From a virus (Duplodnaviria > Caudoviricetes), in IMG/VR virus record IMGVR_UViG_3300025316_001101: a DNA stretch of 64,000 bases; one strand, 5' to 3'. A model generated the notes under the pieces. That model had not been told where the DNA came from. It saw nothing but the letters and a program-made list of their open reading frames with translations, and made no database searches. Below are positions 1 to 64,000 of this stretch, one piece after another; the first letter of the stretch is position 1; the number at the start of each line of letters is the position of its first letter. The position numbers and the translations under genes were made by a program.

Positions 1-991
1 CAAATAAATTCACGTTCCACAAGTATTCATTTCCAGCTTTTATTATAGTAGCAAAATTGAAAATATATTCTCTAGGAAGCGATTTCTCACAACATAGTCC
101 GTCCACTTCATATTCTTTCAAACCCACGTATCTAGCTCTTTCATCACAATAAACAAATGGAGATCTGGCCGCAATAGCTAATCGTGATATGCCAGAAAAT
201 ACGTCTAATACGCAATCTACACTTCGCATTAAAGCTAATACTTTATTAATGTCTTTTTCAGCCACACAAAGACATCTGCCTAATACATCTTGCGAAATAT
301 CGTGAGTGGAAAAATTTTGATAAACTACAGGCATAAACCCTTCATTTAATAACCTATTAACCAATTCCATCCAAAATCTTCTATCTGTCGCTAACCATTC
401 CACGTGTCCATGTATCCACTGCTGCACATTACGAGTTGGATGAAGCAGTATCTTTGGTTGGGTTTTAGATGTCAATTCTTGTAAAAATCCATGCCCCATT
501 ATAGACACTGAAGAAATAGATGGCAAGAACACCTTAACATGCTTAAATTTATCCCAAAACGCCTGTTGTATTCCTCTCTGATAAAACGATTCTAATGCCG
601 TTGGTCCAACAACATCCTCAAAAAAATAATGCAACTGACGCACGTGAGATACAGCCTGCGAGGATTCATTTGCAAATTCAAACGCCTCACGATGTAATGC
701 AAGTAATGATTCATCCTTGACCGACCAATATTCATCTACATTTGGAAACATAGATTCATATCCCGGCCAAGTACACAAAATAAAGTATTTGGAACCCTTC
801 AACTGTTCTCTATATCTTCTTAAAAGCATAGAAGATAAAATGCAAAGAGAACGCACATCACCAAAAAACCACATCACACATACATCAGACATTGATATGG
901 GCATACCATGAGTAGGCACTCTACTACGAACAAATCCAGATTTATCCGCAGCCCTCTTTAATATAGCATTTACATCAATATCACCGCTCAT
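1..991 (-). CDS. GT-B (GT9/heptosyltransferase-like) glycosyltransferase, truncated at window edge
   Basis: Not in the ORF track. Manual translation from ATG 991 (MSGDIDVNAILKRAADKSG...) stays open to base 1 (330 codons). Contains CTWPGYESMFPNVDEYW and LDVFSGISRLAIAARSPF, paralleling the upstream GT. Confidence 0.6.
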   Translation of the reverse strand, partial: MSGDIDVNAILKRAADKSGFVRSRVPTHGMPISMSDVCVMWFFGDVRSLCILSSMLLRRYREQLKGSKYFILCTWPGYESMFPNVDEYWSVKDESLLALHREAFEFANESSQAVSHVRQLHYFFEDVVGPTALESFYQRGIQQAFWDKFKHVKVFLPSISSVSIMGHGFLQELTSKTQPKILLHPTRNVQQWIHGHVEWLATDRRFWMELVNRLLNEGFMPVVYQNFSTHDISQDVLGRCLCVAEKDINKVLALMRSVDCVLDVFSGISRLAIAARSPFVYCDERARYVGLKEYEVDGLCCEKSLPREYIFNFATIIKAGNEYLWNVNLF

Positions 992-2168
992 TATTTGCTC
1001 CAATTCTTATGGAGTTATCATTAATCATTGATTGAACTGCCATATCTGATTCTAACATACCAAGCACCTCAGCATAATCACCGTGCTGCATTTCTTCTAT
1101 ACATTTTTTAACCAAATTAATAGCAGTATCATTATCTTCATGCACGCTCTTAAAATGCGACAAACAAAGCTTTCTAGGACCAAAATCACATAGATTTCTT
1201 CTATACCCCTCTTGTCCATTACCATAAATCTGATCTGGACTTTCAAATAAAAGATAAGGTACGCCCAACATGCCCGCTAATCGTGTAGATGCCGTCCAAA
1301 ACTGAACTGTAAAACTTAATCTAGAAACAATAGCCAAAGTTAACTCTAAATCCTTCGCCTCTTCCATTCTAGAAAAATCAATAACGCCTTCTACAGGACA
1401 CGGTTGTGTTGTTTGTTTTTCTCCCAACCATACCGGACTATAACCCATTTCCTTCAGCAACCCAATCAACTTTACATAAAATTCTGGCTGTAAATTACGT
1501 CCATAACATTTTCTGCCTCTAGCGAAAATTCCAACTGAATTCGATTTCAAATAACTATCCGCCTTTTCTAGCTTCTCCCTAGAGGGCGCAGGTAATCGCA
1601 CTACCATTTTTTTACTTTCTTGCACATTGTCAAAAAGTGACCTCATAACATCCTTGCTTTGACATGCTGGACATTCCGCTTTATCCGCCTCTGCCCACAC
1701 GGAACGACATTTCTTACAAACATTGCCTACAGTATATTGTCCAAGCATTGCCGATTGCAACACGTGCCCATATACCTTAACTTTCTCCTCTACTTTTTTC
1801 AAATTACGAGAATCATGATGAAAGGCTCTGCAATACTCCCGCAACCATTGATGCTCCTCTTTTAACTCCCAAAATTCATCCGCTAAATGTCGATAGAAAT
1901 ATTCTCTTCCATACCAACCCATAACGATTATGTAATACCCCGGAAAATTTTGCGCAATTCTTGATATGCTGTACAATACCCCCAAGGTCTCACATCCGAA
2001 CTCAGAGAAACACGAAATAATTAACGTGTTTTTAGGATTCGGCCTAGCACGATTGTTAAACTTGTGAATATTAAATTGCACATCTTCTATGCGCTCATGT
2101 TCCATGCGTGTCTGTGTGCCTGGATTAATAGGTTGTGGCTTAATTAGAGAACGTGGCTTAATTATCAC
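981..2168 (-). CDS. GT9-like glycosyltransferase with internal Zn-ribbon
   Basis: SEFGCE N-terminal motif; C-terminal VWLGE...DLELTLAIVSRLSFTVQFWTASTRLAGMLGVPYLL resembles GT9; CKKC...CPAC insertion. Confidence 0.6.
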   Translation of the reverse strand: MIIKPRSLIKPQPINPGTQTRMEHERIEDVQFNIHKFNNRARPNPKNTLIISCFSEFGCETLGVLYSISRIAQNFPGYYIIVMGWYGREYFYRHLADEFWELKEEHQWLREYCRAFHHDSRNLKKVEEKVKVYGHVLQSAMLGQYTVGNVCKKCRSVWAEADKAECPACQSKDVMRSLFDNVQESKKMVVRLPAPSREKLEKADSYLKSNSVGIFARGRKCYGRNLQPEFYVKLIGLLKEMGYSPVWLGEKQTTQPCPVEGVIDFSRMEEAKDLELTLAIVSRLSFTVQFWTASTRLAGMLGVPYLLFESPDQIYGNGQEGYRRNLCDFGPRKLCLSHFKSVHEDNDTAINLVKKCIEEMQHGDYAEVLGMLESDMAVQSMINDNSIRIGANNER

Positions 2169-2365
2169 TGTTGTTCCCCATTATATTTTATTTTCATCAT
2201 TTTGGCATTGCCGCCACACTTTAAGCACCTAAATTCCCTTGGCCTACCACAATGCGAACATTTCCTCACCTCGGTAAGACCCTTGAGATCATCGGCTGTG
2301 CCGTCACTTGTTCTACCCCAGCGACAACGAGGGCAGCGAATTATAAACGTCTTTGGTAAATCCAT
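2165..2365 (-). CDS. small Zn-ribbon protein
   Basis: CPRC, CSHC and CLKC in 66 aa. Confidence 0.7.
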   Translation of the reverse strand: MDLPKTFIIRCPRCRWGRTSDGTADDLKGLTEVRKCSHCGRPREFRCLKCGGNAKMMKIKYNGEQQ

Positions 2366-2386
2366 ACCATAATGTAGTAATCAACG

Positions 2387-2420
2387 AAAAAAGCCCACCC
2401 GGCTGTGCCGGGTGGGCTTT
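2387..2420 (-). terminator. GC-rich hairpin terminator, CCCACCCGGC family
   Basis: GCCCACCCGGC-TGT-GCCGGGTGGGC with a 6-T tail on the minus strand. Confidence 0.85.
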
Positions 2421-2424
2421 GTGT

Positions 2425-2955
2425 TTAATCTTCACCAAGATCGGAAAACGGTTTTTCCAGTAATAATCCCAAAAACTCTTTCATCCATTTATAGATTTTA
2501 CCCTGACGAGGAATTCCGTACTTAGGCATAGCATCTTCTTTGATCCATTCCCAAACATTAGTTCCGAATTCTGTTGCTCTAGCATAAAAATCACAACACA
2601 TCTCAGCCACATACAACCTGGGCATATTACTTGCACTTCCCCAAAATTCGGGGTGGTGTTTATTCGTTCTCTGATGATGAGATACGGCCAATGCTAAGGC
2701 TCCATTGCCATTAGTACGAGAGCCAACTAGATAATCCCATTCAATGCCAGACCATTTAGAATGATCGTGAGTTTGTCCTGCGGCAATAAGATGAATGCCC
2801 AAATCGATCTCACCTTTATCAATGAGTCGTCTACCAAGCAACTGACAGGCTTCTTGGACATTAGATATGTGGCGAAGGAGGGCGTCCACTTTTTCCTTAG
2901 CCCTAACACACTCTTCAAGACTGGGTTCGCCCCCGTCTCCCTCTAATTCGTTCAA
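2425..2955 (-). CDS. HD-superfamily phosphohydrolase (DUF5662-like)
   Basis: RHISNV...HDHSKW...HHQRTNKHHPEFW...MPRLYVAEMCCD pattern. Confidence 0.7.
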   Translation of the reverse strand: MNELEGDGGEPSLEECVRAKEKVDALLRHISNVQEACQLLGRRLIDKGEIDLGIHLIAAGQTHDHSKWSGIEWDYLVGSRTNGNGALALAVSHHQRTNKHHPEFWGSASNMPRLYVAEMCCDFYARATEFGTNVWEWIKEDAMPKYGIPRQGKIYKWMKEFLGLLLEKPFSDLGED

Positions 2956-2965
2956 GATTTTTCTC

Positions 2966-3349
2966 CTAATCCCAAGCCAATCGTTTGTCTCGCAACCATT
3001 GCGTTAAACTAATGGGGGAACAAGATTTATCATTGACACATAATACAAGTCGAATGTCAACTAGCCACACCCCGTCTTTCTTTTTTTCATAAAGCAACAC
3101 TTGTGGCAATTTAGATTGGTTGATCAATACAACCACTGCATCGTGTGATTCCTTAGGAGTTTTGACGGCCAACTCCCCTCGAATACGACGACCATCCTTC
3201 AACATAATATCAAATTCGCTTCCTGCTCCTTCCAATACCCCAATTGTAACAGCATCATGTGTACTGACAAGAGGTGGCAGAACTCTAGCTTTATGGCAAC
3301 CCGCCAAAAGAAGTAAACAAACAATAAATATACAAATTCTTTGCTTCAT
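2966..3349 (-). CDS. putative lipoprotein
   Basis: MKQRICIFIVCLLLLAGC: signal peptide with lipobox. Start reassigned to 3349. Confidence 0.6.
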   Translation of the reverse strand: MKQRICIFIVCLLLLAGCHKARVLPPLVSTHDAVTIGVLEGAGSEFDIMLKDGRRIRGELAVKTPKESHDAVVVLINQSKLPQVLLYEKKKDGVWLVDIRLVLCVNDKSCSPISLTQWLRDKRLAWD

Positions 3350-3350
3350 A

Positions 3351-3932
3351 TCAATCGCCTTGTGGTAGCACCGTATTTGGGAAAGCACGACCCAGTGCAT
3401 CACTCAACTCATCTATTTTACTACGCAAACTACTGATTGTAGACTCTACTTTTTTGTCGCCCTTACCTTCTCCGTCCAACGCTGCTATTTTGTCTTGCAG
3501 TCCATGCAATTTAATTTTCATCTCGGCCAATTCTTGAATTTGTTCTGGAGTGAATGTAACTCCCAACGGACCCGGTTCCATAGCCTGATCTTGCCCCACC
3601 GAAGCTGCCCGAATAGGGTTTGGTGATTGCGACATTGCTTTAGCGGTAGCCGCTGCTTGCTTTGCACTGTCTATTTTATTCTCATGCAATACAACATCTG
3701 GAGCGTCCCCAGCATTGCGAGACATATCATAGACTGTATTCCAATATTGAACATCGGCATCTTTAATGTCTTCGGTTGGGTGGGTATTGGCTGGACCGAA
3801 ATAACTCACATCTGCCGTTTGGCATGGAGTTGTCCTTTGTTTAGGTGCATCATCAAATGTTCCATTTGACATTGCTTTTTCCCACTTATCACACCATGTA
3901 TCAAACTGATCTTTCTGTGCTTCTATACTCAT
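3351..3932 (-). CDS. hypothetical protein, C-terminal coiled coil
   Basis: 193-aa ORF with GAGG SD and an upstream CTAAATA motif. Confidence 0.7.
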   Translation of the reverse strand: MSIEAQKDQFDTWCDKWEKAMSNGTFDDAPKQRTTPCQTADVSYFGPANTHPTEDIKDADVQYWNTVYDMSRNAGDAPDVVLHENKIDSAKQAAATAKAMSQSPNPIRAASVGQDQAMEPGPLGVTFTPEQIQELAEMKIKLHGLQDKIAALDGEGKGDKKVESTISSLRSKIDELSDALGRAFPNTVLPQGD

Positions 3933-4017
3933 ACTATTATCCTCTATTCTTGACTGGCCTTCTTTAATCTATTTAGTGACCAGCGACAAAATAATATCGG
4001 CCTATAATAGGTATAGC

Positions 4018-4482
4018 TCAGTCCACGGTTTTCTCAGAGACAACATCGTCTTCTTTGATTTTCTGTGTTTTTTCGATAAACATATCAAGATTTAAGATAG
4101 AAATCGAAGTCCAATGCGGATCGTCTTTGGGGAAATATTCAGGTTTAGTGTAATAATAAATATGCACTGTATAAGGATATGGTTTTTCAAGAATTTCCTC
4201 ATCTGTCATACCAGCGAGCATATCTTTCAACATCATCTTTGGCACAGTATAAGCATCTCTTTCGCATGCATATAAAAGCTTTCGCATGACCTGTGTTGCA
4301 GCTTCCATTTTATTGGGCAGCTTTAACAAATGAATCATGTGCCGTTTTTCATTTCCGGTCACAAATTCTGCTGCGTTGGCATAACAAACCATGATCTCGC
4401 CCTTTTCGGGCTTGTATCTCCGCACATCCCTGAAATACTGGTCGAAATTTTTGTCATCAATTATTAGTTCTTCTGTTTCCAT
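4018..4482 (-). CDS. hypothetical protein (probably leaderless)
   Basis: 154-aa ORF; TATGAT lies 5 nt before the ATG. Confidence 0.7.
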   Translation of the reverse strand: METEELIIDDKNFDQYFRDVRRYKPEKGEIMVCYANAAEFVTGNEKRHMIHLLKLPNKMEAATQVMRKLLYACERDAYTVPKMMLKDMLAGMTDEEILEKPYPYTVHIYYYTKPEYFPKDDPHWTSISILNLDMFIEKTQKIKEDDVVSEKTVD

Positions 4483-4496
4483 ATTCTATCATAGTT

Positions 4497-7184
4497 TTAT
4501 TTGATAATTTCTATCGTTGGTGACGGCCTTTCCATAATTGTCAATCGCACATCGTCTTTCTTTTCTTTAGGAATCACCTTATGTCGATATGCTTTGGGCG
4601 GGCTTTCAAAGGTGTAATTCTTAAATGGTGGCTTTGGCCGTTCCAATCTGACTTTTAATAAATGTCCCTTTCGTGAATCGGATTCCCAATACTGCAATTC
4701 AGATTCGAACCGCTTGTAATCCTCATCCCACATTGTCACCCCTTCTGTCTGCCATTCAGCATCCTCGACCTTGAAAACATAATAGGGATTTCCCGTCTTG
4801 GATTTCTTTTCAACAGGCCGTTCTATAACTCTAACCTCCACCACCGTAATGGCAATATCCTCTAAATCAACCCGGCGACGAAATTCTCCAAAGGTATATC
4901 CCTCATAATCTGGACTCTTTTCCAGCATATGTTCCCAACCAAATCCATAAAATTTATCTTCTGCCTCAATAGGATCTGCACGGAAGATCTTTGCCAATTC
5001 CTCATCAATCTTGCCAGGAGGTTCAAACCCCTCTAAAACAATAGGCTTATCCTCAGCCTGTTTTTCCCGAATGGAGATTACATTCTTCTTGTATTTGCCG
5101 ACATACTTCTTCCACTGTTTGACATCAAATTTATCTAAACAATCCGCCATCCATTCATTTAATGCAATATTGCAACCATCATCATCTAACTCAACACATT
5201 TATCTAAATGGGCAGCCGCCTGTTCTCTTATTTCGGCAGATTGTTCTGCTGTGATAATGCCCTTCAAACCTCTAGCATCGACCGCCAAAAACACAAGATC
5301 ATCAACTATTTCATTACGGCTTTTGACGTTACGCTTATCTCTGTCCACACGCTTCTTCATCTGCTCTTTGTAATATTCGGCAAATTCATAAAGTGTAACA
5401 GCACTCATACCAGTATCTTTGAAAACTCGCAATCCAATCAGCGGCTTGATTACAGCAGCGTCCGTACCAAATCTTGTCAAGAAATCTTCAAAACTGGCAT
5501 ATGGTTGGCCAGCAACGATCCGCTTGGCTACTTCTTCTCCAATTCCTTTGATATTGGCAAAACCAATATAAATTGAATCGCCTACAATAGAAAATTTAAC
5601 CTTAGACTTATTCAAATCCACACGATTGACTGCAATGCCAAACTTTTCGGCTTCCAGTTTATATTCTTTAACCTTTTCTTCATCCTCTTCACAACTCAAA
5701 ATAGCCGTAAAGAATTCCAAAGGATAATGAGCTTTTAACCAAAGAAGACGTGAACTGATATAGGTATAAGCCACCGCATGGCTCATGTTAAATCCATAAT
5801 CTGCAAACGCTTCAATATAGTCCCAAAGCTTAACAACGTCCTCTAATGGCCATTCTAATCGCTTCTGTCCTTCTTCCAAGAATTTATTCTTGTACTTAAT
5901 AAACTTATCAACCTTCTTCTTGCTAATAGCCTTACGTACAAGCTCACAATCCTTTAATGGAATATCACCTACGATATTCAAAATCTTCATAACCTGCTCT
6001 TGATAAACAAGAACGCCAAAGGTCTTGCCAAGTACCGGCTCCAACAACGGATGAATTTCGTAATGTTCCAATCCGTTCTTTCGGTCGCAGTAGTTCGTGG
6101 CCATACCCGAACCTAACGGCCCAGGACGATACAACGCAGTATAGGCCGCAAGATCATCGAAACTATACACGCCACCACGTTTTACCAATTCCCGCATTCC
6201 GGCCGAATCAAATTGGAATATGCATCGCAATTTACCCTGATTGGCTAAAGCCAATGCCTTGGGATCGTTAAGATATGAAATATCTGACCAACTTTCCCGG
6301 CCGGGCAACGCACAGATATTTTCAATACCATGCCGAAGCTTAATTTCTTCCGCAATTGACTTAGTGGTATTATCTGCTCGTTCAAGAATGATTCTAGCCG
6401 CTTGCGCAAGCTGTTCTAAGTTCGTTAGGCCAAGCACGTCATATTTAACCAATCCCACAGGCTGCAAGTCTTGTGCATGTAACCCTTCAGTCCAAGCTGA
6501 TACTGGGTTGCCATCCGAATCTGTGCATAGAGGGACAAGATCGGCAATGGGGATTCTAGAAATAATCAATCCCCCGGCATGCTTGCCACGACTCCTAATA
6601 CGATTCAACATCCGCTTGGCAGCCTTGGCAATATCGGGATGTATTTTACAATACTCTGCAAGATCCTTGTTTAACTCTAATGCCCGTTCCCAAGTCAGCG
6701 TCTTGCCTTCATCGTCTTTCAAACCCAACTTGGTCGTCACATTCAATACTTCATCACGATCTGCACTAAACACCTTAGCCATATCAATCAAAGAACTTTT
6801 GATTCCAAATGTATTATAACTTCCAATGTTACACACATTCTCTGGGCCAAATGTCTTAGGTGCCCACTCATCCTTGAGATACATCCGCACGTCCTTCTTA
6901 AAATCTACGTCAATATCAGGAAATTCGCCGTAAATGTAGACGGGCTGCTGACTCTCATCCCAGTCTTCACAAATACCCAACAGCAATGCGATCAACAAGT
7001 TATTTTCATTCCTGTCAATCTTCACTCCACGGTCATGCAAGTCCAGAAAATAATCGTGCTCATTGAAGTCGTCAACCGCCTTCAATTCCAACTTCATTCG
7101 CTTTTCATGTTCTTCACCATATCCGGCCAATTGTGCTATCGTAGTTTCGCACAATTGGATCAATCGTTCTTTTGAATCCATCAT
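4497..7184 (-). CDS. dnaE: DNA polymerase III alpha, C-terminal gene (catalytic Asp motifs, fingers, HhH, OB; no PHP)
   Basis: FPDIDVDF, GKHAGG, KYDVLGL, FQFDS, ALYRPGP, YQEQVM, YGFNMSHAVAY, GFANIKGIG, OB-like C-terminus. Confidence 0.95.
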   Translation of the reverse strand: MMDSKERLIQLCETTIAQLAGYGEEHEKRMKLELKAVDDFNEHDYFLDLHDRGVKIDRNENNLLIALLLGICEDWDESQQPVYIYGEFPDIDVDFKKDVRMYLKDEWAPKTFGPENVCNIGSYNTFGIKSSLIDMAKVFSADRDEVLNVTTKLGLKDDEGKTLTWERALELNKDLAEYCKIHPDIAKAAKRMLNRIRSRGKHAGGLIISRIPIADLVPLCTDSDGNPVSAWTEGLHAQDLQPVGLVKYDVLGLTNLEQLAQAARIILERADNTTKSIAEEIKLRHGIENICALPGRESWSDISYLNDPKALALANQGKLRCIFQFDSAGMRELVKRGGVYSFDDLAAYTALYRPGPLGSGMATNYCDRKNGLEHYEIHPLLEPVLGKTFGVLVYQEQVMKILNIVGDIPLKDCELVRKAISKKKVDKFIKYKNKFLEEGQKRLEWPLEDVVKLWDYIEAFADYGFNMSHAVAYTYISSRLLWLKAHYPLEFFTAILSCEEDEEKVKEYKLEAEKFGIAVNRVDLNKSKVKFSIVGDSIYIGFANIKGIGEEVAKRIVAGQPYASFEDFLTRFGTDAAVIKPLIGLRVFKDTGMSAVTLYEFAEYYKEQMKKRVDRDKRNVKSRNEIVDDLVFLAVDARGLKGIITAEQSAEIREQAAAHLDKCVELDDDGCNIALNEWMADCLDKFDVKQWKKYVGKYKKNVISIREKQAEDKPIVLEGFEPPGKIDEELAKIFRADPIEAEDKFYGFGWEHMLEKSPDYEGYTFGEFRRRVDLEDIAITVVEVRVIERPVEKKSKTGNPYYVFKVEDAEWQTEGVTMWDEDYKRFESELQYWESDSRKGHLLKVRLERPKPPFKNYTFESPPKAYRHKVIPKEKKDDVRLTIMERPSPTIEIIK

Positions 7185-7672
7185 TCATCCTCTTCGGTAT
7201 CTTCATCCTTCACAACAGCCTTAACCGCAGCCATCTCATCATCCTGCCAATTGCCGTAACGACGATTGATACAAAGGAATTCTTCCATGTCATGCGGCAC
7301 AACACGCTTCTTCACAGCATCTTCACTAGCATCACCCTCTTCATCAGCATCATATTCTACACCAATATGACAAAGTTCGTGATCCACCAAAGCCATCTTT
7401 CCCTTCTGAGAAAGAGCCGTCCAAATAATCTCGGGCACAATAATTGCATAAAATTCTTCGCCCTCTGGATTATCCGATGCTTGAGCGGCATTGAACCCCG
7501 ATACCTTGCGGCATAGGCCCCAAACTTCCTTACCGTTTCTTTTGGTCACTTTATCCGTAAACCAATAATCGACTCGAATCTTATAATCTGTAACTTCCGC
7601 ATGAAACTTGGGAATCAACTCTTCCGCAACTTCTTGTACTGAATCTGCTTTCCAAAACTTAGCTTTTGCCAT
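7181..7672 (-). CDS. phage metallopeptidase (HExxH)
   Basis: ALVDHELCH and HDMEEF motifs; SD AAAGG before MAKAK. Confidence 0.75.
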   Translation of the reverse strand: MAKAKFWKADSVQEVAEELIPKFHAEVTDYKIRVDYWFTDKVTKRNGKEVWGLCRKVSGFNAAQASDNPEGEEFYAIIVPEIIWTALSQKGKMALVDHELCHIGVEYDADEEGDASEDAVKKRVVPHDMEEFLCINRRYGNWQDDEMAAVKAVVKDEDTEEDE

Positions 7673-7717
7673 TGTTATACCTTTCTGTAAATGATTGTTT
7701 CCATACAAGACTATAGC

Positions 7718-7752
7718 AAAAAAGCCCCATCTCCGCAAGGCGGAGATGGGGC
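7718..7752 (-). terminator. hairpin terminator
   Basis: GCCCCATCTCCGC..GCGGAGATGGGGC with a T tract on the minus strand. Confidence 0.8.
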
Positions 7753-7776
7753 CAGGATTATGGCAATGGGCTTAGG

Positions 7777-8283
7777 TCACGTTACTGGTTGAAACCCCAT
7801 TGCCTCTAGCAACTTGGACATGTATTCGGTTACAAACTTGCCGATGCCCAAGCTTTTAGTTTCACGGTTCCCCGCTACATTTAATGTCTGAATGTTTTGA
7901 TCCTTAATCCAGGAAATCACCTCCTCAATAGGAATTGGATTTTTAACATCCACATCAATGATTGGTTTCCCGTATTCCCGCACTGCTTTCAACGTACATG
8001 TTTCCCCTGGAGACCGCCAATCTGAAGCAAATCGTATAGTACCATCAGAGTCTCTAGCGTTAGCCTTAGTCCTTAGTACATATGCTATATGGTCATTGAC
8101 TTTTCCAGCAACCGGTTTGTGTTCTTTCAATCCGTACTCTTGCTCGTATTCCGGCTTAGGTCCATTCTCTGTAATCCACCCCAGCGGCATCCATCCACCG
8201 GTTTCGACACCATACTTCTTGGCTGCAATCAAACCAGCAATGTCCGATCCACTCTGCCCACCACTGACTACACGACTTAACAT
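7777..8283 (-). CDS. putative molybdenum-carrier-like (SLOG fold) protein
   Basis: VVSGGQSGSDIAGL, GGWMPLG, RTKANARDSDGT, TLNVAGNRE. Confidence 0.85.
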   Translation of the reverse strand: MLSRVVSGGQSGSDIAGLIAAKKYGVETGGWMPLGWITENGPKPEYEQEYGLKEHKPVAGKVNDHIAYVLRTKANARDSDGTIRFASDWRSPGETCTLKAVREYGKPIIDVDVKNPIPIEEVISWIKDQNIQTLNVAGNRETKSLGIGKFVTEYMSKLLEAMGFQPVT

Positions 8284-9212
8284 ATCTCTTTCCTCAAAAT
8301 TTCCTCGATGTGATTATACTCAAAAAACGGTATTCGCAGAAGCCTAATCTTATTATCTGCACAAAATTTTGACTTTATCTCATCATGATGTTTGACTTTC
8401 TGTAAATATCCCCTGCCACCAAAACATGCTATCGGCCTATAGTGTTGTTCTCCATCATACTCTATGCATAAATTCCGTTCACTAAGATAGAAGTCAAACG
8501 ATAATTCTAATTTATTTATACAACCTTGGAACTTCTTTTCCGCCTCATACTGAAATCCATTAACTTGCAAAAACTTTTCTATCTTCAACTCGCCTTTAGA
8601 TGCATCGCATTTAGGACAGCCTTGTTCGTGATATAAATGCGCACCTGCCAACTGCATAAACACATAATCGTGTTTCTTACATCTAATCTTTATTTTAACA
8701 CGATTGCCTCTGTAATCTCCATAATACTCATACCGATCATCGTGTAATATTCTACATCTGTCCTCAAACACACTCACTAACATCGGAAGATTTTGCGGTA
8801 AACAACGATACTGACATTTTTTGCAACCGCATCCAGATAAGTGGCTACTAGCCCTTTGTTTGAATATGTCCCCGCATATATTACACTTTATACGAACCGG
8901 TGCGTGTACATTCTTGTACATTCCTACATATTCATATTTATCTCCATGCACCTTCTTGGCTGCTGCCACAAAATTTTCATGCCCTTGAGATTGGTTTTGT
9001 GACAATTTCTTGTATTGACATTTTTTACAACCATTGCCCTTCAAATGATTATGTGGTAAAATTTTCCATTTATGTCCACACTTATTACATTTTACTTTAA
9101 CCTTTACCGTAGATTTCACATATACGATTTCGGAATAATCATATGTATTTCCATGCACCGTCTTAGCTCGCTCTATGAACTTCTGTGTATTTAATCGTTC
9201 CCACTTTGCCAT
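8277..9212 (-). CDS. putative homing endonuclease: three Zn-binding repeats plus Vsr/DUF559-like PD-(D/E)xK domain
   Basis: Repeated (V)HG..Y.Y...Y......V..KC..C..........HL.G.GC.KC; C-terminal SKGE...FDFYL...CIEYDGEQHY...LLRIPF. Confidence 0.8.
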   Translation of the reverse strand: MAKWERLNTQKFIERAKTVHGNTYDYSEIVYVKSTVKVKVKCNKCGHKWKILPHNHLKGNGCKKCQYKKLSQNQSQGHENFVAAAKKVHGDKYEYVGMYKNVHAPVRIKCNICGDIFKQRASSHLSGCGCKKCQYRCLPQNLPMLVSVFEDRCRILHDDRYEYYGDYRGNRVKIKIRCKKHDYVFMQLAGAHLYHEQGCPKCDASKGELKIEKFLQVNGFQYEAEKKFQGCINKLELSFDFYLSERNLCIEYDGEQHYRPIACFGGRGYLQKVKHHDEIKSKFCADNKIRLLRIPFFEYNHIEEILRKEIC

Positions 9213-9271
9213 ACGCCTCCCAATAATTTCTGGTTATCAAACATATGTATGCTTGTAAGCCGGAAATTATT

Positions 9272-9526
9272 TCATCTCCAATAGTGATAATAGTAAGGGC
9301 TGTAATAAGGACTGTAATACGATTGAATAAACGGTGACTGTCGATCTGAAAATGGCGTAGGATAACTAGGAAGAGCAGGATATGGATATGGCAAAGAGCC
9401 TGGAGTCACTCGCACAGCCCGATTCCTCTCCATATCTTGATAAACCGACTCTATCCTCATTGCAGGCGTGGGGTGCAAAGGAGGCGGCGAAGCCCCCAAT
9501 AAGGCACATAAAATAAATGCATACAT
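9272..9526 (-). CDS. small secreted Pro/Tyr-rich protein
   Basis: Hydrophobic N-terminus; YYSPYYSPYYYHYW tail. Confidence 0.55.
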   Translation of the reverse strand: MYAFILCALLGASPPPLHPTPAMRIESVYQDMERNRAVRVTPGSLPYPYPALPSYPTPFSDRQSPFIQSYYSPYYSPYYYHYWR

Positions 9527-9545
9527 ACATATCTCCTAATTTTAT

Positions 9546-10661
9546 TCATGATATCCAGTGTTTGTTTTGCATAGTCCATTTAATAATGCGATCTAAAGTT
9601 TCATCAAACGATATTGGTTGTCTCCAACCAAGACTTCTCAATTTACTTCCATCTAAAGCATAACGCCTATCATAACCTGGACGGGCAGATTCACTGGGTA
9701 TTAATTTATATAAAAGTTCCTTTCCCATAATTTTAGCAACTGCCCGTGCCAATTCCAAATTATTCAATTCGGTATCGCCACAAATATTATAGCGATCTGG
9801 TCGTTTTGCTCCTTGACTATAACGAGCAGGATGCAGGTTGGACGCAATAAATTTAATGGCATCAGCTTTATTTCTAGCATCCAAATAAATTCTAGAGCCA
9901 ATATACCAACCTTGGTTATTTTCAGCATGATTTCCACCGTGACCACTAAGATTAGTCAATGAAGGGCCATCGGTCTTATCGGCATACACAGGCATTTCTT
10001 TACCTGTAGCAACGTATTGAATAATCTTAGGCAAGAATTTTTCTGGATCTTGCCATTCCCCGATTATATTCATGCAATTTGTAATCACCACAGGCAGATC
10101 ATAAGTACGCCAATAAGCAATCGCTAAAGCTTCTTGGGCTGCTTTAGATGCCGCATATGGATTAGATGGGGCAATTGGCGACCATTCAAGATGCCCTAGA
10201 CTAGGAAGCGGTGGTGCTTCTCCATAAACCTCATCTGTACTAATATGAACAAATAGCTTTGGCTTTGCCTTTCTGGCAAACTCCAACATGTTAACCATCA
10301 ATTCATAATTGTTTCTTAAACAATGTGTGGGATCAGTGGTAGATCGCTCTACAGCAGAATCAGAAGCCATGTTAATAATATAATCAATTGGCTTTTCTGT
10401 AAGAACCCCCCGATCATCAAGACTCCTTCCCATGATTTGATTCTCTAACGGCCAATCAATCGGAACCGTCAAATCATGCATATAGATTCTAACCCGCTTT
10501 GAATTTCCATATCTTTTGAAAACCTCATTACATCGACTAACGATTCCTTTGTGACGGAAAGAATCTAAACCAATAATTTCCCAATCTGTGTTTTCTAACC
10601 AGTATTGGAGACAGTGCGACCCAATAAAACCACCCACACCTGTTAAAAGAACTCTTTTCAT
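9546..10661 (-). CDS. rmlB: dTDP-glucose 4,6-dehydratase-like NAD-dependent epimerase/dehydratase
   Basis: GVGGFIG, STDEVYG, PSNPYAASKA, RPGYDRRYALDGSKL. Confidence 0.9.
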   Translation of the reverse strand: MKRVLLTGVGGFIGSHCLQYWLENTDWEIIGLDSFRHKGIVSRCNEVFKRYGNSKRVRIYMHDLTVPIDWPLENQIMGRSLDDRGVLTEKPIDYIINMASDSAVERSTTDPTHCLRNNYELMVNMLEFARKAKPKLFVHISTDEVYGEAPPLPSLGHLEWSPIAPSNPYAASKAAQEALAIAYWRTYDLPVVITNCMNIIGEWQDPEKFLPKIIQYVATGKEMPVYADKTDGPSLTNLSGHGGNHAENNQGWYIGSRIYLDARNKADAIKFIASNLHPARYSQGAKRPDRYNICGDTELNNLELARAVAKIMGKELLYKLIPSESARPGYDRRYALDGSKLRSLGWRQPISFDETLDRIIKWTMQNKHWIS

Positions 10662-10663
10662 TA

Positions 10664-10918
10664 TTACTCCCACAAATGTATACTATATGGTTTTTTAATT
10701 AACGATTCAATTTTGTTAATCAAATCATGAACCGTTACAATTTCATGACAATCTTGTATCAGTAAATTTATTCTAAACTCATGTTGTAACAATAGCACTA
10801 TTTCCATGCCGTCTACAATAGAGCAACATCCAAGGTCATCAACAACTCTAGACTCAGGAACTATATGTTGCTTCCCTAATACCTTTTCAAGAATTGCAAT
10901 TATTTTTTGTTCAATCAA
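10664..10918 (-). CDS. acyl carrier protein-like
   Basis: IVPESRVVDDLGCCSIVDGMEIVLLLQHEFRI...IVTVHDLI aligns by eye with ACP; probable TTG start at 10918. Confidence 0.65.
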   Translation of the reverse strand: MIEQKIIAILEKVLGKQHIVPESRVVDDLGCCSIVDGMEIVLLLQHEFRINLLIQDCHEIVTVHDLINKIESLIKKPYSIHLWE

Positions 10919-11930
10919 TGATCGGCACCTTTCCAAAACCAATGCCCTTTTCTGGCTCCGCTTCTGAAGAATCTGGCGGATTCTCTACCATTGCTCGCAA
11001 AGTCTCTATAGCATCTCCATAAGAATCACCCTGAATACATACCGAAATAAACAACTCCTTTAGATGAGCAATGGACATCCCAGCCGTATCCTTAACCCAA
11101 CAACTTAAATCATACTTGCTGGGATCGGTAGCACCAAAACTAAAGAGATGATCAAAAAATATCTTCCTAGACTTGGCTCTCGGATGTGGCATCATGAATC
11201 GTTTATCAAATCGACTAGGCCGATTAATGATTCTGTCACCAAGTTTTTCTGGATAATTAGTGGTCGCCAAGAAAACCACATTTTCAATTTTCTCTACGCC
11301 GTCCAATATATTCAATACTTCTGACTCGCAATATTTTTCAAGAATTGAGTCCAAATCCTCCATCAACACCACCAACCGAGTTGTTGGTTGAATGACACGA
11401 AAATGACGCATACATTCAACAAACGTAGATGGATGATTATCAAACTTAAAGACAACGCCACCACGCTTCATAACATCCACTACGACCAATTGGATTGTGC
11501 ATGATTTACCAGATCCCGGTGGCCCCCACAGAATGATGCCTCTCTTATAGATCACCCGATTTAATCTGAACAGTTCCTCATTTTCCCAAAAATTCTGAAT
11601 TTCACTAATTACCTTTTCAGAATTTGTTTCAGGGAAACGAATCAAGCCATCTGTCTTGGTCTCTAATTTTTCAAAATAATGTCCCTGAGTAGGAATGTAT
11701 TTTGGTTCATAGACACCTGGAGGCAATTCCTTAACTGTTACGCCCGTAGGGAAAAATCTAACCCCATCACATGTGTTCCACTGGCACATCTTGCCATACT
11801 CTTTTTCTGGCCCTATTCCACAATCGCCCGCAAAAGATGGCGATTCTGATACGTATCCCTGCTTGGGTGGCCGAGTTGGCGTGCCAGTTAGAAGCTTGTT
11901 TAATTTTCTTTGTTCAGAAGCAGATGACAT
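10911..11930 (-). CDS. AAA+ ATPase (single AAA domain)
   Basis: GPPGSGKS Walker A, MEDLD Walker B, ATTNYPEKLGDRIINRPSRFD second region of homology. Confidence 0.9.
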   Translation of the reverse strand: MSSASEQRKLNKLLTGTPTRPPKQGYVSESPSFAGDCGIGPEKEYGKMCQWNTCDGVRFFPTGVTVKELPPGVYEPKYIPTQGHYFEKLETKTDGLIRFPETNSEKVISEIQNFWENEELFRLNRVIYKRGIILWGPPGSGKSCTIQLVVVDVMKRGGVVFKFDNHPSTFVECMRHFRVIQPTTRLVVLMEDLDSILEKYCESEVLNILDGVEKIENVVFLATTNYPEKLGDRIINRPSRFDKRFMMPHPRAKSRKIFFDHLFSFGATDPSKYDLSCWVKDTAGMSIAHLKELFISVCIQGDSYGDAIETLRAMVENPPDSSEAEPEKGIGFGKVPIID

Positions 11931-11992
11931 AAATTACACCCTGAAGTATCTTATGTCATGCAGTATAGCAGAAAAGAATTGTAAATAAAAGG

Positions 11993-12250
11993 CTAATTGG
12001 TCACAGGTTTGTATAACTGAGCACACTTTTCACAAGCATTGACTTCTTTGGCCGTTTCATGCCCAACACCACCATAATCGTCCATTTTATCACTACTGCG
12101 ATTACTTCTAAAATTACCGCCATCTCGACGGTCATATCCCTGATTAGCCTTTCTTCTGGCAGGATATTCTTTGTTTCTAGTCTCAAGGATAACCTTTCGA
12201 CACGCTGTTCCTTTTGGAACGATCTCTCCACATAGTTGGCATTTATACAT
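11993..12250 (-). CDS. hypothetical Zn-binding protein
   Basis: CQLC...CEKC. Confidence 0.6.
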   Translation of the reverse strand: MYKCQLCGEIVPKGTACRKVILETRNKEYPARRKANQGYDRRDGGNFRSNRSSDKMDDYGGVGHETAKEVNACEKCAQLYKPVTN

Positions 12251-12264
12251 GCTTTAATATAGTA

Positions 12265-12576
12265 TTACTCTTGAGGATTCCTTTTTAACCATGCCGCAAT
12301 AACACCATCGGGATCTTCCGGTGCTTTATAATCAAAAATATTATCACAACACATCTTTCGTAATTTATCAAAAAATTTCGGATCAGAAGGATTGGCTGCA
12401 CGTGTTGGAATTACACCCATAATCTGCCGAAACAATTGATACATGTCACCTATTCGAGTGGTGTCTAACATGCCCTGTTGTGCAAGTTTTAATAGCCCAG
12501 ATAATCGTAGCTTTTGAGCAGCACCAGCAGCCTCTAACATATTATGTTCGGCAAGATATTCTTCAAATAATTGCAT
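12265..12576 (-). CDS. hypothetical protein with capsid-targeting-like N-terminus
   Basis: MQLFEEYLAE; preceded by TATATA-N4-ATG. Confidence 0.65.
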   Translation of the reverse strand: MQLFEEYLAEHNMLEAAGAAQKLRLSGLLKLAQQGMLDTTRIGDMYQLFRQIMGVIPTRAANPSDPKFFDKLRKMCCDNIFDYKAPEDPDGVIAAWLKRNPQE

Positions 12577-12599
12577 GTATTATATACGATCAGCGCACG

Positions 12600-12634
12600 A
12601 AAAAACCCACCCGGCCGAAAGGCCGGGTGGGTTT
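12600..12634 (-). terminator. GC-rich hairpin terminator, CCCACCCGGC family
   Basis: ACCCACCCGGCC-GAAA-GGCCGGGTGGGT with T tract. Confidence 0.85.
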
Positions 12635-12658
12635 ATCACAATGCACAAGAAGTGCAAG

Positions 12659-13159
12659 TTACGACTGGCAACGGCAGCGATGAAGTCTACCGTGCTTCTT
12701 TTCTGCGCAACCACAATCGGCTGGCGCACAAGCCTGAGGTACAGGTGTTACCACCACCGCTGCACAAGCCTTGGGTGCATCGCAGCACTTGGGAGCCTCA
12801 CAGCGAACCTTACAACGGCAACGAATCTTCACCTTGCAGCACTTGTCGCATTTAGCAGGCTCGCAAGCCTTGGGTGCAACTGGAGCACATGCCGGAACGC
12901 AGGCCGCTGGGGTACATGCCTTACAGCAAGTAGAGCAACGGCACTCACGGTTGTGCCTTGCCTTCTCGACAATGCACCCAACCTTATTTACTACTGCCTT
13001 CGGCACTGCCACGATTGCATGCAAAACCGGATGCTGCACGCACGGACAGGTTGCCCCAGTGCTAGCCGCACATGGAGCCGGGATGGGTTCGACTGCGAAA
13101 GACATGCTGGCTACACAAACCAACGCAATCGCACACACCGAGATGATCAAACTCTTCAT
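12659..13159 (-). CDS. secreted Cys-rich low-complexity protein
   Basis: Strong AAGGAGG SD; signal peptide MKSLIISVCAIALVCVASMSFA; many CxPAC/CC motifs. Confidence 0.75.
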   Translation of the reverse strand: MKSLIISVCAIALVCVASMSFAVEPIPAPCAASTGATCPCVQHPVLHAIVAVPKAVVNKVGCIVEKARHNRECRCSTCCKACTPAACVPACAPVAPKACEPAKCDKCCKVKIRCRCKVRCEAPKCCDAPKACAAVVVTPVPQACAPADCGCAEKKHGRLHRCRCQS

Positions 13160-13221
13160 AACACTTCCTCCTTTGAAGGGGGTTAAAAAATGGGCCTGCT
13201 CATGCAAGCCTAAACAAACAA

Positions 13222-13275
13222 AAAACGAGTGTTAGGTTGGGGGATTACGAATCTCTCAGCTTCGCACTCGTTTTT
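13222..13275. terminator. long hairpin, likely bidirectional terminator
   Basis: AAAACGAGTG...CACTCGTTTT outer stem with T tracts on both strands. Confidence 0.55.
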
Positions 13276-13279
13276 AATC

Positions 13280-13804
13280 TCAAGCAGTATGTTCAACAAC
13301 CGCTTTACAAAAATCTATTACGTCTTCTCTATTCCAACCGTTCTTGGCAAACTGTACTATCATCGCCACAAATTCAATATTTCCTTTTTCGTAACCTTTA
13401 GAAGAATCAATTCTGTCTACACTTGCTCGATCAGGGGTCTTTGGCAATTGAAACTTTCGACTACCACAACTCATTTGCTTTAATTGCCAACCCGTATATG
13501 GGCATATCCCTTGTTGAGAATCCCATTGTAACTGCAAGTCTTCTAATGTTACCGTGCATTGTTTGTGCCGTCGTCTCATATTTCTCAGGTGCCATCTGAA
13601 CGGTGACAACTCATCAAACCGATTATCGGGTATTAAATTTTCAGGATGATATCGCCTGTCCTTTGGGAGATTATCCAGCGTTCCTTTTCCAGTGCATTCA
13701 AGAGAACAAAATACTCGTCTGTTAAGTTTCTTGTTCCTATTAACCTCCCCTGCATTCCTCTCAAACTTATTTCCACAAATCTCACATTGTAATTCAATTT
13801 TCAT
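13280..13804 (-). CDS. His-Me finger (HNH-like) free-standing endonuclease with N-terminal Zn finger
   Basis: CEIC...FCSLEC; CPYTG; SVDRIDSSKGYEKGNIEFV. Start MKIELQ at 13804 with GGAGG SD. Confidence 0.8.
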   Translation of the reverse strand: MKIELQCEICGNKFERNAGEVNRNKKLNRRVFCSLECTGKGTLDNLPKDRRYHPENLIPDNRFDELSPFRWHLRNMRRRHKQCTVTLEDLQLQWDSQQGICPYTGWQLKQMSCGSRKFQLPKTPDRASVDRIDSSKGYEKGNIEFVAMIVQFAKNGWNREDVIDFCKAVVEHTA

Positions 13805-13806
13805 AA

Positions 13807-13839
13807 ACGCCTCCATACCGTATAGTAGTATGGAGGCGT
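13807..13839 (-). promoter_or_regulatory. hairpin sequestering the endonuclease Shine-Dalgarno
   Basis: ACGCCTCCATAC-N9-GTATGGAGGCGT, a perfect 12-bp stem containing GGAGG. Confidence 0.75.
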
Positions 13840-13852
13840 CCAGAAATTTTAG

Positions 13853-14203
13853 TGGAGGCGGGCGTAATCGAAACGCCGTCCAGAGGTACTCTTGCTCCGA
13901 CCTCTACGTGTGTAGTTTGTTGTATTTATCTCATCGCATTGAACTACAGCTAACAAAAGCTCAAATTGACCAGCGACTTTTTTCTTGTTTTGATTCTTGT
14001 CGCCCGTACCAAAACATACCGACTATTACGGCGAGACTTCGGACTTCATCGGTTGGAATTCCTTGTCTCGGCTGCCCAATCTCTTAGGCCGCAACTGCAA
14101 AAGTGTTTGCAATTAGGTTTTGGTCTGCTTTTAACGTGGCCTGCTGACCAACCACGACACGCCATCTGAGTTCGACTTACCCTGTCGAAACCTTGTCGCC
14201 CCC
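13853..14203 (-). ncRNA. ssrA: tmRNA (one-piece), tag peptide ANTFAVAA*
   Basis: 5' GGGGGCGACAAGGTTTCGAC; acceptor GGGGGCG/CGCCTCC with G3-U wobble and A discriminator; T-arm GGCGT-TTCGATT-ACGCC; tag frame GCA AAC ACT TTT GCA GTT GCG GCC TAA at 14110-14084. CCA is not encoded. Confidence 0.95.
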
Positions 14204-14314
14204 TCAAGTTGTCAAAGAACTTCAACATTGTAGTACAGGCCGTAACCCTTGTAAACCCCAGCCAAGTTAAGATGGGCAATTTACGACCGGATTGCGGCTA
14301 AACACTACTGAGGT

Positions 14315-14343
14315 ATTATACGCTCCACTAACCCAAATATCAA
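14315..14343 (-). promoter_or_regulatory. sigma70-type promoter for the tmRNA transcript
   Basis: TTGATA-N17-TATAAT. Confidence 0.75.
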
Positions 14344-14398
14344 CCCCTTTTCCAGAAGTTGTTTTGGAGAACGCACTTGCGCACACTAAAATAGGATT

Positions 14399-14653
14399 GT
14401 GAAGAAGAAACAACTATTCAAAAAACTAGACGGAAAATGTTATTTTTGCCCTGAAACAGAAGCTCTTGATGCCCATCGAATTCTACCTGGGGCCGAAGGT
14501 GGCAAATACAAAAGGCACAATGTCTTAACGGTTTGCCCCACGCATCATCGTAAATTACACATGGGGAAGATCGAGGTTCTTGGACGACATTATTCCACCG
14601 CTGGGGTGTATGTTTTGCACTACTTAGAGGATGGCGAAGATAAGTGGGGCTAA
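14399..14653 (+). CDS. small HNH endonuclease
   Basis: CYFC...DAHRI.P...GG.Y...N...VCPTHH..LH. Confidence 0.8.
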   Translation: MKKKQLFKKLDGKCYFCPETEALDAHRILPGAEGGKYKRHNVLTVCPTHHRKLHMGKIEVLGRHYSTAGVYVLHYLEDGEDKWG

Positions 14654-14862
14654 TTCATTGAGATGGCACCTTTAGAACATGCCTCTACACATGCACCACA
14701 ATCTGTACAATGATCGGCATTGAACACCACAAGCAATTCTCGTTTCAATGCTCCCGTTGGACAAGCCTCAACACATCCCTTGCAACATTTTCCGCCGCCA
14801 CAAGAACATGAAGTGCATGCCCCATTCTTCCAACAGCATTTATCATAATCGATTGTTATCAT
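14650..14862 (-). CDS. 4Fe-4S dicluster ferredoxin
   Basis: CKGCVEACPTGAL and CTDCGACVEACSKGAI. Confidence 0.85.
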   Translation of the reverse strand: MITIDYDKCCWKNGACTSCSCGGGKCCKGCVEACPTGALKRELLVVFNADHCTDCGACVEACSKGAISMN

Positions 14863-14864
14863 CC

Positions 14865-15743
14865 TTATCCTCTTCCTGGTAAAAGCACATAATCTTTAGC
14901 ATAGCGTCCTTGTGGATTATTTCTGTCTACCACGGGTATCTTTCTGGCTAATTGACCGGTTAAAACAAAAGTACAATCCTCTTCTTTCAAGAAACGATAG
15001 ATTTGTTTCAAAGAAGTCCAATAACCCATTTGTCCTCCACCTCTCGAACAAACTCCAATTAATTCCCCGTTTTCTGCAAACAAACCTCCTCCTGATCTAC
15101 CTCCCCGTGGGGCATTGTTTTGAGTAAGAATCTCGGTCACCCCTCCATTCATCTGTTCATGCACGCACGCTACCAAATAATGTGCGGTATCGCTCTTGTT
15201 ATCACAACCAGTGCTATGATACCAAGTGCCAGAGGTATATTGAAAATCTAATGGTGCAATGGGTGCGCACACTACACCCTTCCAATCCGGCTTAAATCTA
15301 ATTAAACTACAATCATATATCGAAGAACTGTCATCTCCCCACACGTGACACATCACCTCTCCCACGTATCGCTTGCCAGATTCTAATTTATATTGCCCTT
15401 TATAAAATACCTCTACATAAACTTGCTGTGGATTTTTGCGATAATATTCAATACTCCCCCGACCTCTGGAGAACAAATGCCCGCAAGATATAACATATGC
15501 ATAATTGTTCTGACTATCGTAATATACAATTGTGCCTGATCCGCTACGTACATTTGATACAAGCACAGTAGGGATTAACCACTTAGCTACAGACGGCCCT
15601 CGTTCCTCCCATCCTGCACCCGCTGATTGCCTATAACCATAAGGCAATTCTATTACAGGTTTTACTTCTTGAGCAATTGTTAAAGAAGAAAAGGAAAATA
15701 GCAGAGCTATACCAATAATAAGCGATTTTAGAAATGTTTGCAT
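14865..15743 (-). CDS. secreted trypsin-like serine protease
   Basis: Signal peptide; GSGTIV, SCGHLF (His), YDCSLI (Asp), GGRSGGGLF (Ser). Confidence 0.85.
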   Translation of the reverse strand: MQTFLKSLIIGIALLFSFSSLTIAQEVKPVIELPYGYRQSAGAGWEERGPSVAKWLIPTVLVSNVRSGSGTIVYYDSQNNYAYVISCGHLFSRGRGSIEYYRKNPQQVYVEVFYKGQYKLESGKRYVGEVMCHVWGDDSSSIYDCSLIRFKPDWKGVVCAPIAPLDFQYTSGTWYHSTGCDNKSDTAHYLVACVHEQMNGGVTEILTQNNAPRGGRSGGGLFAENGELIGVCSRGGGQMGYWTSLKQIYRFLKEEDCTFVLTGQLARKIPVVDRNNPQGRYAKDYVLLPGRG

Positions 15744-15833
15744 TTATGCCTCTGATCGTAGAGGGATCTTAAATATCTAGGGATTGCGGATACATAAATG
15801 CAGACAGATTCCATAAATACTGTGGAGATTAAT

Positions 15834-16022
15834 ATGATCAAACGTAATATGTCAGATAAAATTATCGGTGGTGTTTGCTCTGGATTGGCAAAAGAAATAG
15901 GCGTTGATTCAACGTGGGTCAGATTGGCTTTTCTTTTTGCTTTTTTATGGGCGGGCGTTGGACCGCTAGTTTATCTTATAATGTGGTTATTAATGCCCCC
16001 TGATACCGAAACGAGGATATAA
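15834..16022 (+). CDS. pspC: PspC-domain membrane protein
   Basis: [21 protein letters not shown]...YLIMWLLMP. Confidence 0.9.
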
Positions 16023-16025
16023 CAT

Positions 16026-17141
16026 ATGAAAAAGTTCCCTAAATTCTATGAATACCTAGACCAGAAAGGAAAGCTGGTAGAGAAGCCGAAAGAAGAGGAT
16101 GTGCCGGATTACCACGGAGCGACTGACGCCTCTCCTCCTAATCCTGTAACTAAGGGCAAAAAATGGGATGCTGAATATGCAGCACCTCTTAAAGATAGCC
16201 AAAAACCTTACAAAGCTCCTGGCAAAGACATGACTGCGCAGCAGAGTATGGGTAAAGATAATGAAGGTGGATTGCTTTCTCAAGGTGATAAACGATTGGT
16301 ATACAATCCAAGTCTGAAAGGCGGTACATCTAAAAACATCAATGGCGGAAAAGAAGTACATGGTTGGGACAAGAAAACCAAAACCGAACAATTCATTGAC
16401 AAGACCAAGAACATGTCTTTTCAAGAATTTACAGCTTACATAAAAAAACTAAATCGTTTAGATGAAGACGTAAGCGACATTCCAATGGTTACTGCCTATG
16501 CTCCTGGAAATTTTCATCCGCATCCAGTAGAAGCCATACAGTATATTGTAGCATTAGCTGCCAAGAATGATCGTATACTAGAGCAACTCATTCATGTCAT
16601 GAAAAAAGAAGGTGTGCTTGATAAGCTTATTAAAACCGTAATGGAACACCCTGAAGCCGCTGACGCACTAACTGGATTGTTAGGCGATGAACAGCATGGT
16701 CCAAGATTAAGCCGTTCTTTAGCTAGATCTATGCACAAGCAACATGCTGATTTCCTTGATAAACAAAAGGGCATGTATGAATCAGTAGCTCCACCATTTG
16801 GCGATGATGATGAAGATGAAAATTCACCAGAAGATGGTGAAGGAGAAGCTGGAGAATTAGATGATCAGCCCGGCGAAGGCGAAGAAGACGGCGGCGACGA
16901 AGGCCAAGAAGGTGATGAAAACCAAGAGGGCCAGCCAGATGATCAAGGTGGCGAAGAAGATCAAGAGGGCCAGCCAGATGATCAAGGTGGCGAAGAAGAC
17001 CAAGAGGGCCAACCAGATGATCAGCAACAACCTCCTCCGCAAGAAAAGCCAAGAAAACTAAAGAAGAAATTTGCACATCATAACATGTTAGATGCTCTAT
17101 CTAACTTTGAACATATGAGAGATGCAATGAGAGCATACTAA
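16026..17141 (+). CDS. hypothetical protein with acidic repeat tract and capsid-targeting-like N-terminus
   Basis: MKKFPKFYEYLD; QEGQPDDQGGEED repeats. Confidence 0.75.
   Translation: MKKFPKFYEYLDQKGKLVEKPKEEDVPDYHGATDASPPNPVTKGKKWDAEYAAPLKDSQKPYKAPGKDMTAQQSMGKDNEGGLLSQGDKRLVYNPSLKGGTSKNINGGKEVHGWDKKTKTEQFIDKTKNMSFQEFTAYIKKLNRLDEDVSDIPMVTAYAPGNFHPHPVEAIQYIVALAAKNDRILEQLIHVMKKEGVLDKLIKTVMEHPEAADALTGLLGDEQHGPRLSRSLARSMHKQHADFLDKQKGMYESVAPPFGDDDEDENSPEDGEGEAGELDDQPGEGEEDGGDEGQEGDENQEGQPDDQGGEEDQEGQPDDQGGEEDQEGQPDDQQQPPPQEKPRKLKKKFAHHNMLDALSNFEHMRDAMRAY
16923..17023 (+). repeat. 39-bp coding tandem repeat, about 2.6 copies
   Basis: CAAGAGGGCCAGCCAGATGATCAAGGTGGCGAAGAAGA(T/C) starting at 16923, 16962 and 17001. 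Confidence 0.9.
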
Positions 17142-17152
17142 TAACGGAGAAC

Positions 17153-17184
17153 AAAAACGCCCGGCCATTGGCCGGGCGTTTTTT
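17153..17184. terminator. bidirectional terminator, CGCCCGGC family
   Basis: AAAAACGCCCGGCC-ATT-GGCCGGGCGTTTTTT between convergent genes. Confidence 0.9.
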
Positions 17185-17186
17185 AT

Positions 17187-17756
17187 TTACTGTGTCTTCA
17201 ATCTGTCATACATGTGTTCGGCATAGCCCACATCGGACAGTTTACGACTACTAAAGTCTCCTGTGTATTTTCTGGGCACAGCATGCAACAAATATCTCTG
17301 GATTAAATCTGGAATAAATAGAGGTTCCGCTTGTCCTTCTGGCATTTCGTGTTCGGCCTGTACAAAATAGCAACGACCATTTTCATCACGAAATAAATCT
17401 ATCTCCCACATATAATCAGTCCCATCTCTAGTGACATATAGAAAATGGCGGTCCTTAATCAAATGTTCGGTGGAAGTATCCCATAAATCCTTAAAATCTC
17501 TTTCTGGGATTTCTGCCTCTACTTCCACCGTTCGATCATTAAGCTTTTGTTTAAGCGTCAACGAGAAATGTTCAACGGCATGATAAACCCCACGGATGCG
17601 CACGCTTAAACTGGTATCTCCGTAAAGGTATGCTTGTTTAATAGGATCTGGTTCAGCCAGCAGTCGTTCCAACTCTGTGATCTGAACCTTTTTATCTTTT
17701 AGATCTTGCGCAAAACTAAGATCTAGAACGAATTTTAACTCATTTTCTGTTGGCAT
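17187..17756 (-). CDS. CYTH-domain (triphosphate tunnel) protein
   Basis: ENELKF, QAYL, VRIR, LTLKQK, EVE, KDRH, WEIDLF, AEHE. Confidence 0.85.
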   Translation of the reverse strand: MPTENELKFVLDLSFAQDLKDKKVQITELERLLAEPDPIKQAYLYGDTSLSVRIRGVYHAVEHFSLTLKQKLNDRTVEVEAEIPERDFKDLWDTSTEHLIKDRHFLYVTRDGTDYMWEIDLFRDENGRCYFVQAEHEMPEGQAEPLFIPDLIQRYLLHAVPRKYTGDFSSRKLSDVGYAEHMYDRLKTQ

Positions 17757-17763
17757 AATGTTC

Positions 17764-19188
17764 TTATTGTTCTTCCCAAGGGGCAATACTGTTATCAACT
17801 ATTTGTGCGGCTGGTTCAAACTCTGGCTCTTTAGGTTTTGGAGGATCATAATTTCCACTAAATCTTAGTCGAATTGATTTACCACCACGGGCAGGACTCA
17901 TAAACCGTGAAAACAACAAATCATGCAGGATTGGATTCACATCAGTAATTCCCAAAAGGTAATTGGTTAGTGCGCCCACTCCTGAACCACGACCAGGACC
18001 AACAGCTTCGGTCCCATCTGTACCGTACTTTTCGGCACAATATCTCCGAGCTTCATCAGTCATCATCTTTTCGATCAAGAAGTAGCTGGCAAATTCTTTA
18101 CTACAAATCAGACCTAGCTCTTCACGGATACGGTCCAAATACAATTGATTTGTGGGCAAACCACGCTTTTTGAATCCTTCCATCACATACTGCCGCAATT
18201 TATCATTAGCACAATCAATCACTGGCAATTTCAAGGAACGATCCAATTGTACGCCTTTTGCTTTTTCACAAATTCGTACTGTATTTCGTTTAGCCTCTTT
18301 GAACAGTTCGTAATCAATGACATCGCTATACTTCTCTTCCCACTTTTTATTGATCTCGTCCTCTGTTTTCATAAAGAGGTTCTGATCCTGCAACTCGAAA
18401 AGCTCTCCTGCTCGGCCCTCTGAAATCTGTTCCTGAATTTCCGCCAAAGTTTTGCCGGTCTGGATCATGAGCATGACCCGTTGCATAAAGCTATCTTCTT
18501 CTTTACAGTAATGGCAATCGTTTGTAAGAACGAGAGGAATGCCAAACTTCTTATGGGCTTCGACAAGAAATGCATTATAGGGCTTTTGTTTATCAAAGTC
18601 CAGCAGCATCATCTCCAAGTAAAAATGCTCGCCAAACATTTCATGGTACTTGCGTACCACGTCCATTGCTTCGTCTTTTTCCTTGGTGTCAAAAGTATAT
18701 CCAATTTCACAGTTGTAGCAACCACTGCAAAAAGTGATTCCTTCCTTATACTTCGTGAGTTGTTCGTAATTTACTCTAGGTTTATAATAAAATCCATGTA
18801 GCCATCCCCAAGAAGTAAGCTGCACCAAATTCTTGTACCCGACCTCATTATGAGCTATAGCAAGAAGGTGGCACGACTTTCGGAAGCGTTTTTTATCATC
18901 TTCGCCCATACCTTTAATGAACTCACCAGTCGATTGACCGATAGGTACATCTGGTTGCTGGGAATTGAGATATAATTCACATCCAAACAATGGAAATAGC
19001 CCATTATCTTCACAAGCTTGAATTTGGCGTGGGATGGCTCCCATCATGCCATGATCAGTTATGCAAAGATATTGCTGATTAGCGGCCTTAGAATACTCTG
19101 CATACTCTTCGACCATAGCATATCCATCAAGGACACTGAAATCAGTATGTCTATGAAGGTGCTCAAACCCCGTAATTTCATGCTGCAT
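17764..19188 (-). CDS. dnaE: DNA polymerase III alpha, N-terminal gene (PHP domain through the GRGS/FxRF region)
   Basis: HLHRHTDFSVLDG, ITDHG, GCELY, TNDCHY, GPGRGSG, LLGITD, LLFSRFMSPAR; ends before PDID. Confidence 0.95.
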   Translation of the reverse strand: MQHEITGFEHLHRHTDFSVLDGYAMVEEYAEYSKAANQQYLCITDHGMMGAIPRQIQACEDNGLFPLFGCELYLNSQQPDVPIGQSTGEFIKGMGEDDKKRFRKSCHLLAIAHNEVGYKNLVQLTSWGWLHGFYYKPRVNYEQLTKYKEGITFCSGCYNCEIGYTFDTKEKDEAMDVVRKYHEMFGEHFYLEMMLLDFDKQKPYNAFLVEAHKKFGIPLVLTNDCHYCKEEDSFMQRVMLMIQTGKTLAEIQEQISEGRAGELFELQDQNLFMKTEDEINKKWEEKYSDVIDYELFKEAKRNTVRICEKAKGVQLDRSLKLPVIDCANDKLRQYVMEGFKKRGLPTNQLYLDRIREELGLICSKEFASYFLIEKMMTDEARRYCAEKYGTDGTEAVGPGRGSGVGALTNYLLGITDVNPILHDLLFSRFMSPARGGKSIRLRFSGNYDPPKPKEPEFEPAAQIVDNSIAPWEEQ

Positions 19189-19197
19189 TATTTCACC

Positions 19198-19422
19198 TTA
19201 TGATACTGGCTTGTCTTTCTTAGCCTTCTTGCCAAGATTTGCCTGCCAATCATCATAAAGTTTTTTGGCTTCTGCGTCTAGGGCAGCTACCTCTTGCTGA
19301 AATTTTGTATAAATTTCCTTGATCTCAGCAGCCTTCGCCTTTTTGATATCATGGATCTTTCTAATCTCATCAGCAAACCCTGCAAACTCATCAGTCAACA
19401 ATAGTTCGATTTCGCCTAACAT
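19198..19422 (-). CDS. hypothetical coiled-coil protein
   Basis: 74-aa Lys/Glu/Ala-rich ORF in the operon. Confidence 0.6.
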   Translation of the reverse strand: MLGEIELLLTDEFAGFADEIRKIHDIKKAKAAEIKEIYTKFQQEVAALDAEAKKLYDDWQANLGKKAKKDKPVS

Positions 19423-19432
19423 TTTCTTTCTC

Positions 19433-20137
19433 CTATATGTTCGCTTTGTGTTTCCGACAAATCCGTATCTTGTCTAGATTTTCAAAGCCTTTTTCACCTA
19501 ATATACCATCGGCAAACCCGTAGTAAATTGCTTCATCAGGAGGTAGATACCAGTCACTTTTATCTCGAATTTTTCTATCCAAGAATCTGGAAATCTGCCC
19601 TTCCTTCCACTTTCGTTCTTTGAAGTATGGACCGATTATAGCTCGTCTGGCGAAAATTTGCAACATGCGTTTGCAAAGGCGTTCGTTGACATCAATCATT
19701 TGTTTAGCGGCAATTGAATTAGCATCAAAACTGATAGACCCATGATGGATCATGAAATCAGTATCCGGCATCAGAACCCGATTGTCAGCGGCTTGAAGTA
19801 CCACTCCACTCATTGAAGATGCAACAGTGTGAATCAACATCGTGACAGTAGATCTAGCAAACCGAATAGAATTAAAAATAGCCATACCATCATTCCATTC
19901 ACCACCGATGGTATGGCTATGCACTAAAATATTTGTATCTCGTTGACTATCAAGAACATGCATGTTCTTGACAAACCCTGAAGCCATTCTAAATTCAACT
20001 CCTGGCTCTGTTCCAACATCATCCATTGGAGCCGCACCATGCAAATACAATTCTCTGGAGTGGTAATTGATACCATAAGTGTGAATATCACTAATCAACT
20101 GTTCCAATTCTGACTTCTTACGCAATGAAGGGGCCAT
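19433..20137 (-). CDS. clpP: ClpP-family serine peptidase
   Basis: IHSxGG-like HTIGG; ASSMSG (Ser), FMIHHG (His), SDWY..PDEAIYYGFAD (Asp). Confidence 0.9.
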   Translation of the reverse strand: MAPSLRKKSELEQLISDIHTYGINYHSRELYLHGAAPMDDVGTEPGVEFRMASGFVKNMHVLDSQRDTNILVHSHTIGGEWNDGMAIFNSIRFARSTVTMLIHTVASSMSGVVLQAADNRVLMPDTDFMIHHGSISFDANSIAAKQMIDVNERLCKRMLQIFARRAIIGPYFKERKWKEGQISRFLDRKIRDKSDWYLPPDEAIYYGFADGILGEKGFENLDKIRICRKHKANI

Positions 20138-20261
20138 GTTGATCTCCGTCGTAAATGATTACTGTGTAAATAGTTAGAGATTGACACCTCTGTTTAATTT
20201 GCACAATCACGACTCAAAAACACAACTCGTTACCCAGTCAAGACTTGGCGACAATTAATAA

Positions 20262-21869
20262 TTACTCTGGACCATACCCATCTTCGTATTTTTTACGAGG
20301 AATTACGTCAATGTCATCCTCATCCGGCCCATGACAATGGAATACTATTTCCTCCCCATCAGCCTTTTGAGTAGCCAAACATACGTCTCTACCCCACAAA
20401 ACATACAACGATTGCAGAGTAGCTGTAGTGTATGATGGATACAACATGCGGCCGTCGAACTCATGTTGTAAGAACAAATATCCCTTGCCCTTATGATTCG
20501 GATCGGTCAATCTGATGTTGGGCAATCCACCATTAGTATACATCTTTAACAACTTCTGCTTAATCCGTTTTGGATCTCTGTCTTCGATACGATACTCACC
20601 ATTAGGATATCTTTTCCAATCAAAGAATTCGTATTTATTACAAAATTCCGGCGTAAAGAACTCGCCCAGTGCAAGCATGTCACTATAGTAACGTCTTACA
20701 TCCAAAACCTTTTGGTGACCCAAACCCAACTTCTGATCCCAGTCCTCACGCTGCTTAATATCTTCACAAGCTTCCCATTCCGGCCCAAACTGACCTTTGT
20801 CCCATCGCTCTTCAATATCCAAGAACAAACAAAAGCCTAACTTGTAAGGATTGAGTGAATACTTGCCACCCAACACCCCCATCTTATGCTTGCAATATTC
20901 TATAATTCCACAATCTCCAGTCTTTTGTCCCAGACCTACCAATCCCCTTTTGGCAATGATGTTATAATCTACAAAACTAGCCCAACCCTCATTCAACATA
21001 TGGGTCATTCGCTGAGGAGCAAAATATACCGCCTCAGCATACAACATAGAAATAATATCAGCTTGCCACGGCTTAAAAGGAGCGTTGTCTCGTAAGAACC
21101 CCATAACGTCTTTCGTAGGATCACGAAAGACATCCATCTCTTCGGCCACTTCTTCCTCTCGCACTATTTGATTTTGTCTCTCCTTCCACTCCTTCGGATT
21201 TAGATAAGCATCCATGTACTCATGATCATCCTTTACAGGCAACCTATTGGGCTGATGATAGGTTCTAGTGTCTCTCACTATTGGATCTTTGATCTTTCTA
21301 ATATCCCATGCCTTCGTAGGATCAATCAACGTTTCTATTCTTAATACATGATCAATAAACTCTGTGACTTTTTCTTTGCCCCAACGAGCAATATAGCGAC
21401 GAATCCTAGTTCCATGATTAGCCAATTGGTTCATCATATTTTCGCTAGTCGGACTAAAAAATACATTGCTCTTAAAGAAATCATTATGCCCAATAGCGTG
21501 ACTGATAACCGTCACGTCATCTACTAGCGTATTAGAATCCAAGCAATAAATATAACAAGGATTAGTATTGATAACCATTTCGTATATTCTATGCTTTCCA
21601 TGTTCGTATCCCTTCTGTAATTCTCCATATTCCATTCCCCATTTCCAGTGCGGAAATCTTACAGGAAATCCTCCATAAGACGCTACTTCACTAATTTCAT
21701 CATATGTCAACTTTTGAACAACAATAGGATAAAAATCTAAATTAAAATCATGACACTCTTGAATAATCTTTGGTATTAATACTGATAAATCCTCTGGTAG
21801 CTTTAACCCAGGAACCGTATTATCTCCAATCAAAAGAGGCGTACCTCGCATGAACTTATTCGTCGCCAT
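20262..21869 (-). CDS. spoVR: SpoVR/YcgB family protein
   Basis: YGGFPVRFPHWKWG, IYEMVINTNPC, HAIGHNDFFK, LNEGWAS, NPYKLG. Confidence 0.95.
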   Translation of the reverse strand: MATNKFMRGTPLLIGDNTVPGLKLPEDLSVLIPKIIQECHDFNLDFYPIVVQKLTYDEISEVASYGGFPVRFPHWKWGMEYGELQKGYEHGKHRIYEMVINTNPCYIYCLDSNTLVDDVTVISHAIGHNDFFKSNVFFSPTSENMMNQLANHGTRIRRYIARWGKEKVTEFIDHVLRIETLIDPTKAWDIRKIKDPIVRDTRTYHQPNRLPVKDDHEYMDAYLNPKEWKERQNQIVREEEVAEEMDVFRDPTKDVMGFLRDNAPFKPWQADIISMLYAEAVYFAPQRMTHMLNEGWASFVDYNIIAKRGLVGLGQKTGDCGIIEYCKHKMGVLGGKYSLNPYKLGFCLFLDIEERWDKGQFGPEWEACEDIKQREDWDQKLGLGHQKVLDVRRYYSDMLALGEFFTPEFCNKYEFFDWKRYPNGEYRIEDRDPKRIKQKLLKMYTNGGLPNIRLTDPNHKGKGYLFLQHEFDGRMLYPSYTTATLQSLYVLWGRDVCLATQKADGEEIVFHCHGPDEDDIDVIPRKKYEDGYGPE

Positions 21870-23104
21870 TATCTTTTAGCTCCTGTCTTGCTTTTCTTTT
21901 TAGTGTTTTCTGCCACGCCTAGCAAATCTACAATCGCTCGCTTAATCTGCTTGTTTCTTTCTTCTTCCCCTAATTGAGGTGTATACCAACCCCAACCACC
22001 ACTATCAGGATCTTTACGATCTGGCTCGGCAATGCCAGTAGTTCTCACATTGGGCAAATGCCCAATGTTTTCATCTACATAATGTTGTAGACTTCCATCA
22101 TATGAATATGACAACACCTGCGTAATGCCAACGAAATTTGCAATTTCTGGCGGGAACTGTTTCTTGATTATATCACAAAACTTAGCATTATCTCCATCGT
22201 AGTTTTCTCCATCTGTAAAGTAAAATACATATACATTCCACTTTTCTGGAGGAAATCTATTTTCTAATTGTTTAGCAATTAGCTGTAATGCCGAAGAACA
22301 AGTTGTTCCGCCTCCATACCGATGACGATAGAATTTATTCTGATCCACTTCAGAAGCGATAGTGTCATGCCAAACATACATTTCTTCCACACGCTTATAA
22401 AATTTTCTAAGCCAAATGTCAATCCACCATGCCATATCACTTACAATGTCACATTTATATTGGTCCATACTTCCCGAGCCGTCTCTAGCAAAGAACACCA
22501 CTGCATTAGAAGCTGGTATCTTTATTTCACGATACTGACGGTATCTACGATCACTGTTGATCGGCGTGATCAATCTAATAGGATCTGCGAACCCTGGAAT
22601 CTTGTGAAGATTCATAATCTCTCCACTGGCACACATTCGTTTAAGAGCCTGCAACATAGTCCGTCTATTATGTCGTAATGATTCCGGTCCCTGCATAGAA
22701 ATGTCATTGTACTTAATCTTAATCTCTTCATAGGTTTGATTAGGCTTCGGTTTAAGATCGGGAAGTTTAAGTTCTTCTTGCAAGAACTTGAGAACTTCTT
22801 CCAAATCCACATCAATATCAATTCCATCACCTTCTTCCTGCCCCGCTCCTCTGCCCTGTCCTTTATCAGGATCTTTACCAACAACGTCACCCTTCTTTCC
22901 AGGACCACGACCAATACCCTGCCCTTCCTTGCCAAATACGAAATGTGGTATGTTTATTCGAGGGATGGTGATTCTAACTTTGTCGCCCTTACCCCTAGTT
23001 CTAAATATCGATCCATCTTCAATGAACTTTTTTAACGCCTTACGCCGTCTACCAGCGTAAATGTCCATGAAATCTTGATAATCTTCTTCGACCCTTCGAG
23101 GCAT
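21869..23104 (-). CDS. yeaH: YeaH/YhbH (DUF444) vWA-like protein
   Basis: GQGIGRGPG Gly-rich linker, MIDAS-like DGSGS, GGTTCSS, FTDGEN. Start MPRRVEE with AGGAG SD; translationally coupled to spoVR. Confidence 0.93.
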   Translation of the reverse strand: MPRRVEEDYQDFMDIYAGRRRKALKKFIEDGSIFRTRGKGDKVRITIPRINIPHFVFGKEGQGIGRGPGKKGDVVGKDPDKGQGRGAGQEEGDGIDIDVDLEEVLKFLQEELKLPDLKPKPNQTYEEIKIKYNDISMQGPESLRHNRRTMLQALKRMCASGEIMNLHKIPGFADPIRLITPINSDRRYRQYREIKIPASNAVVFFARDGSGSMDQYKCDIVSDMAWWIDIWLRKFYKRVEEMYVWHDTIASEVDQNKFYRHRYGGGTTCSSALQLIAKQLENRFPPEKWNVYVFYFTDGENYDGDNAKFCDIIKKQFPPEIANFVGITQVLSYSYDGSLQHYVDENIGHLPNVRTTGIAEPDRKDPDSGGWGWYTPQLGEEERNKQIKRAIVDLLGVAENTKKKSKTGAKR

Positions 23105-23128
23105 GTTGTTTCTCCTTTTGTATATTTT

Positions 23129-23157
23129 ATTATAGCTGCAATGTTCAGATTTACCAA
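23129..23157 (-). promoter_or_regulatory. sigma70-type promoter upstream of yeaH-spoVR
   Basis: TTGGTA-N17-TATAAT. Confidence 0.6.
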
Positions 23158-23168
23158 ACCCATTAATG

Positions 23169-23201
23169 AAAAAGGCTCGCCGGTACTTGTACCGGCGAGC
23201 C
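23169..23201 (-). terminator. terminator between prkA and yeaH
   Basis: GGCTCGCCGGTAC/GTACCGGCGAGCC inverted repeat followed by TTTTT on the minus strand. Confidence 0.8.
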
Positions 23202-23233
23202 ACAACCCAACCCATCCCAACAACAACTATCTA

Positions 23234-25327
23234 TTACTTATTATCTGCAATATCGCCTCGGGCAAATATTGACCCTACGTAATCAAGAATATCCGTAGCA
23301 CTTTGATCATTATAACCTTTATGCTTGATTAAGCGTTGTTTAATTGCATCGATCTTCTCTTGGATATCAGGATCAACTACGGCCGCACCACTAACGTGCA
23401 AAGCAGACAATTTAATATGATCTTTGGTATCTTCGAATAACTTGGCTTCCAAAGCCCGCTTTAACTCAGGATTTGAATCCCACTGGAACGTCTTCCCCTT
23501 GGTGGCCAAACTACCAATAAAGGCTGCCAAACTTCTACGGAAATCGTCCACACCCGTTTCTGGAATGTCAATCTTTTCTTCAATTGACCGCATAAGGCGT
23601 TCATCCGGCTGTTGATCCTTTTCGGTATATGGATTACGAACCTTAGCCTTATTGATATAAGCCATCATGTTGTCAATATAATTCGAACACAGCCTAATAA
23701 CTGCACCTTCGTCGCCCACCAAAGCCTCCTGAACTTCTTTCTTGAGGATTTCGTCCAATTCCTTCATGGCAAGATCAATGCAAGTAGAATACTTGCTAAT
23801 CTCATCCTTGTTAGTAATCAAACTGCTTTGGTCCAAACCCTCACGTAGTTCATTAAGAACCATGAAAGGATTGATATAATCCTGGTGTGAACTGAGGCAA
23901 TTCGATATCTTGTCCTGCACGTATCGGCAGCTTACTCCACCGAACATGCCTTCCATTGGATATTTATCCCTCAATTCCTTAACTGAATCTTCAGTTTTTC
24001 CGGGCAGACTCTTTCCGTCATATAGCTTAGCCTTGTCTACCAATGTTAATTCACCATCCTTATCATCTTGCAATCTGGTAAGAATAGCCCACAACCCGGC
24101 AATTTCCAATGTGTGTGGGGCCACATGCTGACGGACCTTTCCATTTCCGTAATAATGCTCCAGCACCTTCTTTTCATCGCCCCACCGCAATAAATACGGC
24201 ACATCGATTTTAACGGTACGATCACGAAGAGCTTCCATCGACTGGTTGTTCTTTAATTTTTCGTATTCTGGATTATTCGTGTGACCAATAAGCATCGTGT
24301 CTACACTAATCTGCGAGAACTTCTTCGGCTTTATCTGCTGTTCCTGACTTGCACCCAACAGATCATACAAGAACTCCTGAGCTAATTTGAGCATTTCAAT
24401 AAACTCAACAAGACCACGATTTCCAACACAAAACTCGCCATCGAAATTGAACGCTCTTGGATCACTATCCGAACCAAAGTGCGGCAACTGTGCAAAGTTA
24501 ATATCGCCTGTCAATTCCGTACTGTCTTGATTCTTTTCATCTTTAGGTTGGAATGTAGCGATTCCCATTCTATCTGCTTCAGAATAAACTTTACGAACAA
24601 CACGAATGTGCTTGTTCACTACAGTTAACCAATCGCCATTATTGATCAACATTAATTCTTCCATGAACTTCTTGCTACGAGGATCTAAGTCTCCATCGCA
24701 CTTTAGAGTATAAAGACTAATGCGATCCTTCTCTGGGGTCTGTTCTTGAAGAACATCATTCAACTCAGCAACAATCTTTTGTCGCACACTTCCTGCGATT
24801 AATTTAATCGGGTCTTCATGCATGGGGGAAAGATTTTCACTGTGAGTAAAAATGCCAGTTTGTCCAGTAGGCAAATCTACCCACTTGAATGTATACCACG
24901 ATCCCTCTGGAGTGCGAGAGTATCTTTCTAATCCCTTCTTTAACAAACGACAAATGGTAGATTTAGCTGATCCTACAGGGCCGTGCAGCAATAATACCCG
25001 CTTTTCCGTGCCATATCCACCCGCTGCACCTCTCATGAATTTCACAAGATTTTCCAATGTATCCTCAAGTCCAAAAATAGGAACTTCGAGATCATCAAAA
25101 AATGAATAATGCGTATAAGTCTTTCTGTACCGCTTAAATTTATTGCAACCCTTTGACATAATCATGTCGTAAGCTCGCTGATAAGCGGTGCGAATAAGCC
25201 GAGGATTTTGATACACTCGGTCTAAATATTCAGCAAATGACATTTCCTCATGAAGTGTTTGAAACTCTTCTTTATTGAAACATGCTGACAGTTTCTTTAG
25301 TCTATCAGGTCCAACTGCATTTTCCAT
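23234..25327 (-). CDS. prkA: PrkA/YeaG AAA+ serine-kinase family protein
   Basis: LLLHGPVGSAKS, FQPKDEKNQDSTELTG, GNRGLVEFIEMLK, EALRDR, APHTLE, EGMFGGVSCRY. Start MENAVG with GAGGA SD. Confidence 0.95.
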   Translation of the reverse strand: MENAVGPDRLKKLSACFNKEEFQTLHEEMSFAEYLDRVYQNPRLIRTAYQRAYDMIMSKGCNKFKRYRKTYTHYSFFDDLEVPIFGLEDTLENLVKFMRGAAGGYGTEKRVLLLHGPVGSAKSTICRLLKKGLERYSRTPEGSWYTFKWVDLPTGQTGIFTHSENLSPMHEDPIKLIAGSVRQKIVAELNDVLQEQTPEKDRISLYTLKCDGDLDPRSKKFMEELMLINNGDWLTVVNKHIRVVRKVYSEADRMGIATFQPKDEKNQDSTELTGDINFAQLPHFGSDSDPRAFNFDGEFCVGNRGLVEFIEMLKLAQEFLYDLLGASQEQQIKPKKFSQISVDTMLIGHTNNPEYEKLKNNQSMEALRDRTVKIDVPYLLRWGDEKKVLEHYYGNGKVRQHVAPHTLEIAGLWAILTRLQDDKDGELTLVDKAKLYDGKSLPGKTEDSVKELRDKYPMEGMFGGVSCRYVQDKISNCLSSHQDYINPFMVLNELREGLDQSSLITNKDEISKYSTCIDLAMKELDEILKKEVQEALVGDEGAVIRLCSNYIDNMMAYINKAKVRNPYTEKDQQPDERLMRSIEEKIDIPETGVDDFRRSLAAFIGSLATKGKTFQWDSNPELKRALEAKLFEDTKDHIKLSALHVSGAAVVDPDIQEKIDAIKQRLIKHKGYNDQSATDILDYVGSIFARGDIADNK

Positions 25328-25398
25328 ATCATTAATCCTCAATGGGTTTATGGGTTTAAGTTAAGTATATCCAATCAAAACTTAGTATCCAAATGAAA

Positions 25399-25704
25399 TT
25401 ATTCAACGGCTCCAAAATGTTTTCCAGAACTAATATCATCAATCGGATTGTATGGTTGAGTCCCCATCTTAGAAGCTCTTTCGGCCATTTCACGTTCCTT
25501 CATGGCTTGAGGAAGTTTATTATTATATTGCCAATCATGAGAATCATGTGGCACTAGAACTGCGGTTAAACTCATTAACTTCTGTTTTTTGTCTGAACCG
25601 CACTTAGGGCAAATAACGCCTGGATATGCACCCGTTTCATCAAACTTTGTCAATTCAACAAATTCGGTATTGCACTCTTCACATTGAAAATCATATAAGG
25701 CCAT
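25399..25704 (-). CDS. FmdB-family Zn-ribbon protein
   Basis: MALYDFQCEEC...F...CPKCGS...KLMS. Confidence 0.85.
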   Translation of the reverse strand: MALYDFQCEECNTEFVELTKFDETGAYPGVICPKCGSDKKQKLMSLTAVLVPHDSHDWQYNNKLPQAMKEREMAERASKMGTQPYNPIDDISSGKHFGAVE

Positions 25705-25709
25705 ATTAA

Positions 25710-26009
25710 CTACTCGTCATCTTCCTGAGCATCATCTTTTGGATGCATTAGCTGACTTAAAGTAGTATATGCCTGAGAAATCATTTGTAATTTTTTCTTT
25801 AATTGCATGGCACTCCATGCAGGAGAGTCTTTTGCTACCTCTATGGCCATGTTCATCAGATTTTGATCTAACGATTCAGACATTAAATCTGTCTGCATCA
25901 TTGCCACAAAAGCGGGATCTACACTGCCTTCCATTTCTTCGTCATCTTGACCGTAGAAGTTCGGCTCTTCACGTTCTTCATCTCCGCCGTAATTAAATCT
26001 TCTAGCCAT
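25710..26009 (-). CDS. hypothetical protein
   Basis: 99-aa ORF with GGGGAG SD. Confidence 0.65.
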   Translation of the reverse strand: MARRFNYGGDEEREEPNFYGQDDEEMEGSVDPAFVAMMQTDLMSESLDQNLMNMAIEVAKDSPAWSAMQLKKKLQMISQAYTTLSQLMHPKDDAQEDDE

Positions 26010-26018
26010 TGCTCCCCC

Positions 26019-26555
26019 TTAAAATGTGAATAACTGACCCGCCTTTTCCCAAAGTTCTAAAACTTTCATTTCGTTCAGTGTTGGATCAACATTTCCAAAC
26101 CTCCCTATCGCATTGTGAAAAGGATGTTCTACTCTATTTATCCACTCAGATAAGATAAACCCGCCACATCTATGCTCATAAGTGACCAATGTTGCCGGTT
26201 CATTCGACTGCACATCTACCGGTCCAGGAATATCTGGGTGATATGTCCTTAACGCCATCGTCTGTGGTGAAATTATTTTTACCAAATCCACTTTCTTGGA
26301 ATCAAACACTTTAGTGTTTGAAAACACAGCATTAGGATCTTTACTAGAATATGTAATAATGTCTACCCCACACGGATGTGCCCACTTAAACATATCCCAT
26401 TCCGCATGCATGCGATTGTATGCTAAAACTAATTTGGCATCAGGTAAATTTTTATGAAAAGAATACCAACACGCAAATGCTGACCAATTATCCGAAGTGT
26501 GCGGATAACAATTAATAATTATTCCTAATCCATCTCCGGTTTCATTAATTTCCAC
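26019..26555 (-). CDS. hypothetical protein
   Basis: 178-aa ORF in a tightly packed operon. Confidence 0.65.
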   Translation of the reverse strand: MEINETGDGLGIIINCYPHTSDNWSAFACWYSFHKNLPDAKLVLAYNRMHAEWDMFKWAHPCGVDIITYSSKDPNAVFSNTKVFDSKKVDLVKIISPQTMALRTYHPDIPGPVDVQSNEPATLVTYEHRCGGFILSEWINRVEHPFHNAIGRFGNVDPTLNEMKVLELWEKAGQLFTF

Positions 26556-26748
26556 TATCTACCTCTTCTCCCGTTTCCACATCAATAATAACAAAATCCC
26601 CAGCTATTGGTCCGTAAATCTCTGCACATTTTTTACAAGCTCTTAACATATCCGCTGCCTCTTCTATCGTTGGCGCACACCATAGGCCATAATGAGGATG
26701 AATCAATCTTTTATTGATGCGTTTGTTAAAAAGCGTATACACAATCAC
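26545..26748 (-). CDS. hypothetical protein
   Basis: 67-aa ORF coupled to its neighbours. Confidence 0.55.
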   Translation of the reverse strand: MIVYTLFNKRINKRLIHPHYGLWCAPTIEEAADMLRACKKCAEIYGPIAGDFVIIDVETGEEVDSGN

Positions 26749-27140
26749 TTACCCTGTGGTTTCTGCGTAGGAGACTTTTTGCCCTGCTGTAGTTTAGTAG
26801 GGTTGTCAGCAAAACCAGATGGATTGTATTTCCCAGGTATGGGATTAGAAAGAGGACTAGGCGGTGGATTGTACACTGGTTTTATACCAGGAGAATATGG
26901 ACTAGCTGTTATAGGATGTGGATTTTTCTCTGCTGATGACATGGGACCAGCGGGCGGATTAGGAAGACCCTTCACACCAGGAGTCATTGTGCTTGGCGGT
27001 GGTGGATTAGGTGATGCTGCTTTCTTTTGAGGATTAACATGCCCTACAGGATTCATTCCAGCCATTCCCGAAGCCTGCGGACCACCTTGCGACCCACCAA
27101 GCTTTACTTCGGTTGCATAAAAGAATTCCCTAAACGTCAC
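26745..27140 (-). CDS. Pro-rich hypothetical protein with capsid-targeting-like N-terminus
   Basis: MTFREFFYATE; Pro/Gly-rich body. Confidence 0.65.
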   Translation of the reverse strand: MTFREFFYATEVKLGGSQGGPQASGMAGMNPVGHVNPQKKAASPNPPPPSTMTPGVKGLPNPPAGPMSSAEKNPHPITASPYSPGIKPVYNPPPSPLSNPIPGKYNPSGFADNPTKLQQGKKSPTQKPQGK

Positions 27141-27379
27141 TGATCTTCTCCTAAATCCGATCTAAGTTTCTGACTGGCTGTAGCTATCTGTGCAACTACC
27201 TTAGGATCAGCATTGGGAGCAATTTTACCTGCTGCCGCATCTACTGCTTTTTCCATATCCACCTTAGGAGTTTTGTTATTCTTGTTTTGAATAGCCTTTT
27301 TGCCAGCCGCCACCACCTGCTGATTTAAGAGTTTAGCAGCGTCTTCTTCTAACCATGTTTTGAATGTTAATGTTCCCAT
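27137..27379 (-). CDS. hypothetical protein with capsid-targeting-like N-terminus
   Basis: MGTLTFKTWLEE; preceded by TATATA-N5-ATG. Confidence 0.65.
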   Translation of the reverse strand: MGTLTFKTWLEEDAAKLLNQQVVAAGKKAIQNKNNKTPKVDMEKAVDAAAGKIAPNADPKVVAQIATASQKLRSDLGEDQ

Positions 27380-27402
27380 GAAAATATATAGCTATATAAA
27401 CG

Positions 27403-27436
27403 AAAAAAGCCCACCCGGCGTGCCGGGTGGGCTTTT
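27403..27436 (-). terminator. GC-rich hairpin terminator, CCCACCCGGC family
   Basis: GCCCACCCGGC-GT-GCCGGGTGGGC with T tracts. Confidence 0.85.
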
Positions 27437-27539
27437 GAAACAGTCTTCATTTTCGATGTCTTACTCTATAATCCCAAATCAGTGTCCAAATGGTTATGAT
27501 TAACGACAAAGACACTATTATTACAAAGCTCCACATGCG

Positions 27540-28553
27540 TCAATCCTTAAAATTAACGGCTGCATCGATACCTTTTTCTTCCACATACCGCTTAATTCCT
27601 GAAGATGCAAAATACTGATCTCCATAAATTTTGAAATCTGCCTGTAGCGGCTGTCCAGACTGCACATTCTCTTGCAGTACCTTTTCCATCATACCGTTTC
27701 TGCTGGAAATGTAGTCTAACCGACTAATAATTCCTGCTTCTAACGACTGGGGCTCCTTGATACTTCCCCATGCAACAGTCCCGTGATGAGCAGCTATGCA
27801 ATGCATTAATTCAATTACAAATTCTGGTTCCACTTGAATCTTACCTTCTTCAGCTATCGTTTGAACCAAGAACATTCCATAAGGAATGTGACCAATAATC
27901 TTCTCGGTAATCAATTGATGCGTAGTACCGATTGCATTGAATGAATATGTTTTCACCTTCCCAATATCATGCAAAATAGCTGCGGCGTACAAAACATCTT
28001 TATTGATGAAACCATATCTTGAAAAAGATACATCAACATATGCCCTACAAAGAGCTAACACCTCTGCTGAATGCACTAACAATCCACCATTGTAAGCATG
28101 ATGAATTAATACGGCTGCTGGACTCATTTTAAGCTTTTCTAAATCCAATTTGCCCAAACAAGCCATAACAAAACGATGATGCTCTGAGTTTTCCCAAAAA
28201 GAACTATCCTTCAACAAGGCAAAAGCTTCTCGCATTTCATCGTCTGAAGCCTTATAAACCTTAAAAATTGCACTATCTTCTTTTGGAACTGATTCTTTAG
28301 TAATATTATGCCAAGCATCAATAACGATATTCTGGTACTCCGCCATCTGATCCTTGAAAGCATCTAACTGGATTATGTCTCCAACGTGAGGATAATTAGG
28401 ATTGGTTTGTACGTCATTGGGCACTCCCCACATAAAGGATTTGACAACCCCAACCTTTGTTCGTAGCATCACTTGCCAATATAGCTTGTTTTGCTTTGTC
28501 GTGCGTAATTCTTGGTCGATCACAACCGCTCTAAGCGGATTCGGTAAACTCAT
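27540..28553 (-). CDS. yhaM: YhaM/Cbf1-like OB-fold plus HD-domain 3'-5' exonuclease
   Basis: N-terminal OB-like TTKQNKLYW..LRTKVG; HHAYNGGLLVHS, ILHDIGKVKTY, GHI, AHHG, RLDYISS. Confidence 0.85.
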   Translation of the reverse strand: MSLPNPLRAVVIDQELRTTKQNKLYWQVMLRTKVGVVKSFMWGVPNDVQTNPNYPHVGDIIQLDAFKDQMAEYQNIVIDAWHNITKESVPKEDSAIFKVYKASDDEMREAFALLKDSSFWENSEHHRFVMACLGKLDLEKLKMSPAAVLIHHAYNGGLLVHSAEVLALCRAYVDVSFSRYGFINKDVLYAAAILHDIGKVKTYSFNAIGTTHQLITEKIIGHIPYGMFLVQTIAEEGKIQVEPEFVIELMHCIAAHHGTVAWGSIKEPQSLEAGIISRLDYISSRNGMMEKVLQENVQSGQPLQADFKIYGDQYFASSGIKRYVEEKGIDAAVNFKD

Positions 28554-29394
28554 TATGTATTTTCCTGTATTTTGGTTCAAATGTTAAATAATCGTAATGC
28601 GGAAAATTAAGGTGACAATCACCAAACAACCTCAGTGAATGATAGTCAAAATTCTTTGCTGCGTCAATAGGATTATCAAAAGACCCCAAGTATAACTCCT
28701 TGCCATCAATTGCGATCCGTGCCTGCCATGTGTTCCCACGTTTTCTTACACCCTTATACATGGCTTTTGTTGGCTTCAATCTCATGGCTGCTTTTTGTTT
28801 TTCAATAGCTAAATCACTTTGCTTATGGCCCATCTTGGCTAACGACAATTTTGCCTTAGAATCTTCTGTCATATGTTTTCCAACATTTCCCAACCCTATC
28901 TTTCTTTTTATCTCATCTGTATGTTTCATACCCATGTGTGATGCACTCATTTGTTGTTTTGTTTGATTAGTAACCATTCGTTTACATTGCGATTCACTTA
29001 ATTTAGCTCTAGATTCCGCAGACCACACCCTTCTGCTGTTAGCCGCTCCTATTTTCCTTTTGGTTTCTTCCTTATGTTTTCTACCTCTTGGACTTCCACC
29101 AGATGTTGGTTGTATATTATAACACCACCCCCACACACAATCTATCCAATACTGTTCTTTACCATCCAAATTATTTTCATTACCCACCTCTTCCAATATA
29201 TAAAATTCAAAATTACATCCTCCATACTTATTCCAAGCATTCTGCAAATGATTGTTATAATGTTTATTCGATTTAAGTAATGATTTATGTTCACAAAATC
29301 TGCGATGTATTCCTTTTCTCAAACACGCCTGCCCGACATATATTTTACCGTCAATCTTGTTTTTTATCCCGTATATACCTTGAATCTTGTTCAT
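28531..29394 (-). CDS. GIY-YIG homing endonuclease with NUMOD3-like repeats and AP2 domain
   Basis: GIYGIKNKIDGKIYVG...RRFCEH...LQNAWNKYG..FEFYILEE...YNI; GRKHKEETKRKI repeats; YKGVRKRGNTWQARI..YLGSFD..AAKNFD. Confidence 0.92.
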   Translation of the reverse strand: MNKIQGIYGIKNKIDGKIYVGQACLRKGIHRRFCEHKSLLKSNKHYNNHLQNAWNKYGGCNFEFYILEEVGNENNLDGKEQYWIDCVWGWCYNIQPTSGGSPRGRKHKEETKRKIGAANSRRVWSAESRAKLSESQCKRMVTNQTKQQMSASHMGMKHTDEIKRKIGLGNVGKHMTEDSKAKLSLAKMGHKQSDLAIEKQKAAMRLKPTKAMYKGVRKRGNTWQARIAIDGKELYLGSFDNPIDAAKNFDYHSLRLFGDCHLNFPHYDYLTFEPKYRKIHNEFTESA

Positions 29395-29548
29395 GTGTTA
29401 TCTTCTCGATATCTAAAAGACTATATCGTCTATGACCACCAAGCGTTCTAATTGGGCATAACTTTCCAGCAGCATCCCAATTTCTCAATGTCTTTGTTGT
29501 TACACCCAACAACTCTGCTGCTCGCTTAATGGTTATTAATCTTTGCAT
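29351..29548 (-). CDS. stand-alone MerR-type HTH (resembles IS607 TnpA N-terminus)
   Basis: AAELLGVTTKTLRNWDAAGKL.PIRTLGGHRRY; preceded by TATATA-N4-ATG. Confidence 0.85.
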   Translation of the reverse strand: MQRLITIKRAAELLGVTTKTLRNWDAAGKLCPIRTLGGHRRYSLLDIEKITHEQDSRYIRDKKQD

Positions 29549-29551
29549 ATC

Positions 29552-30970
29552 TTATATATCGTCTTCATTACAAGTTTTTCTAAGTTTTTCTATTTTTTGT
29601 GTTGTGGAATCGCAAATAATGGTGCCAATAATCTGCACGGGCACAATGTCATGTCCAGCTATATCCTCAACCTTCCAGTCTCCACCCTTGACAAGCAGAT
29701 CAGGCATAATTTCTTTAATCAAATTATAAGGTGTATCTTCATTAAAAGAAACCACAAAATCTACACTCTCTAAACCAGCCACCACATCCATTCTGTCTTC
29801 TAATGTCATAACCGGTCTATCATGCCCCTTTAATCGCCTTACGCTTTCATCGCCATTAATTGCCACAATCAACCTGTCTCCAAGCTGTTTAGCTTTATCT
29901 AAATATCTTACGTGCCCTTTAGTTAAACCACAATCAAAACATCCATTTGTAAAAACTAACTTGTAATCCCGTTCCTTGGGTGGCATACACAACTTAGCCC
30001 GCACAGGGTCCACATGCCGCATCAATTCATAAGGTGTCACCGGCTTATTATGCATATTCTGCACATAAACAGCCCCAGCCTCGAATGCCACTTGAGCTAC
30101 GTCCACCACATCCATCCCATGTGCTAAACCCATAGCTAAGAAAGCCATAAAACAATCACCGGCTCCAATCACGCTATTGGCAACAACGCTTTTTCTTGGC
30201 CGATATTCAAAATATCTGCCTGCCACCTTGCCTACGACTCCATTGCCTCCTTGGGTAATGACTACTGCCATACATTTTGCACTATCTTGAATTAAATCAC
30301 ACTGTCTCTCCCAGTCCTTAATCCCTGTCATTAATTCGGCTTCTTTAGAATTTGGCTTAAAAACAGTACACCCTTCCCACTCCCCTATGTTCAAATTTTT
30401 AGAATCTACAATGGTAATGATATCTTCATCACGCATGCTTTTCAACCATCTCTGTTTGCCCCAAGGATATCCATTAAATACACCCTTTTGATAATCTGAA
30501 AAAATAACCACTTCTGGTTTGGGGGCCGCACTAAATTTTTCTTCCAACGCTTCTTGAGATGCAACAATACTTGACATGCCATAATCTGATTCTTCCACAT
30601 CCCAACGACACAAAGGAAATTCTCCCTGATAATAACGCTTCTTGATGGGTACGTGCCCATCAGGAATCGTATGACAATTTGCCGTACCAATCCTAGATTC
30701 CATCAAAACCCATCTGGCATAACTATCAATCATAGCAAACAATTGCACATCTATATCGAAATGTCTAAATTGACACGCAACATTACCAACGCCGCCTGGA
30801 ACTGCCACCTTGCATACATCACTAGCCGATTTCATTATGGGTACTGGAAATTCTGGGGATACTCGATTGGCATCCACCTCATAATATTGATCAATTAGCA
30901 TATCACCCACTAAGGCAATTTTTGGCTTGCGTTCTTTTGATCTTCTTAGAAATTCATGTATAGCTTCCAT
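29552..30970 (-). CDS. hldE: bifunctional heptose kinase / nucleotidyltransferase (HldE/RfaE-like)
   Basis: PfkB part: GDMLID.Y...RVSPEFPVP, GGVGNVA, SDYQKG, GAGDCF. Nucleotidyltransferase part: FTNGCFD..TKGH, GDRLIVAINGDESVRRLKG..RP, KGGD, STT. Confidence 0.93.
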   Translation of the reverse strand: MEAIHEFLRRSKERKPKIALVGDMLIDQYYEVDANRVSPEFPVPIMKSASDVCKVAVPGGVGNVACQFRHFDIDVQLFAMIDSYARWVLMESRIGTANCHTIPDGHVPIKKRYYQGEFPLCRWDVEESDYGMSSIVASQEALEEKFSAAPKPEVVIFSDYQKGVFNGYPWGKQRWLKSMRDEDIITIVDSKNLNIGEWEGCTVFKPNSKEAELMTGIKDWERQCDLIQDSAKCMAVVITQGGNGVVGKVAGRYFEYRPRKSVVANSVIGAGDCFMAFLAMGLAHGMDVVDVAQVAFEAGAVYVQNMHNKPVTPYELMRHVDPVRAKLCMPPKERDYKLVFTNGCFDCGLTKGHVRYLDKAKQLGDRLIVAINGDESVRRLKGHDRPVMTLEDRMDVVAGLESVDFVVSFNEDTPYNLIKEIMPDLLVKGGDWKVEDIAGHDIVPVQIIGTIICDSTTQKIEKLRKTCNEDDI

Positions 30971-30994
30971 GTAAATATTAGAGTGATAAAAAAG

Positions 30995-31026
30995 AAAACC
31001 TGCTCGGCCATCGGCCGAGCAGGTTT
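30995..31026 (-). terminator. hairpin terminator
   Basis: AAACCTGCTCGGCC-ATC-GGCCGAGCAGGTTT. Confidence 0.85.
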
Positions 31027-31055
31027 AGGGGGACACACGACACTTTACAATAGTA

Positions 31056-31556
31056 TCATTTTGTGAATTCTACCACATCAAATTCCTGTCGTTGTTCTAA
31101 CACTGATTTCTTCCATTCTGGGCCTAATTCTGGGAAAAAGATATCCCCCTCATAATCACCATGTACCTCTGTAGCATATATTTTATCCACCACGCCATCC
31201 TTGAGTGCAGTTTCATAAATCTGCCTTCCTCCCACAATAAATGTTTCACTACTATTGGGACAATACCAAGTGGCAAATTTAATTGCTGATTTCAAATCTG
31301 GATGAAAATAGACAAATTGCGACAAATCATCCTCTATGAACAATTCCAAACTTTTCTTGGTTTGGCTAACAATAACGTTAAGTCTTCCTTTCAAAGGACG
31401 CTTTGGCAGACTATCCCAAGTTTTTCTACCTAAAATTACAGGATGCCCAAGCGTCCTAGCTTTGAATAGCTTTAGATCCTCTGGGATATGCCAGGGAAGA
31501 GCATTGTTAGAACCAATTAGACGATTTTTGTCAAATGCTACAATTATTGAAATCAT
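31056..31556 (-). CDS. folA: dihydrofolate reductase
   Basis: IG..NALPWHIPEDLKLFK..T.GHPVILGRKTWDSL..RPL.GR.NVIVS; IVGGRQIY; GDIFFP. TGCTATACT-N6-ATG suggests a leaderless mRNA. Confidence 0.95.
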   Translation of the reverse strand: MISIIVAFDKNRLIGSNNALPWHIPEDLKLFKARTLGHPVILGRKTWDSLPKRPLKGRLNVIVSQTKKSLELFIEDDLSQFVYFHPDLKSAIKFATWYCPNSSETFIVGGRQIYETALKDGVVDKIYATEVHGDYEGDIFFPELGPEWKKSVLEQRQEFDVVEFTK

Positions 31557-31573
31557 GCCATTAGTATAGCACG

Positions 31574-32614
31574 TTATTGAAATAATGCAAGTTGCCCTGG
31601 AGCCGGGCCTCTTCTACGTCTTGGTCGCAAAGGCTGTAATCGACCGATATCTCTAAATCCTGGCGGTATGGTTATTCCGGGCCTGGGAGCATCGCTTGGA
31701 TCACCCATTACTTTGTTCAGAGTTTCTTTGGCGTTTGATGTATCCAAAAGAGCCCTATACTCTGGATATCGCAAAGGCATTTTCTCCACCAACTTCTTAA
31801 TTTTTACAGCATAATCCTGTAGTGTACCCATTGGAATTGGATCTATACTATGACTGTAAATATTCATCATCTCTAACGATTCACCAAGATTGATGACAAT
31901 CACTCTGTATTTATTATCCGAAGCAACACCAACTATTAAACCAATTGTATTTCCAGAGCTACCTCGATATATTCTCATGATCTTACCGACATTAGCTCGT
32001 CTCTCCATAGCCTCTTTTCGCAGTCTAACTTTATCCGTTCGAATTGACTGCAACTGTTCCTCCGTATGTTTCTTTTGTACTGCGGATCTTGTGTTAATAA
32101 ATTCCTGCTTGTCTTTTGGCAATGTTTTGATATATTCTTTACGCATAAACAGACCTTCGTCAACCTGCACAAACTTATCCTCTAAAAATTTATCAAAAAA
32201 TCGCTTGTATATTAAAGCCATTGAATGTTCGTATGGAGAAAAATAGATTGCATTTGGATCTACTTTATTAAAAAACAACTTGATGCCATAAAGCATCTTG
32301 CCGTACACATCAGTTGCATTTGCATTATGCGTCAAACTCCATCCCTGGGGACCATACAGCGATATGTCCCAAGAATTTACTGTAAGCTCGCCACTTCTTG
32401 TGTTGGTTTCTGGATCTCGCTGAACTATTGTGTGATCTAAATCAGACATAGCCAAACTGTATTCATTTGAGTGCCCGTCATTGTCAGTGGAAAAAAATTT
32501 ACACCTAAAACTTCCGGCCCCACCAACTAACTTGACATCTGGATAATTCTTGGCCGTTAACTCTAAAATCTCATTAAACTGCCTCTTTTCTATCCATTCT
32601 TGAAAGCACTTCAT
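31574..32614 (-). CDS. hypothetical protein with capsid-targeting-like N-terminus
   Basis: 346 aa beginning MKCFQEWIEKR. Confidence 0.7.
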   Translation of the reverse strand: MKCFQEWIEKRQFNEILELTAKNYPDVKLVGGAGSFRCKFFSTDNDGHSNEYSLAMSDLDHTIVQRDPETNTRSGELTVNSWDISLYGPQGWSLTHNANATDVYGKMLYGIKLFFNKVDPNAIYFSPYEHSMALIYKRFFDKFLEDKFVQVDEGLFMRKEYIKTLPKDKQEFINTRSAVQKKHTEEQLQSIRTDKVRLRKEAMERRANVGKIMRIYRGSSGNTIGLIVGVASDNKYRVIVINLGESLEMMNIYSHSIDPIPMGTLQDYAVKIKKLVEKMPLRYPEYRALLDTSNAKETLNKVMGDPSDAPRPGITIPPGFRDIGRLQPLRPRRRRGPAPGQLALFQ

Positions 32615-32898
32615 TTAACCTCTCCCCTACAAACCGTAACGGCTGCAACATAAGCTGGTCTATTTTTACACATTGGATACTTGGGACAATCTGGGTACAC
32701 TAACGCCATCGACTTTCCTGTTAATATCCCTTTCCGCTTACAAGGCATACCCGTAAATGTCGTCTTCTTTTTGGGTATGGGTAATGGAACAAACGGTGGT
32801 GGAGTAGGCTCTCCACCTATATCCACAGGCATATCGCCCCACTCAGCAATGTCCGTTCCATCTACCCATTCGTTTAATGCTATATTTGTCCAAGCCAT
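32611..32898 (-). CDS. hypothetical protein (probably leaderless)
   Basis: TATATA-ACTTC-ATG at 32898. Confidence 0.55.
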   Translation of the reverse strand: MAWTNIALNEWVDGTDIAEWGDMPVDIGGEPTPPPFVPLPIPKKKTTFTGMPCKRKGILTGKSMALVYPDCPKYPMCKNRPAYVAAVTVCRGEVK

Positions 32899-32923
32899 GA
32901 AGTTATATACTAATCCATCAAAC

Positions 32924-32954
32924 AAAAACGCCCGGCCGAAGCCGGGCGTTTTTT
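32924..32954. terminator. terminator, CGCCCGGC family
   Basis: AAAAACGCCCGGC-CGAA-GCCGGGCGTTTTTT. Confidence 0.88.
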
Positions 32955-32960
32955 ACCCTC

Positions 32961-33680
32961 TTAGAGAAGATAATCCTCTAACTTCTCACCCTCATTCCCT
33001 TTCCACGTGCTTGGATCATCCGTTTGTTCTCCTGATCTCAGCATAATACACCCGCAATTTTTGAATGCATCTACTGAAATATAGGCCAAAAGCTTAGCAT
33101 ATGGTTTGCCATCCGATCCTTCGTCTATTTTCAACCATATTTGTACTCCCTCCTTCTTGAAGGCCACAAAAGATTTGCTTCTTTCGTTGTTGTAGGCGGG
33201 AGTTACCCACTCATTGAATATTTCTTGATCTTCCTTGTCCACCACTGTACATTTGCTTCCATTCTTAGTTTCTATGACCTTGGTAGCTACACCCCAATCT
33301 TCTAGGGCCTTCTTGTATTGTTTAATAACATCCTTGGTTCTAGGAAGAAGCAATCTATCCTGGCTTACCGGCATGCAAATAGTATATTTTGATTTTCCAT
33401 GTGCATCCCGACCTTCAACAATCTTATATGGCGGTACAACCGTACCCACCTTTTCCGAGATAAACTTAACTCCCTCAAAAATAACATCACTACCATACTT
33501 GCTATATCTTACCTTGCATTGAAACACACCAAAGTCAATTCCATCATGAATATCTCCTGGTGTCCCACATAGATCGGGCAAATCCTCCCCAAATCTATTC
33601 ATTAAATAACGTCTAATAAAATCTGCTTGTTTGTTACCAGCGGACAACCTCTGTTGAAACGATTTGCATTTTAGATCCAT
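32961..33680 (-). CDS. hypothetical protein
   Basis: 239-aa ORF with no family recognised. Confidence 0.7.
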   Translation of the reverse strand: MDLKCKSFQQRLSAGNKQADFIRRYLMNRFGEDLPDLCGTPGDIHDGIDFGVFQCKVRYSKYGSDVIFEGVKFISEKVGTVVPPYKIVEGRDAHGKSKYTICMPVSQDRLLLPRTKDVIKQYKKALEDWGVATKVIETKNGSKCTVVDKEDQEIFNEWVTPAYNNERSKSFVAFKKEGVQIWLKIDEGSDGKPYAKLLAYISVDAFKNCGCIMLRSGEQTDDPSTWKGNEGEKLEDYLL

Positions 33681-33766
33681 AAATTTTCCAAATAAATTGT
33701 GAACGACGATACTATATAATAGCAGGCAATGAAAGGAAGTGCAAGATGATTACAATTAAAGGTGAA

Positions 33767-34999
33767 TTACCCCGCCCCTAAAGAGGGCGGGGCTTCCGTT
33801 CCAACTAACAGCCCATCTTTGACGGGTCTTATGTCAGGACAAACGGCTAATCCTCGATTCCAGCGAGGAGTTATACCTTCATTGTGAATATTGGTGGCAG
33901 CATTTTCATCCCTATCGTGATTAGTCCAACAATTCCAACAAGTCCATTCTCTATCTTCAAGAGTCAAGTCCTTGTTTTGCCAACCACATACAGAGCATAA
34001 TTGCGAAGATGGAAACCATTTATCCACCTGTCGCAACTCACGACCATACCATTCACATTTGTATTTTAGTTTTTGAATGAACGAAGAAAATGAGGCATCA
34101 TTTTGTTTCCTATGATACGCTCGTTCTCTCCATCGTTCAATTTTCCTAATTTCAGGATCAGCGTTCTTGAGCATATCCTTGACCGACAATGTTTCTAAAA
34201 CAATGACTTGGTTTTCGTTCACTATTTTAGTGCTAACTTTGTGCTGGAAGTCCTCACGAATGTTCCTGATGCGTTGCTCTAACTGGTTTAGTTTGAGATA
34301 CGCTTCTGTCCTACCTTTGCTTTCTTTTTCAGTTCTATTCTTTGCTTTCTTCAAAAACTTCAACCGATTGGAATATTTGGTTCTCGGCAATGGGTTTTTG
34401 TATTTTGTTCCATCGCTACCAACAATAGCACTAACATTTAAGTCAATACCGATGGTTTTATTTGTTGGTTTTAGTTTAGGAATGTCTCGGCTAGTCGTAA
34501 TGCTGATGAAATATTGTCCCGCTTTGTTCTTACTTACCGTAGCAAACTCAATCTCGCCTTCTAATGGTCGGTGAAGCAGAATACGGATGCCTTCCTTGAA
34601 CTTTGGAAAACTTACTTTGTTGCCTTCCACTTTGATGTTTTGTTGGACACGGAATGATTGTTTGCCGTGTTTCTTCTTGAAACGAGGAAATCCCTTTTTG
34701 CCTTTCTTTTGTTTTTTGATGTTGTTGAAGAAATTATCGTATGCGTTTTGTAAGCATCGGGCAGAGTATTGTAATGGTTGGCTTGATGGTTCTTTGAGCC
34801 AAGGTAGTTCTTTCTTCATTTCGGGAAGCGAAGTGGCATTGTCATAATAGTTGAGCGTCTTACCTTCACTTTGATAGGCGGTCATACGTCCAGCAAGCCA
34901 ATGATTATACAGAAACCTTACACAACCGAAATGCTTATTTAGTAGCACTTCCTGTTCAGATGTTGGTTCTAATCTGTATTTGTAAGAAACTAAACTCAC
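33767..34999 (-). CDS. tnpB: TnpB RNA-guided endonuclease, catalytic triad intact
   Basis: N-terminal YKYRLEPT..Q..LLNKHFGCVRFLYN; RuvC-I GID, RuvC-II VLE, Zn finger CSVC...CWNC, RuvC-III HDRDENAATNI. Confidence 0.95.
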   Translation of the reverse strand: MSLVSYKYRLEPTSEQEVLLNKHFGCVRFLYNHWLAGRMTAYQSEGKTLNYYDNATSLPEMKKELPWLKEPSSQPLQYSARCLQNAYDNFFNNIKKQKKGKKGFPRFKKKHGKQSFRVQQNIKVEGNKVSFPKFKEGIRILLHRPLEGEIEFATVSKNKAGQYFISITTSRDIPKLKPTNKTIGIDLNVSAIVGSDGTKYKNPLPRTKYSNRLKFLKKAKNRTEKESKGRTEAYLKLNQLEQRIRNIREDFQHKVSTKIVNENQVIVLETLSVKDMLKNADPEIRKIERWRERAYHRKQNDASFSSFIQKLKYKCEWYGRELRQVDKWFPSSQLCSVCGWQNKDLTLEDREWTCWNCWTNHDRDENAATNIHNEGITPRWNRGLAVCPDIRPVKDGLLVGTEAPPSLGAG

Positions 35000-35160
35000 T
35001 TGTCTCCTGATTGTTTGATATAATCACGAATGAAATCACGCAATGCTTCCGACATTGTTTTGTAGTTCTTGACGCACGCCAACTGAAACTTGTGCATCAG
35101 TGTAGGTTGTATCAAGATGGTTAGGTGCTTCGTGGCTTTTTCTTTGTCTATGTTTTCCAT
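34996..35160 (-). CDS. ribbon-helix-helix (CopG/Arc-like) protein, 54 aa, missed by the ORF track
   Basis: MENIDKEKATKHLTILIQPTLMHKFQLACVKNYKTMSEALRDFIRDYIKQSGDK*; its TGA overlaps the tnpB GTG start. Confidence 0.8.
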   Translation of the reverse strand: MENIDKEKATKHLTILIQPTLMHKFQLACVKNYKTMSEALRDFIRDYIKQSGDK

Positions 35161-35452
35161 ACCAATATACATAGTGTTCTTGGTATCAATTTTTGAAAGA
35201 AATCCGACAATTTTTCCAAAATAATTTTTCCAAGCCGTTTCAACTGATTTTCAGCCCATTTTGATGGGAGGACATTGACCAAACTAAATCAGCGTCAATC
35301 AGTGGTGATTTTGACTAATTTCCATTATGACGCCTTACATCCCGCTACCCTAAAGAGGTTTGCCCTGTTCATTCGGTCGTTCGCCTACGGCTCACTTTCT
35401 CACTCACAGAGCAAACAATCCTTTGGATTGTAGGGGTTTTACGGCGTCCGAG

Positions 35453-36166
35453 ATAAAACTACAACGAGCATTTTGTAAATATGGTGAGTCAGCATTTATG
35501 TTTGAAATAATAGAGCACACATCCGAAAACACATTGTTGGAAAGAGAACAATATTATTTGGACACTTACTGCGATCTTTATAATATTGGCAAACAAGCTA
35601 CGGGTGGAGACAATCTAACATCTCACCCCAACAGAGAAGACATAATCCGCAAAATGAGCGAAGGCTCTAAAAAAGCCAAATCCGAATGGACTGAAGAAAA
35701 ATGGATTAAATACAAGATGAACATTACTGGCAGCAAAAACCCAAATTATGGCAATCGCTGGGACTCCAGCCAACGTGCCAAAATGAGTGCCCGCCGAAAA
35801 GGAAGCAAGACAGACATTGAAACCAAAAATAAAATAAGTGCCGCTTCAAAAAAGATGTGGCAGAATGATGAATACAGACACAAAGAGGCAGAGAGAAGAA
35901 AAGGCAGTGGAAATTCATTCTACGGAAAACACCACACCATAACCTCAAAAGAAAAAATAAGCAGCGTCCAAAAAGATAGATTTTCCAAAATGACGCCAGC
36001 AGAAAAGAAAAAAGCAATTCCTAACATTAAAAAAATAAGCATCGACGGCGTTGTTTTCAACAGTGCCGTCGATGCTGCCAAATCACTTAACATATTAAGA
36101 TCTACGATCTGGTATAGGTTACACTCAAAGAACCCAAAATTTGCCCACTATCAATATATCGACTAA
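35453..36166 (+). pseudogene. N-terminally truncated GIY-YIG endonuclease (NUMOD3-like repeats, C-terminal HTH)
   Basis: Starts mid-domain at IKLQRAFCKYGESAFMFEIIE...YNIG; GIY/YIG/Arg motifs are absent. The upstream part of the listed ORF is IS left-end DNA. Confidence 0.8.
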
Positions 36167-37008
36167 ACAGCAATATCTGCCTTAATCGATGGATGGCACT
36201 GATAATTTTCCAGCACCGTATCCTCATACGTCCAGTCAAATATACTGGTAAAATTATCAGTTCTCACAGTCGGTAGCGGATACGGCTCTCTTTGAATCTG
36301 TGTCTTTGCGGCATCTATGTGATTTTCATATAGATGCCAATTACTTAGATAGCCAGTCAAAATTCCCTCTTTGTACCCAGTCTCTTTACACAACAAGTGC
36401 AAATACAAAGCATACGAACAAATATTATATGGGAATCCCAAAAAACTGTCTATAGACCGCATGAAGAAACACAAATTCAATTTATCTCCAAGCACAAATA
36501 CATGATGGAGGATATGACACGGAGGGAGGGCCATCTCTCCTGTTTGGCATGGATTCCAAGCCGATACCACCAATTGTCGATTACTCGGATTGGTTTTCAG
36601 TTGATCCACCACAAATTTTAACTGATCAACCCCTTGTGAGTTAAAATTCCTCCACTGATACCCATATACAAAACCTAAATCGGGTTCTTCTAGTTGAAAT
36701 TTCTTCTTCTCTTCGCCAGATAACCCGGCAGGTATCTTCGATGGGTTGCACCATTCATTCCATATGTTACACCCTCGCTCTTGCAACCATCGCTTGTCAG
36801 TCAAACCTTTGATAAAAAACTCCAGTTCTACCTTTATGGACTTCCAAGCCATCTTCTTAGTTGTCAACAGAGGAAATCCTTCAGACATATCGTGTCTAAT
36901 CATAGCGTGTGGGTAAGTATAAGCACTCACACCGGTTCGGTTGGGCACCAACTGCCCATGATCCAAAATCAATTTCAAACCATCAAGATATTGTTTCATT
37001 CTATTCAC
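36163..37008 (-). CDS. thyA: thymidylate synthase ThyA
   Basis: NRTG, FPLLTTKK, ELEFFIKG, LGFVYGYQWR, MALPPCH, RSIDSFLGFPYN, HLYENH; uninterrupted. Confidence 0.97.
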   Translation of the reverse strand: MNRMKQYLDGLKLILDHGQLVPNRTGVSAYTYPHAMIRHDMSEGFPLLTTKKMAWKSIKVELEFFIKGLTDKRWLQERGCNIWNEWCNPSKIPAGLSGEEKKKFQLEEPDLGFVYGYQWRNFNSQGVDQLKFVVDQLKTNPSNRQLVVSAWNPCQTGEMALPPCHILHHVFVLGDKLNLCFFMRSIDSFLGFPYNICSYALYLHLLCKETGYKEGILTGYLSNWHLYENHIDAAKTQIQREPYPLPTVRTDNFTSIFDWTYEDTVLENYQCHPSIKADIAV

Positions 37009-37014
37009 CTTTCA

Positions 37015-37900
37015 TTACTTTCGATATGCTCGTTGAGCACTCATTATTTGTCTACCCTGCTCTTCGGCAGAAAACGGATGTTTGTAATCACGATTGCGGT
37101 TTCTATCCAAAGAAAGTCTTTCAATATTTCTTTGACGATCTGCTTCTCGCTGTTCGTCAGAAACAACCTTTTTTGGTTTACGTTCTACCGTCTTGCTAAC
37201 CTTGTGTTTAGCCAGAGATTTTGCTGATTTCGTCATTATTTTCCTTTCATATGAGGGACATCGAATCTACGCTTGAATATCTTTTTACATGTGTCACATT
37301 GATATGACATCTGATCGTAATAACCATCTTTGCCTTGGCAAAGCTCTTGCATTTGAAAACTTAATTTACCACCACACGTGCATTCTGTCAAGGCGTGTGA
37401 ATGAACCATACATACATGCTCTAATATTTTTTGAAAATTTACATTATCATCCATTCTGTTGTTTACTCTTTTCGAATGTTCCAGGAAACGGATAAGGCAT
37501 TACTGCAATAATGTGCGCCAAATCGCAACCCATTTCTTGACAATTATGTTTATGCTCTTCTCCAGTTCTTGTAATAGGCGGAGTTCCCAATATTACAATC
37601 TCACGACCATTGGTATAAGCTTCGATGGGATGCCAACCATCAGGCGGATTGCGTTCCATATTAAACTCTCCATCACTCTTCTTGTTGAGCACATTGTTCG
37701 GCAAGCATAGGCATTAACTTCTTGAGAGCTTGCGTTTCATCTGAGTTGAAAGTGAAACAAGATTCATGTCCATCTAAATACACCCTATAGTGCTCATATT
37801 TGCGGCTATAATCTGGCGGGGACAATTCCGCTAAAATTATACGATTAATATCCAAGGTCAAATTTTCCGTCAACTGCACATAATGTGGATTGTAATGCAT
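37015..37900 (-). CDS. four small tandem hypothetical ORFs (37015-37236, 37236-37454, 37447-37704, 37673-37900)
   Basis: Tightly coupled ORFs; 37236-37454 has CTC...CDTC. Confidence 0.55.
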
Positions 37901-38789
37901 TTTGATTTTCCCCTATGGTATTATACTTGAGATAGTAATCTAACAAAAATTGACCACAACTAGCTCCTACGTCTAATCCCGGTGGTACGTAATATTCACA
38001 ATCAATTGCTTCGTCCCATAAAATATCCATAAATCTTTGGACACGACTATTTTCAGTGGTGTGATGATTGATGGTCTTGCGTTCATTATATTGCAGCAAC
38101 TTCACTGGGATACCCCTGCCCTGCAATGCATCTACAAGTGCATAAGCATTATCGTCACTGTCATTCACACCATCAATCATCGCATAATGTGCTTCAACCG
38201 AATTGCCGGTCAAGTTAGCGTAGAACTCCAATGCAGCAATGGCCGTGCGATATGGCAACGCCGCTGGCATCCATTCTTTACGAATGTCATCATCCGTAAA
38301 GTGCAAAGACAAATGCATCTTGAGATCGAACTTATGCGTTTGTACCATTTTGATTAAATGGAAAAAATTTGTCCAAGTGTGACTTGGAAGAAGCGTGGCA
38401 ATGGCAAATCTAATTAGAGAATACTCCTCCCTGAGCTTATGCATACTCCCAAGCACATGCCAAGTGTTGCACATGGGTTCACCACAGCCCATGTAAGATA
38501 TGAGAAGCATCCGTTTATTCTGCCCTAATTCGAGCAGCGCATGTGATGCCGAAACCACATCTATCATTTCTGTGGCTTCTAAATTTCTAGCCCGGATCTT
38601 GCCAATCGCATCTGTGGTATGACAAAATTCACAACCCAATGGGCACGCAGTCTGGCACGACACGCAAATTATATCTTTGCCGTCGTCCTTATTGATGTAG
38701 GCTGCCTCGGTAATGAGGCCATCCTTGAGTTGAAAAATGAATTTTACTGTCTTATCTACTTTTGAACTGATTTTATCAATCAGACGCAT
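37845..38789 (-). CDS. rlmN: RlmN/Cfr-family radical SAM methyltransferase
   Basis: ICVSCQTACPLGCEFC (CxxxCxxC), MGCGEP, HLSLH, MIDGVND, DVGASCGQ. Confidence 0.85.
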   Translation of the reverse strand: MRLIDKISSKVDKTVKFIFQLKDGLITEAAYINKDDGKDIICVSCQTACPLGCEFCHTTDAIGKIRARNLEATEMIDVVSASHALLELGQNKRMLLISYMGCGEPMCNTWHVLGSMHKLREEYSLIRFAIATLLPSHTWTNFFHLIKMVQTHKFDLKMHLSLHFTDDDIRKEWMPAALPYRTAIAALEFYANLTGNSVEAHYAMIDGVNDSDDNAYALVDALQGRGIPVKLLQYNERKTINHHTTENSRVQRFMDILWDEAIDCEYYVPPGLDVGASCGQFLLDYYLKYNTIGENQNALQSTLCAVDGKFDLGY

Positions 38790-38995
38790 TAACCCATTCC
38801 TTCAACTTTCGCAACTTTCCCGTTTTCAACACGCACATTCACACGATCCGTATCGTATTCACACGTGCCCACGAAAGCTTGCTGGTCCTGTTTAGTGATT
38901 CGGAGTCTGACCCCAACCTCTTCACAAAGCGTTCTTGCTTCTTTAACGGGCATTCCAATTAGCTTATTAATGTTTATCATATAACCTCTTTTCAT
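38789..38995 (-). CDS. peptidase inhibitor I78/potato-I-like small protein
   Basis: LIGMPVKEA...TCEYDTDRVNVRVENGKV...G. Confidence 0.65.
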   Translation of the reverse strand: MKRGYMININKLIGMPVKEARTLCEEVGVRLRITKQDQQAFVGTCEYDTDRVNVRVENGKVAKVEGMG

Positions 38996-39014
38996 GATCT
39001 AGCGTTATATATGC

Positions 39015-39269
39015 CTAAATTTGGAAATCAGCCGGGGATGTTTTAACCTGTTTGAGCAACTTAATAAGCTCCGTCATAGCCTTGGCTATTGTCTTAGCCT
39101 TCTCTTGATTTCTAGCCCCATAGACTTTAATGTCATAACCAGAAAGAGCTTGATCATCTATTTCTGTGCGGCAATAACTAGGAATGACTGTAAATTCAAC
39201 ACCTACGTTCTGCACCGTCTGTAAAAGATCTATGGGAATGGTCACATCCAAATTTTCCATTAAAATCAT
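39015..39269 (-). CDS. hypothetical protein
   Basis: 84-aa ORF coupled to the upstream gene. Confidence 0.55.
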   Translation of the reverse strand: MILMENLDVTIPIDLLQTVQNVGVEFTVIPSYCRTEIDDQALSGYDIKVYGARNQEKAKTIAKAMTELIKLLKQVKTSPADFQI

Positions 39270-39715
39270 ATCTCACCTTTTGCAAACTTCTCAAGATAGT
39301 CCAACCCCTCTTGATAGGTGGGGAAGATTACGTCAGCCATGTCTAAAATAAAAGCATGTTGATGAATGTTGCCCTCTTCCATGATAACAATCGTGTGTTT
39401 GCCCATATGATGTGCCCAAGCCATCTCAGCAACACTGCCTATGGATACCAATTTAGCACCCACAAGATACACAAACAGAATGTCGCAGGATTGAGTCATC
39501 CAGCGATCACGCTCTACAATAGCGTGATTTGTAGAAAGAGGGTTGTTATACCCATGTGCCTTAAACTCAATCTCATTACGAAGATAGCCCTTCCCACACA
39601 TGGGGAATAAGACTTCATAGCCCATTCCCTTGAGAATGTCCACGGTCTCCCTGTAATAGGTCGTTACTTCATCAAAACTACATCCAGAAATAGGTCGAGC
39701 GCAATATACTCGCAT
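39266..39715 (-). CDS. nucleoside 2-deoxyribosyltransferase-like protein
   Basis: VYCARPI...ERDRWMTQSCDILFV...SIGSVAEMAWA...GKHTIV. Confidence 0.8.
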   Translation of the reverse strand: MRVYCARPISGCSFDEVTTYYRETVDILKGMGYEVLFPMCGKGYLRNEIEFKAHGYNNPLSTNHAIVERDRWMTQSCDILFVYLVGAKLVSIGSVAEMAWAHHMGKHTIVIMEEGNIHQHAFILDMADVIFPTYQEGLDYLEKFAKGEI

Positions 39716-39761
39716 GATTGGTTCCTTATCGAGAAAACGTACATAGAACTTCAATTCCACC

Positions 39762-39790
39762 AGCATAGCGAAATTGTAAAATAATGTCAA
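39762..39790 (-). promoter_or_regulatory. sigma70-type promoter
   Basis: TTGACA-N17-TATGCT, immediately downstream of a terminator hairpin. Confidence 0.8.
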
Positions 39791-39798
39791 TAGAAACG

Positions 39799-39826
39799 AA
39801 AACGCCCGGCCGTCGCCGGGCGTTTT
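39799..39826. terminator. terminator, CGCCCGGC family
   Basis: AAAACGCCCGGC-CGTC-GCCGGGCGTTTT. Confidence 0.85.
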
Positions 39827-40085
39827 CCTCATTTATTCAGCCAATCCTAGCTGCACATATTTGGTAAATTCATCAGTGTGCCATGATCGATTGTTTACGT
39901 CGTCTTTTCATTTTCGACATTAAATCATTTTTTCTATAAAATCATAAATATCGACCGCCCACTCATTGGCTCTACCGTACCACCGACTATTACGTCGAGT
40001 GAACCTTACATAAAAAATTATTTTGACCATCTATCGGTCACTTACATCTTATCACGTCTATATAGAAGTGACAAGGGGTAAAATT

Positions 40086-41027
40086 ATGAATATATTGTTC
40101 ATCAGTCCTACTGGATTTTCTTCTCCAGGATTGTTCGAATGGATGCATTTTGAAGCATTTGGACATCACGTTGTCACAGATCCTAATCATGCAGACGTAG
40201 TGTTTTTTGATAGCCACAGTGGATTTGCGCCATATGATTGGAATATTCTCAATGTTGTGCTAACAAGAAAGATTCCCGTAGTCTACTTTGATGCCTTCGA
40301 TTATTGGGGCTGCAAAGACATGCAATCTTCATGGATTGGTTTCAATAACTGGAAGTCACTAGCGGAAAAAATAGCACAACATCAAGAATGGGCTGTATTC
40401 CTTGGTCGCACATTAAATGCCGGTACTTTGAAATTGTACTTCATGCGTAAAATGCAAGCCAGCCAACAATATCCTGATTTTGTGCATCCTCTCGAATATT
40501 GTCAATTTCAAGACCACATGTTTCAACCTATTACAAAAGAGCAGCTATTCTCTAGATCCAATGATATTTGTTTCATAGGAGCATCTAGTCCTTGGCGTGC
40601 CAATCTTGTATGCAGTTTACTCCAAGACAAAAGATTAAAAGTAGACTGTTTTTGGCCATTCGTAAGAATCTCGCATGATGAATGGCTCAATCGCCATCGC
40701 CAAGCCAAAATGTTTATCGAAGCAGATGGTGGAGGATTTGGTAGTGAACGACCATACCAACTCATCACTATCGCTCCCATGTTGCGACAACGCAATGACG
40801 AAAAGATGGCCTACCCCTGGACTGGAAATGTTAATTGTGTTGAAGTAGGTGACGTTTGGGGAGAAGTCACTACATCGGAAATTGAAAACATCATATCGAT
40901 TATCAGTGATTCAGATCGCCTTTACGAAATTTACATGAATGGCATCCAACACATGAATGCTAATTATTCAAAAACAGCCCGCACCACGTACATCTTAAAT
41001 ACAATGAAAGCCAATACGATATTGTAG
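40086..41027 (+). CDS. putative GT-B glycosyltransferase
   Basis: ICFIG...WRA...AKMFIEADGGGFGSERPYQ...APML, a GT-B C-terminal pattern. Confidence 0.55.
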   Translation: MNILFISPTGFSSPGLFEWMHFEAFGHHVVTDPNHADVVFFDSHSGFAPYDWNILNVVLTRKIPVVYFDAFDYWGCKDMQSSWIGFNNWKSLAEKIAQHQEWAVFLGRTLNAGTLKLYFMRKMQASQQYPDFVHPLEYCQFQDHMFQPITKEQLFSRSNDICFIGASSPWRANLVCSLLQDKRLKVDCFWPFVRISHDEWLNRHRQAKMFIEADGGGFGSERPYQLITIAPMLRQRNDEKMAYPWTGNVNCVEVGDVWGEVTTSEIENIISIISDSDRLYEIYMNGIQHMNANYSKTARTTYILNTMKANTIL

Positions 41028-41033
41028 AATCAT

Positions 41034-41744
41034 CTATATCTTCCTAATTGCTCCCACAAATAAAGGCAAATCCACACCTACAGCGTGCCAAGTATTATTG
41101 CCATTTTCCCCACCTATAGAACTCACAAATGCACGAATTTCACTAGCTGGCACCGCCACCTCCTGCCACTCACCGGTTGCTAATAATTCATTGTACACTT
41201 GTTGAGGTCCAACATACTGATTTCTAAAATCATGAAAAGCAATGATACCACCTACCGCCATTCTATTTCTAATTAATTCACATTCTGCTTTTACTAATTC
41301 ATATTGATGTTGGTCGCTATCTAAAAAAGCATATGCTATGTTATCTTGTATTAAAGGGATGGCGTGCAATGAATAATCTCCCATAAGATGCGGACTTACA
41401 TTTCCGTTACTTGCCTGCAAAACTCTATTACATACTTTGTCGCAGAAATCCACATCGTTCACATAAGCCCACGGCATATTTTCCGGCGATTCTTGGCACG
41501 CATGTTTCCACGCCTCTCGATTACTCAAATCGTAACAAGGATCAATTAAATGATGAGTTCTTCGCCCATTAAAACCACAACTTGCCGCAATAGAAGACTT
41601 GCCAGCATGACTTCCGGTTTCAAATGTTGAGCCTTGCGGAGCCTGTGAGGCAATGTTATAAATTGCTACCATTTCACAAACAGAAATAGCTCCTGGCGTG
41701 GCTTTGAATAATTCAATAATGTCTATTTTTGGTAAATTCATCAT
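41034..41744 (-). CDS. class I SAM-dependent methyltransferase
   Basis: FETGSHAGKS, AFLDSDH.YE.V..E, GGIIAFHD. Confidence 0.8.
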   Translation of the reverse strand: MMNLPKIDIIELFKATPGAISVCEMVAIYNIASQAPQGSTFETGSHAGKSSIAASCGFNGRRTHHLIDPCYDLSNREAWKHACQESPENMPWAYVNDVDFCDKVCNRVLQASNGNVSPHLMGDYSLHAIPLIQDNIAYAFLDSDQHQYELVKAECELIRNRMAVGGIIAFHDFRNQYVGPQQVYNELLATGEWQEVAVPASEIRAFVSSIGGENGNNTWHAVGVDLPLFVGAIRKI

Positions 41745-42550
41745 GTTCCTTTTACGTCTGCTGGGTAGTGTATTCCTCCAGCTAATTTTACAAAATTCAA
41801 TATTGCCTCGTATGGCAATACATTCAAATGGCCCAACACTCCGACCCTATATGTGTCCCAACAGAAAATCATATATTTTTCTATTTCTATTGGAGGATAA
41901 AATACATTAGATCCACAAGTAATTCCCAATACATGTTCCATCCATGATAATCTTCGCCTTTTGTCGCCATACTTAGACCACATATAATCTGGATTTACTA
42001 AACATTTTTCAATTTCCGTAAAATCTAAAGTTGAATGATGGCATGCAAAAAATCTAGTAGAGGCCCACATGTGATCAAATTGCGGATCATTGACAGCATG
42101 AGGACTCCACGCACTAGGATACGATACAAATTTATAATTGTCTAATAAAGAAATAAGCCATTGAATATGCTGTGGACCGCTGGTAAATGCAGCACAGTCA
42201 GCATCAAAATGAAAAATATAATCACCTCTCGCCATCATAAACGCATGAAGATAATTAATATCATTGAATTTATCGAAAATTCCTCCGTGATAATATTTTG
42301 TATGCTTTCTCAACACTACTACATCTGCCACCTCTCGTAATGTTGCCAAAACATCTGGTGGCACGTTATTGTGCTCATCCACAAAAACAATTACTTCTAT
42401 ATCGAACCCATCTAAAAAAATTTTCTTGTTCTTAACTCCATCTGTTAAGAAATCTACAGATCGACACCCTTCATTCATTTTTGTAAATGCGGTCTCTTGT
42501 TGCTCAAATCCACTTCTGGTATCGCAGTTTATAATACATGATATCTTCAT
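41741..42550 (-). CDS. GT-A fold glycosyltransferase-like protein
   Basis: ISCII.., EVIVFVD, ARGDYIFHFDAD (DxD). Confidence 0.65.
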   Translation of the reverse strand: MKISCIINCDTRSGFEQQETAFTKMNEGCRSVDFLTDGVKNKKIFLDGFDIEVIVFVDEHNNVPPDVLATLREVADVVVLRKHTKYYHGGIFDKFNDINYLHAFMMARGDYIFHFDADCAAFTSGPQHIQWLISLLDNYKFVSYPSAWSPHAVNDPQFDHMWASTRFFACHHSTLDFTEIEKCLVNPDYMWSKYGDKRRRLSWMEHVLGITCGSNVFYPPIEIEKYMIFCWDTYRVGVLGHLNVLPYEAILNFVKLAGGIHYPADVKGT

Positions 42551-42553
42551 ATA

Positions 42554-43318
42554 CTATTTCCTTTTCAGAACCACTCTTTCAAAATTATATACATTCGCCA
42601 TAACTCCACTAGACGACGTAATGATATAATCATGCTCAACAATAAATTTTTCTATATCTGCTAAACTATCTCCTTCTTTCTCCAAATGCAATGGATGCAA
42701 TTCCAAAAAAATAATGGGATGGTTTTGTTCAATTACACTCGCAAGACCTTGAAGAACTTTTAGTTCGTGCCCTTCAACGTCTATCTTTATAACATCTGGC
42801 ATAAAACTCTCTCGACCGCACAGAGAATCACCAGTTGTTTTTTGCACCACAATCGCTCTGGTATCAGCCGTGTTCAAAGCCTGTTTCACAACAGCATGAT
42901 CCCACTCAAAACCCATGTCTAAAGTACCAAAAGCATTTGATAAAGCTACATTCTCTGCACGAATCTTCAAATGACAATTAGCTTGTATATTAATAGCTAA
43001 TTTCGGATGTGCCTCTGGTGAGGGCTCAACAGCTACAGCTTGTTTGTTCTGTCCACTAGCTGCAAACGCAAGCGAAAACACCCCATGATACGCCCCAACA
43101 TCTAATAAAGCATGTCGATCTCTTGTCATAGACAAGAACCCGTCCATCTCTTCAACCATTGGTGGTGAACGGAAGCAAAAAAATTCAAATGGAAATCTTG
43201 ATTCTGCACATATCTTGAACTTTATTCCGTCTCTTAAATAAAATTCATCTAAGGCCACGTTTTTATTCAAAGCTTCGTGCGATAATCTATATCTTTCCAA
43301 CACTTCATCCATTATCAT
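42554..43318 (-). CDS. FkbM-family methyltransferase
   Basis: LDVGAYHG, AVEPSP, VALS, IKIDVEGHE..VLQG, PIIFLE. Confidence 0.9.
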   Translation of the reverse strand: MIMDEVLERYRLSHEALNKNVALDEFYLRDGIKFKICAESRFPFEFFCFRSPPMVEEMDGFLSMTRDRHALLDVGAYHGVFSLAFAASGQNKQAVAVEPSPEAHPKLAINIQANCHLKIRAENVALSNAFGTLDMGFEWDHAVVKQALNTADTRAIVVQKTTGDSLCGRESFMPDVIKIDVEGHELKVLQGLASVIEQNHPIIFLELHPLHLEKEGDSLADIEKFIVEHDYIITSSSGVMANVYNFERVVLKRK

Positions 43319-44037
43319 GGGTTTGCCTCTCTCCAAAGTCTAATAAACACCGGCATCACTTGTCCCGTCTTACCACCGCCGTTAGCATGCACGACCATAG
43401 GTTCCGTTCCTGTTATTTTGTTCTTAATGCCGGTATTGCTTACCTCGTAATTTTCGAGCAACTCATCGTGCAAGGTTTGTGCTATTTCACACCTAACGTC
43501 TAATTTCATTGGCACCGGCTGCTGTGTGAACGCCTCCAAAAAATTATCTTGATCATTGGAATGGAACATTGACCCATCTGGTTTTCTATAATCGTCCGGT
43601 TGTAATTCAAGTCTCAAGTGTTTCAACAACGCTATAATCGCCTCCGTCTCTCCTATAAAAAATCCAGAATTCAAATGTTTGAAAGGAGTGCCAACGTCTG
43701 GATACCTATCCGCCAGATCCGTTCTGGGGAATAAATTTCTTTCTGCATTAAAAACAATAGATGTATTAAATGGTAGATATCTATTCAGAAGTTCTTCTGG
43801 ATTTCTAGTGATCACCACGTCCCAACAATCCGAAAACACCATGTATTTATCTTTTACATTTCCGGCTAATAAGTATTCCAAAAGAAGCTTGGGTTTAGAG
43901 ATCAATCCATTAAATCCTCCATGTTCCCCCAATACAATTGGATTGTTTCCATACTTCTTACACGACTTAAAAAAATCATCATAGCAATAATATGGCTCTA
44001 CCGGCTTTCTATTAGACACAGTAATTATTTTTATCAT
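43315..44037 (-). CDS. PLOD/procollagen-type GT-A glycosyltransferase
   Basis: KPKLL, VFSDCWDV (DxxD), IVFNAERNLFP, LNSGFFIG, DQ, VHANG. Confidence 0.8.
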   Translation of the reverse strand: MIKIITVSNRKPVEPYYCYDDFFKSCKKYGNNPIVLGEHGGFNGLISKPKLLLEYLLAGNVKDKYMVFSDCWDVVITRNPEELLNRYLPFNTSIVFNAERNLFPRTDLADRYPDVGTPFKHLNSGFFIGETEAIIALLKHLRLELQPDDYRKPDGSMFHSNDQDNFLEAFTQQPVPMKLDVRCEIAQTLHDELLENYEVSNTGIKNKITGTEPMVVHANGGGKTGQVMPVFIRLWREANP

Positions 44038-45005
44038 TATAATACACTCCTAATGGATGGAATAAAATATTCGTCCACATATCTTCTTGGGCGATACTTA
44101 TCTGCTGTTTCTTGAGACCTTAAATATATTTCATATAAATCACTTCTTCGTGTTGCCTCTAGTAAATCGTCATGCATGCAATCCCTACGAATGACTATAC
44201 AGTTTACTCCGTGCTCAAAAGGATAAGACCACGCCAATTTATCATCTGTTAAAGCCATAATAGCCCCCACATTGGCTTCACTATGCCTAAAGCATTTCAT
44301 ACCACATCCCGGCAAACTCACACTAATTTTAGATCTACTTTGTGCCCTGATAATTTCACCGTAATGCACACGTGAGAAATGGGGTGTGAATATGCTAACC
44401 CACACCTTTCTTTCAGATGCGTTGTGATGGAAATATGTGTCTAGATGATCCCATTGTGAAATAATCCCGTAATTCTTTTTGGTAAAAATTTCACCATGCA
44501 ATCTCGGACGAAGCGGATTTGACTCTCCCCAATTGTAAAACACATCTATTGACCTAGCATCGAATTCGTCCCTATTCTGAATTGGCTGAGCGTCCATATG
44601 GCAAAGATACTCTATTGGCTTCAATCGATTATTTGCATCTTTGGATAATAACTCTCTCTTAAAATACATAATGGGAGGACGGTTTCTAATAAATTCGTCA
44701 AACAGCATCCATTGATCAAAATTACTTTCCCACCTCTTTCGGAACTCACTTGTATTTTTGCCAAAAACATGCGTATCCACTGGCTGCCAATCCCAACAGT
44801 ATTCGACAAAATCCACCAATACCCAAGGTTTGTTAATCCCTCTCAACGCCTCATTAAATCTATAATCATGAAAATAAGACACTCCCACAATTACAATATC
44901 GGCTTCATTTATATTAGAAACCACATTAAGATGACTGTATAGATGTGAAATTACTACCGACTCCATCCTATTATAGGAATCTGCATTTAGAATGAATACC
45001 CTCAT
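44037..45005 (-). CDS. putative glycosyltransferase (GT-B/exostosin-like)
   Basis: Start MRVFILN with GAAAGG SD; SKISVSLPGCGMKCFRHSE motif. Confidence 0.6.
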   Translation of the reverse strand: MRVFILNADSYNRMESVVISHLYSHLNVVSNINEADIVIVGVSYFHDYRFNEALRGINKPWVLVDFVEYCWDWQPVDTHVFGKNTSEFRKRWESNFDQWMLFDEFIRNRPPIMYFKRELLSKDANNRLKPIEYLCHMDAQPIQNRDEFDARSIDVFYNWGESNPLRPRLHGEIFTKKNYGIISQWDHLDTYFHHNASERKVWVSIFTPHFSRVHYGEIIRAQSRSKISVSLPGCGMKCFRHSEANVGAIMALTDDKLAWSYPFEHGVNCIVIRRDCMHDDLLEATRRSDLYEIYLRSQETADKYRPRRYVDEYFIPSIRSVL

Positions 45006-45093
45006 TACTCTGTACCTTTCAACGTTTGTAAAAGCTAAATGTGAAATGTTGTGTGGCGTTCTATGTGCGTACTTTGGGAATATCGTTGGCTGT

Positions 45094-45252
45094 CTATGAT
45101 TTGCGTTTATCTTTCCGTTTCTCTTTCCGTTCATGCGGCCACTCCCGTCTCACTGGTTCACCAAACACGGGTCTGGCAAACACGGCTACGCAATTCGTGC
45201 CTGTTCCCTCTTCCCTTAATTTAAGCCACTCTTGAAATGTAGTGTGTTTCAT
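45094..45252 (-). CDS. 52-aa protein with capsid-targeting-like N-terminus, missed by the ORF track
   Basis: MKHTTFQEWLKLREEGTGTNCVAVFARPVFGEPVRREWPHERKEKRKDKRKS*. Confidence 0.65.
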   Translation of the reverse strand: MKHTTFQEWLKLREEGTGTNCVAVFARPVFGEPVRREWPHERKEKRKDKRKS

Positions 45253-45262
45253 TTTTATTTCC

Positions 45263-45727
45263 TTACATCATTCCACCCAATGCACCCGGAGGCCCTGCCG
45301 CAGCACCACCCATTGGGCCACCACCGGGCAATCCTCCTCCACCAGCACCCGACAAACCCTGGGTGACCATTTGGTTGAATTGTTGAATAGGTATCGTGTA
45401 TACCCTTGTATCTGATTTATCGTCTGGAATTTTGGCGTACTGATCTCCGAACTTCTTGTACACTTTCCTGGTCTTGATTGCCGGATCATTGTTTAGCTGG
45501 ACCTTTACGGCTGTAATCTTGTTATCACCATCCCGCATAATATCTACCACTGTATAACCACTCAAATTATACGTGTTTCCGCCCAAAGTGAAATTGCTTA
45601 AAACTTGCGGACTTTTCTTCAATAGGTCTGGATCAATACCCAATTCGTCCTGTATTTGAGAGAAATAGTCCGCAGGTTTTGGGGCCTGCAATTCCATGAA
45701 ATTCTTAAACGACAGATTGTTCATCAT
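45263..45727 (-). CDS. hypothetical protein with capsid-targeting-like N-terminus and Gly-rich tail
   Basis: MMNNLSFKNFMEL; TATATA-N4-ATG. Confidence 0.65.
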   Translation of the reverse strand: MMNNLSFKNFMELQAPKPADYFSQIQDELGIDPDLLKKSPQVLSNFTLGGNTYNLSGYTVVDIMRDGDNKITAVKVQLNNDPAIKTRKVYKKFGDQYAKIPDDKSDTRVYTIPIQQFNQMVTQGLSGAGGGGLPGGGPMGGAAAGPPGALGGMM

Positions 45728-45759
45728 GAAATATATATCACTGAAAGCTAGATAATAAC

Positions 45760-46203
45760 ATGGATACATTGTCATTCAAACTCTTCATGAAAGAGGCTGT
45801 AGAAAAGGACCGCATCAAAGATATGATCGAAGGTAACAACTTCGTTCTTTTCTTTCGTAAAGCAGGAGAGATTTACGGTGCTCCAGAAGAAAGCCGATTA
45901 GTCTTCGCTAGGATGAAGAATCCTGATAATGACCTACCATCCGGCTGGGTAAAAGAAGCCAATTTTGTAGCCGTCAACTTCGACAAGGCACTCAAAGGAG
46001 AAAAGGTTCGCAACATCTTCACCCATAAAGATTTGAAATCCATCGAAATACTCGATAAAGATGAAGCTTGCAAGGCCCTCTGCGCAAAGGCCGACAAACT
46101 TCCCGATGACAAGAAACAGATCAAAAAAGATCTCAAAGAACCAAAAGATTCCGATGAGTCGCCCGCCAAAGCAGCCAATATGGACAAGCTAGGAGAAAGA
46201 TGA
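45760..46203 (+). CDS. hypothetical protein with capsid-targeting-like N-terminus
   Basis: MDTLSFKLFMKE; TAGATA-N5-ATG. Confidence 0.65.
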   Translation: MDTLSFKLFMKEAVEKDRIKDMIEGNNFVLFFRKAGEIYGAPEESRLVFARMKNPDNDLPSGWVKEANFVAVNFDKALKGEKVRNIFTHKDLKSIEILDKDEACKALCAKADKLPDDKKQIKKDLKEPKDSDESPAKAANMDKLGER

Positions 46204-46868
46204 GCCTCCCATTCGAGCCAGAAAAAAACAAACGCAAATACCAGTGTTTTGTTTGTGGCGTTCAATTCGATGATTTTTTCGAATACAAAACCCACATTCC
46301 CGAAAAACACGAAGAGGGCCGGGAATATGTTCTTTGCCCACTAGACAGGTGTAAAGCCCCAGTGCGAGATGTTAAACTGCATTTTAAGGTAGCCCACCCT
46401 AAAGAATCATTGCCCAAAGGCTGTATGATGAAAGCCATGATTTGGAAGGATTTCTCCTCAAAAGGTAAAGGTAAAACCAAGAAGCCCAACTACAGAGAAG
46501 GAGATTACGCTTCAGTTAAAATGAACATGATGTTCCATTATCGATCCGGCTACGAAGAACAGGTGTATAATTGTCTGGACATTCTAACAGAAGTCCACGC
46601 CTTTGCCGCCGAGCCGTTCAAAATCCCCTATATATTCAATGGAGAGACACATCACTATACGCCAGACATATTAGTCTCATTTACTAATGGCAATAAAGAA
46701 GTCTGGGAGATTAAACCAGCCAACCAAACTAATCTTCCAGTCAATAAGGCTAAATGGGCCGCAGCAGAAGTGGCTTGTAAACTACGTGGATGGAACTTCA
46801 AAGTTATTACCGAGCAAGAAATACAAAAGCTCAAAAAACAAGTAAATGAACAACATGTAGAGATGTGA
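46200..46868 (+). CDS. Zn-finger plus TnsA-like endonuclease (T4 gp4 head-completion nuclease-like)
   Basis: CFVC...H...CPLDRC; YRSGYE...AEPFKIPY...YTPDILV...EIKP...KWAAA...GWNFKVITE. Confidence 0.8.
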   Translation: MSLPFEPEKNKRKYQCFVCGVQFDDFFEYKTHIPEKHEEGREYVLCPLDRCKAPVRDVKLHFKVAHPKESLPKGCMMKAMIWKDFSSKGKGKTKKPNYREGDYASVKMNMMFHYRSGYEEQVYNCLDILTEVHAFAAEPFKIPYIFNGETHHYTPDILVSFTNGNKEVWEIKPANQTNLPVNKAKWAAAEVACKLRGWNFKVITEQEIQKLKKQVNEQHVEM

Positions 46869-46882
46869 TAGTCTGGCCAATC

Positions 46883-47428
46883 TTACAACATAGGCACTCC
46901 TTTACGACGAATAATTACCAAGTCGTCATGCCTTGATTTTACATTTCGTAAATCGTATAAATCACAATTCGCAAAGGAGCTTTTAAGCAACAAAGCTTCA
47001 TCAATAGAAGCAACATCTTCTATGATAATTTTACCGTTTGATTTTAATAATTTATGGTAATGATTCAATGTAAATTTTTGGGTTTCAAAAGAATGAGGCC
47101 CATCATCTATGATAATATCAAATTTACCAAATTGTTCCACAGTCGCTATCTGGTAAGCGTCCCCTATTACAATGGAATAGTTACTACCCACTTGCGGAAT
47201 CAATAAATCACTAGCATTAGAATCTATTCCTGTAATTCTTCCATTTGGAAAAAACTTAGACCAAAGTAGAACACTATGCCCTTTACCGACTCCAATTTCT
47301 AACAAATCGATTTTATCGTATTGGGATAAAATCTTATCATAAACCATAGAAATGTAACAGTGACGGGTTTCTTTATCGGTTGTTGGGAAAAGACTTGTGT
47401 TTTCTAAATAGAACTGTAATAATCTCAT
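46883..47428 (-). CDS. class I SAM-dependent methyltransferase
   Basis: LLEIGVGKG.S, GIDS, GDAY, FDIIIDDGPH, GKIIIED. Confidence 0.85.
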   Translation of the reverse strand: MRLLQFYLENTSLFPTTDKETRHCYISMVYDKILSQYDKIDLLEIGVGKGHSVLLWSKFFPNGRITGIDSNASDLLIPQVGSNYSIVIGDAYQIATVEQFGKFDIIIDDGPHSFETQKFTLNHYHKLLKSNGKIIIEDVASIDEALLLKSSFANCDLYDLRNVKSRHDDLVIIRRKGVPML

Positions 47429-47508
47429 CGCTCCACCATAACGTAATAGCAACATCCTGCTACAATAAGTATGATGTCGTTTGTCAGTAATATATCGCAA
47501 TGTAAACG

Positions 47509-47537
47509 AAAACGCCCGGCCATAGGCCGGGCGTTTT
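47509..47537. terminator. terminator, CGCCCGGC family
   Basis: AAAACGCCCGGCC-ATA-GGCCGGGCGTTTT. Confidence 0.85.
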
Positions 47538-47543
47538 CTTGCA

Positions 47544-47876
47544 TTAACGCATGCAATGCTTGCGATGATGTTTGTGGTGATGTCTATGGTGTCCGTGATG
47601 CTTGTGGCCTTTATGGGCCTTGCCTTGACAACCATGATGGCGATGATGCTTTCCAGCCTTCTTCACTACATCCTTCTTGGCTACGTCCTTCTTGGCTACG
47701 TCCTTCTTGGCTACGTCCTTCTTGGCTACGTCCTTCTTGGCTACGTCCTTGTGACCATCCTTATGCTTTGCCACAACGGGCTTAGATTTGGGATCGGCCT
47801 TGGTGGGTTGATGCGGAGCACCAAATCCAACAACAGACATACATGCAAACAAAATCAATGCTAATACGTATTTCAT
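47544..47876 (-). CDS. secreted Lys/His-rich protein with KKDVA repeats
   Basis: AGGAG SD; signal peptide; (KKDVA)5; HHRHH-rich tail. Confidence 0.75.
   Translation of the reverse strand: MKYVLALILFACMSVVGFGAPHQPTKADPKSKPVVAKHKDGHKDVAKKDVAKKDVAKKDVAKKDVAKKDVVKKAGKHHRHHGCQGKAHKGHKHHGHHRHHHKHHRKHCMR
47656..47750 (-). repeat. 15-bp coding tandem repeat (5 perfect copies plus degenerate flanks)
   Basis: TCCTTCTTGGCTACG at 47671, 47686, 47701, 47716 and 47731. Confidence 0.95.
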
Positions 47877-47940
47877 ACGTTTCTCCTAAAAAAGGTTGAT
47901 ATTAGTATTAAACCCCGGATATGTAATAAAGTTTCGAAAA

Positions 47941-48405
47941 TTATGTGTCTCTACTAACATTTCCCTTACATTGACACCCGCTACCGCACTTTTGGACCAC
48001 TTTATTAACTTCTTCAGTCTCCGCCGCTCGATCATGAAGGTGACGAATAGCCTTTTCCGACTCCTTACGACGTTCTCCGAAACGTCGCATTAACGTTTCG
48101 GATCTTTCCATATCGAACTTCTGATACACATCAATGTCGCCATTAACATCAATAGCATCAGTTTCATATGGTCCAGCCACACGGCGTTCGTATTCTGCTT
48201 TAACCGCCGTAAGCACACCGAGAGTCCTATTGATGGCATAATATCTCCAACCGCCTTCTGGTTTCATTACCCTATTAGTAATTGTGGTTAGCACATAATT
48301 TAGCACACCCTCAATTTCGTCTTCAGAAAAACTCTCTAAATCATTAACAATTTCTCTGATAGAATCTTTAAGTTGTTTGCGGTATTTTTTCTTTATATAA
48401 GGCAT
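47941..48405 (-). CDS. conserved phage hypothetical protein (DUF6899-like)
   Basis: MPYI...G.LNY..T...Y..IN..LGVL..VKAEY.RRV..PYE...I..NGD. Confidence 0.7.
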   Translation of the reverse strand: MPYIKKKYRKQLKDSIREIVNDLESFSEDEIEGVLNYVLTTITNRVMKPEGGWRYYAINRTLGVLTAVKAEYERRVAGPYETDAIDVNGDIDVYQKFDMERSETLMRRFGERRKESEKAIRHLHDRAAETEEVNKVVQKCGSGCQCKGNVSRDT

Positions 48406-48413
48406 GATTTCTC

Positions 48414-48806
48414 CTATCGACTTATTACTTGGTACATTGGTTCAACATACACTGGTTTTGGCGTATCTTTAACGGTAAAGTCATTGTTGTTCAATGCCTT
48501 TTGTGCTTCTATCCACTCTTTTTGAGCCACATCCAATCGGTCATAACTCCCACAACTTTCTGTTCCATCCTGTATATTCACATATACATGATACTTCCCA
48601 TCCTTGTGAATGATTGCGTCTCCGCTAGCACATCCCAAAAATGATTTCCCTTCATTCACATATAAAGGCACAATCGGAGCTACTTTGCTTTTTAGCTCCT
48701 TGGTGGCAAAATTGACAAATGCCAATATGCCAGATTCTTGTTCTACAGTAAATCCATCGCCCTCTTCAGACAAAAATTTGTACATCAATTTTTTAAGTTC
48801 GTTCAT
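48414..48806 (-). CDS. hypothetical protein
   Basis: 130-aa ORF. Confidence 0.6.
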   Translation of the reverse strand: MNELKKLMYKFLSEEGDGFTVEQESGILAFVNFATKELKSKVAPIVPLYVNEGKSFLGCASGDAIIHKDGKYHVYVNIQDGTESCGSYDRLDVAQKEWIEAQKALNNNDFTVKDTPKPVYVEPMYQVISR

Positions 48807-49595
48807 TTAATCACCTTTCGTTACCCTAATTGAATCACTATCCAAATGCTGAGTAGAAGTTTCTAAAAGTATAGAATCTTCCTCAGCAAACATCTGATGT
48901 CGCATTCCTGGCGGAACATGGAATGTCGTCTCTGGCACCAAAATAATTGTTGCAGCTTGGGTAATATCATCCACATTACCGTAAGTCAATCGCAACCTTC
49001 CCGACTGTAAGAAAAACGTCTCATCTTTTCTTACATGATAATGCCAAGAACATTGCTTGTGCTTATTGAATTTTAGTATTTTACCACAGTATAAATGGTT
49101 GTTTGTCATCCATGTTTCTGATCCCCATCCTTTGGGAACATATGTCATTCCTCTCGACAGACTATCTTCATCTGTAATTAGCACATCACTTTCTGGCAAC
49201 TCGGTACTTGCATCCTCATTTACAACCGACGCAGGCAAATTATCTAATTCCTTCGGCAACAACCCGATCCGTATCATCTCCTGTGTTTCCAAAAGGCAGG
49301 CAGAGTTCCACATAATTGCACTCAAATGATCTTCATCTTTCATTCCGGCCATAAATTTGAATGCATGTCGCATCATGGAATCTAAGTATCGACGCAATGG
49401 AATGCCTTTACGCCAATTGTCATCTCCATACTTTTGGCTGCCGTTTTCAAAATGCTGTGCTAAACGAGTAATAGCATAGTATGGCAGCAAATCAAAGCGA
49501 CCTTTCCCCTCCTGGGTATCTCGAACAGCACCGGTGCCAAATTCCTGTCGCTTACCAGAGTCTACAACTTTATTAAATTGTTGCATAAGTCTCAC
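48807..49595 (-). CDS. dATP/dGTP diphosphohydrolase-like (DUF5664) domain fused to a PKGWG-type cupin
   Basis: FGTGAVRD..GKGRFDLLP...G.QKYGDDNWRKG...YLDS..RH...EDHL..I.WN, then VPKGWGSE...CSWHYH..KDETF...HQM. Confidence 0.8.
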   Translation of the reverse strand: MRLMQQFNKVVDSGKRQEFGTGAVRDTQEGKGRFDLLPYYAITRLAQHFENGSQKYGDDNWRKGIPLRRYLDSMMRHAFKFMAGMKDEDHLSAIMWNSACLLETQEMIRIGLLPKELDNLPASVVNEDASTELPESDVLITDEDSLSRGMTYVPKGWGSETWMTNNHLYCGKILKFNKHKQCSWHYHVRKDETFFLQSGRLRLTYGNVDDITQAATIILVPETTFHVPPGMRHQMFAEEDSILLETSTQHLDSDSIRVTKGD

Positions 49596-49668
49596 CTACA
49601 TAAAAATGTATATTCGGAATGGATAATCGTTAATTGTATGCTATGATAGAAGAAAGGTCAAGACTAAC

Positions 49669-49980
49669 ATGAAACAACCAATTTGTAAAAATTGTAAACT
49701 ATTCGACGCCAAGCAAAAACGCTGCGCAGTCATTGTCATCTACGAAGGCGAAAAGTACAACTTACCAGTTGAAGCCAATGATTCATGTTTTTACGAAAAT
49801 GAATTCCTAGCGTTGAATGAAGAAAACCAAATTGAAACCTTCAAACCAAACATCCAAGAAGTGAAGTTCTGGGTTGAAGATCCGATAACCGGCGAAAAGA
49901 CGGATAAACCGGGCAAAGTTCGCATTGAATATCCCGTTGGATTCTTTGGAGACGAAAAACAGATTATTGATCTACCATAG
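49669..49980 (+). CDS. hypothetical Cys-containing protein
   Basis: CKNC...C...C; upstream TGCTATGAT and AAGG SD. Confidence 0.6.
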   Translation: MKQPICKNCKLFDAKQKRCAVIVIYEGEKYNLPVEANDSCFYENEFLALNEENQIETFKPNIQEVKFWVEDPITGEKTDKPGKVRIEYPVGFFGDEKQIIDLP

Positions 49981-52024
49981 AGGTCATTTTTGCATAAGCT
50001 ACCATCTCCTCGATAGTTTCCTGTTTCATTTTCAGTAAACCCTTCAAATAACCAACATCACTAGCTCCTACCTCGTCCAAACTCTTGATGCCAGCCTTAA
50101 AGAGCTTCTCTGCCCGCACTTTACCAATATTGGGAATCGTACATAGATCTACTAATTCTTCACGTACTCCATAAGTCATGCGAAGTCCTAATCGTTTTAA
50201 CCAATCTTGTTCTCCCCACTTACAAGCCATACCATCCAACGCTTTCAATACCGCATTCGCTCTAGGAAAATCAAACTGTAGATTTCTAGCCAGCCCCGAC
50301 ACTGCACCAGGGTCCATCCCACGCAACAAAGTAAAGTAAGCATACGCCCCTTTTACAGAGGGCTCCTTTGGAGAATTGGCTCCGAACATTTCACTGATTT
50401 TAGCAGCAAAGGTTGCCATATCATCACGCTCAGCCCTGCTCACAATTCCCTGTCGCAGGGTATCTACATTTCCCAACGCAACCGACACAATGATGTCATT
50501 ATTTTGATAACCGTTCTTGAATAAAATATCAAAATTTCTCTTGAGATCCGCAACATCAAATGGCGAATAATAAAACATGCTGGATATAACACCAGTCATT
50601 GTTGCTTTGTATACATCATCTTCCTTGAAAATGGCTCCACACTTGATAAGCAATTCTAGCGTCTTTTCCACAATTTGATCATCCAAGTCCTGTGCTTGAA
50701 AATGAGCAAAACTTTTCTCGTACCATGCATACACATCTTCCTTGGTCTTGATATTATTGTGATGAATCTCACTCACTAAATGAAACGCCAGCGTCTTATA
50801 ATGCGGCTCTTCTTCAGTGCCAACATAATCCAAAAGTTTGGATACTATATTTTCTGGCTTACTCAATCGCACTTTATGACGTTTTTCTTCTGACCGAGGA
50901 AGCAGCACATAAACATCGCCCCGTGGATCAAGACCAACTCGTCCTGCTCTACCCGCCATCTGTTGAATATTATAACTTTCCACTTCATCTAATCCACGAT
51001 GTACACCCGTAATAATCACCCTGCGAGCGGGCATATTTAATCCCCACGCTAAGGTACTAGTGGCAATAACGATTCTAAAATCGGGATCGGTTCTGAATGA
51101 TTTTTCCAAAGCATGTCTTTTGTCTTTCTCTAAATCAGCATTGTGAAAATCACAATTGATACCTAGCTTCTTTAGCGATGACTTCATTAACTCCCCAGTT
51201 CGCTTAGTATGAACAAATACTAAAAATTTATCATTGGGATGATCTTCTAAAATAGACAAAGCAGCATTAACTTTACTCTCTTCCTTTTCATCATAACGAC
51301 CAACATCATAATAGCTTTCGTAATGAATTGCCAAAGGACATGGACGATATTGAGAAGCAAGCAAGTAAGTATCTTTGCCTGTTAAATCATAACTGACCCA
51401 CTTGGCAATCTCATCTACATTCGGCATAGTGGCCGACAACAATACAATACGAGCATTGGGTGCGAGTTGGGAAAATTTCATCAATCCCACTTCTAAATGG
51501 TCACCACGTCCGGGGACTGTAAGCAAATGGCTTTCATCAACCACTAAAGTACCCACTTCTTTTAACCATTCATTATGTTCGGCCTTGAAATTGCGACAGC
51601 GGGAATTAAGCATTTCACTGGTCATCAAGATAAGATTGGACTCTGCCAATTCTTTCTTGCGAGAAGCTGTCAATTGATAGTCGCCAGTACAGATGCTCAA
51701 CTTTAGATCTGAGAAATGATGTTTCTTCTCACCTTCGGCTGTAGTCCAATCATCAATCTTTTCTTTTGCTAGGGCTTTAAGAGGAGCCAGATACATAGCT
51801 TTACCGCCACGAACCCTTGCTTCATGAGCCATTAACATCTCTGCACAAACGGTTTTTCCAGCACTTGTAGCAGCCGCAATTACAAGATTGGCATCCTTAT
51901 CATGAATTTCCACCACTCGGCTTTGTACCGGATTAAAAGTGGCAAATGGGAACTTTGCATACTTTGGAAAATCTTTGCACGCAATACAGTTGTTTTGATC
52001 ATCAATTTTAATGACAGGTGGCAT
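49964..52024 (-). CDS. Ski2/Hel308-like SF2 helicase with C-terminal HhH
   Basis: AATSAGKT, APLKALA, DESH, LSAT, FHNADL, TSTLAWGLNMPARRV, QMAGRAGR, IPNIGKVRA. Confidence 0.9.
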   Translation of the reverse strand: MPPVIKIDDQNNCIACKDFPKYAKFPFATFNPVQSRVVEIHDKDANLVIAAATSAGKTVCAEMLMAHEARVRGGKAMYLAPLKALAKEKIDDWTTAEGEKKHHFSDLKLSICTGDYQLTASRKKELAESNLILMTSEMLNSRCRNFKAEHNEWLKEVGTLVVDESHLLTVPGRGDHLEVGLMKFSQLAPNARIVLLSATMPNVDEIAKWVSYDLTGKDTYLLASQYRPCPLAIHYESYYDVGRYDEKEESKVNAALSILEDHPNDKFLVFVHTKRTGELMKSSLKKLGINCDFHNADLEKDKRHALEKSFRTDPDFRIVIATSTLAWGLNMPARRVIITGVHRGLDEVESYNIQQMAGRAGRVGLDPRGDVYVLLPRSEEKRHKVRLSKPENIVSKLLDYVGTEEEPHYKTLAFHLVSEIHHNNIKTKEDVYAWYEKSFAHFQAQDLDDQIVEKTLELLIKCGAIFKEDDVYKATMTGVISSMFYYSPFDVADLKRNFDILFKNGYQNNDIIVSVALGNVDTLRQGIVSRAERDDMATFAAKISEMFGANSPKEPSVKGAYAYFTLLRGMDPGAVSGLARNLQFDFPRANAVLKALDGMACKWGEQDWLKRLGLRMTYGVREELVDLCTIPNIGKVRAEKLFKAGIKSLDEVGASDVGYLKGLLKMKQETIEEMVAYAKMTSMVDQ

Positions 52025-52102
52025 AAAACGCTCTCCCATAAAGCGAAACAGCGTGCGGAAATATAAATAATGATCCACACGCTGCTTCAATAATGTTGAC
52101 AG

Positions 52103-52372
52103 TTACGCTACTTCGGCTTCGGTATCCATACCGGCTCTATGACCGTATTCCTCTTTTACATATCGGCCGACCTCATCAAACATTTCAAACCATTCGGCGG
52201 CACCAGACGCTCCTGAAAGGAGCTTATCTACACTTTGATCACGCTGTATCAAGAGCGTGATTGCGGCTACATCGCCGCTTAAATTCTGTTTGAATCTCGA
52301 CCCCAAGAAATACAAATCCTCATCGGAAAGCTTTCTCACATACTCACTTAAAATTACATTACTCTTTTTCAT
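52103..52372 (-). CDS. hypothetical protein
   Basis: 89 aa with GAGG SD. Confidence 0.6.
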   Translation of the reverse strand: MKKSNVILSEYVRKLSDEDLYFLGSRFKQNLSGDVAAITLLIQRDQSVDKLLSGASGAAEWFEMFDEVGRYVKEEYGHRAGMDTEAEVA

Positions 52373-52388
52373 TGTAATACCTCACATT

Positions 52389-52685
52389 ATGCATGGACTT
52401 CTTGATATTAAAACACTCGAACATACCATGATTACGAATTGGACTCATTTCCTCGATATGCGCAAACTAATGGCGTTTGCCAAGAATGCAGTGGTTGAAC
52501 ACCACTATATCGAAGCCACTTGTACAATTCAACAACTCACCATCTCCCGATTTGAATTCAAATCCGTAGGATTCATCCTTTGGATAGAAGTCAATATACA
52601 GAATATGGACAAAAAGGTCAAGGCGACTATTGAAGCTTTCTTATCCGATAGTGAATTAGTTTACATTACCAGCACTACGGACTAA
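52389..52685 (+). CDS. hypothetical protein
   Basis: Divergent ORF, start reassigned to MHGLLD. Confidence 0.5.
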   Translation: MHGLLDIKTLEHTMITNWTHFLDMRKLMAFAKNAVVEHHYIEATCTIQQLTISRFEFKSVGFILWIEVNIQNMDKKVKATIEAFLSDSELVYITSTTD

Positions 52686-52969
52686 ACAACGGCCAATCGG
52701 CTCCTTTCTTCTTCGTCATGATCCACAAAAATTATGTTGTCATGATCTGGATACCTTAGCGATAAATTATAAGTGTCTATAAATGCTGTACGGTCATCTT
52801 GACAGGTGTTAACCCAGCAATATCCTGGATCTTTAACCTTTTGACCATCCTTGCCTTCTTTTGTTATTCCTACCTGAAGTGTAATCCCATCCGGTAATTG
52901 TACCTCAATTTGGCCGTCCTTCAAGAGCGAAGTGATGATGAGATGTTGAAGTTTATCTTTTTTAGTCAT
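52682..52969 (-). CDS. hypothetical protein
   Basis: GGAGG SD before MTKKDK. Confidence 0.6.
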   Translation of the reverse strand: MTKKDKLQHLIITSLLKDGQIEVQLPDGITLQVGITKEGKDGQKVKDPGYCWVNTCQDDRTAFIDTYNLSLRYPDHDNIIFVDHDEEERSRLAVV

Positions 52970-53069
52970 GATAGGTATCCTCCAAAAAATACTACCATAT
53001 CTACTCGTAATAAGCCCTAGATTGCCAAGGTCTAAAATATTAAAGCAATCATTTCCCCACAAAATTCTA

Positions 53070-53543
53070 TTAAATTAGATTGACTTGATCCGGTTGCATG
53101 TGGCTATATTTGAATCCCTCATAATCACACATTTCCACCTTGCCATCATAAGGAGAGTTAATCGGCCGACCCCTCGTATCTAAACAAACCGTCCAACAAT
53201 AGATTTTACGATTCATGCCAGGAAGTTCCACTAAAGATAGATTATGCCCACCTAAAAACTTCTTCGCAATCTTTGTTACTAAAGAAAATGGCAAAAAAGG
53301 AATAGTTTTACCAAATATCTGTACGGTTTCTAAGAAATGTGTTTTATAATCTGCACGACTGAAATACAACACCACATCATACCCATCCACTACAGTTTCT
53401 ACTATTTTTAATAAATGGATATCGTCCTCTAAACGTGGGTCATTAAGAGGATAATTATAAGGAACTAATGCATCCCCAACGTTTTTTATCTGCTCAATGA
53501 TGTCATCTAAAGTTTTGTGTTGCATAGAGTTATTCCCCACCAT
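53070..53543 (-). CDS. hypothetical protein
   Basis: 157-aa ORF. Confidence 0.65.
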   Translation of the reverse strand: MVGNNSMQHKTLDDIIEQIKNVGDALVPYNYPLNDPRLEDDIHLLKIVETVVDGYDVVLYFSRADYKTHFLETVQIFGKTIPFLPFSLVTKIAKKFLGGHNLSLVELPGMNRKIYCWTVCLDTRGRPINSPYDGKVEMCDYEGFKYSHMQPDQVNLI

Positions 53544-53561
53544 ATATATTCACGCAAATGG

Positions 53562-54611
53562 CTAAAATTCGTATTCACTACCATATACTGCATTGGCGTG
53601 ATCGATGGGGTTAAGATATTCCTGTAATTTGTTGCAATCCAAATGCAATTGAGAAATAATTTCCTCCACTTGTCTTATCGCTAATCGTCTCGCTATATGC
53701 GACCAAATTCCATTACCATCTGTCATTATTAAGTTTTTCCATATTCTAGCTATAAACCAATTTCTAACCTGCTTCATACCTTGTGATAGTTTACACTCTT
53801 CAAGAAACTCCAGCAATCCCAGTACGTCTTTTGGCTCCAACCATAACAAAGAAGACCAACGATCACCCTCAGCATATGGCCTAAGAATTGGCTTGTTTTT
53901 CACCACCTCTACAAAATGCAATAATAATCTAATCCAATTTTTTAACAAATATGAATCCACACATCCATCATTGCCCACAATGCGAAATTCTACAGTTTCT
54001 CGATTCCTCTTCTGTACCTTCTGATATGTGTTTATGGTGTAATATTTGTGTTCGCTCAACTTCTCTATAAGCTTGTCAGGCACGATTAAATCATTGTGTT
54101 GAAACTCCTGACACGCTCCTATGCATTGACAAAACCTGTTAACCTTTCTATGAGCTTGAACCGAATCCATAAACACCGCTTCACATTTAATCCAGTACGA
54201 TAATATAGATGCCAATTGATAATCATCACAATCCCTTACCTCTACATGTACATGTGCTGCACATCTGCCATCCGCTTTTATGTTCGAGTCTTCATTTAAT
54301 ACATCTACCGCTTTACAGATTTGAGACAAAGCATGACAGCCACGACTTACCGGCGAACAAATTTCTATACCACAACTAGCGTCTGGCTTCAAAACCCAAC
54401 AATTATTGTTATCCGTATGGCCCCATTTTCGCACCTCAACTTTTTCTCTAAAAATTTCTGAAAGCAATGCTGCTATATAATGTATCCCTTCAGGAAGCTC
54501 TCCTCTGTCCAGAGGAGCAGCCCTAAAATCTCTGTCATCGAATGCATTTAACTCTATTTCTACGCCGAAACGTCGATGTGAATTAAATGTTATGAGATTC
54601 AGCGAGTCCAT
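53562..54611 (-). CDS. putative amidoligase (COOH-NH2 ligase family)
   Basis: RRFGVEIE, WVLKPDASCGIEICSP, CAAHVHV, KYYTIN, TVEFR. Confidence 0.8.
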   Translation of the reverse strand: MDSLNLITFNSHRRFGVEIELNAFDDRDFRAAPLDRGELPEGIHYIAALLSEIFREKVEVRKWGHTDNNNCWVLKPDASCGIEICSPVSRGCHALSQICKAVDVLNEDSNIKADGRCAAHVHVEVRDCDDYQLASILSYWIKCEAVFMDSVQAHRKVNRFCQCIGACQEFQHNDLIVPDKLIEKLSEHKYYTINTYQKVQKRNRETVEFRIVGNDGCVDSYLLKNWIRLLLHFVEVVKNKPILRPYAEGDRWSSLLWLEPKDVLGLLEFLEECKLSQGMKQVRNWFIARIWKNLIMTDGNGIWSHIARRLAIRQVEEIISQLHLDCNKLQEYLNPIDHANAVYGSEYEF

Positions 54612-54667
54612 ATATGTTATCCTATCAATAAAAAACCCAAAAAACAAACCAATTCAATCGCAGTGTA

Positions 54668-54696
54668 TTGACTTGGACGTTTTTACATACTATAAA
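54668..54696 (+). promoter_or_regulatory. sigma70-type promoter
   Basis: TTGACT-N17-TATAAA, followed by AGGAG SD and ATG 54715. Confidence 0.8.
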
Positions 54697-54714
54697 AGTA
54701 TTAGGAGAATTGTT

Positions 54715-55197
54715 ATGCCCACATACAAACCACATAAATGCTTAATGGTAAAAACTAAAGACAATCGTAGTTTTTTCACCCACAGCAAGTATTATCCACA
54801 ACTTACTGAATTTTCTAAGACTTTCGGAGCAGAAATCTCAGTTGTGAAAATCAAAGAAGGTGAAGTCCTAGACCTAATTCAACTGGCTCCCGCCATTTGT
54901 AATTCGGACTATACCGCCAAACCAGAATTTGAAATTCTAGAAACAAAGATACCCATCAAGAAACGATGCCGTTCTAAACTTCTAAAGAACTCACAAAAGA
55001 TCCGAAATTATATCGAATCCCAGTTCCGTAATGGAACCACCGTTTCTCTAAAGATCCTAATGAATCGCTACAAAAGATTGCGAATCACCTCGGCCTGCCT
55101 TTGTAACCACATAAAAGTAGTCCGAGAAAAACTAGAAAAAGAAGGTATGAAAATCATAAAGGTGGGTGGCGGAAAATATCAGATGAACACACAATAA
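54715..55197 (+). CDS. hypothetical basic protein
   Basis: Has promoter and SD; Lys-rich C-terminal half. Confidence 0.7.
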   Translation: MPTYKPHKCLMVKTKDNRSFFTHSKYYPQLTEFSKTFGAEISVVKIKEGEVLDLIQLAPAICNSDYTAKPEFEILETKIPIKKRCRSKLLKNSQKIRNYIESQFRNGTTVSLKILMNRYKRLRITSACLCNHIKVVREKLEKEGMKIIKVGGGKYQMNTQ

Positions 55198-55201
55198 TCT
55201 T

Positions 55202-55801
55202 CTATGTTTTAATACAACTAATTCTTTTCGTTATTTTCTGAATAAGCTGTTCACAAAAGATCATATAGTTTTTATTGAGATTGTCTATCCATGACTGGCG
55301 ATCCCCTTCGTACTTACCAATAGGATTATTGGCATTTTTTATCTGCAATTGACCCGTACCTAAGTTCGCTATACATAAATCTTTCCAATCCATAAACTCG
55401 ATTGGCACCACCTCGACCTGTTGAATGTCAACTGTCGTTTCTTTATGCTGATAATACACAAATACATATAATAAGTATTTGTTTGCATCTGCATAAAGCT
55501 TAGTAAGCCTGCCAATCGAGATTAAGTTTGGCATAGAAAACGCCGCCCCTATATGCTTAGATTTGACATCCACAAAAAATTTCATGCCATCTTTAGCTAC
55601 CAACACATCCTCAATGGAACGTTTAGATTTGGCCTTTTTTGCGGTGTAATCAAAAGACTCAATATTGTCAATAACATACTGCGTCATCATCCCTTCAATG
55701 GAATCTGCTACTGACCTCTGCATGGCAAATTGATCTACCTTAAATCGTGTGCCGATCAATTGGCTGCAAATCGTATGTAATAATCCTTTTGTATTTTGCA
55801 T
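55202..55801 (-). CDS. PD-(D/E)xK type II restriction-endonuclease-like protein
   Basis: IEG...RSIEDVLV...FFVDVKSK...SMPNLISIGRL. Confidence 0.6.
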   Translation of the reverse strand: MQNTKGLLHTICSQLIGTRFKVDQFAMQRSVADSIEGMMTQYVIDNIESFDYTAKKAKSKRSIEDVLVAKDGMKFFVDVKSKHIGAAFSMPNLISIGRLTKLYADANKYLLYVFVYYQHKETTVDIQQVEVVPIEFMDWKDLCIANLGTGQLQIKNANNPIGKYEGDRQSWIDNLNKNYMIFCEQLIQKITKRISCIKT

Positions 55802-55805
55802 AATG

Positions 55806-55836
55806 AAAAAGCCCACCCGGCAAAGCCGGGTGGGCT
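55806..55836 (-). terminator. GC-rich hairpin terminator, CCCACCCGGC family
   Basis: GCCCACCCGGC-AAA-GCCGGGTGGGC after recA. Confidence 0.85.
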
Positions 55837-55844
55837 CGATTCGT

Positions 55845-57104
55845 TCATTCGTCCTCATCACCCTTTCCAAGAGCTTCCAAATCCACATCCATGTCTTCAT
55901 TGGTAATCTCTTTTTCCTCAGTGGTATCACTGACGGACAAGTTAAGAGCAGCACCGTAAATTTCAAGATAATCACGAACTTGTTGTTCGGAGTCAGCATC
56001 AATGACAGCAGGGCACTTTAGAATTGCATCTGCTGGCACATCATTGCGAGCTTCTGTGCTTTGGAATTTAATTTCCTCGCCACCAGCCCACGGCTCCAAA
56101 ATCTTGTAATAACCCTTGCCACTCTTTTCGATACGACCAGCCGCCAATAGTGCGCCAAGCAATCCGCCCAATGGCGAAATTCCATGCTTGAAATATAGCT
56201 GCACTTCGTTGACAGCTACGAATGGAGTGAAGCTACGATTCTTTTTGTTTTGGAACGTTAAATTAACGCCCAAAGGCATTTCAGAATTTTTCTTCTTCTT
56301 TTTCTTGCCATCGTCTTCCTTGTCCTTATCCTTATCGGACTTCCCGTAAATAAGGGCATGAGCCGATGTACGAATACGACAACTGGCATAGAATGGCAAT
56401 GCATTTCCGCCACCGGCCGTAACTTCCGGCGATCCATACAATACGCCAATGGCTTGACGAGTTTGATTAATCACAAACAACGTTGCATTGTTTTCACTCA
56501 AAAACGGATTAATCTTTCGTAGAAAATCACCACAAGCCTTAGCACGCTCGCCCGGCTGCGTGTTTCCACCCACGATCCGCTTAAATTCCTCTTTAGAGAA
56601 TTTCTCAGGTAAATTTGTTTCTCTAAATTCACGTTCGGTCGGCGTTACACCAATAGAGTCCCATACAAACAAAATGGGAATATCTTTACCTTTGTATTGA
56701 CGGATCTTTTTAGTGGCAGCAACAATCTTTCGCTCCACCTCTTGTATACTAATGGGTTCATAAGTCACCAATTTCTTGGTATTGACATGACCCGCCGATT
56801 CCGCAAACATCGGATTGGCTGCACGCTCGCAGTCCAAAAGAATGGCAATGCCGCCCATACGCTGCACACTGCCTAAAACGGTATACCCCAGCAAAGATTT
56901 CGCTGAAGCCGGTGGCCCATAAACTTCAATAATCTTCCCACCGGGAAGACCACCAGTTATAAACTTGCCACTCGAAGCGAAGTTGAGACCTAAATTTCCG
57001 GTATCTAAATGATAGTCACTTTTACTGGCTTCACTTAGCGTCTCCCCACCGGTACTACTTGCCAACTCTGAAAAGAATTCATCCTCTTTGTTTTTCTTGG
57101 CCAT
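55845..57104 (-). CDS. recA: RecA/UvsX recombinase
   Basis: DTGNLGLN, GGLPGGKIIEVYGPPASAKS, LDCE, VWDS, INQ.R, GG.ALPFYASCRI, KNR..PF. Confidence 0.95.
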   Translation of the reverse strand: MAKKNKEDEFFSELASSTGGETLSEASKSDYHLDTGNLGLNFASSGKFITGGLPGGKIIEVYGPPASAKSLLGYTVLGSVQRMGGIAILLDCERAANPMFAESAGHVNTKKLVTYEPISIQEVERKIVAATKKIRQYKGKDIPILFVWDSIGVTPTEREFRETNLPEKFSKEEFKRIVGGNTQPGERAKACGDFLRKINPFLSENNATLFVINQTRQAIGVLYGSPEVTAGGGNALPFYASCRIRTSAHALIYGKSDKDKDKEDDGKKKKKKNSEMPLGVNLTFQNKKNRSFTPFVAVNEVQLYFKHGISPLGGLLGALLAAGRIEKSGKGYYKILEPWAGGEEIKFQSTEARNDVPADAILKCPAVIDADSEQQVRDYLEIYGAALNLSVSDTTEEKEITNEDMDVDLEALGKGDEDE

Positions 57105-57160
57105 ATTAAATTGTCCTTATGGTTTCATATGATTACTTTCTTTTATTGATTTATGAAATG

Positions 57161-57190
57161 ACCCTCCACGGCCGAACGGCCGTGGAGGGT
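57161..57190 (-). terminator. hairpin terminator
   Basis: ACCCTCCACGGCC-GAAC-GGCCGTGGAGGGT. Confidence 0.7.
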
Positions 57191-57210
57191 CGTAAAATTG
57201 AACCTAGATG

Positions 57211-58197
57211 TTATTCGAGTTCAATATTCTTAATCTGATTCATAAAGTCATCTTCATCCAACGACTTACTGGGTTCAGATTCAACGACCGGAGCTTTGGC
57301 AGTAGTTGTAGACGCACCTGCACCAACAATACTGTCAATGTCGGCTTCGTCCGAAACTACCGTAGCCTTAGAACCACTGGAATGATTCCCGCCAGCCTGA
57401 TATTGAGTGGGATCAAAATCACCCGTCTCGTCTTTTTCAATACCAAGATGGACCTTCAACTGGTGATCAAGAGCCTCATACTCAAGAATACCACGCTCAC
57501 GAATTGCAACAAGATCATGCAAATTCGTCAGCCATTCCTTAACCTGATCCGGCTCACCCAAAGGCGACTGGGCCAGGAATTTGGAATCGTTGTAAGTCGG
57601 GAAGGAATCCTTACCGGACTGCTTCATGACCTTAATCAACTTAAAGTCACGACCGGTCTTAGGATCGGTCACATCACCCAACGATGCGATGTCCATAGTC
57701 TTATCGCCCAAAATAAATTTGAGGATAATACCATGAAGGGTCTTTCCAACCGCCCAAATCTTCGGACCAACATTCGTTTCGACTTCTTGAGTCTTACTGT
57801 TGACCTGTTGGCGAACAATTACGTTGTAGTAATAGCGATCAATAGGCTTAATCGCTCTCGCCTTGTTTTGGGTCTGGGTGGCAACGTCGGGGGACTGTCT
57901 TTCCGACTCTTTCCACAGCCAATTGTAATATCGGCAAACCGGACAATCGCCCTGCCACTTCTTATCGACCAAGACCTTGAGACAGTGGTAGTATCGGTTA
58001 TTCAGTCTGTGGACACGGGAAGGTGCATAGAACGGGTTCTTGGGCCGTCCAAACATCTCTTTAGCAGCGGGTGGAAGCAACCGCATTGCAAAATGGCAAT
58101 TCCCATCGGGAATCAGGACGTAATTGTCCAAATAGCTGTTACCTTGCGTATTCAGCCGTTGATTTTCTTCCATCAATTCATTCAAGTCTAAACTCAT
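57211..58197 (-). CDS. T4 gp32-like single-stranded DNA-binding protein
   Basis: RLLPP, PFY..H...C...CPVC, RYYYNVIV, GRDFKL, FPTYNDSKF, acidic tail; adjacent to recA. Confidence 0.9.
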   Translation of the reverse strand: MSLDLNELMEENQRLNTQGNSYLDNYVLIPDGNCHFAMRLLPPAAKEMFGRPKNPFYAPSRVHRLNNRYYHCLKVLVDKKWQGDCPVCRYYNWLWKESERQSPDVATQTQNKARAIKPIDRYYYNVIVRQQVNSKTQEVETNVGPKIWAVGKTLHGIILKFILGDKTMDIASLGDVTDPKTGRDFKLIKVMKQSGKDSFPTYNDSKFLAQSPLGEPDQVKEWLTNLHDLVAIRERGILEYEALDHQLKVHLGIEKDETGDFDPTQYQAGGNHSSGSKATVVSDEADIDSIVGAGASTTTAKAPVVESEPSKSLDEDDFMNQIKNIELE

Positions 58198-58270
58198 AAA
58201 TCGTTCTCCTAGTAAATAAAGTTACAATCGTGATGTAGGATTAATCGGCAACAGACCGAAAATTCCAAAA

Positions 58271-58468
58271 TTATTCTTCACTTTCAAAAACTCTATCATA
58301 TTCCGCAATGATATCTTCCGCAATTTTTACCATCTTAATCCTGGTATAGTCCTGTCCATAATCGCTATTTGTACGACTTACATAAGAAGCCATTAATTGA
58401 GCAATCAGAAATTCCCGGATGGTCATTTCTACTGCTGGTACATTCGCACGTGTTATTCGTTCTTCCAT
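58271..58468 (-). CDS. hypothetical protein
   Basis: Start reassigned to MEERIT. Confidence 0.45.
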   Translation of the reverse strand: MEERITRANVPAVEMTIREFLIAQLMASYVSRTNSDYGQDYTRIKMVKIAEDIIAEYDRVFESEE

Positions 58469-58548
58469 ATAAATCTTGCATACATGCCTTACATTCTTAG
58501 AGCTTATCCGAATTGTAAAATAATTGCAAGGGCTGTTTTCAGAAAAAC

Positions 58549-58581
58549 AAAAGGCCGTCAAGAAATCTTCTTGACGGCCTT
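58549..58581 (-). terminator. hairpin terminator
   Basis: AAGGCCGTCAAGAA..TTCTTGACGGCCTT. Confidence 0.8.
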
Positions 58582-58604
58582 CGTTTCAACTGGAGGTATC
58601 GCTA

Positions 58605-59060
58605 CTAAAGGGGATTATCGTGTGCCTCCTCAACCTCACCTTCTTCTGGTTCGGTCCCCGGTTGTCGAATTTCCGGGTGCTTCTCTACCCACTTCTTTGT
58701 TTTAATTTCAAGAGCATCCATTTTCTCTTTCAATGTCATATGTCCATCAGCTTCAAGCTCAGCGTTAGTCTGCTCTCTTGCAGCCTGTTCCTTGAGATAT
58801 TCTTCTTCAAGAGCTTCTAGTATCTTCAAATTATTTTCTAGTTGTTCCAAAGCACTTTCCTCCTTATGCTGATCAAATTCGATCTGTTTTTCAGTACGTA
58901 CAAAAGGTGGAATTCGCTGCCTTGTGTTTCGCTCAGCCTTTGCTATTTCCCGATCCTTTTTACTTTGTTCTCGTATTTTGGTACGCTTCCTCAATACGGA
59001 TTCCTTGGATTTAGCTTCTCTTTGCTTCTTTTTCTTTTCTTCCAGTTTTTTACTAGCCAT
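58605..59060 (-). CDS. coiled-coil hypothetical protein
   Basis: Lys/Glu-rich, 151 aa. Confidence 0.7.
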   Translation of the reverse strand: MASKKLEEKKKKQREAKSKESVLRKRTKIREQSKKDREIAKAERNTRQRIPPFVRTEKQIEFDQHKEESALEQLENNLKILEALEEEYLKEQAAREQTNAELEADGHMTLKEKMDALEIKTKKWVEKHPEIRQPGTEPEEGEVEEAHDNPL

Positions 59061-59823
59061 TGAATGTTACCTTTTCAATTCTTGTGTCACCTTGTCTAAC
59101 TGGCATCCATACAGATTCCCAATCTTCCGGCAATCGCTCGGTCATCTTACTGAGTTTATCTTTCATACGATCTATCATAGACTCAGCATCACCAAGAGAC
59201 AGTTGACCAACATTTATATAAAAAATCAAGATGCCTTTGAGTTTTGTATTCTCTTCATAATAACCATTATGTCGTCGATTGCCAATAGAAGAAACATAGC
59301 CCTCCATACAACTTTTCAAAAAATCATCCCATTTATCATTTGCTTGATCAGCACCTTCTGCTAACTGTGGATGACCTAACTCTGCTGAATTTGCATCTTC
59401 CTCCTGGATTCTGGCTAACTCAGCCAACTCTTCTTCCTCAGTTCTCTTCTTTAATGTGTAGGTTTCCGGCCCTTTCATTGGTGGAATTGGTCGATCCCAA
59501 TATCCTTGATACCCCACTTCTTTAGTCTGCGTCTCTACTTCTGGAGCTTTGTCACAATACGAACAATTACATCCCTTAGGATGAATTTCTTCTTCTGTAT
59601 GGCAACGGCCATCGGTAATCTCCGCTGTTCTATGGAGATTGGGCAATCCCTTTGTACAGCCCTTCCACTTCTCAACAAGTTCTTTACTGACTACTACGTC
59701 ATTGACCTTGTTAGAAAATTCTATTACTGCTTTAGCTTGGTCTCTTTTCTTAAACGACCTTTTTTTAGGCTCCTGCATTTTTGGATCTAATTTTCCCATA
59801 TCTTCTTCATCATAACTGTTCAT
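59053..59823 (-). CDS. hypothetical protein with C-terminal portal(gp20)-like motif
   Basis: AGGAG SD; IFYINVGQL...AESMIDRMKDK. Confidence 0.65.
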   Translation of the reverse strand: MNSYDEEDMGKLDPKMQEPKKRSFKKRDQAKAVIEFSNKVNDVVVSKELVEKWKGCTKGLPNLHRTAEITDGRCHTEEEIHPKGCNCSYCDKAPEVETQTKEVGYQGYWDRPIPPMKGPETYTLKKRTEEEELAELARIQEEDANSAELGHPQLAEGADQANDKWDDFLKSCMEGYVSSIGNRRHNGYYEENTKLKGILIFYINVGQLSLGDAESMIDRMKDKLSKMTERLPEDWESVWMPVRQGDTRIEKVTFNG

Positions 59824-59831
59824 ATGTCTCC

Positions 59832-60617
59832 TTATCCTCTTAAATTTACCATTTTTGAATCTGCGACCATCATGGCCTCTTGCATAGGCTGCTCCACCAC
59901 GCCATCCCACATGAGTTTAGGAGCCCCCACATCATGCCGAGCATCCATAAACTCGGCGTCTAAATTAGGAGCAGGCACAAAATGCTTGTCGCTAATTGCT
60001 TGTTTTTCACCATTATCATTTACTGTTGTGTAAAGCATTCCGGCTGCGAAATTTGGGGCTGGTCTTTCTTGATAGATGGGGTATTTCTTCTTAGGAGTAA
60101 ACGCAAGATTGCGTTTTTTAGCCTCTGCCAGAAGCCAAGGTTCTGGATCGTAGACCTCCTCCCGCAAAGGTCTTCCGACTCCTGGCAAAAACTGTTTTGG
60201 AGGATGTTTTTCCGGGACTGTGTTACCTCCTCCTTTTAATGCTGCGGCCAACCCTGGATTGGCTTGCAACAATGCAGCCAACACACTCTGCGGATCTTGT
60301 GGCTGGGGTTGCTCCTCAGGTACGTCCTGTACTTGAAGATTAGCTCCATCATCAAAACTAAATTTCTTATGTTTGATCAAGATGCCGTCGTCTGTTTCCT
60401 TGTAGCTCAACTTCTTCTTGGTAAACTCATAGATCTCTACATCTACCACCAAGATGTTTCGACGAGCTAATTGAGCCATGATTTTACCAGCCGCCACTTC
60501 TAATGGCGTATCATCATAAGGAGAGCCAATTTTAACCGTCTTGGTTTCAATCTTACTCTCATCATATTTACCCTTTTCAAGTTCAGGGTGATATTTGAAT
60601 ATTATCTCGTATCCCAT
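59832..60617 (-). CDS. hypothetical protein
   Basis: 261-aa ORF. Confidence 0.7.
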   Translation of the reverse strand: MGYEIIFKYHPELEKGKYDESKIETKTVKIGSPYDDTPLEVAAGKIMAQLARRNILVVDVEIYEFTKKKLSYKETDDGILIKHKKFSFDDGANLQVQDVPEEQPQPQDPQSVLAALLQANPGLAAALKGGGNTVPEKHPPKQFLPGVGRPLREEVYDPEPWLLAEAKKRNLAFTPKKKYPIYQERPAPNFAAGMLYTTVNDNGEKQAISDKHFVPAPNLDAEFMDARHDVGAPKLMWDGVVEQPMQEAMMVADSKMVNLRG

Positions 60618-61102
60618 TAGATTAACCCCCAACTTCTAAAGTCACCAAATTCTCCATCGTATTCAAAACTATGATAGTCGTGTTTGGCCATCATGCCCTT
60701 ACACAAATTATCTCTAGCGTCCACGAATTTTTTAGTAAATCTCAACATACGCATGAAGTTCTTCAATTCCTTTTTCTGTAAAGAAATTCCCATATGTTCC
60801 ATAATTTCATCATCAGTGATTTTAGGAAGGACAGGATCAATCATTGCAGACCGTTTATCATCATCGGCAAACATCATCTTATGACGATGGTGGAAAAGCT
60901 GTTTAAGCATACCATCAATAACATCTTCACCATAAAACCCTATAGTTATGCCCCGACTGGATCGATCTACAACCTCTTTACAATAACGATCCTCTGGGTC
61001 TAGGTGTTGATCACCCATCTCAGCTTCCCATATCTTTTCAAAAGCTTCCTTCGCTTCCTTTTCTTCATAGGCATCTGCCTTCTTTTCCCAATAACTAGCC
61101 AT
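60617..61102 (-). CDS. hypothetical protein
   Basis: GGAGGG SD before MASYWEK. Confidence 0.65.
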   Translation of the reverse strand: MASYWEKKADAYEEKEAKEAFEKIWEAEMGDQHLDPEDRYCKEVVDRSSRGITIGFYGEDVIDGMLKQLFHHRHKMMFADDDKRSAMIDPVLPKITDDEIMEHMGISLQKKELKNFMRMLRFTKKFVDARDNLCKGMMAKHDYHSFEYDGEFGDFRSWGLI

Positions 61103-62075
61103 TATTACCCTCCAATTCTTCCTGACTAGAAGAGTAATCCTCCAACTCAATTTTTCCATAAAACATTTGATCGGGCATTGCCTTACCATATCGAGTCATA
61201 ATACGATAATCCCAATGACTATCTGTAGCTCCACCGGGATTAAAAAATACGGGCGTATATGGACAATAGAAATACCCAGATGTATATGCGTCACCTTTGA
61301 ACCCTATTAGAATTCTATCATCTGGCCACATGGGGTTGTCATACACATCCCATTTATTTGCTAATTTTCCAGCATATGTTGGCAATGGCCTGACACTCTC
61401 GGTAACTTCCGGCTTTTTCTTCTCTACTAATGAATAGGCAATATCTGTAGAAGTGACTATCCAATTCGGGGAGAACCCACATCTATTATTAACTCTAGCT
61501 GCGGCTATGCGAATATAATCTTCCAGATGCTCCCTAGAGCGATAGGTATGCTCAAACTTACTTCCGGCATTGGCCCACAAATCACCCGTTATTTCCCTGT
61601 TCATTTCCCACATTAACTCATTGGCACATAGGGCGACTAATTTTGCCTCATTATCAAGAGTGAATAGTTCTCCGCCCTGTAATGGCGGTATGGGAACCGC
61701 AGTTGATCGAGTCTTAGCTCTCACTGCACTAGCTTTAAGATTCCCATATTTATCTCTGTAATAGAATGAGTGCTCTGGTGCCATCATAGTCTGCACAGAC
61801 ACTAACTTAAATCCCAAGAATGTCTTTGGATTATACATCCTTCTGACTAACGGGATACTGATTCGTCTAAATTGAGGATAATAACCAGTTATATTCTTAT
61901 CCTCTGGATTATCCCTCGCCTCTACCTCTAGTTCATTGTCTATTCTTTGATTCTCAAGAACTAATGCCATTTGTTCTTGTTCAAATTCATTTTCTATACC
62001 GGCCAATAAGCCAGTTGTTTTCCAGTTTTTTACAATCTCCTTCTTTCGATTGAGAAACTTTTGTAATTCATCCAT
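61095..62075 (-). CDS. short T4 gp23/gp24-like major-capsid paralog
   Basis: W...GLL.GI, ALVLENQ, IPLVRR, LVSVQTM..P, E...EMNREI, NWIVTS, AGKLANKWDVY, GFKG, GYFYCPY.P, IMTRYG. Confidence 0.85.
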   Translation of the reverse strand: MDELQKFLNRKKEIVKNWKTTGLLAGIENEFEQEQMALVLENQRIDNELEVEARDNPEDKNITGYYPQFRRISIPLVRRMYNPKTFLGFKLVSVQTMMAPEHSFYYRDKYGNLKASAVRAKTRSTAVPIPPLQGGELFTLDNEAKLVALCANELMWEMNREITGDLWANAGSKFEHTYRSREHLEDYIRIAAARVNNRCGFSPNWIVTSTDIAYSLVEKKKPEVTESVRPLPTYAGKLANKWDVYDNPMWPDDRILIGFKGDAYTSGYFYCPYTPVFFNPGGATDSHWDYRIMTRYGKAMPDQMFYGKIELEDYSSSQEELEGNNG

Positions 62076-62084
62076 ATGTCCTTC

Positions 62085-62705
62085 CTATTTTTCTATAAGT
62101 CCCACCCCATATCGGCTTTTAACTTTTACAGGCTCACACTTATGAACCTTGCAAAAATCATAAAAAATTTCACGGGCGGGCTGGTGCTTATCAATATAGT
62201 CCATAACCACCAATCCACCTAAACTTATATGAGGCCAAATTAAATCTAAAAGCAAACGATGTTCTTCATAAGACACTTCTTCATTAATGACGGCCAAGTC
62301 CCATGTATTTGCCCGAAGTAATCCCAAGAAAGAATCATCTGTCACATTACCCACGTATACATGAATCTTTTTATGAAAATGATCCATGACATTCTTAGTT
62401 CCTAAGCGTGGGGAATAAAACTCTTCGTCCTTGTGTTGGAAGGCTAGAAAATTATCTACTGTATGGCAACCTCTGAAAAAACAGCTAGAAAATAGACCCA
62501 ACCGAAAACCAAAATCCAGCATAGTCTTTGGCTGTATATGTTTGCCTAAATAGTAATAGAACGGAATATAGCGATGATCTACATACGGCGCAGATTTGCG
62601 AGAATCTTCATCAATTACTCTGCATGTTGAAAGTAACGTAGATGCGCTAATGGTCTGACGGTCAAGCTCTTTGTCGAGCGTGGCCCCTAATGTTTTTACG
62701 TCCAA
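62085..62705 (-). CDS. class I SAM-methyltransferase-like protein
   Basis: MLDFGFRLG, WDLAVI, GGLVVMDY. Confidence 0.6.
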   Translation of the reverse strand: MDVKTLGATLDKELDRQTISASTLLSTCRVIDEDSRKSAPYVDHRYIPFYYYLGKHIQPKTMLDFGFRLGLFSSCFFRGCHTVDNFLAFQHKDEEFYSPRLGTKNVMDHFHKKIHVYVGNVTDDSFLGLLRANTWDLAVINEEVSYEEHRLLLDLIWPHISLGGLVVMDYIDKHQPAREIFYDFCKVHKCEPVKVKSRYGVGLIEK

Positions 62706-62830
62706 TTTACTAACCCTTCTAAAATAAAAGTCTCGCCCCTAACGCCCATTTGTTGACGGAAGAGGACTTGAGGCGAGAGTATTCAACCAGTTTCCTGGGT
62801 AATACACACCTGTTTATAGTCCAGTGTTAT

Positions 62831-63136
62831 CTATGCAAGATTATTAATTTTTTCGCATTCTGGCTTGAGAGGACGCCATGTACAACGATTTTCCCAGGCA
62901 CTTCCTTGAGATGCTGTTAATCGCATGGTTATAGTTGTTTCATTTGTACGATGATAAGTGCGACCGTCTGAACCGATTCTTTCCCGAGGGATTGGCTTTC
63001 CATCGCCTGCATAAAAAAATTCAATGATCGGTGGCACGCTGGTATCAATACAGTCCTCGTATTCACGGCCATCTTTGCCTTTGCACATTAGGTGTTTACA
63101 ACCATCTTTATCTACGTATGCTTTAGTTTCTTGCAT
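62831..63136 (-). CDS. hypothetical protein
   Basis: 101-aa ORF. Confidence 0.55.
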   Translation of the reverse strand: MQETKAYVDKDGCKHLMCKGKDGREYEDCIDTSVPPIIEFFYAGDGKPIPRERIGSDGRTYHRTNETTITMRLTASQGSAWENRCTWRPLKPECEKINNLA

Positions 63137-63641
63137 TTACCCACTCCTTAATCTGACATGCCAAATCTGCCAGGGAGTACACCACTTTAAGGCCCGGACG
63201 CTCTAAAGATAATTGAATTTCAACGTCCAGTCGCCGGGGATAATTGGCGTCCACGCCAACAAATATTGGCTTTGGCTCTACGTCAATTTTCAAAGAATCA
63301 TTAGCAAACGGCTTAATGGCCGGTTTGTGCGGAGTAGACCATCTTCCAAGTTCAAAAAGTGTAATTGGTTGAATAGTATCTTTAGTAAACCAAAAACTTA
63401 TAGCATCCGCCAATTTCAAGTGTTTCCACTCCCATCCAATTTGATCCACTGCTGCACTGGGATCGTTAATTGGAAAATCGGCACGACGAGGATTAAACAA
63501 TATCAAATTGATAACGTCTTCTAACTTAGATCGCATTTCTGCTTGCCAATCTTCACATCCATTAATACCTCCAGCTAAAAATAACCACTTTTCATGAGGG
63601 CTCTTACTCAACCGGGTATCTAACGCTTCTACATATTGCAT
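63123..63641 (-). CDS. nucleoside 2-deoxyribosyltransferase-like protein (second family)
   Basis: FLAGGI.GC.DWQ, NPRR, QI.WE..HL..AD.I.FWF, QPITLFELG; GGAG SD. Confidence 0.85.
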   Translation of the reverse strand: MQYVEALDTRLSKSPHEKWLFLAGGINGCEDWQAEMRSKLEDVINLILFNPRRADFPINDPSAAVDQIGWEWKHLKLADAISFWFTKDTIQPITLFELGRWSTPHKPAIKPFANDSLKIDVEPKPIFVGVDANYPRRLDVEIQLSLERPGLKVVYSLADLACQIKEWVNARN

Positions 63642-63662
63642 GTCATTCTCCAATTTTTATAT

Positions 63663-63704
63663 AAAAAAAGAGGTATCTATAAAAACAATTTATAGCACCT
63701 CTTT
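63663..63704 (-). terminator. terminator closing the candidate ncRNA
   Basis: AGAGGTGCTATAAA-TTGT-TTTTATAGATACCTCT followed by TTTTTT. Confidence 0.75.
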
Positions 63705-63873
63705 GCAGGTATTCGGGATTTTATCCCTATCGGATTTCCGCTCAAGTTGTGACACTAAGTATCATTCAACTTCCATGCAAGCGTCTTTCCTATTGCAAGG
63801 GGCTAATGGCTCATCCGCATGGGCAGTACCATTTTAGCCTAATCTTACAATTTGAAGATTGAACCTTACCTGC
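63705..63873 (-). ncRNA. candidate structured ncRNA, about 170 nt, multi-stem with possible pseudoknot
   Basis: Closing stem GCAGGUA/UACCUGC; hairpins AAUCUU/AAGAUU, GGCUAA..UGG/CCAUUAGCC, AAGUUG..UGAUAC/GUGUCA.CAACUU, CGG/CCG and GGGAU/AUCCC; TAAATA motif 5 nt upstream; terminator directly downstream. Confidence 0.6.
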
Positions 63874-63902
63874 TACTGTATTTACTCCTTTAATTTCAAA
63901 AA

Positions 63903-64000
63903 TTACGAAAGATCTGCCGCCTTCACAATTTGATCTATAGCTTCGCCCATTTCCATGTCCGCAGCCTGCTTAATTCTGAAATTGGTTTTATCCATTTCCT
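63903..64000 (-). CDS. 3' end of a gene entering from beyond the window
   Basis: Frame ...MDKTNFRIKQAADMEMGEAIDQIVKAADLS* is open to the window edge. Confidence 0.4.
   Translation of the reverse strand, partial: EMDKTNFRIKQAADMEMGEAIDQIVKAADLS

Follow-up and report, generated by a model that had tools for sequence, protein, structure and literature searches.

An intein-less DnaE-type DNA polymerase of a huge phage encoded by two distant genes and cut inside its catalytic core

In a huge uncultured phage, the bacterial-type replicative DNA polymerase is encoded as two separate proteins, with the cut lying inside the catalytic core. The window that we analysed is a 64,000-nucleotide stretch of a genome record (IMG/VR IMGVR_UViG_3300025316_001101) of 259 kb, estimated to be about 50% complete. 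The catalytic core is not found there on one polypeptide but on two ORFs that are 10.58 kb apart and have separate starts and stops. The breakpoint is precise and conserved, the two proteins overlap in a stretch of homologous sequence, both are under purifying selection and neither contains an intein. Given these features, the two genes probably encode two subunits of a single DnaE-type (C-family) replicative polymerase that assembles non-covalently, most likely with one active site built from two chains. To our knowledge, the palm is always on one chain in the C-family replicative polymerases studied so far.

The N-half gene (P0001; 17764..19188, minus strand) encodes 474 aa that open with a PHP domain (aa 10-194), continue into the beginning of the palm (GPGRGS at 397-402, LLFSRFMSPAR at 424-434) and close with a 40-residue tail before the stop. 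It matched PF02811 (aa 10-194, E 1.2e-36) and positions 2-98 of the PF07733 profile (E 5.6e-22) in Pfam. The C-half gene (P0002; 4497..7184, minus strand) encodes 895 aa, in the order N-extension, catalytic strand, thumb, rest of palm, fingers, HhH and a C-terminal region of ~300 aa; it carries PDIDVDF at 89-95, KYDVLGL at 247 and FADYGFN at 460, and matched PF07733 positions 100-260 at aa 87-252, with fingers and HhH represented by PF17657 (aa 305-441, E 3.1e-39) and PF14579 (aa 516-592, E 2.9e-14). Both ORFs are exactly as given in a preliminary description of this DNA, which had placed PHP, GPGRGSG and LLFSRFMSPAR in a gene ending before PDID, and PDIDVDF and KYDVLGL in another about 10.6 kb away; its headline claim holds, in that the DnaE has no intein, is divided through the active-site region and carries a segment twice. 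PF07733 is cut cleanly between the two ORFs, at profile positions 98 (P0001) and 100 (P0002). When aligned to a reference single-chain DnaE (LR756511.1, 1179 aa), the N-half reaches R434 and the C-half begins at E87, with one residue between them; identity to this enzyme is 52% for the N-half and 55% for the C-half. Each half has its own Shine-Dalgarno sequence and start codon (AAGGTGA and ATG for the N-half, which ends in TAA at 17764-17766; GAGG for the C-half, whose start codon and the stop codon of the metallopeptidase gene upstream overlap in ATGA), and they are therefore independent genes. There was no Pfam match at E<=10 in P0002 590-895, where an OB fold and a clamp-binding motif were sought; residues 712-886 are conserved with LR756511.1.

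In Pol-beta-like nucleotidyltransferases and in Pol III alpha, a Gly-rich loop and a Ser bind the triphosphate. Judged from the sequence, the cut is between the GS-loop helix and the DxD strand of this nucleotidyltransferase core, such that neither chain alone would have a complete active site. The functional form of the palm entry segment (17887..18219, minus strand; P0001 aa 324-434), which is duplicated in the C-half, contains GPGRGS at bases 17983-18000 (GRGS is aa 399-402), and R400, G401, S402, R428, F429 and R434 are invariant in 89 N-half sequences. The catalytic strand PDIDVDF lies in the C-half (6900..6920, minus strand), as does the third catalytic Asp, D249 of KYDVLGL (bases 6438-6440), and all three catalytic Asp residues (D90, D92 and D249) are invariant. 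The GS loop and the three catalytic carboxylates expected of a Pol-beta-like palm are thus all present, but distributed over two chains. In the PHP domain (18607..19161, minus strand, by Pfam) and beyond it, each of the candidate metal-binding residues (H12, H14, D21, H46, E71, H107, C157, D224, H226) is either invariant or conserved in 90% or more of the same 89 N-halves, D224 and H226 being downstream of the Pfam match. Since the full set of conserved metal-binding residues is kept, the PHP domain of the N-subunit is probably a proofreader.

The preliminary description had noted that the first ~85 aa of P0002 echo the end of the N-half, and had taken this segment to be degenerate. The echo is real at the profile level, whereas the idea of degeneracy did not stand up. 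The C-half N-extension (6927..7184, minus strand; P0002 aa 1-86) is a diverged second copy of the palm entry in which NENN (59-62) occupies the position of GRGS. Comparison of 70 C-half N-extensions with the 89 N-halves in hhalign gave a probability of 89-93.5% and an E-value of 2.3e-7, pairing P0002 3-47 with P0001 326-371; with a looser setting P0002 1-85 paired with P0001 324-428, placing NENN beneath GRGS. PF07733 positions 3-48 also weakly match P0002 8-51 (E 0.0088). Pairwise BLASTP of the two overlap segments gave no match, the homology being visible only with profiles. Rather than decaying, the N-extension is conserved family-wide with invariant residues of its own (E33, Y45 and N59) and a dN/dS of ~0.08, and modelled alone it is predicted to form helices in a confident fold (pLDDT 86-93). 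The overlap is, moreover, two-sided and not one-sided as first reported, in that the N-half tail (17767..17886, minus strand; P0001 aa 435-474) carries GGKSIRLRF (435-443; GGKxMKLRF in the family) ahead of a variable acidic end (PWEE). The family motif seems to be the catalytic strand copied in degenerate form, with Arg/Lys in place of the Asp residues. Conservation in the N-half is 0.72 for 435-444 versus 0.19 for 445-474, and pN for the tail is 0.065; tail residues 435-444 and N-extension residues 26-86 are conserved to the same degree as the catalytic domains.

The split, first seen in this one genome, is shared across a very large clade of huge phages. The preliminary description had proposed asking whether the breakpoint is conserved in related phages, and we found the same breakpoint in independent huge-phage records with the halves 1.7 to ~20 kb apart (~8 kb in G004, a complete genome of 572 kb; ~20 kb in G005; ~1.7 kb in L004). 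At E<=1e-10 we counted 1,924 homologues of N-half size; the 120 top-scoring ones are all 441-647 aa long with PHP and PF07733, and the N-extension stands at the start of 103 of the 118 C-half representatives (50% identity level); many hundreds of metagenomic relatives share the two-gene architecture. A megablast search with the C-half gene against phage records gave no match. In both halves synonymous sites are saturated (pS 0.69-0.98) and pN is 0.06-0.19, indicative of strong purifying selection on each. A single origin of the split without reversal was rejected in an AU test (p 0.003, for groups named after viewing the tree, 256 columns and an unrooted tree). The fission may be ancient in the clade and, at least once, may have been undone by fusion of the halves into a single chain or have occurred again.

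It could be argued that the two genes are a product of misassembly, or that they are decaying remnants of a gene whose role another polymerase has taken over, as the record is a half-complete metagenomic assembly with a PolA-like gene elsewhere in it. We consider this scarcely credible given that the same architecture is found in hundreds of relatives, that selection is strong on both halves and that gene order beside each half, junctions included, was reproduced in independent assemblies (L019 beside the C-half, P0003 contigs beside the N-half). A second or full-length dnaE, or any other PF07733 match, was not found in the 259-kb record at its ~50% completeness, and PolB (PF00136) was absent from G000, G004 (complete) and G005. 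G000 and its relatives also have a small PolA-like gene, and the split DnaE is therefore not the sole polymerase gene. The preliminary description had named a full-length dnaE elsewhere, a misassembly and a half lacking purifying selection as results that would overturn it; none of the three was borne out by the data.

A further scenario, which we regard as very improbable, is that the halves become covalently joined, whether through RNA trans-splicing or through an atypically split intein, with a 40-aa N-part and an 86-aa C-part, that escaped recognition. The extra pieces do sum to 126 aa, about the size of a mini-intein, and genuine split inteins exist elsewhere in the same gene of relatives; L019, a near-identical relative, has a split intein plus a free-standing endonuclease gene between G357 and S358 of its C-half. 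However, intein families had no match to P0001, P0002 or their ends, even at E<=10, as had been claimed earlier. HINT motifs were not found at the palm break in a search for which the L019 motifs (CLAAGT.../...VVHN/S), at their different site, served as the positive control: the tail starts with GGK, not Cys or Ser, and the N-extension ends in YGEF followed by Pro, without His-Asn and without Cys/Ser/Thr at +1. These motifs, together with the homology of the N-extension to the DnaE palm rather than to an intein, ruled out the tail and extension as an intein. FADYGFN at P0002 460, where the cyanobacterial split intein would sit (FAEY/CFN, a site different from the palm break), is uninterrupted, again in keeping with the preliminary description. 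At the RNA level, a search of Rfam at E<=0.1 over 3000-21000 returned a tmRNA and two sub-threshold matches only, with no intron near either junction, and ~18 genes and the tmRNA gene separate the halves.

In this spacer (7185..17763; 10,580 bases) we found neither an intein nor an intron, nor any obvious single mobile element. Its ORFs include a metallopeptidase, cpYpsA SLOG, Zn-finger, epimerase, AAA ATPase, endonuclease VII/HNH-like, ferredoxin, trypsin-like and PspC proteins and a conserved 371-aa protein, and its core (the 371-aa protein, PspC, a 178-aa endonuclease-like protein, AAA and cpYpsA) is syntenic between the halves in G004. Two endonuclease-like ORFs (endonuclease VII/HNH-like at 13280-13816, PHROG E 3e-13; HNH_5 at 14399-14653, a weak match) stand amid ~16 other genes, away from the junction. 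Simple insertion of a mobile element into dnaE was not supported, since the overlap is duplicated and since spacer genes (the 371-aa protein and AAA) precede the intact gene in single-chain relatives. The 371-aa protein had no Pfam, PHROG or Atlas match; a sliding clamp was suggested by its size alone and found no support.

The preliminary description had also suggested modelling the pair. A complex model of the N-half with C-half residues 1-520 scored 0.83 versus 0.00 for the best of 3 controls; in a benchmark, 58 of 80 solved complexes and 2 of 110 mismatched pairs scored that high, a calibration that applies only roughly here because custom alignments were used for the complex. Three runs shared at least 92% of contacts, with partner pLDDT of at least 83. 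In the model, N-half 395-398 contacts C-half 94-96, setting the GRGS loop against the DxD strand, and N-half 404, 417, 422 and 424 touch C-half 466-476, with contacts as in single-chain DnaE; the interface includes N-half 427-449 and C-half 32-66 and 81-96. The score may echo the structures already solved for single-chain DnaE (E. coli, T. aquaticus, M. tuberculosis) and so reflect likeness, not binding. Each half looks incomplete when modelled alone: pLDDT is 44-56 in the N-half tail, which is disordered, and 61-63 across C-half residues 81-100, leaving the catalytic strand uncertain. The C-half model superposed on DnaE and PolC structures with Z-scores of 13-22 (~21 over ~400 residues for DnaE), most superpositions aligning residues 85-520 only.

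The earlier account left two alternatives, an active site assembled in trans or a duplication yielding a free PHP exonuclease and a rewired polymerase. We favor trans-assembly because GRGS and R428/F429/R434 of the N-half are invariant across the 89 sequences, because the complex model sets the GRGS loop on the DxD strand and because inteins are found between GRG and S in G004 and in the single-chain relatives P0285 and P0331, a sign of an essential site. That the duplicates have instead been subfunctionalised and work apart, the C-half as a self-sufficient polymerase with NENN in place of GRGS and the N-half as a free PHP exonuclease or pyrophosphatase, strikes us as unlikely, even though the PHP domain has all its conserved metal-binding residues and the N-extension is a conserved, confidently folded homologue of the palm entry. 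Two superpositions even span all of C-half 1-520 on E. coli alpha 285-812 (rmsd 9 A), the N-extension falling roughly on 285-388 (rmsd 9 A), where it might fill the palm-entry site in cis. Yet NENN lacks the triphosphate-binding Gly-rich loop and Ser, the catalytic strand of the C-half is poorly defined in its lone model, and a free nuclease would have no reason to keep an invariant GRGS and RF..R or a conserved GGKxMKLRF tail; inteins also persist between GRG and S in the G004 N-half.

For trans-assembly, our working model is as follows. The N-subunit would supply the PHP domain and those elements of the Pol-beta-like palm that bind the dNTP triphosphate (the GRGS loop and the FSRF..R helix), and the C-subunit would supply D90, D92 and D249, the thumb, the fingers and HhH, such that catalysis would be composite. 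Each chain would retain a diverged but conserved copy of its partner's junction element (the GGKxMKLRF tail and the NENN N-extension), and these left-overs of partial duplication may form a putative clasp holding the two chains physically together. An obligate two-subunit replicase that arose by partial duplication is the best reading of our data. For the full scenario, namely an obligate heterodimer with its active site in trans, a duplicated-palm clasp and an ancient fission with reversal or repetition, we see about even prospects.

There is precedent for dividing a phage replication enzyme. In a literature search with subscription journals mostly outside it, three cases bearing on this architecture were found. 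The nearest precedent comes from group 2.2 T4-like jumbo phages, which have a split 'minimal' Pol III alpha (Iyer, Anantharaman, Krishnan, Burroughs and Aravind 2021, Viruses 13:63, PMC7824862). As that account describes it, the enzyme is likewise intein-less, encoded by two distant genes and divided into an N-terminal NTP-binding and a C-terminal Mg2+/template-binding unit, which its authors predicted to reconstitute one enzyme. By the same account it consists of core nucleotidyltransferase and template-binding domains only and accompanies a family B replicase, whereas the enzyme here is full-sized, with intact PHP metal-binding residues, thumb, fingers, HhH and a long C-terminus, in phages without PolB (G000, G004, G005). 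Comparing the families by description, a conserved duplicated overlap is found here and is not part of what is described there. Cyanobacterial split DnaE, with its naturally split DnaE intein, and 'fractured' phage dnaE genes (Dassa et al. 2009, PMC2677866), an arrangement known from phage metagenomes as well, resemble the present case in that pieces are encoded at separate places, but their breaks carry HINT motifs with Cys1 and His-Asn-Cys/Ser, features that the palm break lacks, and the pieces are trans-spliced into one chain; the L019 fracture is of their type. In T4-related phages (Edgell, Gibb and Belfort 2010, PMC2988022), the gp43A/gp43B PolB of Aeromonas phages 25 and 44RR and the split NrdA of Aeh1 are also replication enzymes made as two polypeptides, which come together with no splicing step; 43A co-purifies with 43B and the pair has polymerase activity, and split NrdA is fully active. 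These belong to unrelated families (PolB and RNR) in few phages, no duplicated overlap was reported, and the halves are adjacent, with a homing endonuclease gene or a short untranslated spacer between them. Domain order and catalytic motifs of our pair are those of single-chain DnaE, both bacterial (E. coli 2HNH and 5FKU; T. aquaticus 3E0D and 4IQJ; M. tuberculosis 5LEW and 7PU7) and phage (LR756511.1, Streptomyces phages), which differ in being one polypeptide without the extra tail and N-extension.

If our interpretation is correct, a Pol-beta-like catalytic core can be assembled from two proteins, and the pair would provide a ready-made system for dissecting the contributions of the halves (PHP and dNTP binding versus catalysis and DNA binding). 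It would also document gene fission by partial duplication in which the overlap was recruited as an interface. The intein-mediated fractures of the same gene in near-identical relatives offer a useful natural comparison. Annotation of huge phages is affected as well, as the halves are now called separately, often as 'hypothetical' or truncated DnaE.

The window comes from a 259-kb IMG/VR virus record with an estimated completeness of ~50%, and its source is therefore a huge phage. Its dnaE is carried as two genes, both on the minus strand and each with a separate Shine-Dalgarno sequence and start codon. The N-half gene (17764-19188; P0001, 474 aa) encodes a PHP domain (PF02811, E 1.2e-36) and profile positions 2-98 of PF07733; the C-half gene (4497-7184; P0002, 895 aa) takes up the same profile at residue 87 (positions 100-260) and continues into fingers (PF17657) and HhH (PF14579) domains. 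All of the motifs quoted in the preliminary description were located in these genes, GPGRGS at residue 397 and LLFSRFMSPAR at 424 of the N-half, and PDIDVDF at 89, KYDVLGL at 247 and FADYGFN at 460 of the C-half. The nearest entry in the phage collection, LR756511.1 (595 kb, uncultured), has one DnaE of 1179 aa, with which P0001 aligns at 52% identity up to R434 and P0002 at 55% identity from E87. The cut is exact, since a single residue of the intact protein separates the two alignments. It lies after the helix ...SRF.S..R and before the strand PDIDVDF, and in the Pol-beta-like nucleotidyltransferase core it separates the GS-loop/helix element from the DxD strand, a fold assignment taken from Pol III alpha structures and Iyer et al. 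2021 (PMC7824862).

The split is not an artefact, it is not decay and it is not resolved by splicing. Our reasoning for this is that: (i) the 259-kb record (~50% complete) contains no other PF07733 match of which the halves could be the decaying residue, and no PolB; (ii) the surroundings of both halves recur in independent assemblies, which speaks against misassembly, as a separately assembled contig (L019) has the order AAA, epimerase, Zn-finger, cpYpsA, metallopeptidase and then the C-half start, and contigs with an 80%-identical N-half share downstream genes for proteins of 188 aa and 367 aa (opposite strand), a PspC protein and a trypsin-like protein; (iii) both halves are under purifying selection, with pN of 0.06-0.19 against a saturated pS of 0.69-0.98 in comparisons with these same relatives, a dN/dS of ~0.04-0.05 for the C-half and ~0.08 for its N-extension (residues 1-86), and a pN of 0.065 for the N-half tail (residues 435-474); and (iv) intein families gave no match to P0001, P0002 or their ends, even at E<=10, and the palm break lacks a Cys/Ser first residue, a His-Asn pair and a +1 nucleophile, so that the break is intein-less as originally described. 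The tail begins GGK, and the N-extension ends ...YGEF with Pro as the next residue. An Rfam search of 3000-21000 revealed no intron, only a tmRNA.

The C-half had been described as opening with a degenerate duplicate of the end of the N-half. This held at the profile level, and the description was one-sided in that it missed a probable second copy in the N-half tail. Pairwise BLASTP between the two junction pieces gave no match. A weak match (E 0.0088) links PF07733 positions 3-48 to P0002 8-51, and when the N-extension and N-half alignments were compared with hhalign, P0002 3-47 paired with P0001 326-371, the palm entry (probability 89-93.5%, E 2.3e-7). At a lower alignment threshold the match grew to 1-85 and 324-428, placing NENN-LLxxLLG beneath GRGS-xxGSLxxYxLG. 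The N-extension is not decayed sequence; all 70 C-halves compared have E33, Y45 and N59, conservation of residues 26-86 (0.61) is near that of palm and thumb (0.66), and the segment is modelled as four helices (pLDDT 86-93). On the other side of the break, GGK(S/Q)(M/I)(K/R)LRF directly follows ...SPAR in nearly all N-halves (conservation 0.72). In P0001 the I-R-L-R-F of this tail parallels D-I-D-V-D-F, with Arg/Lys where Asp sits, an alternating pattern suggesting that GGKxMKLRF is a degenerate duplicate of the catalytic strand. Thus ~100 residues around the junction are present in both genes, each of which has one functional and one remodelled copy; a two-copy junction of this kind would be the expected signature of partial duplication and then complementary loss.

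Many N-half tails (C-termini of P0009-P0120) have an acidic E(E/D)CPF(D) end after GGKxMKLRF, reminiscent of the SSB C-terminal tip, and the P0001 clade has PPWEE-like acidic repeats in its place (17767-17850 for P0001). Such an acidic end may serve to dock a further protein of the replisome. A sub-family of C-halves (P0346, P0361, P0381, P0385 and P0370) has an N-extension enlarged by an insert of ~110 aa, which separates the ...YLLGxS..DP element from NE(F/P)PDIDVDF.

The split dnaE is shared across the family. With P0001 as query, a search restricted by length gave 1,924 matching proteins at E<=1e-10; the best 120 of them range from 57 to 80% in identity and from 441 to 647 aa in length, lie on contigs of up to 633 kb and without exception have PHP and PF07733. 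The best 120 P0002 matches are mostly 47-57% identical and 820-960 aa long, the longer ones having inteins; most cover 99% of the query and therefore include the N-extension, which also opens 103 of the 118 palm-covering sequences within the top 150 representatives (50% identity level). A break at profile positions 98|100 is common to the split IMG/VR relatives, so the breakpoint is kept in related phages although the spacer varies from ~1.7 kb (locus L004) through ~8 kb (G004, whose 572-kb genome is complete and has terminal repeats) to ~20 kb (G005). Another relative, G003, has a single-chain dnaE gene.

In the window the spacer is 10.58 kb long and holds ~18 ORFs. These include a cpYpsA SLOG protein (7777-8283, minus), an NAD-dependent epimerase/dehydratase (9546-10673, minus), a small 4Fe-4S ferredoxin (14650-14862, minus) and a PspC-domain protein (15798-16022, plus). 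A tmRNA gene (13852-14203, minus; Rfam RF00023, 140.9 bits, E 1e-55; ARAGORN tag peptide ANTFAVAA) is flanked by an endonuclease VII/HNH-like ORF (13280-13816, minus; PHROG 3322, E 3e-13), which has a homologue between the dnaE halves of G004, and by a weak HNH_5 ORF (14399-14653, plus). A 371-aa protein (16026-17141, plus) is encoded in the spacer of the window, G004, G005 and L004, and its gene precedes dnaE in single-chain relatives; the protein had no match in Pfam, PHROG or Atlas, and its Atlas model is of low quality (pLDDT 0.42).

In the single-chain loci L001 and L007 the order is a 535-aa gene, the 371-aa gene (opposite strand), AAA, dnaE and a 193-aa gene. In the window and G004 the place of dnaE is taken by the C-half, with the homologue of the 193-aa gene next to it, and the N-half lies upstream of the 371-aa/AAA block. 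Simple insertion into dnaE does not match this order; the arrangement resembles the outcome of a partial second copy having been placed upstream, or of that process in reverse. In an unrooted palm/thumb tree (256 columns), the single-chain clade of LR756511.1 is nested among split sequences (support 99/93 with its split sister, 95/96 for the enclosing clade), and a post hoc AU test on these columns rejects all split forms as one group (p 0.003). With the tree unrooted and the test post hoc, this points to re-fusion or to repeated fission. A small PolA-like (family A polymerase-domain) protein of 408-456 aa accompanies the split DnaE in the window's own record (G000:C1:31588-32217, outside the window), G004 (C1:252280-252861) and G005 (C1:199315-200088).

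Single-chain DnaE uses R400, G401, S402, R428, F429 and R434 (P0001 numbering) for the incoming dNTP. All six are invariant on the N-half, and the carboxylates D90, D92 and D249 are invariant on the C-half. P0001 and P0002 probably form a replicase of two subunits that together make up one active site, and the duplicated junction pieces would act as a clasp between the chains. The other scenario, in which the C-half needs no partner because NENN (residues 59-62) replaces GRGS and the N-half acts separately as a PHP nuclease, is improbable because GRGS and RF..R are invariant on the N-half. Inteins exactly within GRG|S, in the G004 N-half and the single-chain P0285 and P0331, fit an essential site; the G004 N-half (L008:10001-12592) reaches 863 aa through this cis-intein (...AARG|CLGGNS ... 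FLVHN|SGGGSL).

Structure prediction of the N-half with C-half residues 1-520, from custom-built alignments, agrees with the assembly in trans proposed earlier. The complex scored 0.83 and the best of 3 controls 0.00; the score mark was met by 58 of 80 solved complexes and 2 of 110 mismatched pairs, counts that are only rough here given the custom alignments. Three runs agreed in at least 92% of contacts, with partner pLDDT of at least 83. In the model N-half 395-398 contacts C-half 94-96, N-half 404/417/422/424 contacts the GFNxSHAxAY helix (466-476), and the confident interface includes the tail (427-449) and the N-extension (32-66, 81-96). Modelled alone, the N-half has a disordered tail (pLDDT 44-56) and the C-half an uncertain catalytic strand (pLDDT 61-63 for residues 81-100). 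The score may reflect model memory of single-chain DnaE structures, and the predicted chains can be arranged like the intact enzyme, a layout short of showing binding.

There is precedent for such a division. T4-like jumbo phages have a split 'minimal' Pol III alpha (PMC7824862), the closest published case found, with conceptually the same division point and no intein in either system; unlike the window's enzyme, it is described there as being without PHP and other domains and as occurring beside PolB. Intein-less gp43A/B and split NrdA of T4-related phages indicate that halves can reassemble and function (PMC2988022). Split-intein and 'fractured' dnaE genes (PMC2677866) differ in mechanism from an intein-free break. 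In L019:7666-11761 (ENA contig k141_357953), corresponding approximately to window 4497-7184, a split intein (CLAAGT... / ...VVHN|S) breaks the C-half at G357|S358, with a 299-336-aa DUF7487/TnsA-like ORF between the pieces, a classic 'fractured gene'; the window's C-half is uninterrupted there. Identity between the two is 85% upstream and 98% downstream of this site, which suggests recombination there. With a near-identical relative fractured by a split intein elsewhere in the gene, the intein-free palm break stands out. No published full-size split DnaE with a duplicated overlap was found within our limited literature coverage.

Follow-up and report, generated by a model that had tools for sequence, protein, structure and literature searches.

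Introduction

Among members of the PrkA, YeaH and SpoVR families, phenotypes have been described only for YeaG(SpdA)-YeaH and YcgB of E. coli and for PrkA-YhbH and SpoVR of B. subtilis and B. anthracis. The phenotypes are starvation-induced global proteolysis, nitrogen-starvation survival, sporulation and osmotic stress (PMC13684143, PMC9512850, PMC13001217). Starved E. coli degrades its cytoplasmic proteins largely without specificity and so feeds new synthesis, a process that needs YeaG; neither YeaH nor YcgB is named in that report (PMC13684143). Reports disagree on whether PrkA is itself a protease. ATP-dependent casein hydrolysis was reported for B. subtilis PrkA (PMC9512850), whereas B. 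anthracis PrkA alone had negligible protease activity (PMC13001217), as would be expected if it needs partners. The bacterial 'long PrkA' operon is found in Myxococcota, Bdellovibrionota, Planctomycetota, Chloroflexota and Calditrichota, and its PrkA has been solved (PDB 9xip/9xiq/9xir).

Genes for PrkA, DUF444 and SpoVR proteins also lie close together in the Thermus phages phiYS40/TMA and their relatives and in the Ralstonia jumbo phage RsoM2USA. These triads are listed in annotation tables, without a functional study (for RsoM2USA, PMC8504454), and PHROG families already exist for the triad proteins. An earlier note on the DNA described here knew of no characterised phage example of these genes together with clpP. 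The module has indeed been characterised nowhere in a phage, but the triad as such is not new, having been annotated already in phiYS40 (2006 record) and RsoM2USA.

Results and Discussion

In this study, we analysed a window of 64,000 nucleotides from the IMG/VR virus record IMGVR_UViG_3300025316_001101. The record is a 259 kb fragment with an estimated completeness of 50%, and the whole genome is expected to be ~520-600 kb, that of a huge phage. The phage DNA was found in lake and freshwater metagenomes from several studies. On the minus strand, an FmdB-type zinc-ribbon gene is followed by prkA, yeaH (DUF444), spoVR and a ClpP-family gene, all co-oriented, and the last four are all intact (Table 1). 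The limits given earlier for these four genes, 19433-25327, were exact. The block sits in the replication arm of the huge phage, where its neighbours are phage-like: a split DnaE, UvsX/RecA, a helicase, DHFR, a homing endonuclease and a tmRNA. Pfam matches, the surrounding phage genes and the same synteny in relatives bear out that the triad is complete, in canonical order and phage-borne. The small ORF between clpP and dnaE-PHP had no match in Pfam or PHROG, and its membership of the module is uncertain.

Table 1. Features of the prkA-yeaH-spoVR block and its flanks in the window.
Feature	Coordinates	Strand	Size	Evidence
Small ORF between clpP and dnaE-PHP	19198..19422	-	74 aa	Homologue in 9 related loci
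Divergent ClpP-family serine protease	19433..20137	-	234 aa	PF00574, 62.8 bits (cut-off 20.2)
SpoVR/YcgB-family protein	20262..21869	-	535 aa	Pfam SpoVR 2.1e-98 + SpoVR_C
YeaH/DUF444 vWA-MIDAS protein, from Met37	21869..23107	-	~412 aa	Pfam DUF444 6.5e-66
Terminator-like hairpin between prkA stop and likely yeaH start	23174..23201	-	12 bp stem	Predicted; 9 GC pairs, T-run
PrkA/YeaG-family AAA+ ATPase, from ATG 25327	23234..25327	-	697 aa	Pfam AAA_PrkA 3.5e-79; PrkA C-terminal domain 1.9e-72
FmdB-type zinc-ribbon protein, directly upstream of prkA	25399..25704	-	101 aa	Pfam Zn_ribbon_8 1e-09

The prkA ORF (25342-23234) opens at TTG 25342, and a GAGG ribosome-binding site lies 5' of ATG 25327, which is likely the true start. 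Residues 26-695 of PrkA matched the solved bacterial structures with an E value of 2.9e-201. The Walker A motif GPVGSAKST and the motifs RGxxEFIE and FQPKDEKNQD are retained, and identity to E. coli YeaG is 25%. The yeaH ORF spans 23215-21869 (448 aa); translation likely begins at Met37 (23107), since the stretch of the ORF before it crosses the terminator-like hairpin and is unconserved. A promoter-like site lies just 3' of the predicted hairpin at 23157-23129, and comparable hairpins were found 3' of prkA in 10 of 60 distinct relatives. YeaH is 27% identical to its E. coli counterpart, and its MIDAS residues D244-x-S246-x-S248 (numbered from the 448-aa ORF), GGGT and DGxN are kept in both phage and bacterial rows.

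The start of spoVR overlaps the stop of yeaH. SpoVR is 27% identical to E. coli YcgB, and H74, E97, H124, H128 and N293-E294-G295 were invariant among 62 sequences. The structural neighbours of its AF2 model (pLDDT 84.9) were almost all zincin peptidases, at Z scores of 7-11, values that unrelated helical proteins may also attain. The catalytic Glu is absent, the motif reading HAIGH; E. coli YcgB has the same motif with a one-residue indel, HACYGH. No match was found between SpoVR and E. coli PepN by hhalign. The SpoVR model thus resembles zincin peptidases in structure, minus the catalytic Glu.

We then have to ask whose genes these are. Relatives of this PrkA are encoded on 136 IMG/VR contigs at 63-74% identity. 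YeaH was present in 78 of 81 related loci and SpoVR in 77, in constant order. The GenBank huge phage LR756511.1 (595 kb) shares this synteny, as does G002, a complete genome of 572 kb that has terminal repeats. In the PrkA tree, a single branch (SH-aLRT 96-99) separated 56 phage PrkAs from 48 bacterial rows; the tree is unrooted as to the donor, and its bacterial sample was drawn from the best 80 of at least 597 matches. The phage PrkAs thus form a single clade that excludes every bacterial PrkA in the sample. Identity between phage and bacterial rows was 52-56% for PrkA and 31-44% for YeaH and SpoVR. The identity of the module genes and their ownership by the phage are therefore almost beyond doubt, and a single old acquisition, by the common ancestor of a large huge-phage clade from fresh water, is very probable.

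Median pairwise dN/dS was 0.035 for PrkA, 0.089 for YeaH, 0.11 for SpoVR, 0.091 for the zinc ribbon and ~0.07 for ClpP, with dS close to saturation for some pairs. Relaxed selection, which the earlier note had named as a threat to its reading, is excluded by this range of 0.035-0.11, and the module is retained under strong purifying selection in the replication and metabolism arm. In relatives, SpoVR and PrkA contain inteins that carry LAGLIDADG endonucleases. The clade has also added the FmdB-type zinc-ribbon gene ahead of the module: a homologue lies just 5' of prkA, within the conserved block, in 77 of the 81 related phage loci, whereas the sampled bacteria had no zinc-ribbon gene at this position. 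This upstream gene had been overlooked earlier.

The best explanation overall, which we hold with middling confidence, is that the module is a phage-owned copy of bacterial PrkA(YeaG/SpdA)-YeaH-SpoVR(YcgB). By analogy with E. coli, we tentatively suggest, as its most likely role, proteolysis for resources, by which host protein would be turned into amino acids and energy. PrkA would act as a hexameric AAA+ motor engaging cytoplasmic proteins, and YeaH, through its vWA/MIDAS domain, would serve as an adaptor or coupling factor comparable to that in MoxR-vWA pairs. SpoVR, helical, zincin-like and Glu-less, might bind or process the unfolded chain. The triad would switch on bulk, non-specific protein turnover, as YeaG drives in starved E. 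coli, and would do so without depending on host RpoS/NtrC control. In nutrient-poor water, the amino acids and energy released in this way could sustain the long and costly infection by a huge phage, and ClpP, where present, may add peptidase capacity without being required. The E. coli proteins behind this proposal are only 25-27% identical to the phage ones (E values 1e-26 to 1e-47). The newer literature favours bulk proteolysis over the reprogramming of dormancy (PMC13684143), which the earlier note had put forward.

The phage might instead use the module for a signalling or regulatory takeover of the host's programmes for stress, dormancy or the stationary phase, such as RpoS or nitrogen-starvation outputs or sporulation-like differentiation, rather than for bulk degradation. 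We regard this as unlikely. PrkA kinase activity could not be demonstrated in either Bacillus study (PMC9512850, PMC13001217), and the bacteria with the nearest PrkA, among the best 80 of at least 597 matches, included no endospore formers. Bacterial mutants are altered in sporulation, the osmotic-stress response and nitrogen-starvation transcription (PMC13001217), but in E. coli proteolysis now accounts for the phenotype (PMC13684143). The gene fixed upstream encodes a zinc-ribbon protein whose family is putatively regulatory, which would suit a takeover.

AAA+/vWA pairs of the MoxR family are generally assembly or maturation chaperones. This counts for a reading in which the triad is a remodelling chaperone, comparable to MoxR-vWA, CbbQO and NorQD, for the phage's own replisome or giant capsid. 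The block is flanked by replication genes, and unrelated phage groups keep the triad. However, no client gene is consistently linked, the same triad serves bacteria, which have no such phage complex, and it is rare in cultured phages, with PrkA matches in 17 of 50,697 records. A chaperone for the phage's own complexes is thus rather improbable.

The earlier note had also taken the clpP linkage as a sign of an unfoldase-adaptor-protease machine. In such a model, PrkA, YeaH, SpoVR and ClpP would work as one, and PrkA would feed the proteolytic chamber of ClpP. The AF2 model of ClpP (pLDDT 92.9) has a true ClpP fold; the top 50 Foldseek matches were all cellular ClpP (E 5e-14, TM ~0.8). Its residues S108 and H131 never vary and D187 hardly does, and at least 317 homologues were found on contigs of huge-phage size. 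ClpP lies 3' of spoVR on the same strand, between spoVR and dnaE, here and in 23 of the 57 informative loci in which both flanks were seen. It is under purifying selection and inherited along with the module, the closest ClpP pairs being the same as in the PrkA tree. The 259-kb record was found to contain no ClpX-type AAA_2 partner. ClpP therefore has to draw on some unfoldase, but host ClpX or ClpA could partner it instead of PrkA. The linkage, whose conservation the earlier note had made a test of its reading, is conserved only in part. The other 34 of the 57 loci had no ClpP at this position, and in some of them the spoVR-dnaE distance was only 150-310 nt. The complete 572-kb relative had no Clp-family gene whatever, ClpP included, ClpP was in none of 79 sampled bacterial operons, and some other relatives had an unrelated canonical ClpP distant from the triad. 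On the PrkA tree, the presence or absence of ClpP required at least eight changes of state, and 124 nt separate ClpP from spoVR, with ClpP having its own GGAG ribosome-binding site. ClpP is optional because it occurs in 23/57 loci, is missing from the complete relative and the bacterial operons, and stands apart from spoVR. An optional component cannot serve as the protease on which a four-gene machine depends, and such a machine is very unlikely. Rather than an essential fourth subunit, ClpP is probably an accessory, inherited vertically and frequently lost.

That the block derives from the host, through a chimeric assembly or as cellular sequence flanking a provirus, is practically impossible: IMG/VR labels the record 'provirus' and one relative (L087) is binned in a Bacteriovoracaceae MAG, but L087 is a 546-kb contig with the full phage synteny and therefore most likely a misbinned phage, GC content and composition are uniform along the record, the phage proteins stand apart from the bacterial ones in the tree and in identity, and the recurrence of the same order between phage genes in LR756511.1, the complete terminal-repeat genome and more than 130 viral contigs excludes a chimera.

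Comparison with Known Systems

The bacterial prkA-yeaH-spoVR operon matches the phage triad in its three genes and in their order and orientation, and the proteins share the Walker A motif, the MIDAS and the invariant SpoVR residues. The phage block differs in its setting, the phage replication arm, and in adding a zinc ribbon 5' and, in ~40% of loci, ClpP 3'; host sigma-factor control is presumably absent. The E. coli and Bacillus proteins fall into the Pfam families of the phage proteins and have motifs in common with them. In E. coli, the third gene, ycgB, is unlinked to yeaG-yeaH, whereas in the phage it adjoins them. The cultured-phage triads have no ClpP and no reported zinc ribbon, and phiYS40 has the order yeaH-spoVR-(extra gene)-prkA. 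With an identity of only 24-32% between their PrkA and huge-phage PrkA, the cultured-phage triads are independent or very old separate lineages.

The phage ClpP has the same fold over its full length as cellular ClpP (S14), and Ser108 and His131 are kept. It differs in its low identity (21-23%), in an extra N-terminal helix and in forming its own subfamily on contigs of huge-phage size. Unlike the ClpP-like capsid maturation proteases of phages, it has no adjoining capsid or portal genes. A role as the prohead protease of the clade was ruled out, as the gene lies away from capsid and portal genes and is dispensable in the complete relative.

The module belongs to none of the MoxR, FtsH and Lon families: PrkA is assigned to a separate Pfam family, with a C-terminal domain of its own, SpoVR has no HExxH, and the three parts are separate polypeptides. 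The likeness to MoxR-type AAA+/vWA-MIDAS pairs is in the mode of working, an AAA+ ring with a MIDAS adaptor. FtsH and Lon couple an AAA+ domain to a peptidase, and if SpoVR is zincin-derived, the phage module would similarly combine an AAA+ motor with a metallopeptidase-like module, like FtsH.

A conserved prkA-yeaH-spoVR block in a huge-phage genome

The prkA, yeaH and spoVR genes were adjacent, co-oriented and in canonical order. In this study, we found that the triad belongs to a block of five co-oriented genes, which also encodes an FmdB-type zinc-ribbon protein and a ClpP-family protein. An earlier note had described prkA, yeaH, spoVR and clpP as a four-gene block. Its coordinates and gene calls were correct, as Pfam profiles confirmed, but it had overlooked the zinc-ribbon gene. 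A GAGG ribosome-binding site precedes the ATG that is the likely start of PrkA. The first 36 codons of the yeaH open reading frame span a terminator-like hairpin and are not conserved, and Met37 is therefore the likely start. Counted from the likely starts, the prkA-yeaH spacer is 126 nt, and yeaH overlaps spoVR. A promoter-like site lies beside the hairpin; consensus sigma-70 matches were no more frequent than in shuffled sequence. Similar prkA-yeaH hairpins were present in 10 of 60 relatives, and insertions of 0.5-2.7 kb separate the two genes in other relatives. The hairpin may set the ratio of PrkA to YeaH and SpoVR expression.

Features of the window and intein examples from related phage loci. 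dN/dS values are Nei-Gojobori medians for moderately diverged relatives.
Feature	Coordinates	Strand	Evidence or remark	Median dN/dS
DnaE core part	4497-7184	minus	rest of core, fingers, HhH domain	
NAD-dependent epimerase/dehydratase	9546-10673			
Classical AAA ATPase, 339 aa	10911-11930	minus	PF00004	
tmRNA	13852-14203	minus	tag peptide ANTFAVAA; ~5 kb from ClpP gene	
Trypsin-like serine peptidase	14865-15743	minus	Pfam Trypsin_2, 4.1e-07	
DnaE-PHP part	17764-19188	minus	PHP domain, start of core	
Five-gene block (Zn ribbon, PrkA, YeaH, SpoVR, ClpP)	19433-25704	minus		
ClpP-family gene	20137-19433	minus	CLP_protease, 62.8 bits vs cut-off 20.2	about 0.07 (rough, because dS is high for ClpP pairs)
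SpoVR	21869-20262	minus	Pfam SpoVR 2.1e-98; SpoVR_C 4.3e-09	0.11
YeaH/DUF444	23215-21869 (likely start Met37 at 23107)	minus	PF04285, 6.5e-66	0.089
Promoter-like site	23157-23129			
Terminator-like hairpin between prkA and yeaH	23201-23174	minus	12 pairs, 9 GC, then T-run	
PrkA	ORF opens 25342; likely start ATG 25327; end 23234	minus	AAA_PrkA (PF08298) 3.5e-79, then PrkA C-terminal domain (PF06798) 1.9e-72, both near full profile	0.035
FmdB-type zinc-ribbon protein	25704-25399	minus	Pfam Zn_ribbon_8, 1e-09	0.091
HD-domain gene	27540-28580			
GIY-YIG/NUMOD3 homing endonuclease	28531-29394	minus	overlaps HD-domain gene end	
HldE-like bifunctional sugar kinase/adenylyltransferase	29552-30970	minus	PfkB and cytidylyltransferase-like domains	
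TnpB/IS605 OrfB-type gene	33767-34999	minus	Cas12f-like TNB domain	
Intein examples in relatives (proteins P0001, P0002)	L036:13292-17398; L013:13275-16100; L012:13781-16696			

The block is embedded among phage genes, including those for DHFR, a helicase and a UvsX/RecA recombinase. Of 81 related loci, 70 had an HldE-like gene close to the triad. The DNA polymerase III alpha gene is split into two parts about 10.6 kb apart, with the tmRNA, peptidase, AAA ATPase and epimerase genes in between. The trypsin-like peptidase adds another protease to this arm, and no homologue of it was found within the examined flanks of relatives. The TnpB gene and the homing endonuclease are mobile elements within this phage arm. 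Relaxed selection, which the earlier note had named as a possible objection, was not seen: dN/dS ranged from 0.035 to 0.11 across the block, a constraint as tight as for core genes.

PrkA and YeaH and a proposed function of the module

PrkA has a Walker A motif and a Walker B-type acidic motif. The motifs GPVGSAKST (Walker A), RGxxEFIE, FQPKDEKNQD, HTN and DRT were at least 95% conserved over 82 phage and 75 bacterial rows. The protein is 25% identical to E. coli YeaG, and it matched PDB entries 9xip, 9xiq and 9xir ('Serine protein kinase', 692 aa) with an E value of 2.9e-201; a literature search found no relevant paper on 9xip or on a PrkA cryo-EM structure. YeaH is 27% identical to its E. 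coli namesake and has kept, in its C-terminal vWA fold, the MIDAS residues D244, S246 and S248 (DxSxS) together with GGGT and DGxN. Sequence search against the PDB gave no solved relatives of YeaH or SpoVR.

E. coli YeaG, since renamed SpdA, was tied to global starvation proteolysis in October 2026. Starving cells need it to degrade cytoplasmic proteins, largely without specificity, and the amino acids and ATP so gained feed new synthesis (PMC13684143). Casein was degraded by B. subtilis PrkA with ATP (PMC9512850), whereas B. anthracis PrkA alone showed negligible protease or kinase activity (PMC13001217), and the literature on cellular PrkA proteolysis is divided (PMC13684143, PMC9512850, PMC13001217). 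By analogy with E. coli, we tentatively propose, while allowing that it may well be wrong, that the phage brings in a deregulated starvation-proteolysis system of its own and turns host protein into building blocks. The setting would be a long, costly infection in nutrient-poor lake water. PrkA would act as the motor, YeaH as a MIDAS adaptor and SpoVR as a peptide-handling partner, and ClpP would add capacity where it is present. If true, such resource recycling would be a new class of host-takeover function for huge phages in nutrient-poor waters. A takeover of signalling by the module seems unlikely to us, and we think still less of a role as a chaperone for phage complexes.

ClpP as a probable accessory of the module

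The AF2 model of the ClpP-like protein (pLDDT 92.9) had only cellular ClpP structures among its top 50 PDB matches, with E values down to 4.8e-14 and TM scores of about 0.8. S108 and H131 were invariant in both alignments. H131 aligned to the catalytic His of ClpP, and a column-by-column reading of the alignment placed S108 at the catalytic Ser. The catalytic Asp would be either D187 or D192; D187 was invariant across 30 rows and at least 90% conserved across 56. Judged by modelled fold and profile, the protein has a true ClpP fold and is a putative protease. It belongs to a separate subfamily, whose members number at least 317 and reside on contigs as large as 634 kb, and no close relative was found among GenBank phages.

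We examined the linkage of ClpP to the triad in 57 informative loci, those in which both spoVR and the downstream dnaE-PHP gene were seen. ClpP lay between these genes in 23 loci and was absent there in 34, and the spoVR-dnaE gap was only 150-310 nt in several loci. G002, a complete 572-kb terminal-repeat relative that carries the triad, gave no Clp-family match in profile or protein searches. In the GenBank huge phage LR756511.1 and in two further relatives, a canonical ClpP of another kind lies far from the triad and shows no detectable similarity to the window's ClpP; the LR756511 protein was thus rejected as a relocated orthologue. On the PrkA tree, the ClpP state required at least 8 changes. 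The loci whose ClpPs are closest to each other also pair up in the PrkA tree, and ClpP was therefore inherited with the module and repeatedly lost. The orthologues in two of the related loci (L040 and L045) are intact.

These results indicate that ClpP is an accessory and not an obligate fourth subunit. The earlier note had suggested from the clpP linkage that the triad works as an unfoldase-adaptor-protease machine. The linkage it relied on exists, but in a minority of the loci, and an integral role of ClpP was not borne out, ClpP being optional in the clade. An obligate machine of PrkA, YeaH, SpoVR and ClpP would suit the loci that keep ClpP at this site but not those that lack it, and we consider it very improbable. 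A complex prediction for PrkA and ClpP, run without controls, scored 0.00 and is evidence neither way.

ClpP is known to partner with an AAA+ unfoldase that docks on its tetradecamer. No AAA_2/ClpX-type gene was found in the 259-kb record. The classical AAA ATPase belongs to the core genes of the clade, and in those relatives in which its position was established it lies no more than about 5-10 kb away from the triad; we rejected it as a dedicated ClpP unfoldase because it occurs in genomes with and without ClpP and shows no ClpP-specific pairing. SsrA-type tags are classic ClpXP degrons, and a functional tie of the phage tmRNA to the phage ClpP is conceivable. A role of ClpP as a prohead (capsid maturation) protease was also rejected, as its flanks are spoVR and dnaE and it is missing from G002; annotated maturation proteases share only 23-32% identity with it.

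Spread and origin of the module

The window is part of a 259-kb IMG/VR virus record with an estimated completeness of 50% and even GC content. Its nearest GenBank record is the 595-kb LR756511.1, from an uncultured huge phage, which shares the gene order and has a PrkA 69% identical to that of the window. A scan of IMG/VR found PrkA at 63-74% identity on 136 contigs. Among 81 loci, YeaH was present in 78, SpoVR in 77 and the zinc ribbon in 77, in identical order. The triad order was kept in 77-78 of these phage loci, and 49-56 of the 79 bacterial loci had it as well.

The nearest bacterial PrkAs, among the best 80 of at least 597 matches, were 52-56% identical and came from Myxococcota, Bdellovibrionota, Planctomycetota, Chloroflexota, Calditrichota and others. 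YeaH and SpoVR from bacterial prkA-yeaH-spoVR loci shared 31-39% and 37-44% identity, respectively, with their phage counterparts. ClpP was absent from the sampled bacterial loci. The zinc ribbon was rejected as a member of the bacterial operon, as none preceded prkA in the 70 bacterial loci that were checked.

A maximum-likelihood PrkA tree (quick search, LG+G4) was built from 56 non-redundant phage and 48 bacterial rows. All 56 phage PrkAs fell on one side of a branch with SH-aLRT support of 96-99, the bacterial rows grouping roughly by phylum; the bacterial sampling was the best 80 of at least 597 matches, and the position of the root depends on two outgroup branches that are very long. The phage-only side of the tree fits one old acquisition of the module, probably followed by vertical descent. 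Together with the clade-wide gene order, it contradicts the host chimera that the earlier note had raised as an objection, and contamination with host DNA has in our view practically no chance of explaining the block.

One related contig, L087 (CALFYV010000090.1, 546,147 bp), was deposited in an 'uncultured Bacteriovoracaceae' MAG. It has the full phage synteny: the HldE-like gene, o178, the zinc ribbon, PrkA (74% identity), YeaH, SpoVR, ClpP and DnaE-PHP. Misbinning of a huge-phage genome is the most likely explanation, and the Bacteriovoracaceae label is at best a weak hint of the host. DNA nearly identical to 19433-25327 (28-100% of sampled words) was found in metagenome runs of freshwater, lake water and freshwater sediment, which came from five studies of 2016-2020. 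These results indicate that the phage recurs in lakes. No RNA data set containing the block, or prkA by itself, was found, a result with no bearing on expression.

SpoVR and its possible relation to zincins

SpoVR is 27% identical to E. coli YcgB across 507 residues. H74, E97, H124, H128 and N293-E294-G295 were invariant in 62 phage and bacterial sequences. No inteins are present in the genes of the window itself. In many relatives SpoVR is interrupted in frame by one or two inteins that carry LAGLIDADG homing endonucleases; two or more insertion sites are used, and the open reading frames run to 716-1375 aa. Relatives also have intein-bearing PrkA representatives, about 1035-1070 aa long, and a few YeaH open reading frames are similarly enlarged.

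We searched an AF2 model of SpoVR (pLDDT 84.9) against known structures. Foldseek gave no match in the PDB at E <= 0.001. In an exhaustive VIA-align search, the top 48 matches were nearly all zincin or gluzincin metallopeptidases, from DUF885, M1 aminopeptidases, LTA4H, M30, M32, M3, M4 (thermolysin, LasB), M9 collagenases, M61 and ACE. They aligned 170-215 residues at an rmsd of about 4 A with Z of 7-11, values that helical non-homologues can also reach. SpoVR has His-x3-His on a helix and a NEGWA motif, a combination reminiscent of the HExxH ... NEGFA of M1 enzymes. HExxH with its catalytic Glu is not present in SpoVR, the motif being H124-A-I-G-H128 with Ala for Glu in the 62-row consensus; in E. 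coli YcgB it is HACYGH, one residue longer. When the SpoVR profile was aligned to the M1 peptidase PepN of E. coli with hhalign, the probability was 0.8%, and there is therefore no sequence-level link between SpoVR and zincins. A literature search found no work tying SpoVR or YcgB to zincins. That SpoVR is derived from a zincin and lacks the Glu is a lead from the model, and about an even bet.

A bolder reading, which we regard as doubtful, is that PrkA, YeaH and SpoVR form a three-part ATP-dependent protease, with SpoVR/YcgB as its zincin-derived peptide-handling or peptidase subunit, and that huge phages dismantle the host proteome for building blocks with a deregulated copy. On this reading, it would make sense that PrkA shows no activity by itself in some studies. 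If true, some huge phages would reinforce their own copy with their own ClpP, and the module would be the viral counterpart of starvation-induced 'autophagy-like' proteolysis.

Comparison with known systems

To our knowledge, few bacterial gene modules with poorly understood biochemistry occur as widely as the PrkA-YeaH-SpoVR trio. The phage copies are a natural experiment on it, being long retained, under tight selection and presumably free of host regulation. Judged from gene content, they suggest that the triad, with or without the zinc ribbon, is a self-sufficient functional unit and that ClpP lies outside the minimal machine. Their proteins also offer compact, divergent material for reconstituting the system.

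The triad is on record in Thermus phage phiYS40 and its relatives. It appears in a table for Ralstonia phage RsoM2USA, with a generic functional guess for SpoVR only (PMC8504454). PHROG families exist for PrkA, YeaH and SpoVR, and the window's PrkA was matched by only 17 of 50,697 GenBank phage records. Our literature search found no discussion of the module's role in phages. The phage triad is thus known but unstudied, and what is new here is its quantification across a clade, the test of the ClpP linkage and the lead on the SpoVR fold.

Follow-up and report, generated by a model that had tools for sequence, protein, structure and literature searches.

The window analysed here, 64,000 nucleotides that correspond to bases 35025-99024 of a 259-kb virus record read on the reverse strand, contains a tnpB gene within an element that also carries a small RHH gene and that has no transposase of its own. 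This raises the question of whether the element is a mobile IS200/IS605 transposon kept in check by the RHH protein or, as was suggested in the initial annotation of the sequence, an RNA-guided nuclease that may have been domesticated for competition between phages. The element (copy A; Table 1) is probably a non-autonomous IS200/IS605 transposon of a phage-borne lineage, characterised by IS608-type ends, an ISDra2-type TnpB, Arc-like autoregulation, and homing. The pairing of an RHH protein with TnpB is not new, having been described in 2023 and tested in 2026; the most original part of the element is its branched left end.

Table 1. Features of copy A and its surroundings (window positions), and the other related elements of the phage genome (genome positions)
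Feature	Position	Strand	Remarks
Target and predicted TAM, TTTAT (TnpA cleavage tetranucleotide TTAT)	35453-35457	-	Outside the element
Whole element, copy A of six in the phage genome	33762-35452	-	1,691 bp; similarity shared between copies begins and ends exactly here
Structured left end	35322-35452	-	Outer helix P0, guide AAAA (35437-35440), TnpA hairpin stem CCCCTAC/GTAGCGGG, small hairpin, long GA-rich stem; covariance model R1
Branched insert, 5′ arm of the left-end hairpin	35359-35429	-	71 nt; same coordinates as in the initial annotation
Conserved spacer, then candidate promoter/operator region	35161-35321	-	Promoter role presumed
RHH (Arc-like) gene	34996-35160	-	54 aa; TGA stop overlaps the tnpB GTG start as GTGA (4 nt)
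tnpB	33767-34999	-	410 aa, ISDra2-like; GTG start; D186/E269/D364 and C4 zinc finger intact
OmegaRNA-like scaffold	33762-33881	-	Part backed by covariation; may reach 5′ to ~33960; overlaps the 3′ end of tnpB; expression presumed
Guide GAAG, within scaffold	33793-33796	-
Right-end hairpin, within scaffold	33770-33792	-
TCAC, within scaffold	33762-33765	-
Predicted 20-nt guide, right flank	33742-33761	-	5′-CTTTAATTGTAATCATCTTG; position from known TnpB biology
Copy B	178148-179817		RHH-tnpB; whole-genome search, same ends as A
Copy C	207119-208812		RHH-tnpB; whole-genome search, same ends as A
Copy D	661-2580		Y1 tnpA and tnpB; same ends as A; outside the window
Element E	18190-19762 (L091:1190-2763)		Second TnpB clade (Pfam OrfB_IS605 and TNB); left-end structure common with A-D
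Element F	133303 to ~134801 (L089 ~1004 to ~2502)		Second TnpB clade; starts after TTAT at 133299-133302

Element boundaries and insertion site

The limits of the element were defined by alignment of four copies from the phage genome (A-D), in which similarity begins right after TTTAT, at window position 35452, and ends right after TCAC, the last C of which is position 33762. These edges match exactly the ends first annotated. On the minus strand, the order of features is TTTAT, the structured left end, the 54-aa RHH gene, tnpB, the omegaRNA-like 3′ region, the right-end hairpin, and TCAC. There are approximately 290 nt of non-coding DNA between TTTAT and the 54-aa ORF and, 3′ of tnpB, a GC-rich hairpin followed by TAATTCAC. 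TTTAT lies directly before all four of the A-D copies, the flanks of which show no target duplication, and TTAT, or TTAC with an altered guide, precedes independent insertions on other contigs.

The thyA gene is upstream of the element, on the same strand. Between the two, on the opposite strand, is an I-TevI-like homing-endonuclease gene that retains DNA-binding modules only, without a GIY-YIG Pfam match. This GIY-YIG gene is interrupted by the element, its pieces being present at window positions 33700-33761 (+) and 35453-36166 (+). The right-flank piece consists of a promoter-like motif, an AGGAAG ribosome site, and five codons (MITIK), and the left-flank piece contains the last 237 codons; about 35-40 N-terminal codons, with the GIY and YIG motifs, are gone. 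Precise removal of the element does not rejoin the reading frame. Since precise excision would leave the frame broken and the N-terminal codons gone, the deletion came with or after insertion, and the site has therefore been altered since the element arrived.

An element-free allele was sought using exact patterns of the homing-endonuclease flank and of the joint between TAM and guide, neither of which was matched in viral or metagenome contigs. Likewise, a protein search of viral contigs for relatives of the homing endonuclease was empty, there is no paralogue in the phage genome, and megablast of the region gave no match to GenBank phages. In assemblies from four public runs, the DNA contigs stop at the element ends, as expected of a repeat, and none spans the element. 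A peat RNA library yielded one 150-nt contig inside tnpB, at a depth of 2, which is no evidence of transcription.

Terminal sequences and the IS608 code

In IS608, a 4-nt guide 5′ of the foot of each hairpin recognises the cleavage tetranucleotide: cleavage positions 1, 2, and 4 pair with guide positions 2, 1, and 4, respectively, and the third base is left unpaired (PMC3201880). The layout of copy A is as it was originally described, with GAAG and a hairpin ahead of TCAC on the right and TTAT ahead of AAAA and a hairpin on the left. The left cleavage site and guide are TTAT/AAAA in A-D and F, TCAT/GAAA in E, and TTAC/AAAG in two relatives (L016 and L151). On the right, the pairs are TCAC/GAAG in A-D, TGAC/CAAG in E and F, TCAT/GAAA in L022, L023, and L025, and TCAA/GAAT in L030. 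All six elements and the relatives obey the IS608 code on the left and on the right, with each variant compensated. The end features of the IS200/IS605 family are all present (subterminal hairpins, 4-nt guides, a fixed tetranucleotide, and neither inverted repeats nor target duplication), and, judged from sequence, both ends appear to be genuine substrates of a Y1 TnpA.

Related elements in the phage genome

Six related elements (A-F) are present in the 259-kb phage genome, all on one strand and in the same direction as the adjoining phage genes, an orientation that fits strand-specific (lagging-strand template) insertion. The cargo is RHH-tnpB in three (A, B, and C), includes an intact Y1 tnpA in one (D), and is a second-clade TnpB alone in two (E and F). 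In the latter two, the 450-aa TnpB is of a different clade and is accompanied by neither RHH nor tnpA, and the branched left end is present. The right-end hairpin of E also holds a branched insert, which would therefore belong to the omegaRNA of that element.

The transposase of copy D is a 141-aa Y1 protein (PF01797; E = 3e-35 and 1.6e-34, 119 bits), the translation of which contains an HIH motif and a C-terminal Tyr in RYIEEQ. Its gene is on the opposite strand, between the left end and tnpB, in the same slot as the small ORF in A, B, and C. The proposal that RHH stands in place of tnpA is supported by this comparison and extends beyond it: between the same ends, RHH is found in A, B, C, L015-L017, L094, and L098, and a divergent Y1 tnpA in D, L018, L019/20, and L023/24/32. 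The element had also been called transposase-less, which is correct for copy A but not for the lineage, since its sibling D has an intact Y1 tnpA. The Y1 HUH transposase typical of IS200/IS605 is thus supplied by the sibling and is not in copy A itself, and copy A, lacking the tnpA that is present in D, is non-autonomous.

Among the copies, TnpB is only 74-83% identical, therefore the copies are old and recent movement is not supported. Comparison of A, B, and C shows that the RHH gene is the most diverged part (approximately 50% nucleotide identity), against 73-77% for tnpB, 82-95% for the left end, and 83-98% for the omegaRNA/right end. Between B and C, the promoter regions are 82% identical and the RHH genes 53% identical, a pattern unlike that of a repressor closely co-evolving with its operator. 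On two other contigs (L015:268-2777 and L019:1-2510), 2.5 kb of flank plus left end are 99.8% identical, whereas the cargo (RHH-tnpB versus tnpA-tnpB) and the downstream flanks differ. This difference may be due to a cargo swap by recombination between elements or to an assembly chimera at the repeat.

TnpB, putative omegaRNA, and predicted guide

The Pfam domains HTH_OrfB, OrfB_IS605, and TNB were identified in TnpB, residues 6-377 of which match the ISDra2 TnpB structures 8EXA and 8H1J (E = 2e-63). The D/E/D triad had been annotated as intact, and D186, E269, D364, and the four Cys are indeed invariant in ten relatives. The closest relatives, three proteins from IMG/VR, are 55-61% identical and have the small ORF; the next, from viral contigs, are 44-47% identical and have a divergent tnpA. 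The best cellular match is 40% identical.

Three stems are predicted in the last 120 nt of the element, with 17 of the 35 predicted pairs compensatory across 11 sequences, as would be expected of an omegaRNA scaffold that terminates at the right end. The arrangement known from IS200/IS605, a TnpB with the RuvC D/E/D residues and zinc finger followed by a 3′ omegaRNA that runs to the right end, is thus indicated by conservation of sequence and structure. With its predicted TTTAT/TTAT TAM, this TnpB is of routine interest as an editing-tool candidate.

When the guides of all copies were compared with the phage genome, the only match was the right flank of each, with no second TAM-adjacent target in that genome. 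Guides that match their own flanks only follow the ordinary logic of TnpB homing, and they lend no support to the suggested use in competition between phages.

The RHH gene and its upstream region

The 54-aa gene said to be translationally coupled to tnpB was confirmed as an ORF at 34996-35160 with the GTGA overlap and a match to Pfam RHH_1; an alternative ATG start at 35172 would give a protein of 58 aa. All six aligned members of the RHH family match RHH_1 (best E 1.7e-6), and the profile of the family matched the RHH domains of ParG and NikR in the PDB. The AlphaFold2 model (pLDDT 83.6) has an extended N-terminus and two helices. Its top Foldseek matches were PutA, CopA, ParG, Arc, and CopG (TM 0.7-0.88, rmsd about 1 Å), none of them at E ≤ 0.001. 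There are at least 90 clusters of RHH proteins in metagenomes, several of which are named CopG/Arc/MetJ in their sources. An RHH fold, a length of about 50 aa, and a location inside the element by tnpA or tnpB are the characteristics of the IS605 'Arc' proteins, and all three were found here.

Linkage of RHH to tnpB in homologues, on which the initial annotation had staked its interpretation, was seen together with the 4-nt overlap in all eight close relatives. The overlap is kept in L015-L017, L094-L097, and L098-L102, and for two RHH homologues the 4-nt stop/start overlap was present at every place inspected; one distant RHH homologue adjoins an unrelated gene. The similarities of RHH and TnpB disagree (window 34996-35160, L092:1426-1581, and L015:2837-2992). 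The RHH of copy A is 58% identical to that of L015 (54% in a larger alignment) and 33% identical to that of copy B, whereas for TnpB the opposite is seen (60% for L015 and 83% for copy B), therefore the RHH cassette has been exchanged or is fast-evolving.

Just before the RHH start, at ~35167-35177, is a degenerate ATACTATATAA motif. In B, C, E, F, and relatives, this motif is conserved and lies 1-6 nt upstream of the start codon. This position, with no ribosome site, suggests that the mRNAs may be short-leader or leaderless. A sigma-70 promoter scan upstream of RHH gave no convincing match, and no operator repeats were clear by eye in 35161-35330. There are eight occurrences of ATACTATATAA in the phage genome against 0.8 expected, with sites at genome positions 18370, 133467, 178409, and 215252 (+) and 65316 and 159289 (-), and the degenerate copy in the window. 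The motif is always just upstream of genes of a selfish type: the RHH/tnpB genes of the elements, a GIY-YIG remnant, an Endonuclease VII-family gene, and an HTH transposase-like gene.

That the RHH protein is a regulator, as initially annotated, is in accord with the published repression by IS605 Arc (bioRxiv 10.64898/2026.09.24.754181), and its autoregulation is presumed. Alternatively, it could be an antitoxin-like partner that blocks cleavage by binding TnpB or TnpB-omegaRNA and is not a promoter repressor. The tight, translationally coupled two-gene operon does resemble a toxin-antitoxin layout, an antitoxin role has been proposed for the archaeal RHH/MazE-TnpB pairs (PMC10691335), and possible contact between Arc and TnpB-omegaRNA is mentioned by Moon et al. 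(bioRxiv 10.64898/2026.09.24.754181). However, the archaeal clade is immobile and has the RuvC-III D-to-H change, while here D364 is canonical, the ends are of a working type, and there are siblings; in addition, the IS605 Arc that was tested bound promoter DNA. An antitoxin-like role is therefore considered improbable. Co-folding of TnpB with two RHH chains gave no support, and this is counted neither for nor against.

It also seems unlikely that the RHH protein acts on transposition, by binding DNA of the ends or by competing with TnpA, which would make the RHH copies excision-resistant 'locked' elements. Such a role would suit the location of RHH in exactly the tnpA slot of the siblings and the conserved spacer of ~100 nt, rich in hairpins, that separates the left-end structure from the promoter, but no repeated motif is common to the ends and the RHH-proximal region, and no precedent was found in the literature examined.

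Least of all is it to be expected that this is a domesticated phage weapon, in which TnpB would be kept to cut rival phages or the host with RHH as the switch: although TnpB of this clade is over-represented in very large phage contigs (relatives of 55-61% in IMG/VR against 40% for the best cellular match) and three RHH-tnpB copies are in one phage genome, the transposon ends are intact and covary according to the TnpA code, an autonomous sibling is present in the same genome, the guides are simply right flanks without another TAM-adjacent match, and there is no fixed syntenic position across relatives. The domestication proposed at the outset is not supported, given the same intact ends and sibling.

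The branched left end

An insert of ~70 nt in the left hairpin, with its own stems, had been noted previously as an expansion of this element. The interval 35359-35429 and the stems stand as given, but the insertion is in the 5′ arm, making a three-way junction, and not in the loop. Nor is it special to copy A, being present in every left end of this IS clade that was found. It is located between CCCCTAC and CCTCTTTAGG, and the corresponding right-end hairpin is plain. The insert is composed of a triloop hairpin and a long stem. In the latter, 2-bp steps alternate with symmetric 2x2 internal loops, of which there are three (GA/GA, AA/GA, GA/GA), and the tip is conserved, with GAG-CG..AGCGA-ACGA invariant. 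The outer helix P0, of GACGCC (35443-35448) with GGCGTC (35329-35334), encloses the entire left end, making the whole a ~125-nt four-helix structure. This helix is GACGCC/GGCGTC in A-D, GGCGGC/GCCGCC in E, and GCGGGC/GCCCGC in F.

In the six genomic left ends, 94% of the cells are paired and eight pairs have double changes, compared to ~40% of cells in slid controls. For 12 sequences, in an alignment fitted to the covariance model and thus favouring the structure, pairing reaches 97.9% of cells and compensatory changes occur in 26 of 37 pairs, with none of 500 shuffles as high. The covariance model has matches upstream of tnpB in L015-L019, L021, L094, L096, L097, L113, L151, and L186, with high scores on the sense strand only. 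Overall, all six elements have the insert at the left end, as do relatives, and E has it at the right end as well. A scan of IMG/VR for the tip motif returned at least 115 pattern matches, 80 of which were re-scored with the model; three full-length matches and one partial match were real, therefore the pattern alone is mostly chance. No description of a branched left end of this kind was found in a limited literature search.

The G-T pairs are on the top strand, indicating that the fold is selected on the tnpB-sense strand. As this is both the strand acted upon by TnpA and the strand transcribed, roles in DNA and in RNA are inseparable by strand. The preferred reading, held at about even confidence, is that the left end provides the single-stranded DNA architecture of the left-end transpososome. 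It is rather less probable that it functions at the RNA level and protects the operon against read-through from phage genes of the same orientation. Tentatively, and with more doubt than belief, a broader proposal can be made: that the ~125-nt left end is an undescribed functional nucleic-acid module of this phage-borne IS605 lineage, either a single-stranded DNA device for left/right asymmetry or for the timing of TnpA cleavage, or an RNA with TnpB, TnpA, or a host factor as its binding partner, and that the swap of RHH for tnpA yields repressed hitch-hiker copies spread by TnpB homing during phage co-infection.

Proposed working of the element

In the transposon reading favoured here, a Y1 TnpA would cut the top strand at each end, 3′ of TTAT (left) and of TCAC (right). 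It would be supplied in trans, most plausibly by copy D, whose cleavage and guide tetranucleotides are identical to those of A and whose hairpins are almost so. The left end would form its four-helix structure on the top strand, with the outer helix bringing the cleavage site beside the guide and the branch either telling left from right or binding a factor. The two genes would be read as an operon from the short-leader or leaderless promoter-like motif, producing a dimeric 54-aa RHH protein and TnpB, coupled by the GTGA overlap. The 3′ end of the transcript would fold to the omegaRNA, with the 20 nt to the right of the element as its guide. With a guide that is the right flank, TnpB would be expected to cut the empty site (TTTAT plus guide) and so drive re-copying of the element, which is homing. 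The RHH protein most likely behaves as the published IS605 'Arc' does, and would bind the element promoter and limit RHH, TnpB, and omegaRNA.

Having either a transposase or an Arc-type regulator within one transposon frame in one genome provides a natural comparison, and a clean system for the control and upkeep of non-autonomous TnpB elements in large phages. The covarying left end is a concrete, testable addition to the IS608 end-recognition model.

Comparison with known systems

In archaeal RHH/MazE-TnpB, as in the phage element, a small RHH gene is directly upstream of tnpB. The archaeal systems have a rearranged RuvC-III (D to H), are immobile, and have been interpreted as toxin-antitoxin (Altae-Tran et al., 2023; PMC10691335). 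In contrast, the phage TnpB triad is canonical, with D364 invariant, and the element is a transposon with ends and siblings present.

The phage element is similar to an IStron in having a long structured left end before Arc/TnpB and in being co-oriented with the surrounding genes. An IStron, or a group I intron at the left end, was considered and rejected because there is no Rfam match, the IS608 code fits both ends, and the last base is C. The Rfam scan (33000-36000, E ≤ 1) returned no family, and thus no known ribozyme, intron, or named omegaRNA motif. Unlike the group I intron ribozyme found at the left end of an IStron, the fold of the phage left end lacks the P3-P9 core and is a closed set of hairpins; the last base of the element is C and not G.

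In 2023, Zedaveinyte et al. (bioRxiv 10.1101/2023.11.20.567912) described RHH 'Arc' ORFs within IStrons and IS605 elements. Arcs have since been demonstrated, using ChIP-seq, reporters, and mutants, to bind and repress the native element promoter, and the elements tested include arc + tnpB alone (Moon, Zedaveinyte, Wiegand & Sternberg, bioRxiv 10.64898/2026.09.24.754181). The phage element likewise has a small RHH gene within IS605 boundaries beside tnpB, the layout of arc + tnpB alone being one that exists. In many of the published systems arc pairs and overlaps with tnpA and is divergent from tnpB, whereas here arc is co-directional with tnpB and overlaps it. Here also, arc is in the place of tnpA and in a giant phage, the likeness being one of fold and gene position.

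The ends are most like those of the model IS200/IS605 elements IS608 (Helicobacter pylori) and ISDra2 (Deinococcus radiodurans), with subterminal hairpins, a 4-nt guide 5′ of the foot, and the same position rule for pairing with the cleavage site. The left cleavage site, outside the element, is 16 nt from the foot, compared to 19 nt in IS608, and the right cleavage site, at the element end, is 8 nt 3′ of the foot, compared to 10 nt. The target is TTAT/TTTAT, rather than the TTAC or TTGAT of IS608/ISDra2. Copy A differs further from these elements in being without tnpA, and the phage element in having two additions at its left end: the conserved 71-nt two-branch insert in the hairpin and the extra 6-bp outer helix that closes it.

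Follow-up and report, generated by a model that had tools for sequence, protein, structure and literature searches.

A Predicted Pseudoknotted RNA Gene Conserved between the Replication and Capsid Modules of Huge Phages

Introduction

What, if anything, is encoded in a gap of 265 nt between two genes of a huge phage? The question is raised by a stretch of 64,000 nucleotides (hereafter the window), which is the minus strand of bases 35025–99024 of an IMG/VR virus record of 259 kb, whose completeness is estimated at about one half. Among the genes of the phage are those for a gp23-like capsid protein, a DnaB-like helicase and a tmRNA, and a search of sequencing runs finds it in DNA metagenomes, mostly from freshwater or lake water, and in no RNA run. 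The gap is bounded upstream by a 164-aa gene that follows the helicase gene, and downstream by a 172-aa gene for a nucleoside-2-deoxyribosyltransferase-like (NDT-like) protein (PF15891). A sequence-only reading of the window had proposed that the minus strand of the gap carries a stand-alone gene for a structured non-coding RNA of an undescribed class. GOLLD, ROOL and other ornate phage-linked RNAs are conserved, intricately folded, derived from metagenomes and without a known function (PMC12286853). Judged by sequence comparison, the gap contains a conserved gene for a pseudoknotted RNA, about 170 bases long without its terminator and about 210 with it, and at least 19 huge-phage genomes have this gene at the same position.

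Results

A Candidate RNA Gene on the Minus Strand

The elements that the sequence-only reading had picked out are all present on the minus strand. A promoter-like box, TAAATA (63879–63884), read directly from the sequence, stands 5 nt ahead of the first base of a closing helix, P1, whose strands GCAGGUA (63867–63873) and UACCUGC (63705–63711) delimit an RNA core of 169 nt (63705–63873). Within the core, CCAUGC (63817–63822) and GCAUGG (63773–63778) are complementary and could form a pseudoknot. The core is followed immediately by a putative intrinsic terminator, T1 (63663–63704), recognized by direct reading and by folding, which consists of a 16-bp stem and then U7. The strand was said to have no credible open reading frame, and indeed none of 40 aa or more is found on it at the locus, where the sole frame is one of 65 aa on the opposite strand. 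A 230-nt stretch of the locus folds at −72.8 kcal/mol, against a mean of −47.3 kcal/mol in shuffled sequences (z −5.18), and none of 200 shuffles equals it.

Homologs Are Found through the Neighboring 164-aa Gene

A blastn search with the RNA and 5 kb of flank against 50,697 GenBank phages gave no match, and scans of viral and metagenome contigs with DNA patterns made from conserved words returned nearly all chance matches, the real ones being L002 and L047, of which the latter is a near-identical copy of the window's phage. The downstream NDT-like protein, when used as bait, brought up no relatives. Fourteen protein relatives of the 164-aa gene led to contigs L049–L057, and in all eight of the contigs examined from this set a homologous RNA follows the 164-aa gene, either directly or behind one small ORF. 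Scanning IMG/VR with an alignment of the 164-aa protein gave 55 further loci, and two rounds of covariance-model search (R1 and R2) placed the RNA in nine of them (L063, L065, L067, L069, L078, L086, L088, L089 and L090). Nine homologs in all were recognized by eye and the remainder by covariance models. RNA homologs are thus present in 18 other huge-phage contigs, reached via the neighboring 164-aa gene, with a GC content of 22%–69% among members and a single RNA copy in every genome checked. Covariance-model matches to the core of the window score 153 and 142 bits. A divergent member occurs in LR756511, a 595-kb uncultured phage, in which the box, the J1/2 strand, helices P2 and P3b, the pseudoknot, P4 and the terminator can be recognized and P1 is not clear.

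The RNA is absent from five whole related virus records, and from 11 related loci whose gaps were searched without filters. A hand-written descriptor of P4 and the pseudoknot gave no convincing further members, and a scan of genome contigs with the 164-aa family found one 271-kb contig, in a MAG labeled Acidimicrobiaceae, from which the RNA is missing. The flanks covered extend over 2.5 kb, so some of the apparent absences may be relocations. Loci with the RNA occur in both deep halves of a tree built from the 164-aa protein, and their distribution requires a minimum of seven gains or losses. Close relatives free of the RNA are found next to RNA-bearing loci, namely L094 beside L088 and L064 beside L065 and L078. 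Since both deep halves of the tree carry the RNA and yet close relatives lack it, the RNA looks old, often lost and dispensable. By sequence, it looks to be an old but dispensable trait of one huge-phage lineage, which is mostly from freshwater.

Covariation Supports the Fold, Including the Pseudoknot

The sequence-only reading had named homologs and covariation as a check on its proposal. In an alignment of 18 sequences (A6), which was fitted to the covariance model and thereby favors the modeled helices, 85.4% of the pair cells hold standard pairs, compared with 60.0% in 500 shuffles and 34%–43% when the partners are slid. The covariation score of this alignment is 0.632 versus 0.205 in the shuffles, none of which scores as high, and at most 0.16 with the partners slid. 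Changes on both sides are seen in 40 of the 43 pairs. The pseudoknot, which had been put forward as a potential pairing, is absent from the model used for the search, and all six of its pairs nevertheless vary on both sides in A6, with 92.6% of the cells paired. Variants of it include CUGUGC/GCACAG, CCAUAC/GUAUGG, CCGUGC/GCACGG and UCUGCAA/UUGCAGA. RNAalifold run on a plain MAFFT alignment likewise picks the pseudoknot, together with P4 and P6, and covariation in P4 is seen on MAFFT alignment A4 as well. As far as alignments can tell, the pseudoknot is supported independently of the covariance model.

These data bear on the idea that the fold arose by chance, or that the locus functions as DNA, for instance as an origin or as a site bound by a protein, and not as RNA. 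Against this idea stand the compensatory changes in 40 of the 43 pairs, the strand-specific G·U pairs that are kept, and the conservation of position and orientation across 19 genomes, and we consider its probability close to negligible. Moreover, a conserved U·G pair would be a C·A mismatch on the other strand, and the functional molecule should therefore be the minus-strand transcript. A replication origin was rejected as a candidate because the minimum of the cumulative GC skew is 10–15 kb away from the RNA.

Architecture of the RNA Core

In the predicted fold, P1 closes a four-way junction, and the elements follow one another from 5′ to 3′ as P1, J1/2, the P2-P3-P3b arm, the pseudoknot strand, P4, J4/6, P6 and the 3′ strand of P1. 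All six modeled pairs of P1, which has 6–7 bp across the family, vary on both sides, with pairing in 92.6% of its cells. The J1/2 strand (63852–63866), about 15 nt long and with the consensus GGUYCAAUCUUCA, is the best-kept stretch outside the confirmed helices and includes the near-invariant word AUCUUCA. It is without confirmed pairing; tentatively, its last UUC pairs with a GGA just 3′ of P2. The sequences would also allow J1/2 to pair with the bulge of P4 or the 5′ strand of P6, but these pairings show no real covariation and were kept out of the structure.

The long arm (63792–63851) is built of P2, P3 and P3b and capped by the apical loop L3, with covariation in P2 and P3b. P2 has 8 bp (63851–63844 with 63799–63792), and every modeled pair in it varies on both sides. 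P3 (63839–63835 with 63805–63801) aligns less well and is missing in L056 and L057. In P3b (63832–63828 with 63810–63806), four of five pairs vary on both sides and a U-A pair is invariant in all 18 sequences. L3 (63827–63811), which is 14–17 nt long across members, contains the 5′ strand of the pseudoknot; the 3′ strand is the 3′ part of a strand of about 20 nt between P2 and P4. Across the family, the pseudoknot has 6–8 bp.

The P4 hairpin (63745–63771) comprises P4a, a bulge of two purines (63766–63765) and P4b, with 96.8% of cells paired and 9 of 11 pairs varying on both sides. P4b starts with an invariant U-A pair, and a U·G pair is kept in 17 of the 18 members. J4/6 (63744–63728) is a strand of about 16 nt, in which the small CGG/CCG hairpin of the window is not conserved. 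The P6 hairpin (63727–63715) covaries, with forms such as GGGA/UCCC, GAGA/UCUC, AGGAC/GUCCU and GGGC/GCCC. The five or six hairpins described by the sequence-only reading can be found in the fold of the single sequence, but only three arms (P2-P3-P3b, P4 and P6) are conserved in the 18 homologs.

Comparison with Known RNA Families

Rfam 15, with 4227 models, was searched with the whole window at the gathering threshold, and with the RNA region and 11 other member loci at E ≤ 10. At the gathering threshold, the whole window gave a match to tmRNA, elsewhere in the window, and to nothing else. The RNA region at E ≤ 10 gave only CRISPR-DR60 at 26.7 bits, on the opposite (plus) strand, and there was nothing over the RNA in the 11 other loci. 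The proposal of an undescribed class agrees with this lack of a match in 12 members, and the literature yielded no description of the RNA. By these searches, the RNA is an uncatalogued family of a kind, the orphan structured phage RNAs, that is already known.

Several specific candidates were rejected. A CRISPR repeat, or an RNA anti-CRISPR mimicking one, does not fit, as the DR60 match is weak, on the plus strand and confined to the window, with no counterpart in the 11 other members. By eye, L3 of some members resembles loop C of 5S rRNA, but a search of the phage genome with the 5S model RF00001 at E ≤ 10 comes up empty, whereas 14 of 14 control genomes match, and the sequence of L3 covaries with its pseudoknot partner and is not fixed. 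When the tRNA region of T4 was searched with the family model without filters, there was no match at rnaC or rnaD, and the best score in the 8-kb T4 region was 10 bits, elsewhere. A link to Y RNA and Ro60 was considered in view of a TROVE gene in the window's genome; the gene is absent from three other RNA-bearing records (one of 320 kb), although these are fragments and their evidence is weak. Rfam carries Y RNA-like families, and none of them matched over the RNA in the window or the 11 other members.

The Promoter-like Box and the Terminator

A TAnATA box (TAAATA, TATATA or TAGATA) lies 4–7 nt ahead of P1 in about 16 of the 18 members. In four of them, the weaker cases, it overlaps the final codons of a 54- to 58-aa ORF, and elsewhere it is non-coding. 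TAAATA is reminiscent of the T4 late promoter, TATAAATA. It shows no genome-wide enrichment, and the box is read as a putative promoter from its conserved position. Directly 3′ of P1, a hairpin of −11 to −25 kcal/mol is found in 18 of 18 members, followed in most by a U-run; L090 has a T1 without a clean U-run. A box at a conserved distance, a 3′ terminator and a strand free of ORFs are features of a stand-alone gene, and the proposal of such a gene for a structured non-coding RNA has held up, with homologs in 18 contigs, strong covariation and conservation of both box and terminator.

The RNA Lies between the Replication and Capsid Modules

The RNA is always located between the replication module and the capsid module, upstream of and co-directional with the late genes for a 206-aa protein and the gp23-like capsid protein. 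What stands directly downstream varies. The first gene 3′ of the RNA encodes a PF15891 (NDT-like) protein in the window and L049, a DUF1937/DUF4406 protein in L002, L053 and L054, and a 104-aa protein in L055. In L050, a gene for a 242-aa protein is followed by PF15891, and in L056, NADAR is followed by Macro. In five members (L057, L065, L078, L086 and L090), the 206-aa gene comes directly after the RNA and is followed by gp23. A 72-aa protein is also among the first downstream genes of members, and the downstream genes fall into no coherent functional class. No gene strictly co-occurs with the RNA, and short words common to the RNA and the rest of the genome do not rise above chance. The ancestral order was likely helicase, 164-aa gene, RNA, 206-aa gene and gp23, with accessory genes inserted later just past the terminator.

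This neighborhood can be read in favor of a riboswitch, in which the core would be an aptamer that decides termination at T1 and so controls downstream nucleotide-metabolism genes (NDT-like). The layout expected is seen in the window and L049, where the structured RNA, as the would-be aptamer, stands directly ahead of a terminator that is followed by a ribosome-binding site and a gene. Furthermore, seven members (the window, L049, L050, L002, L053, L054 and L056) have a nucleotide- or ADP-ribose-related gene within the first two downstream genes (PF15891, DUF1937/DUF4406 or NADAR), among which two different NDT-clan families are represented. The core also shares with SAM-I-type riboswitch aptamers the P1-closed four-way junction, an apical loop that pairs with a junction strand, conserved junction nucleotides and a terminator directly downstream; SAM-I is a four-way junction aptamer with a loop-to-junction pseudoknot and a terminator. 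However, the 3′ part of the core is no more complementary to the terminator's 5′ arm than to shuffled arms (mean z −0.02 in 18 members), which makes a classical attenuation riboswitch unlikely, and P1 and the terminator do not overlap. Many members have an unrelated gene downstream, including the five in which the 206-aa capsid-module gene follows directly, and no Rfam riboswitch class is matched. Compared with SAM-I, the RNA has no antiterminator alternative, stands before variable genes, has its own promoter-like box abutting P1 and places its pseudoknot partner between different helices. As the next gene varies and an antiterminator pairing is lacking, the locus is better read as a stand-alone RNA gene, and a riboswitch is very unlikely.

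The spacing to the next gene is tight in some members. L049 has about 20 nt between the U-run and the start of the next gene, which leaves room for a ribosome-binding site and not for a TAnATA box. In the window, the next gene starts at a similar distance, and the sole TAnATA box, TATATA at 63663, overlaps the U-run at its end. In these two phages, polymerase seems to have to read through T1 to some extent, and this would suit a cis-acting role better.

A Second Conserved Hairpin, E2, Precedes the Capsid Operon

A second hairpin with a U-run, E2 (62721–62778, minus strand), is found 15–25 nt before the start of the 206-aa gene (62705 in the window), which precedes the gp23-like capsid gene. 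E2 is about 48 nt long, with a covarying outer stem of 9 bp, an internal loop in which AA is opposite G(A/U)UA, and an inner stem of 4 bp with an invariant G-C and an invariant U·G pair. The words UCAAGU and GCG(A/U)UAGG are invariant. In a plain MAFFT alignment (A8), 99% of its cells are paired and its covariation is 0.61 versus 0.25 in shuffles. Rfam has no match to E2, and no site of antisense pairing between the RNA and E2 is common to three or more genomes. Of 19 loci with the RNA, 9 also have E2, whereas E2 is missing from all 48 related loci that lack the RNA; L057 has the RNA and lacks E2. In L065, L078, L086 and L090, E2 lies 10–70 nt past T1, and within about 10 nt of it in L086 and L090, and elsewhere accessory genes intervene. 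Because the ancestral spacing between T1 and E2 was only 10–70 nt, linked loss in one deletion could explain their co-occurrence, as could a functional link.

The main rival to a free-standing RNA gene is a cis-acting antitermination leader like HK022 put or Bacillus EAR. The nascent core would stay with the polymerase, which would then pass T1, transcribe the accessory genes and continue past E2 into the capsid operon. Like put and EAR, the RNA is a promoter-proximal fold that precedes terminators and a long operon of late or structural genes, and no alternative hairpin is needed. Indeed, the RNA precedes the 206-aa and gp23-like late genes in the same direction, a promoter-like box abuts it, and it is followed by strong terminator-like hairpins for which no antiterminator alternative exists, as a processive mechanism predicts. 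The lack of room for a TAnATA box in L049, the overlap of the window's sole such box with the end of the U-run, the confinement of E2 to RNA-bearing genomes (9 of 19 versus 0 of 48), its nearness to T1 in L086 and L090, and the missing clean U-run of T1 in L090 point the same way.

On the other hand, boxes are present past T1. The 206-aa gene of L057 is served by a separate TAGATA box, and in L065, L078 and the window (62833, TAGATA) a TAnATA box lies just upstream of E2, ahead of the 206-aa gene; polymerases that start there would never carry the RNA, and such separate downstream promoters, which seem to be present in several members, set the locus apart from put and EAR. The co-occurrence is explicable by linked loss, L057 has the RNA and no E2, and Rfam, which may include models of EAR or put, gives no match of any sort. 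The put element has about 70 nt and two hairpins, whereas the RNA has 169 nt with a junction and a pseudoknot. We regard an antitermination leader as possible but doubtful. The strict co-occurrence of E2 with the RNA hints at a link with late-operon control that a free-standing binder by itself does not explain.

Discussion

We give about an even chance to the reading that the locus is a stand-alone non-coding RNA gene of an uncatalogued family, on the minus strand, whose transcript, about 210 nt long, would bind a partner in trans by virtue of its shape. In this mechanism, the TAnATA box would set the 5′ end at or beside P1 and the intrinsic terminator would define the 3′ end, giving the product of about 210 nt that we infer. 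The tip of the long arm would be tied back by the 6- to 8-bp pseudoknot to the strand just 3′ of the arm. Invariant positions cluster in the strands of the junction, beside the pseudoknot and in the bulged helix P4, whereas the sequences of the helices drift freely, which suggests that the RNA works through its shape, via a specific partner. A phage or host protein would be the most likely partner and a small ligand a less likely one; the RNA appears to act neither by antisense pairing nor by switching its own terminator. A role as an anti-defense decoy is speculation.

The same conserved positions could instead belong to a ribozyme, self-cleaving or acting on another RNA, with the junction nucleotides and the U·G pair forming the active site. 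By general comparison, the size, the compact pseudoknotted junction, the invariant unpaired positions and the U·G wobble recall catalytic RNAs. Nonetheless, the RNA matches no Rfam ribozyme family, no repeats, introns or processing sites are associated with it, and a promoter and a terminator of its own would be an unusual setting for a self-cleaver. A ribozyme is, in our judgment, improbable.

The complementarity between loop and strand could also be satisfied between molecules, as in an oligomerizing or packaging RNA comparable to phi29 pRNA or to the cage-like GOLLD and ROOL. Like phi29 pRNA, the RNA is a structured phage product of about 170 nt from its own transcription unit, with a conserved 6- to 8-bp complementarity of a hairpin loop, and it adjoins the capsid module. 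Terminases of T4-like phages are not known to require an RNA, and Rfam includes a model of pRNA, yet no Rfam family is matched. The linkers of 12–15 nt are compatible with a pseudoknot formed within one molecule. In sequence and fold, phi29 pRNA is unrelated. The carriers are huge phages with a gp23-like (T4-type) capsid, not phi29-like podophages, and the RNA follows replication genes and precedes the gp23-like capsid module, unlike the packaging-gene context of phi29 pRNA. Homo-oligomerization is known among large phage-associated RNAs (PMC12286853). GOLLD and ROOL, however, are 3–5 times larger, usually lie near tRNA genes and are in Rfam, where they give no match to the RNA, and we see only a very slight chance of an oligomerizing or packaging role. 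The rnaC and rnaD RNAs of T4 (species 1 and 2) are likewise small, structured RNAs, known to be stable, of a phage with a gp23-type capsid, but they sit in a tRNA cluster and are processed from it.

A bolder reading joins the RNA and E2 into an RNA-based control module of the capsid operon. The folded RNA, with or without a protein, would let polymerase or ribosomes past the E2 leader and thereby time the switch from replication to head assembly; equally, the core might be a new class of ribozyme or ligand-binding RNA. We hold this to be unlikely, and the exclusive co-occurrence of E2 with the RNA points to possible RNA-based control of late genes.

Together with the tRNAs and tmRNA of huge phages and, in the window's genome, Y RNAs, the locus would add a new class of compactly folded RNA, placed exactly at the border between replication and capsid genes. 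P1, the three arms, the pseudoknot with its covariation and the invariant bases of the junction define the predicted fold well enough for experiment. The slot just past T1, for its part, is a hot spot of accessory genes (NDT-like, DUF1937, NADAR and Macro), and it may help to find counter-defense genes.

E2 and the Accessory-Gene Slot

Directly ahead of the 206-aa and gp23-like capsid genes, the window carries E2, a hairpin with a U-run (62721–62778, minus strand), which recurs in related huge-phage loci (L002:4961, L053:5951, L055:3440, L056:6980, L065:4255, L078:3250, L086:3753 and L090:3739). E2 is restricted to loci bearing the large pseudoknotted RNA, being present in 9 of the 19 loci with that RNA compared with 0 of the 48 without it. 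The outer stem of E2 covaries across members, and its internal loop is invariant, with AA opposite G(A/U)UA. No Rfam match was found for E2, which could function as an attenuator, mark a processing site or serve as the operator for a protein.

The slot between the terminator of the large RNA and E2 (window 62831–63653; L002:3962–4907; L053:4986–5899; L055:2419–3375; L056:4723–6966) is a favoured site for accessory genes. Across related phages, its contents include nucleoside-2-deoxyribosyltransferase-like (NDT-like, PF15891), DUF1937/DUF4406, NADAR, Macro and RNase T-like exonuclease genes, together with unknown genes, and the same position is taken by two distinct NDT-clan families that BLASTP cannot align. 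The slot has the appearance of an island devoted to counter-defence or nucleotide metabolism.

Genes Upstream of the Large RNA

Just upstream of the window's end lies the gene for a 164-aa protein (L001:988–1482, corresponding to G000 34628–35122), which belongs to no Pfam family and has only a weak PHROG match. The protein is encoded on at least 55 huge-phage contigs, and its gene follows that of a DnaB-like helicase in every case; it is therefore a conserved replication-module protein. In prokaryote genome collections, the sole match to this family is a 271-kb contig (L121, CAYVOK010000001.1), which lacks the large RNA and is probably itself a huge-phage contig. It was binned with a MAG labelled Acidimicrobiaceae, at best a weak hint as to the phage host.

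Four relatives, though not the window, have an ORF of 54–58 aa between the 164-aa gene and the large RNA (L002:3520–3696, L053:4537–4713, L054:4548–4724 and L055:2013–2177). In L053, L054 and L055, its final codons overlap the promoter-like TAAATA box; in L002, the ORF terminates with a TAGATA-like word that lies ∼35 nt before the RNA.

Outlying Copies and Other RNA Features

A divergent member of the large-RNA family, scoring 16 bits, was found in a 595-kb uncultured phage (LR756511.1; L115:9488–9684), and the family thus extends past the reach of the present model. This member keeps the TAAATA box, the conserved strand J1/2, P2, P3b, the pseudoknot, the bulged P4 and the terminator; P1 is not evident in it. 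In L051, a stretch of N (3620–3640) marks a gap in the assembly within the RNA; the gap is bordered by two slightly differing copies of the RNA's 3′ half, a pattern that probably stems from a mixture of strains in the metagenome assembled.

A weak CRISPR-DR60 match antisense to the large RNA (window 63717–63753, plus strand; 26.7 bits; gathering score, 45) was judged to be due to chance, since it is absent from the other family members. The window also encodes a phage tmRNA (13850–14203, minus strand; Rfam, 140.9 bits), for which ARAGORN gives the tag peptide ANTFAVAA.

The terminator hairpins in the window (63663–63704 and 58550–58582) and those of the RNA family members have in common purine-rich 5′ upper stems, for example CAAGA, and loops with YGU, a trait that persists despite widely differing GC content. 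This combination may be the terminator style of the whole phage lineage.
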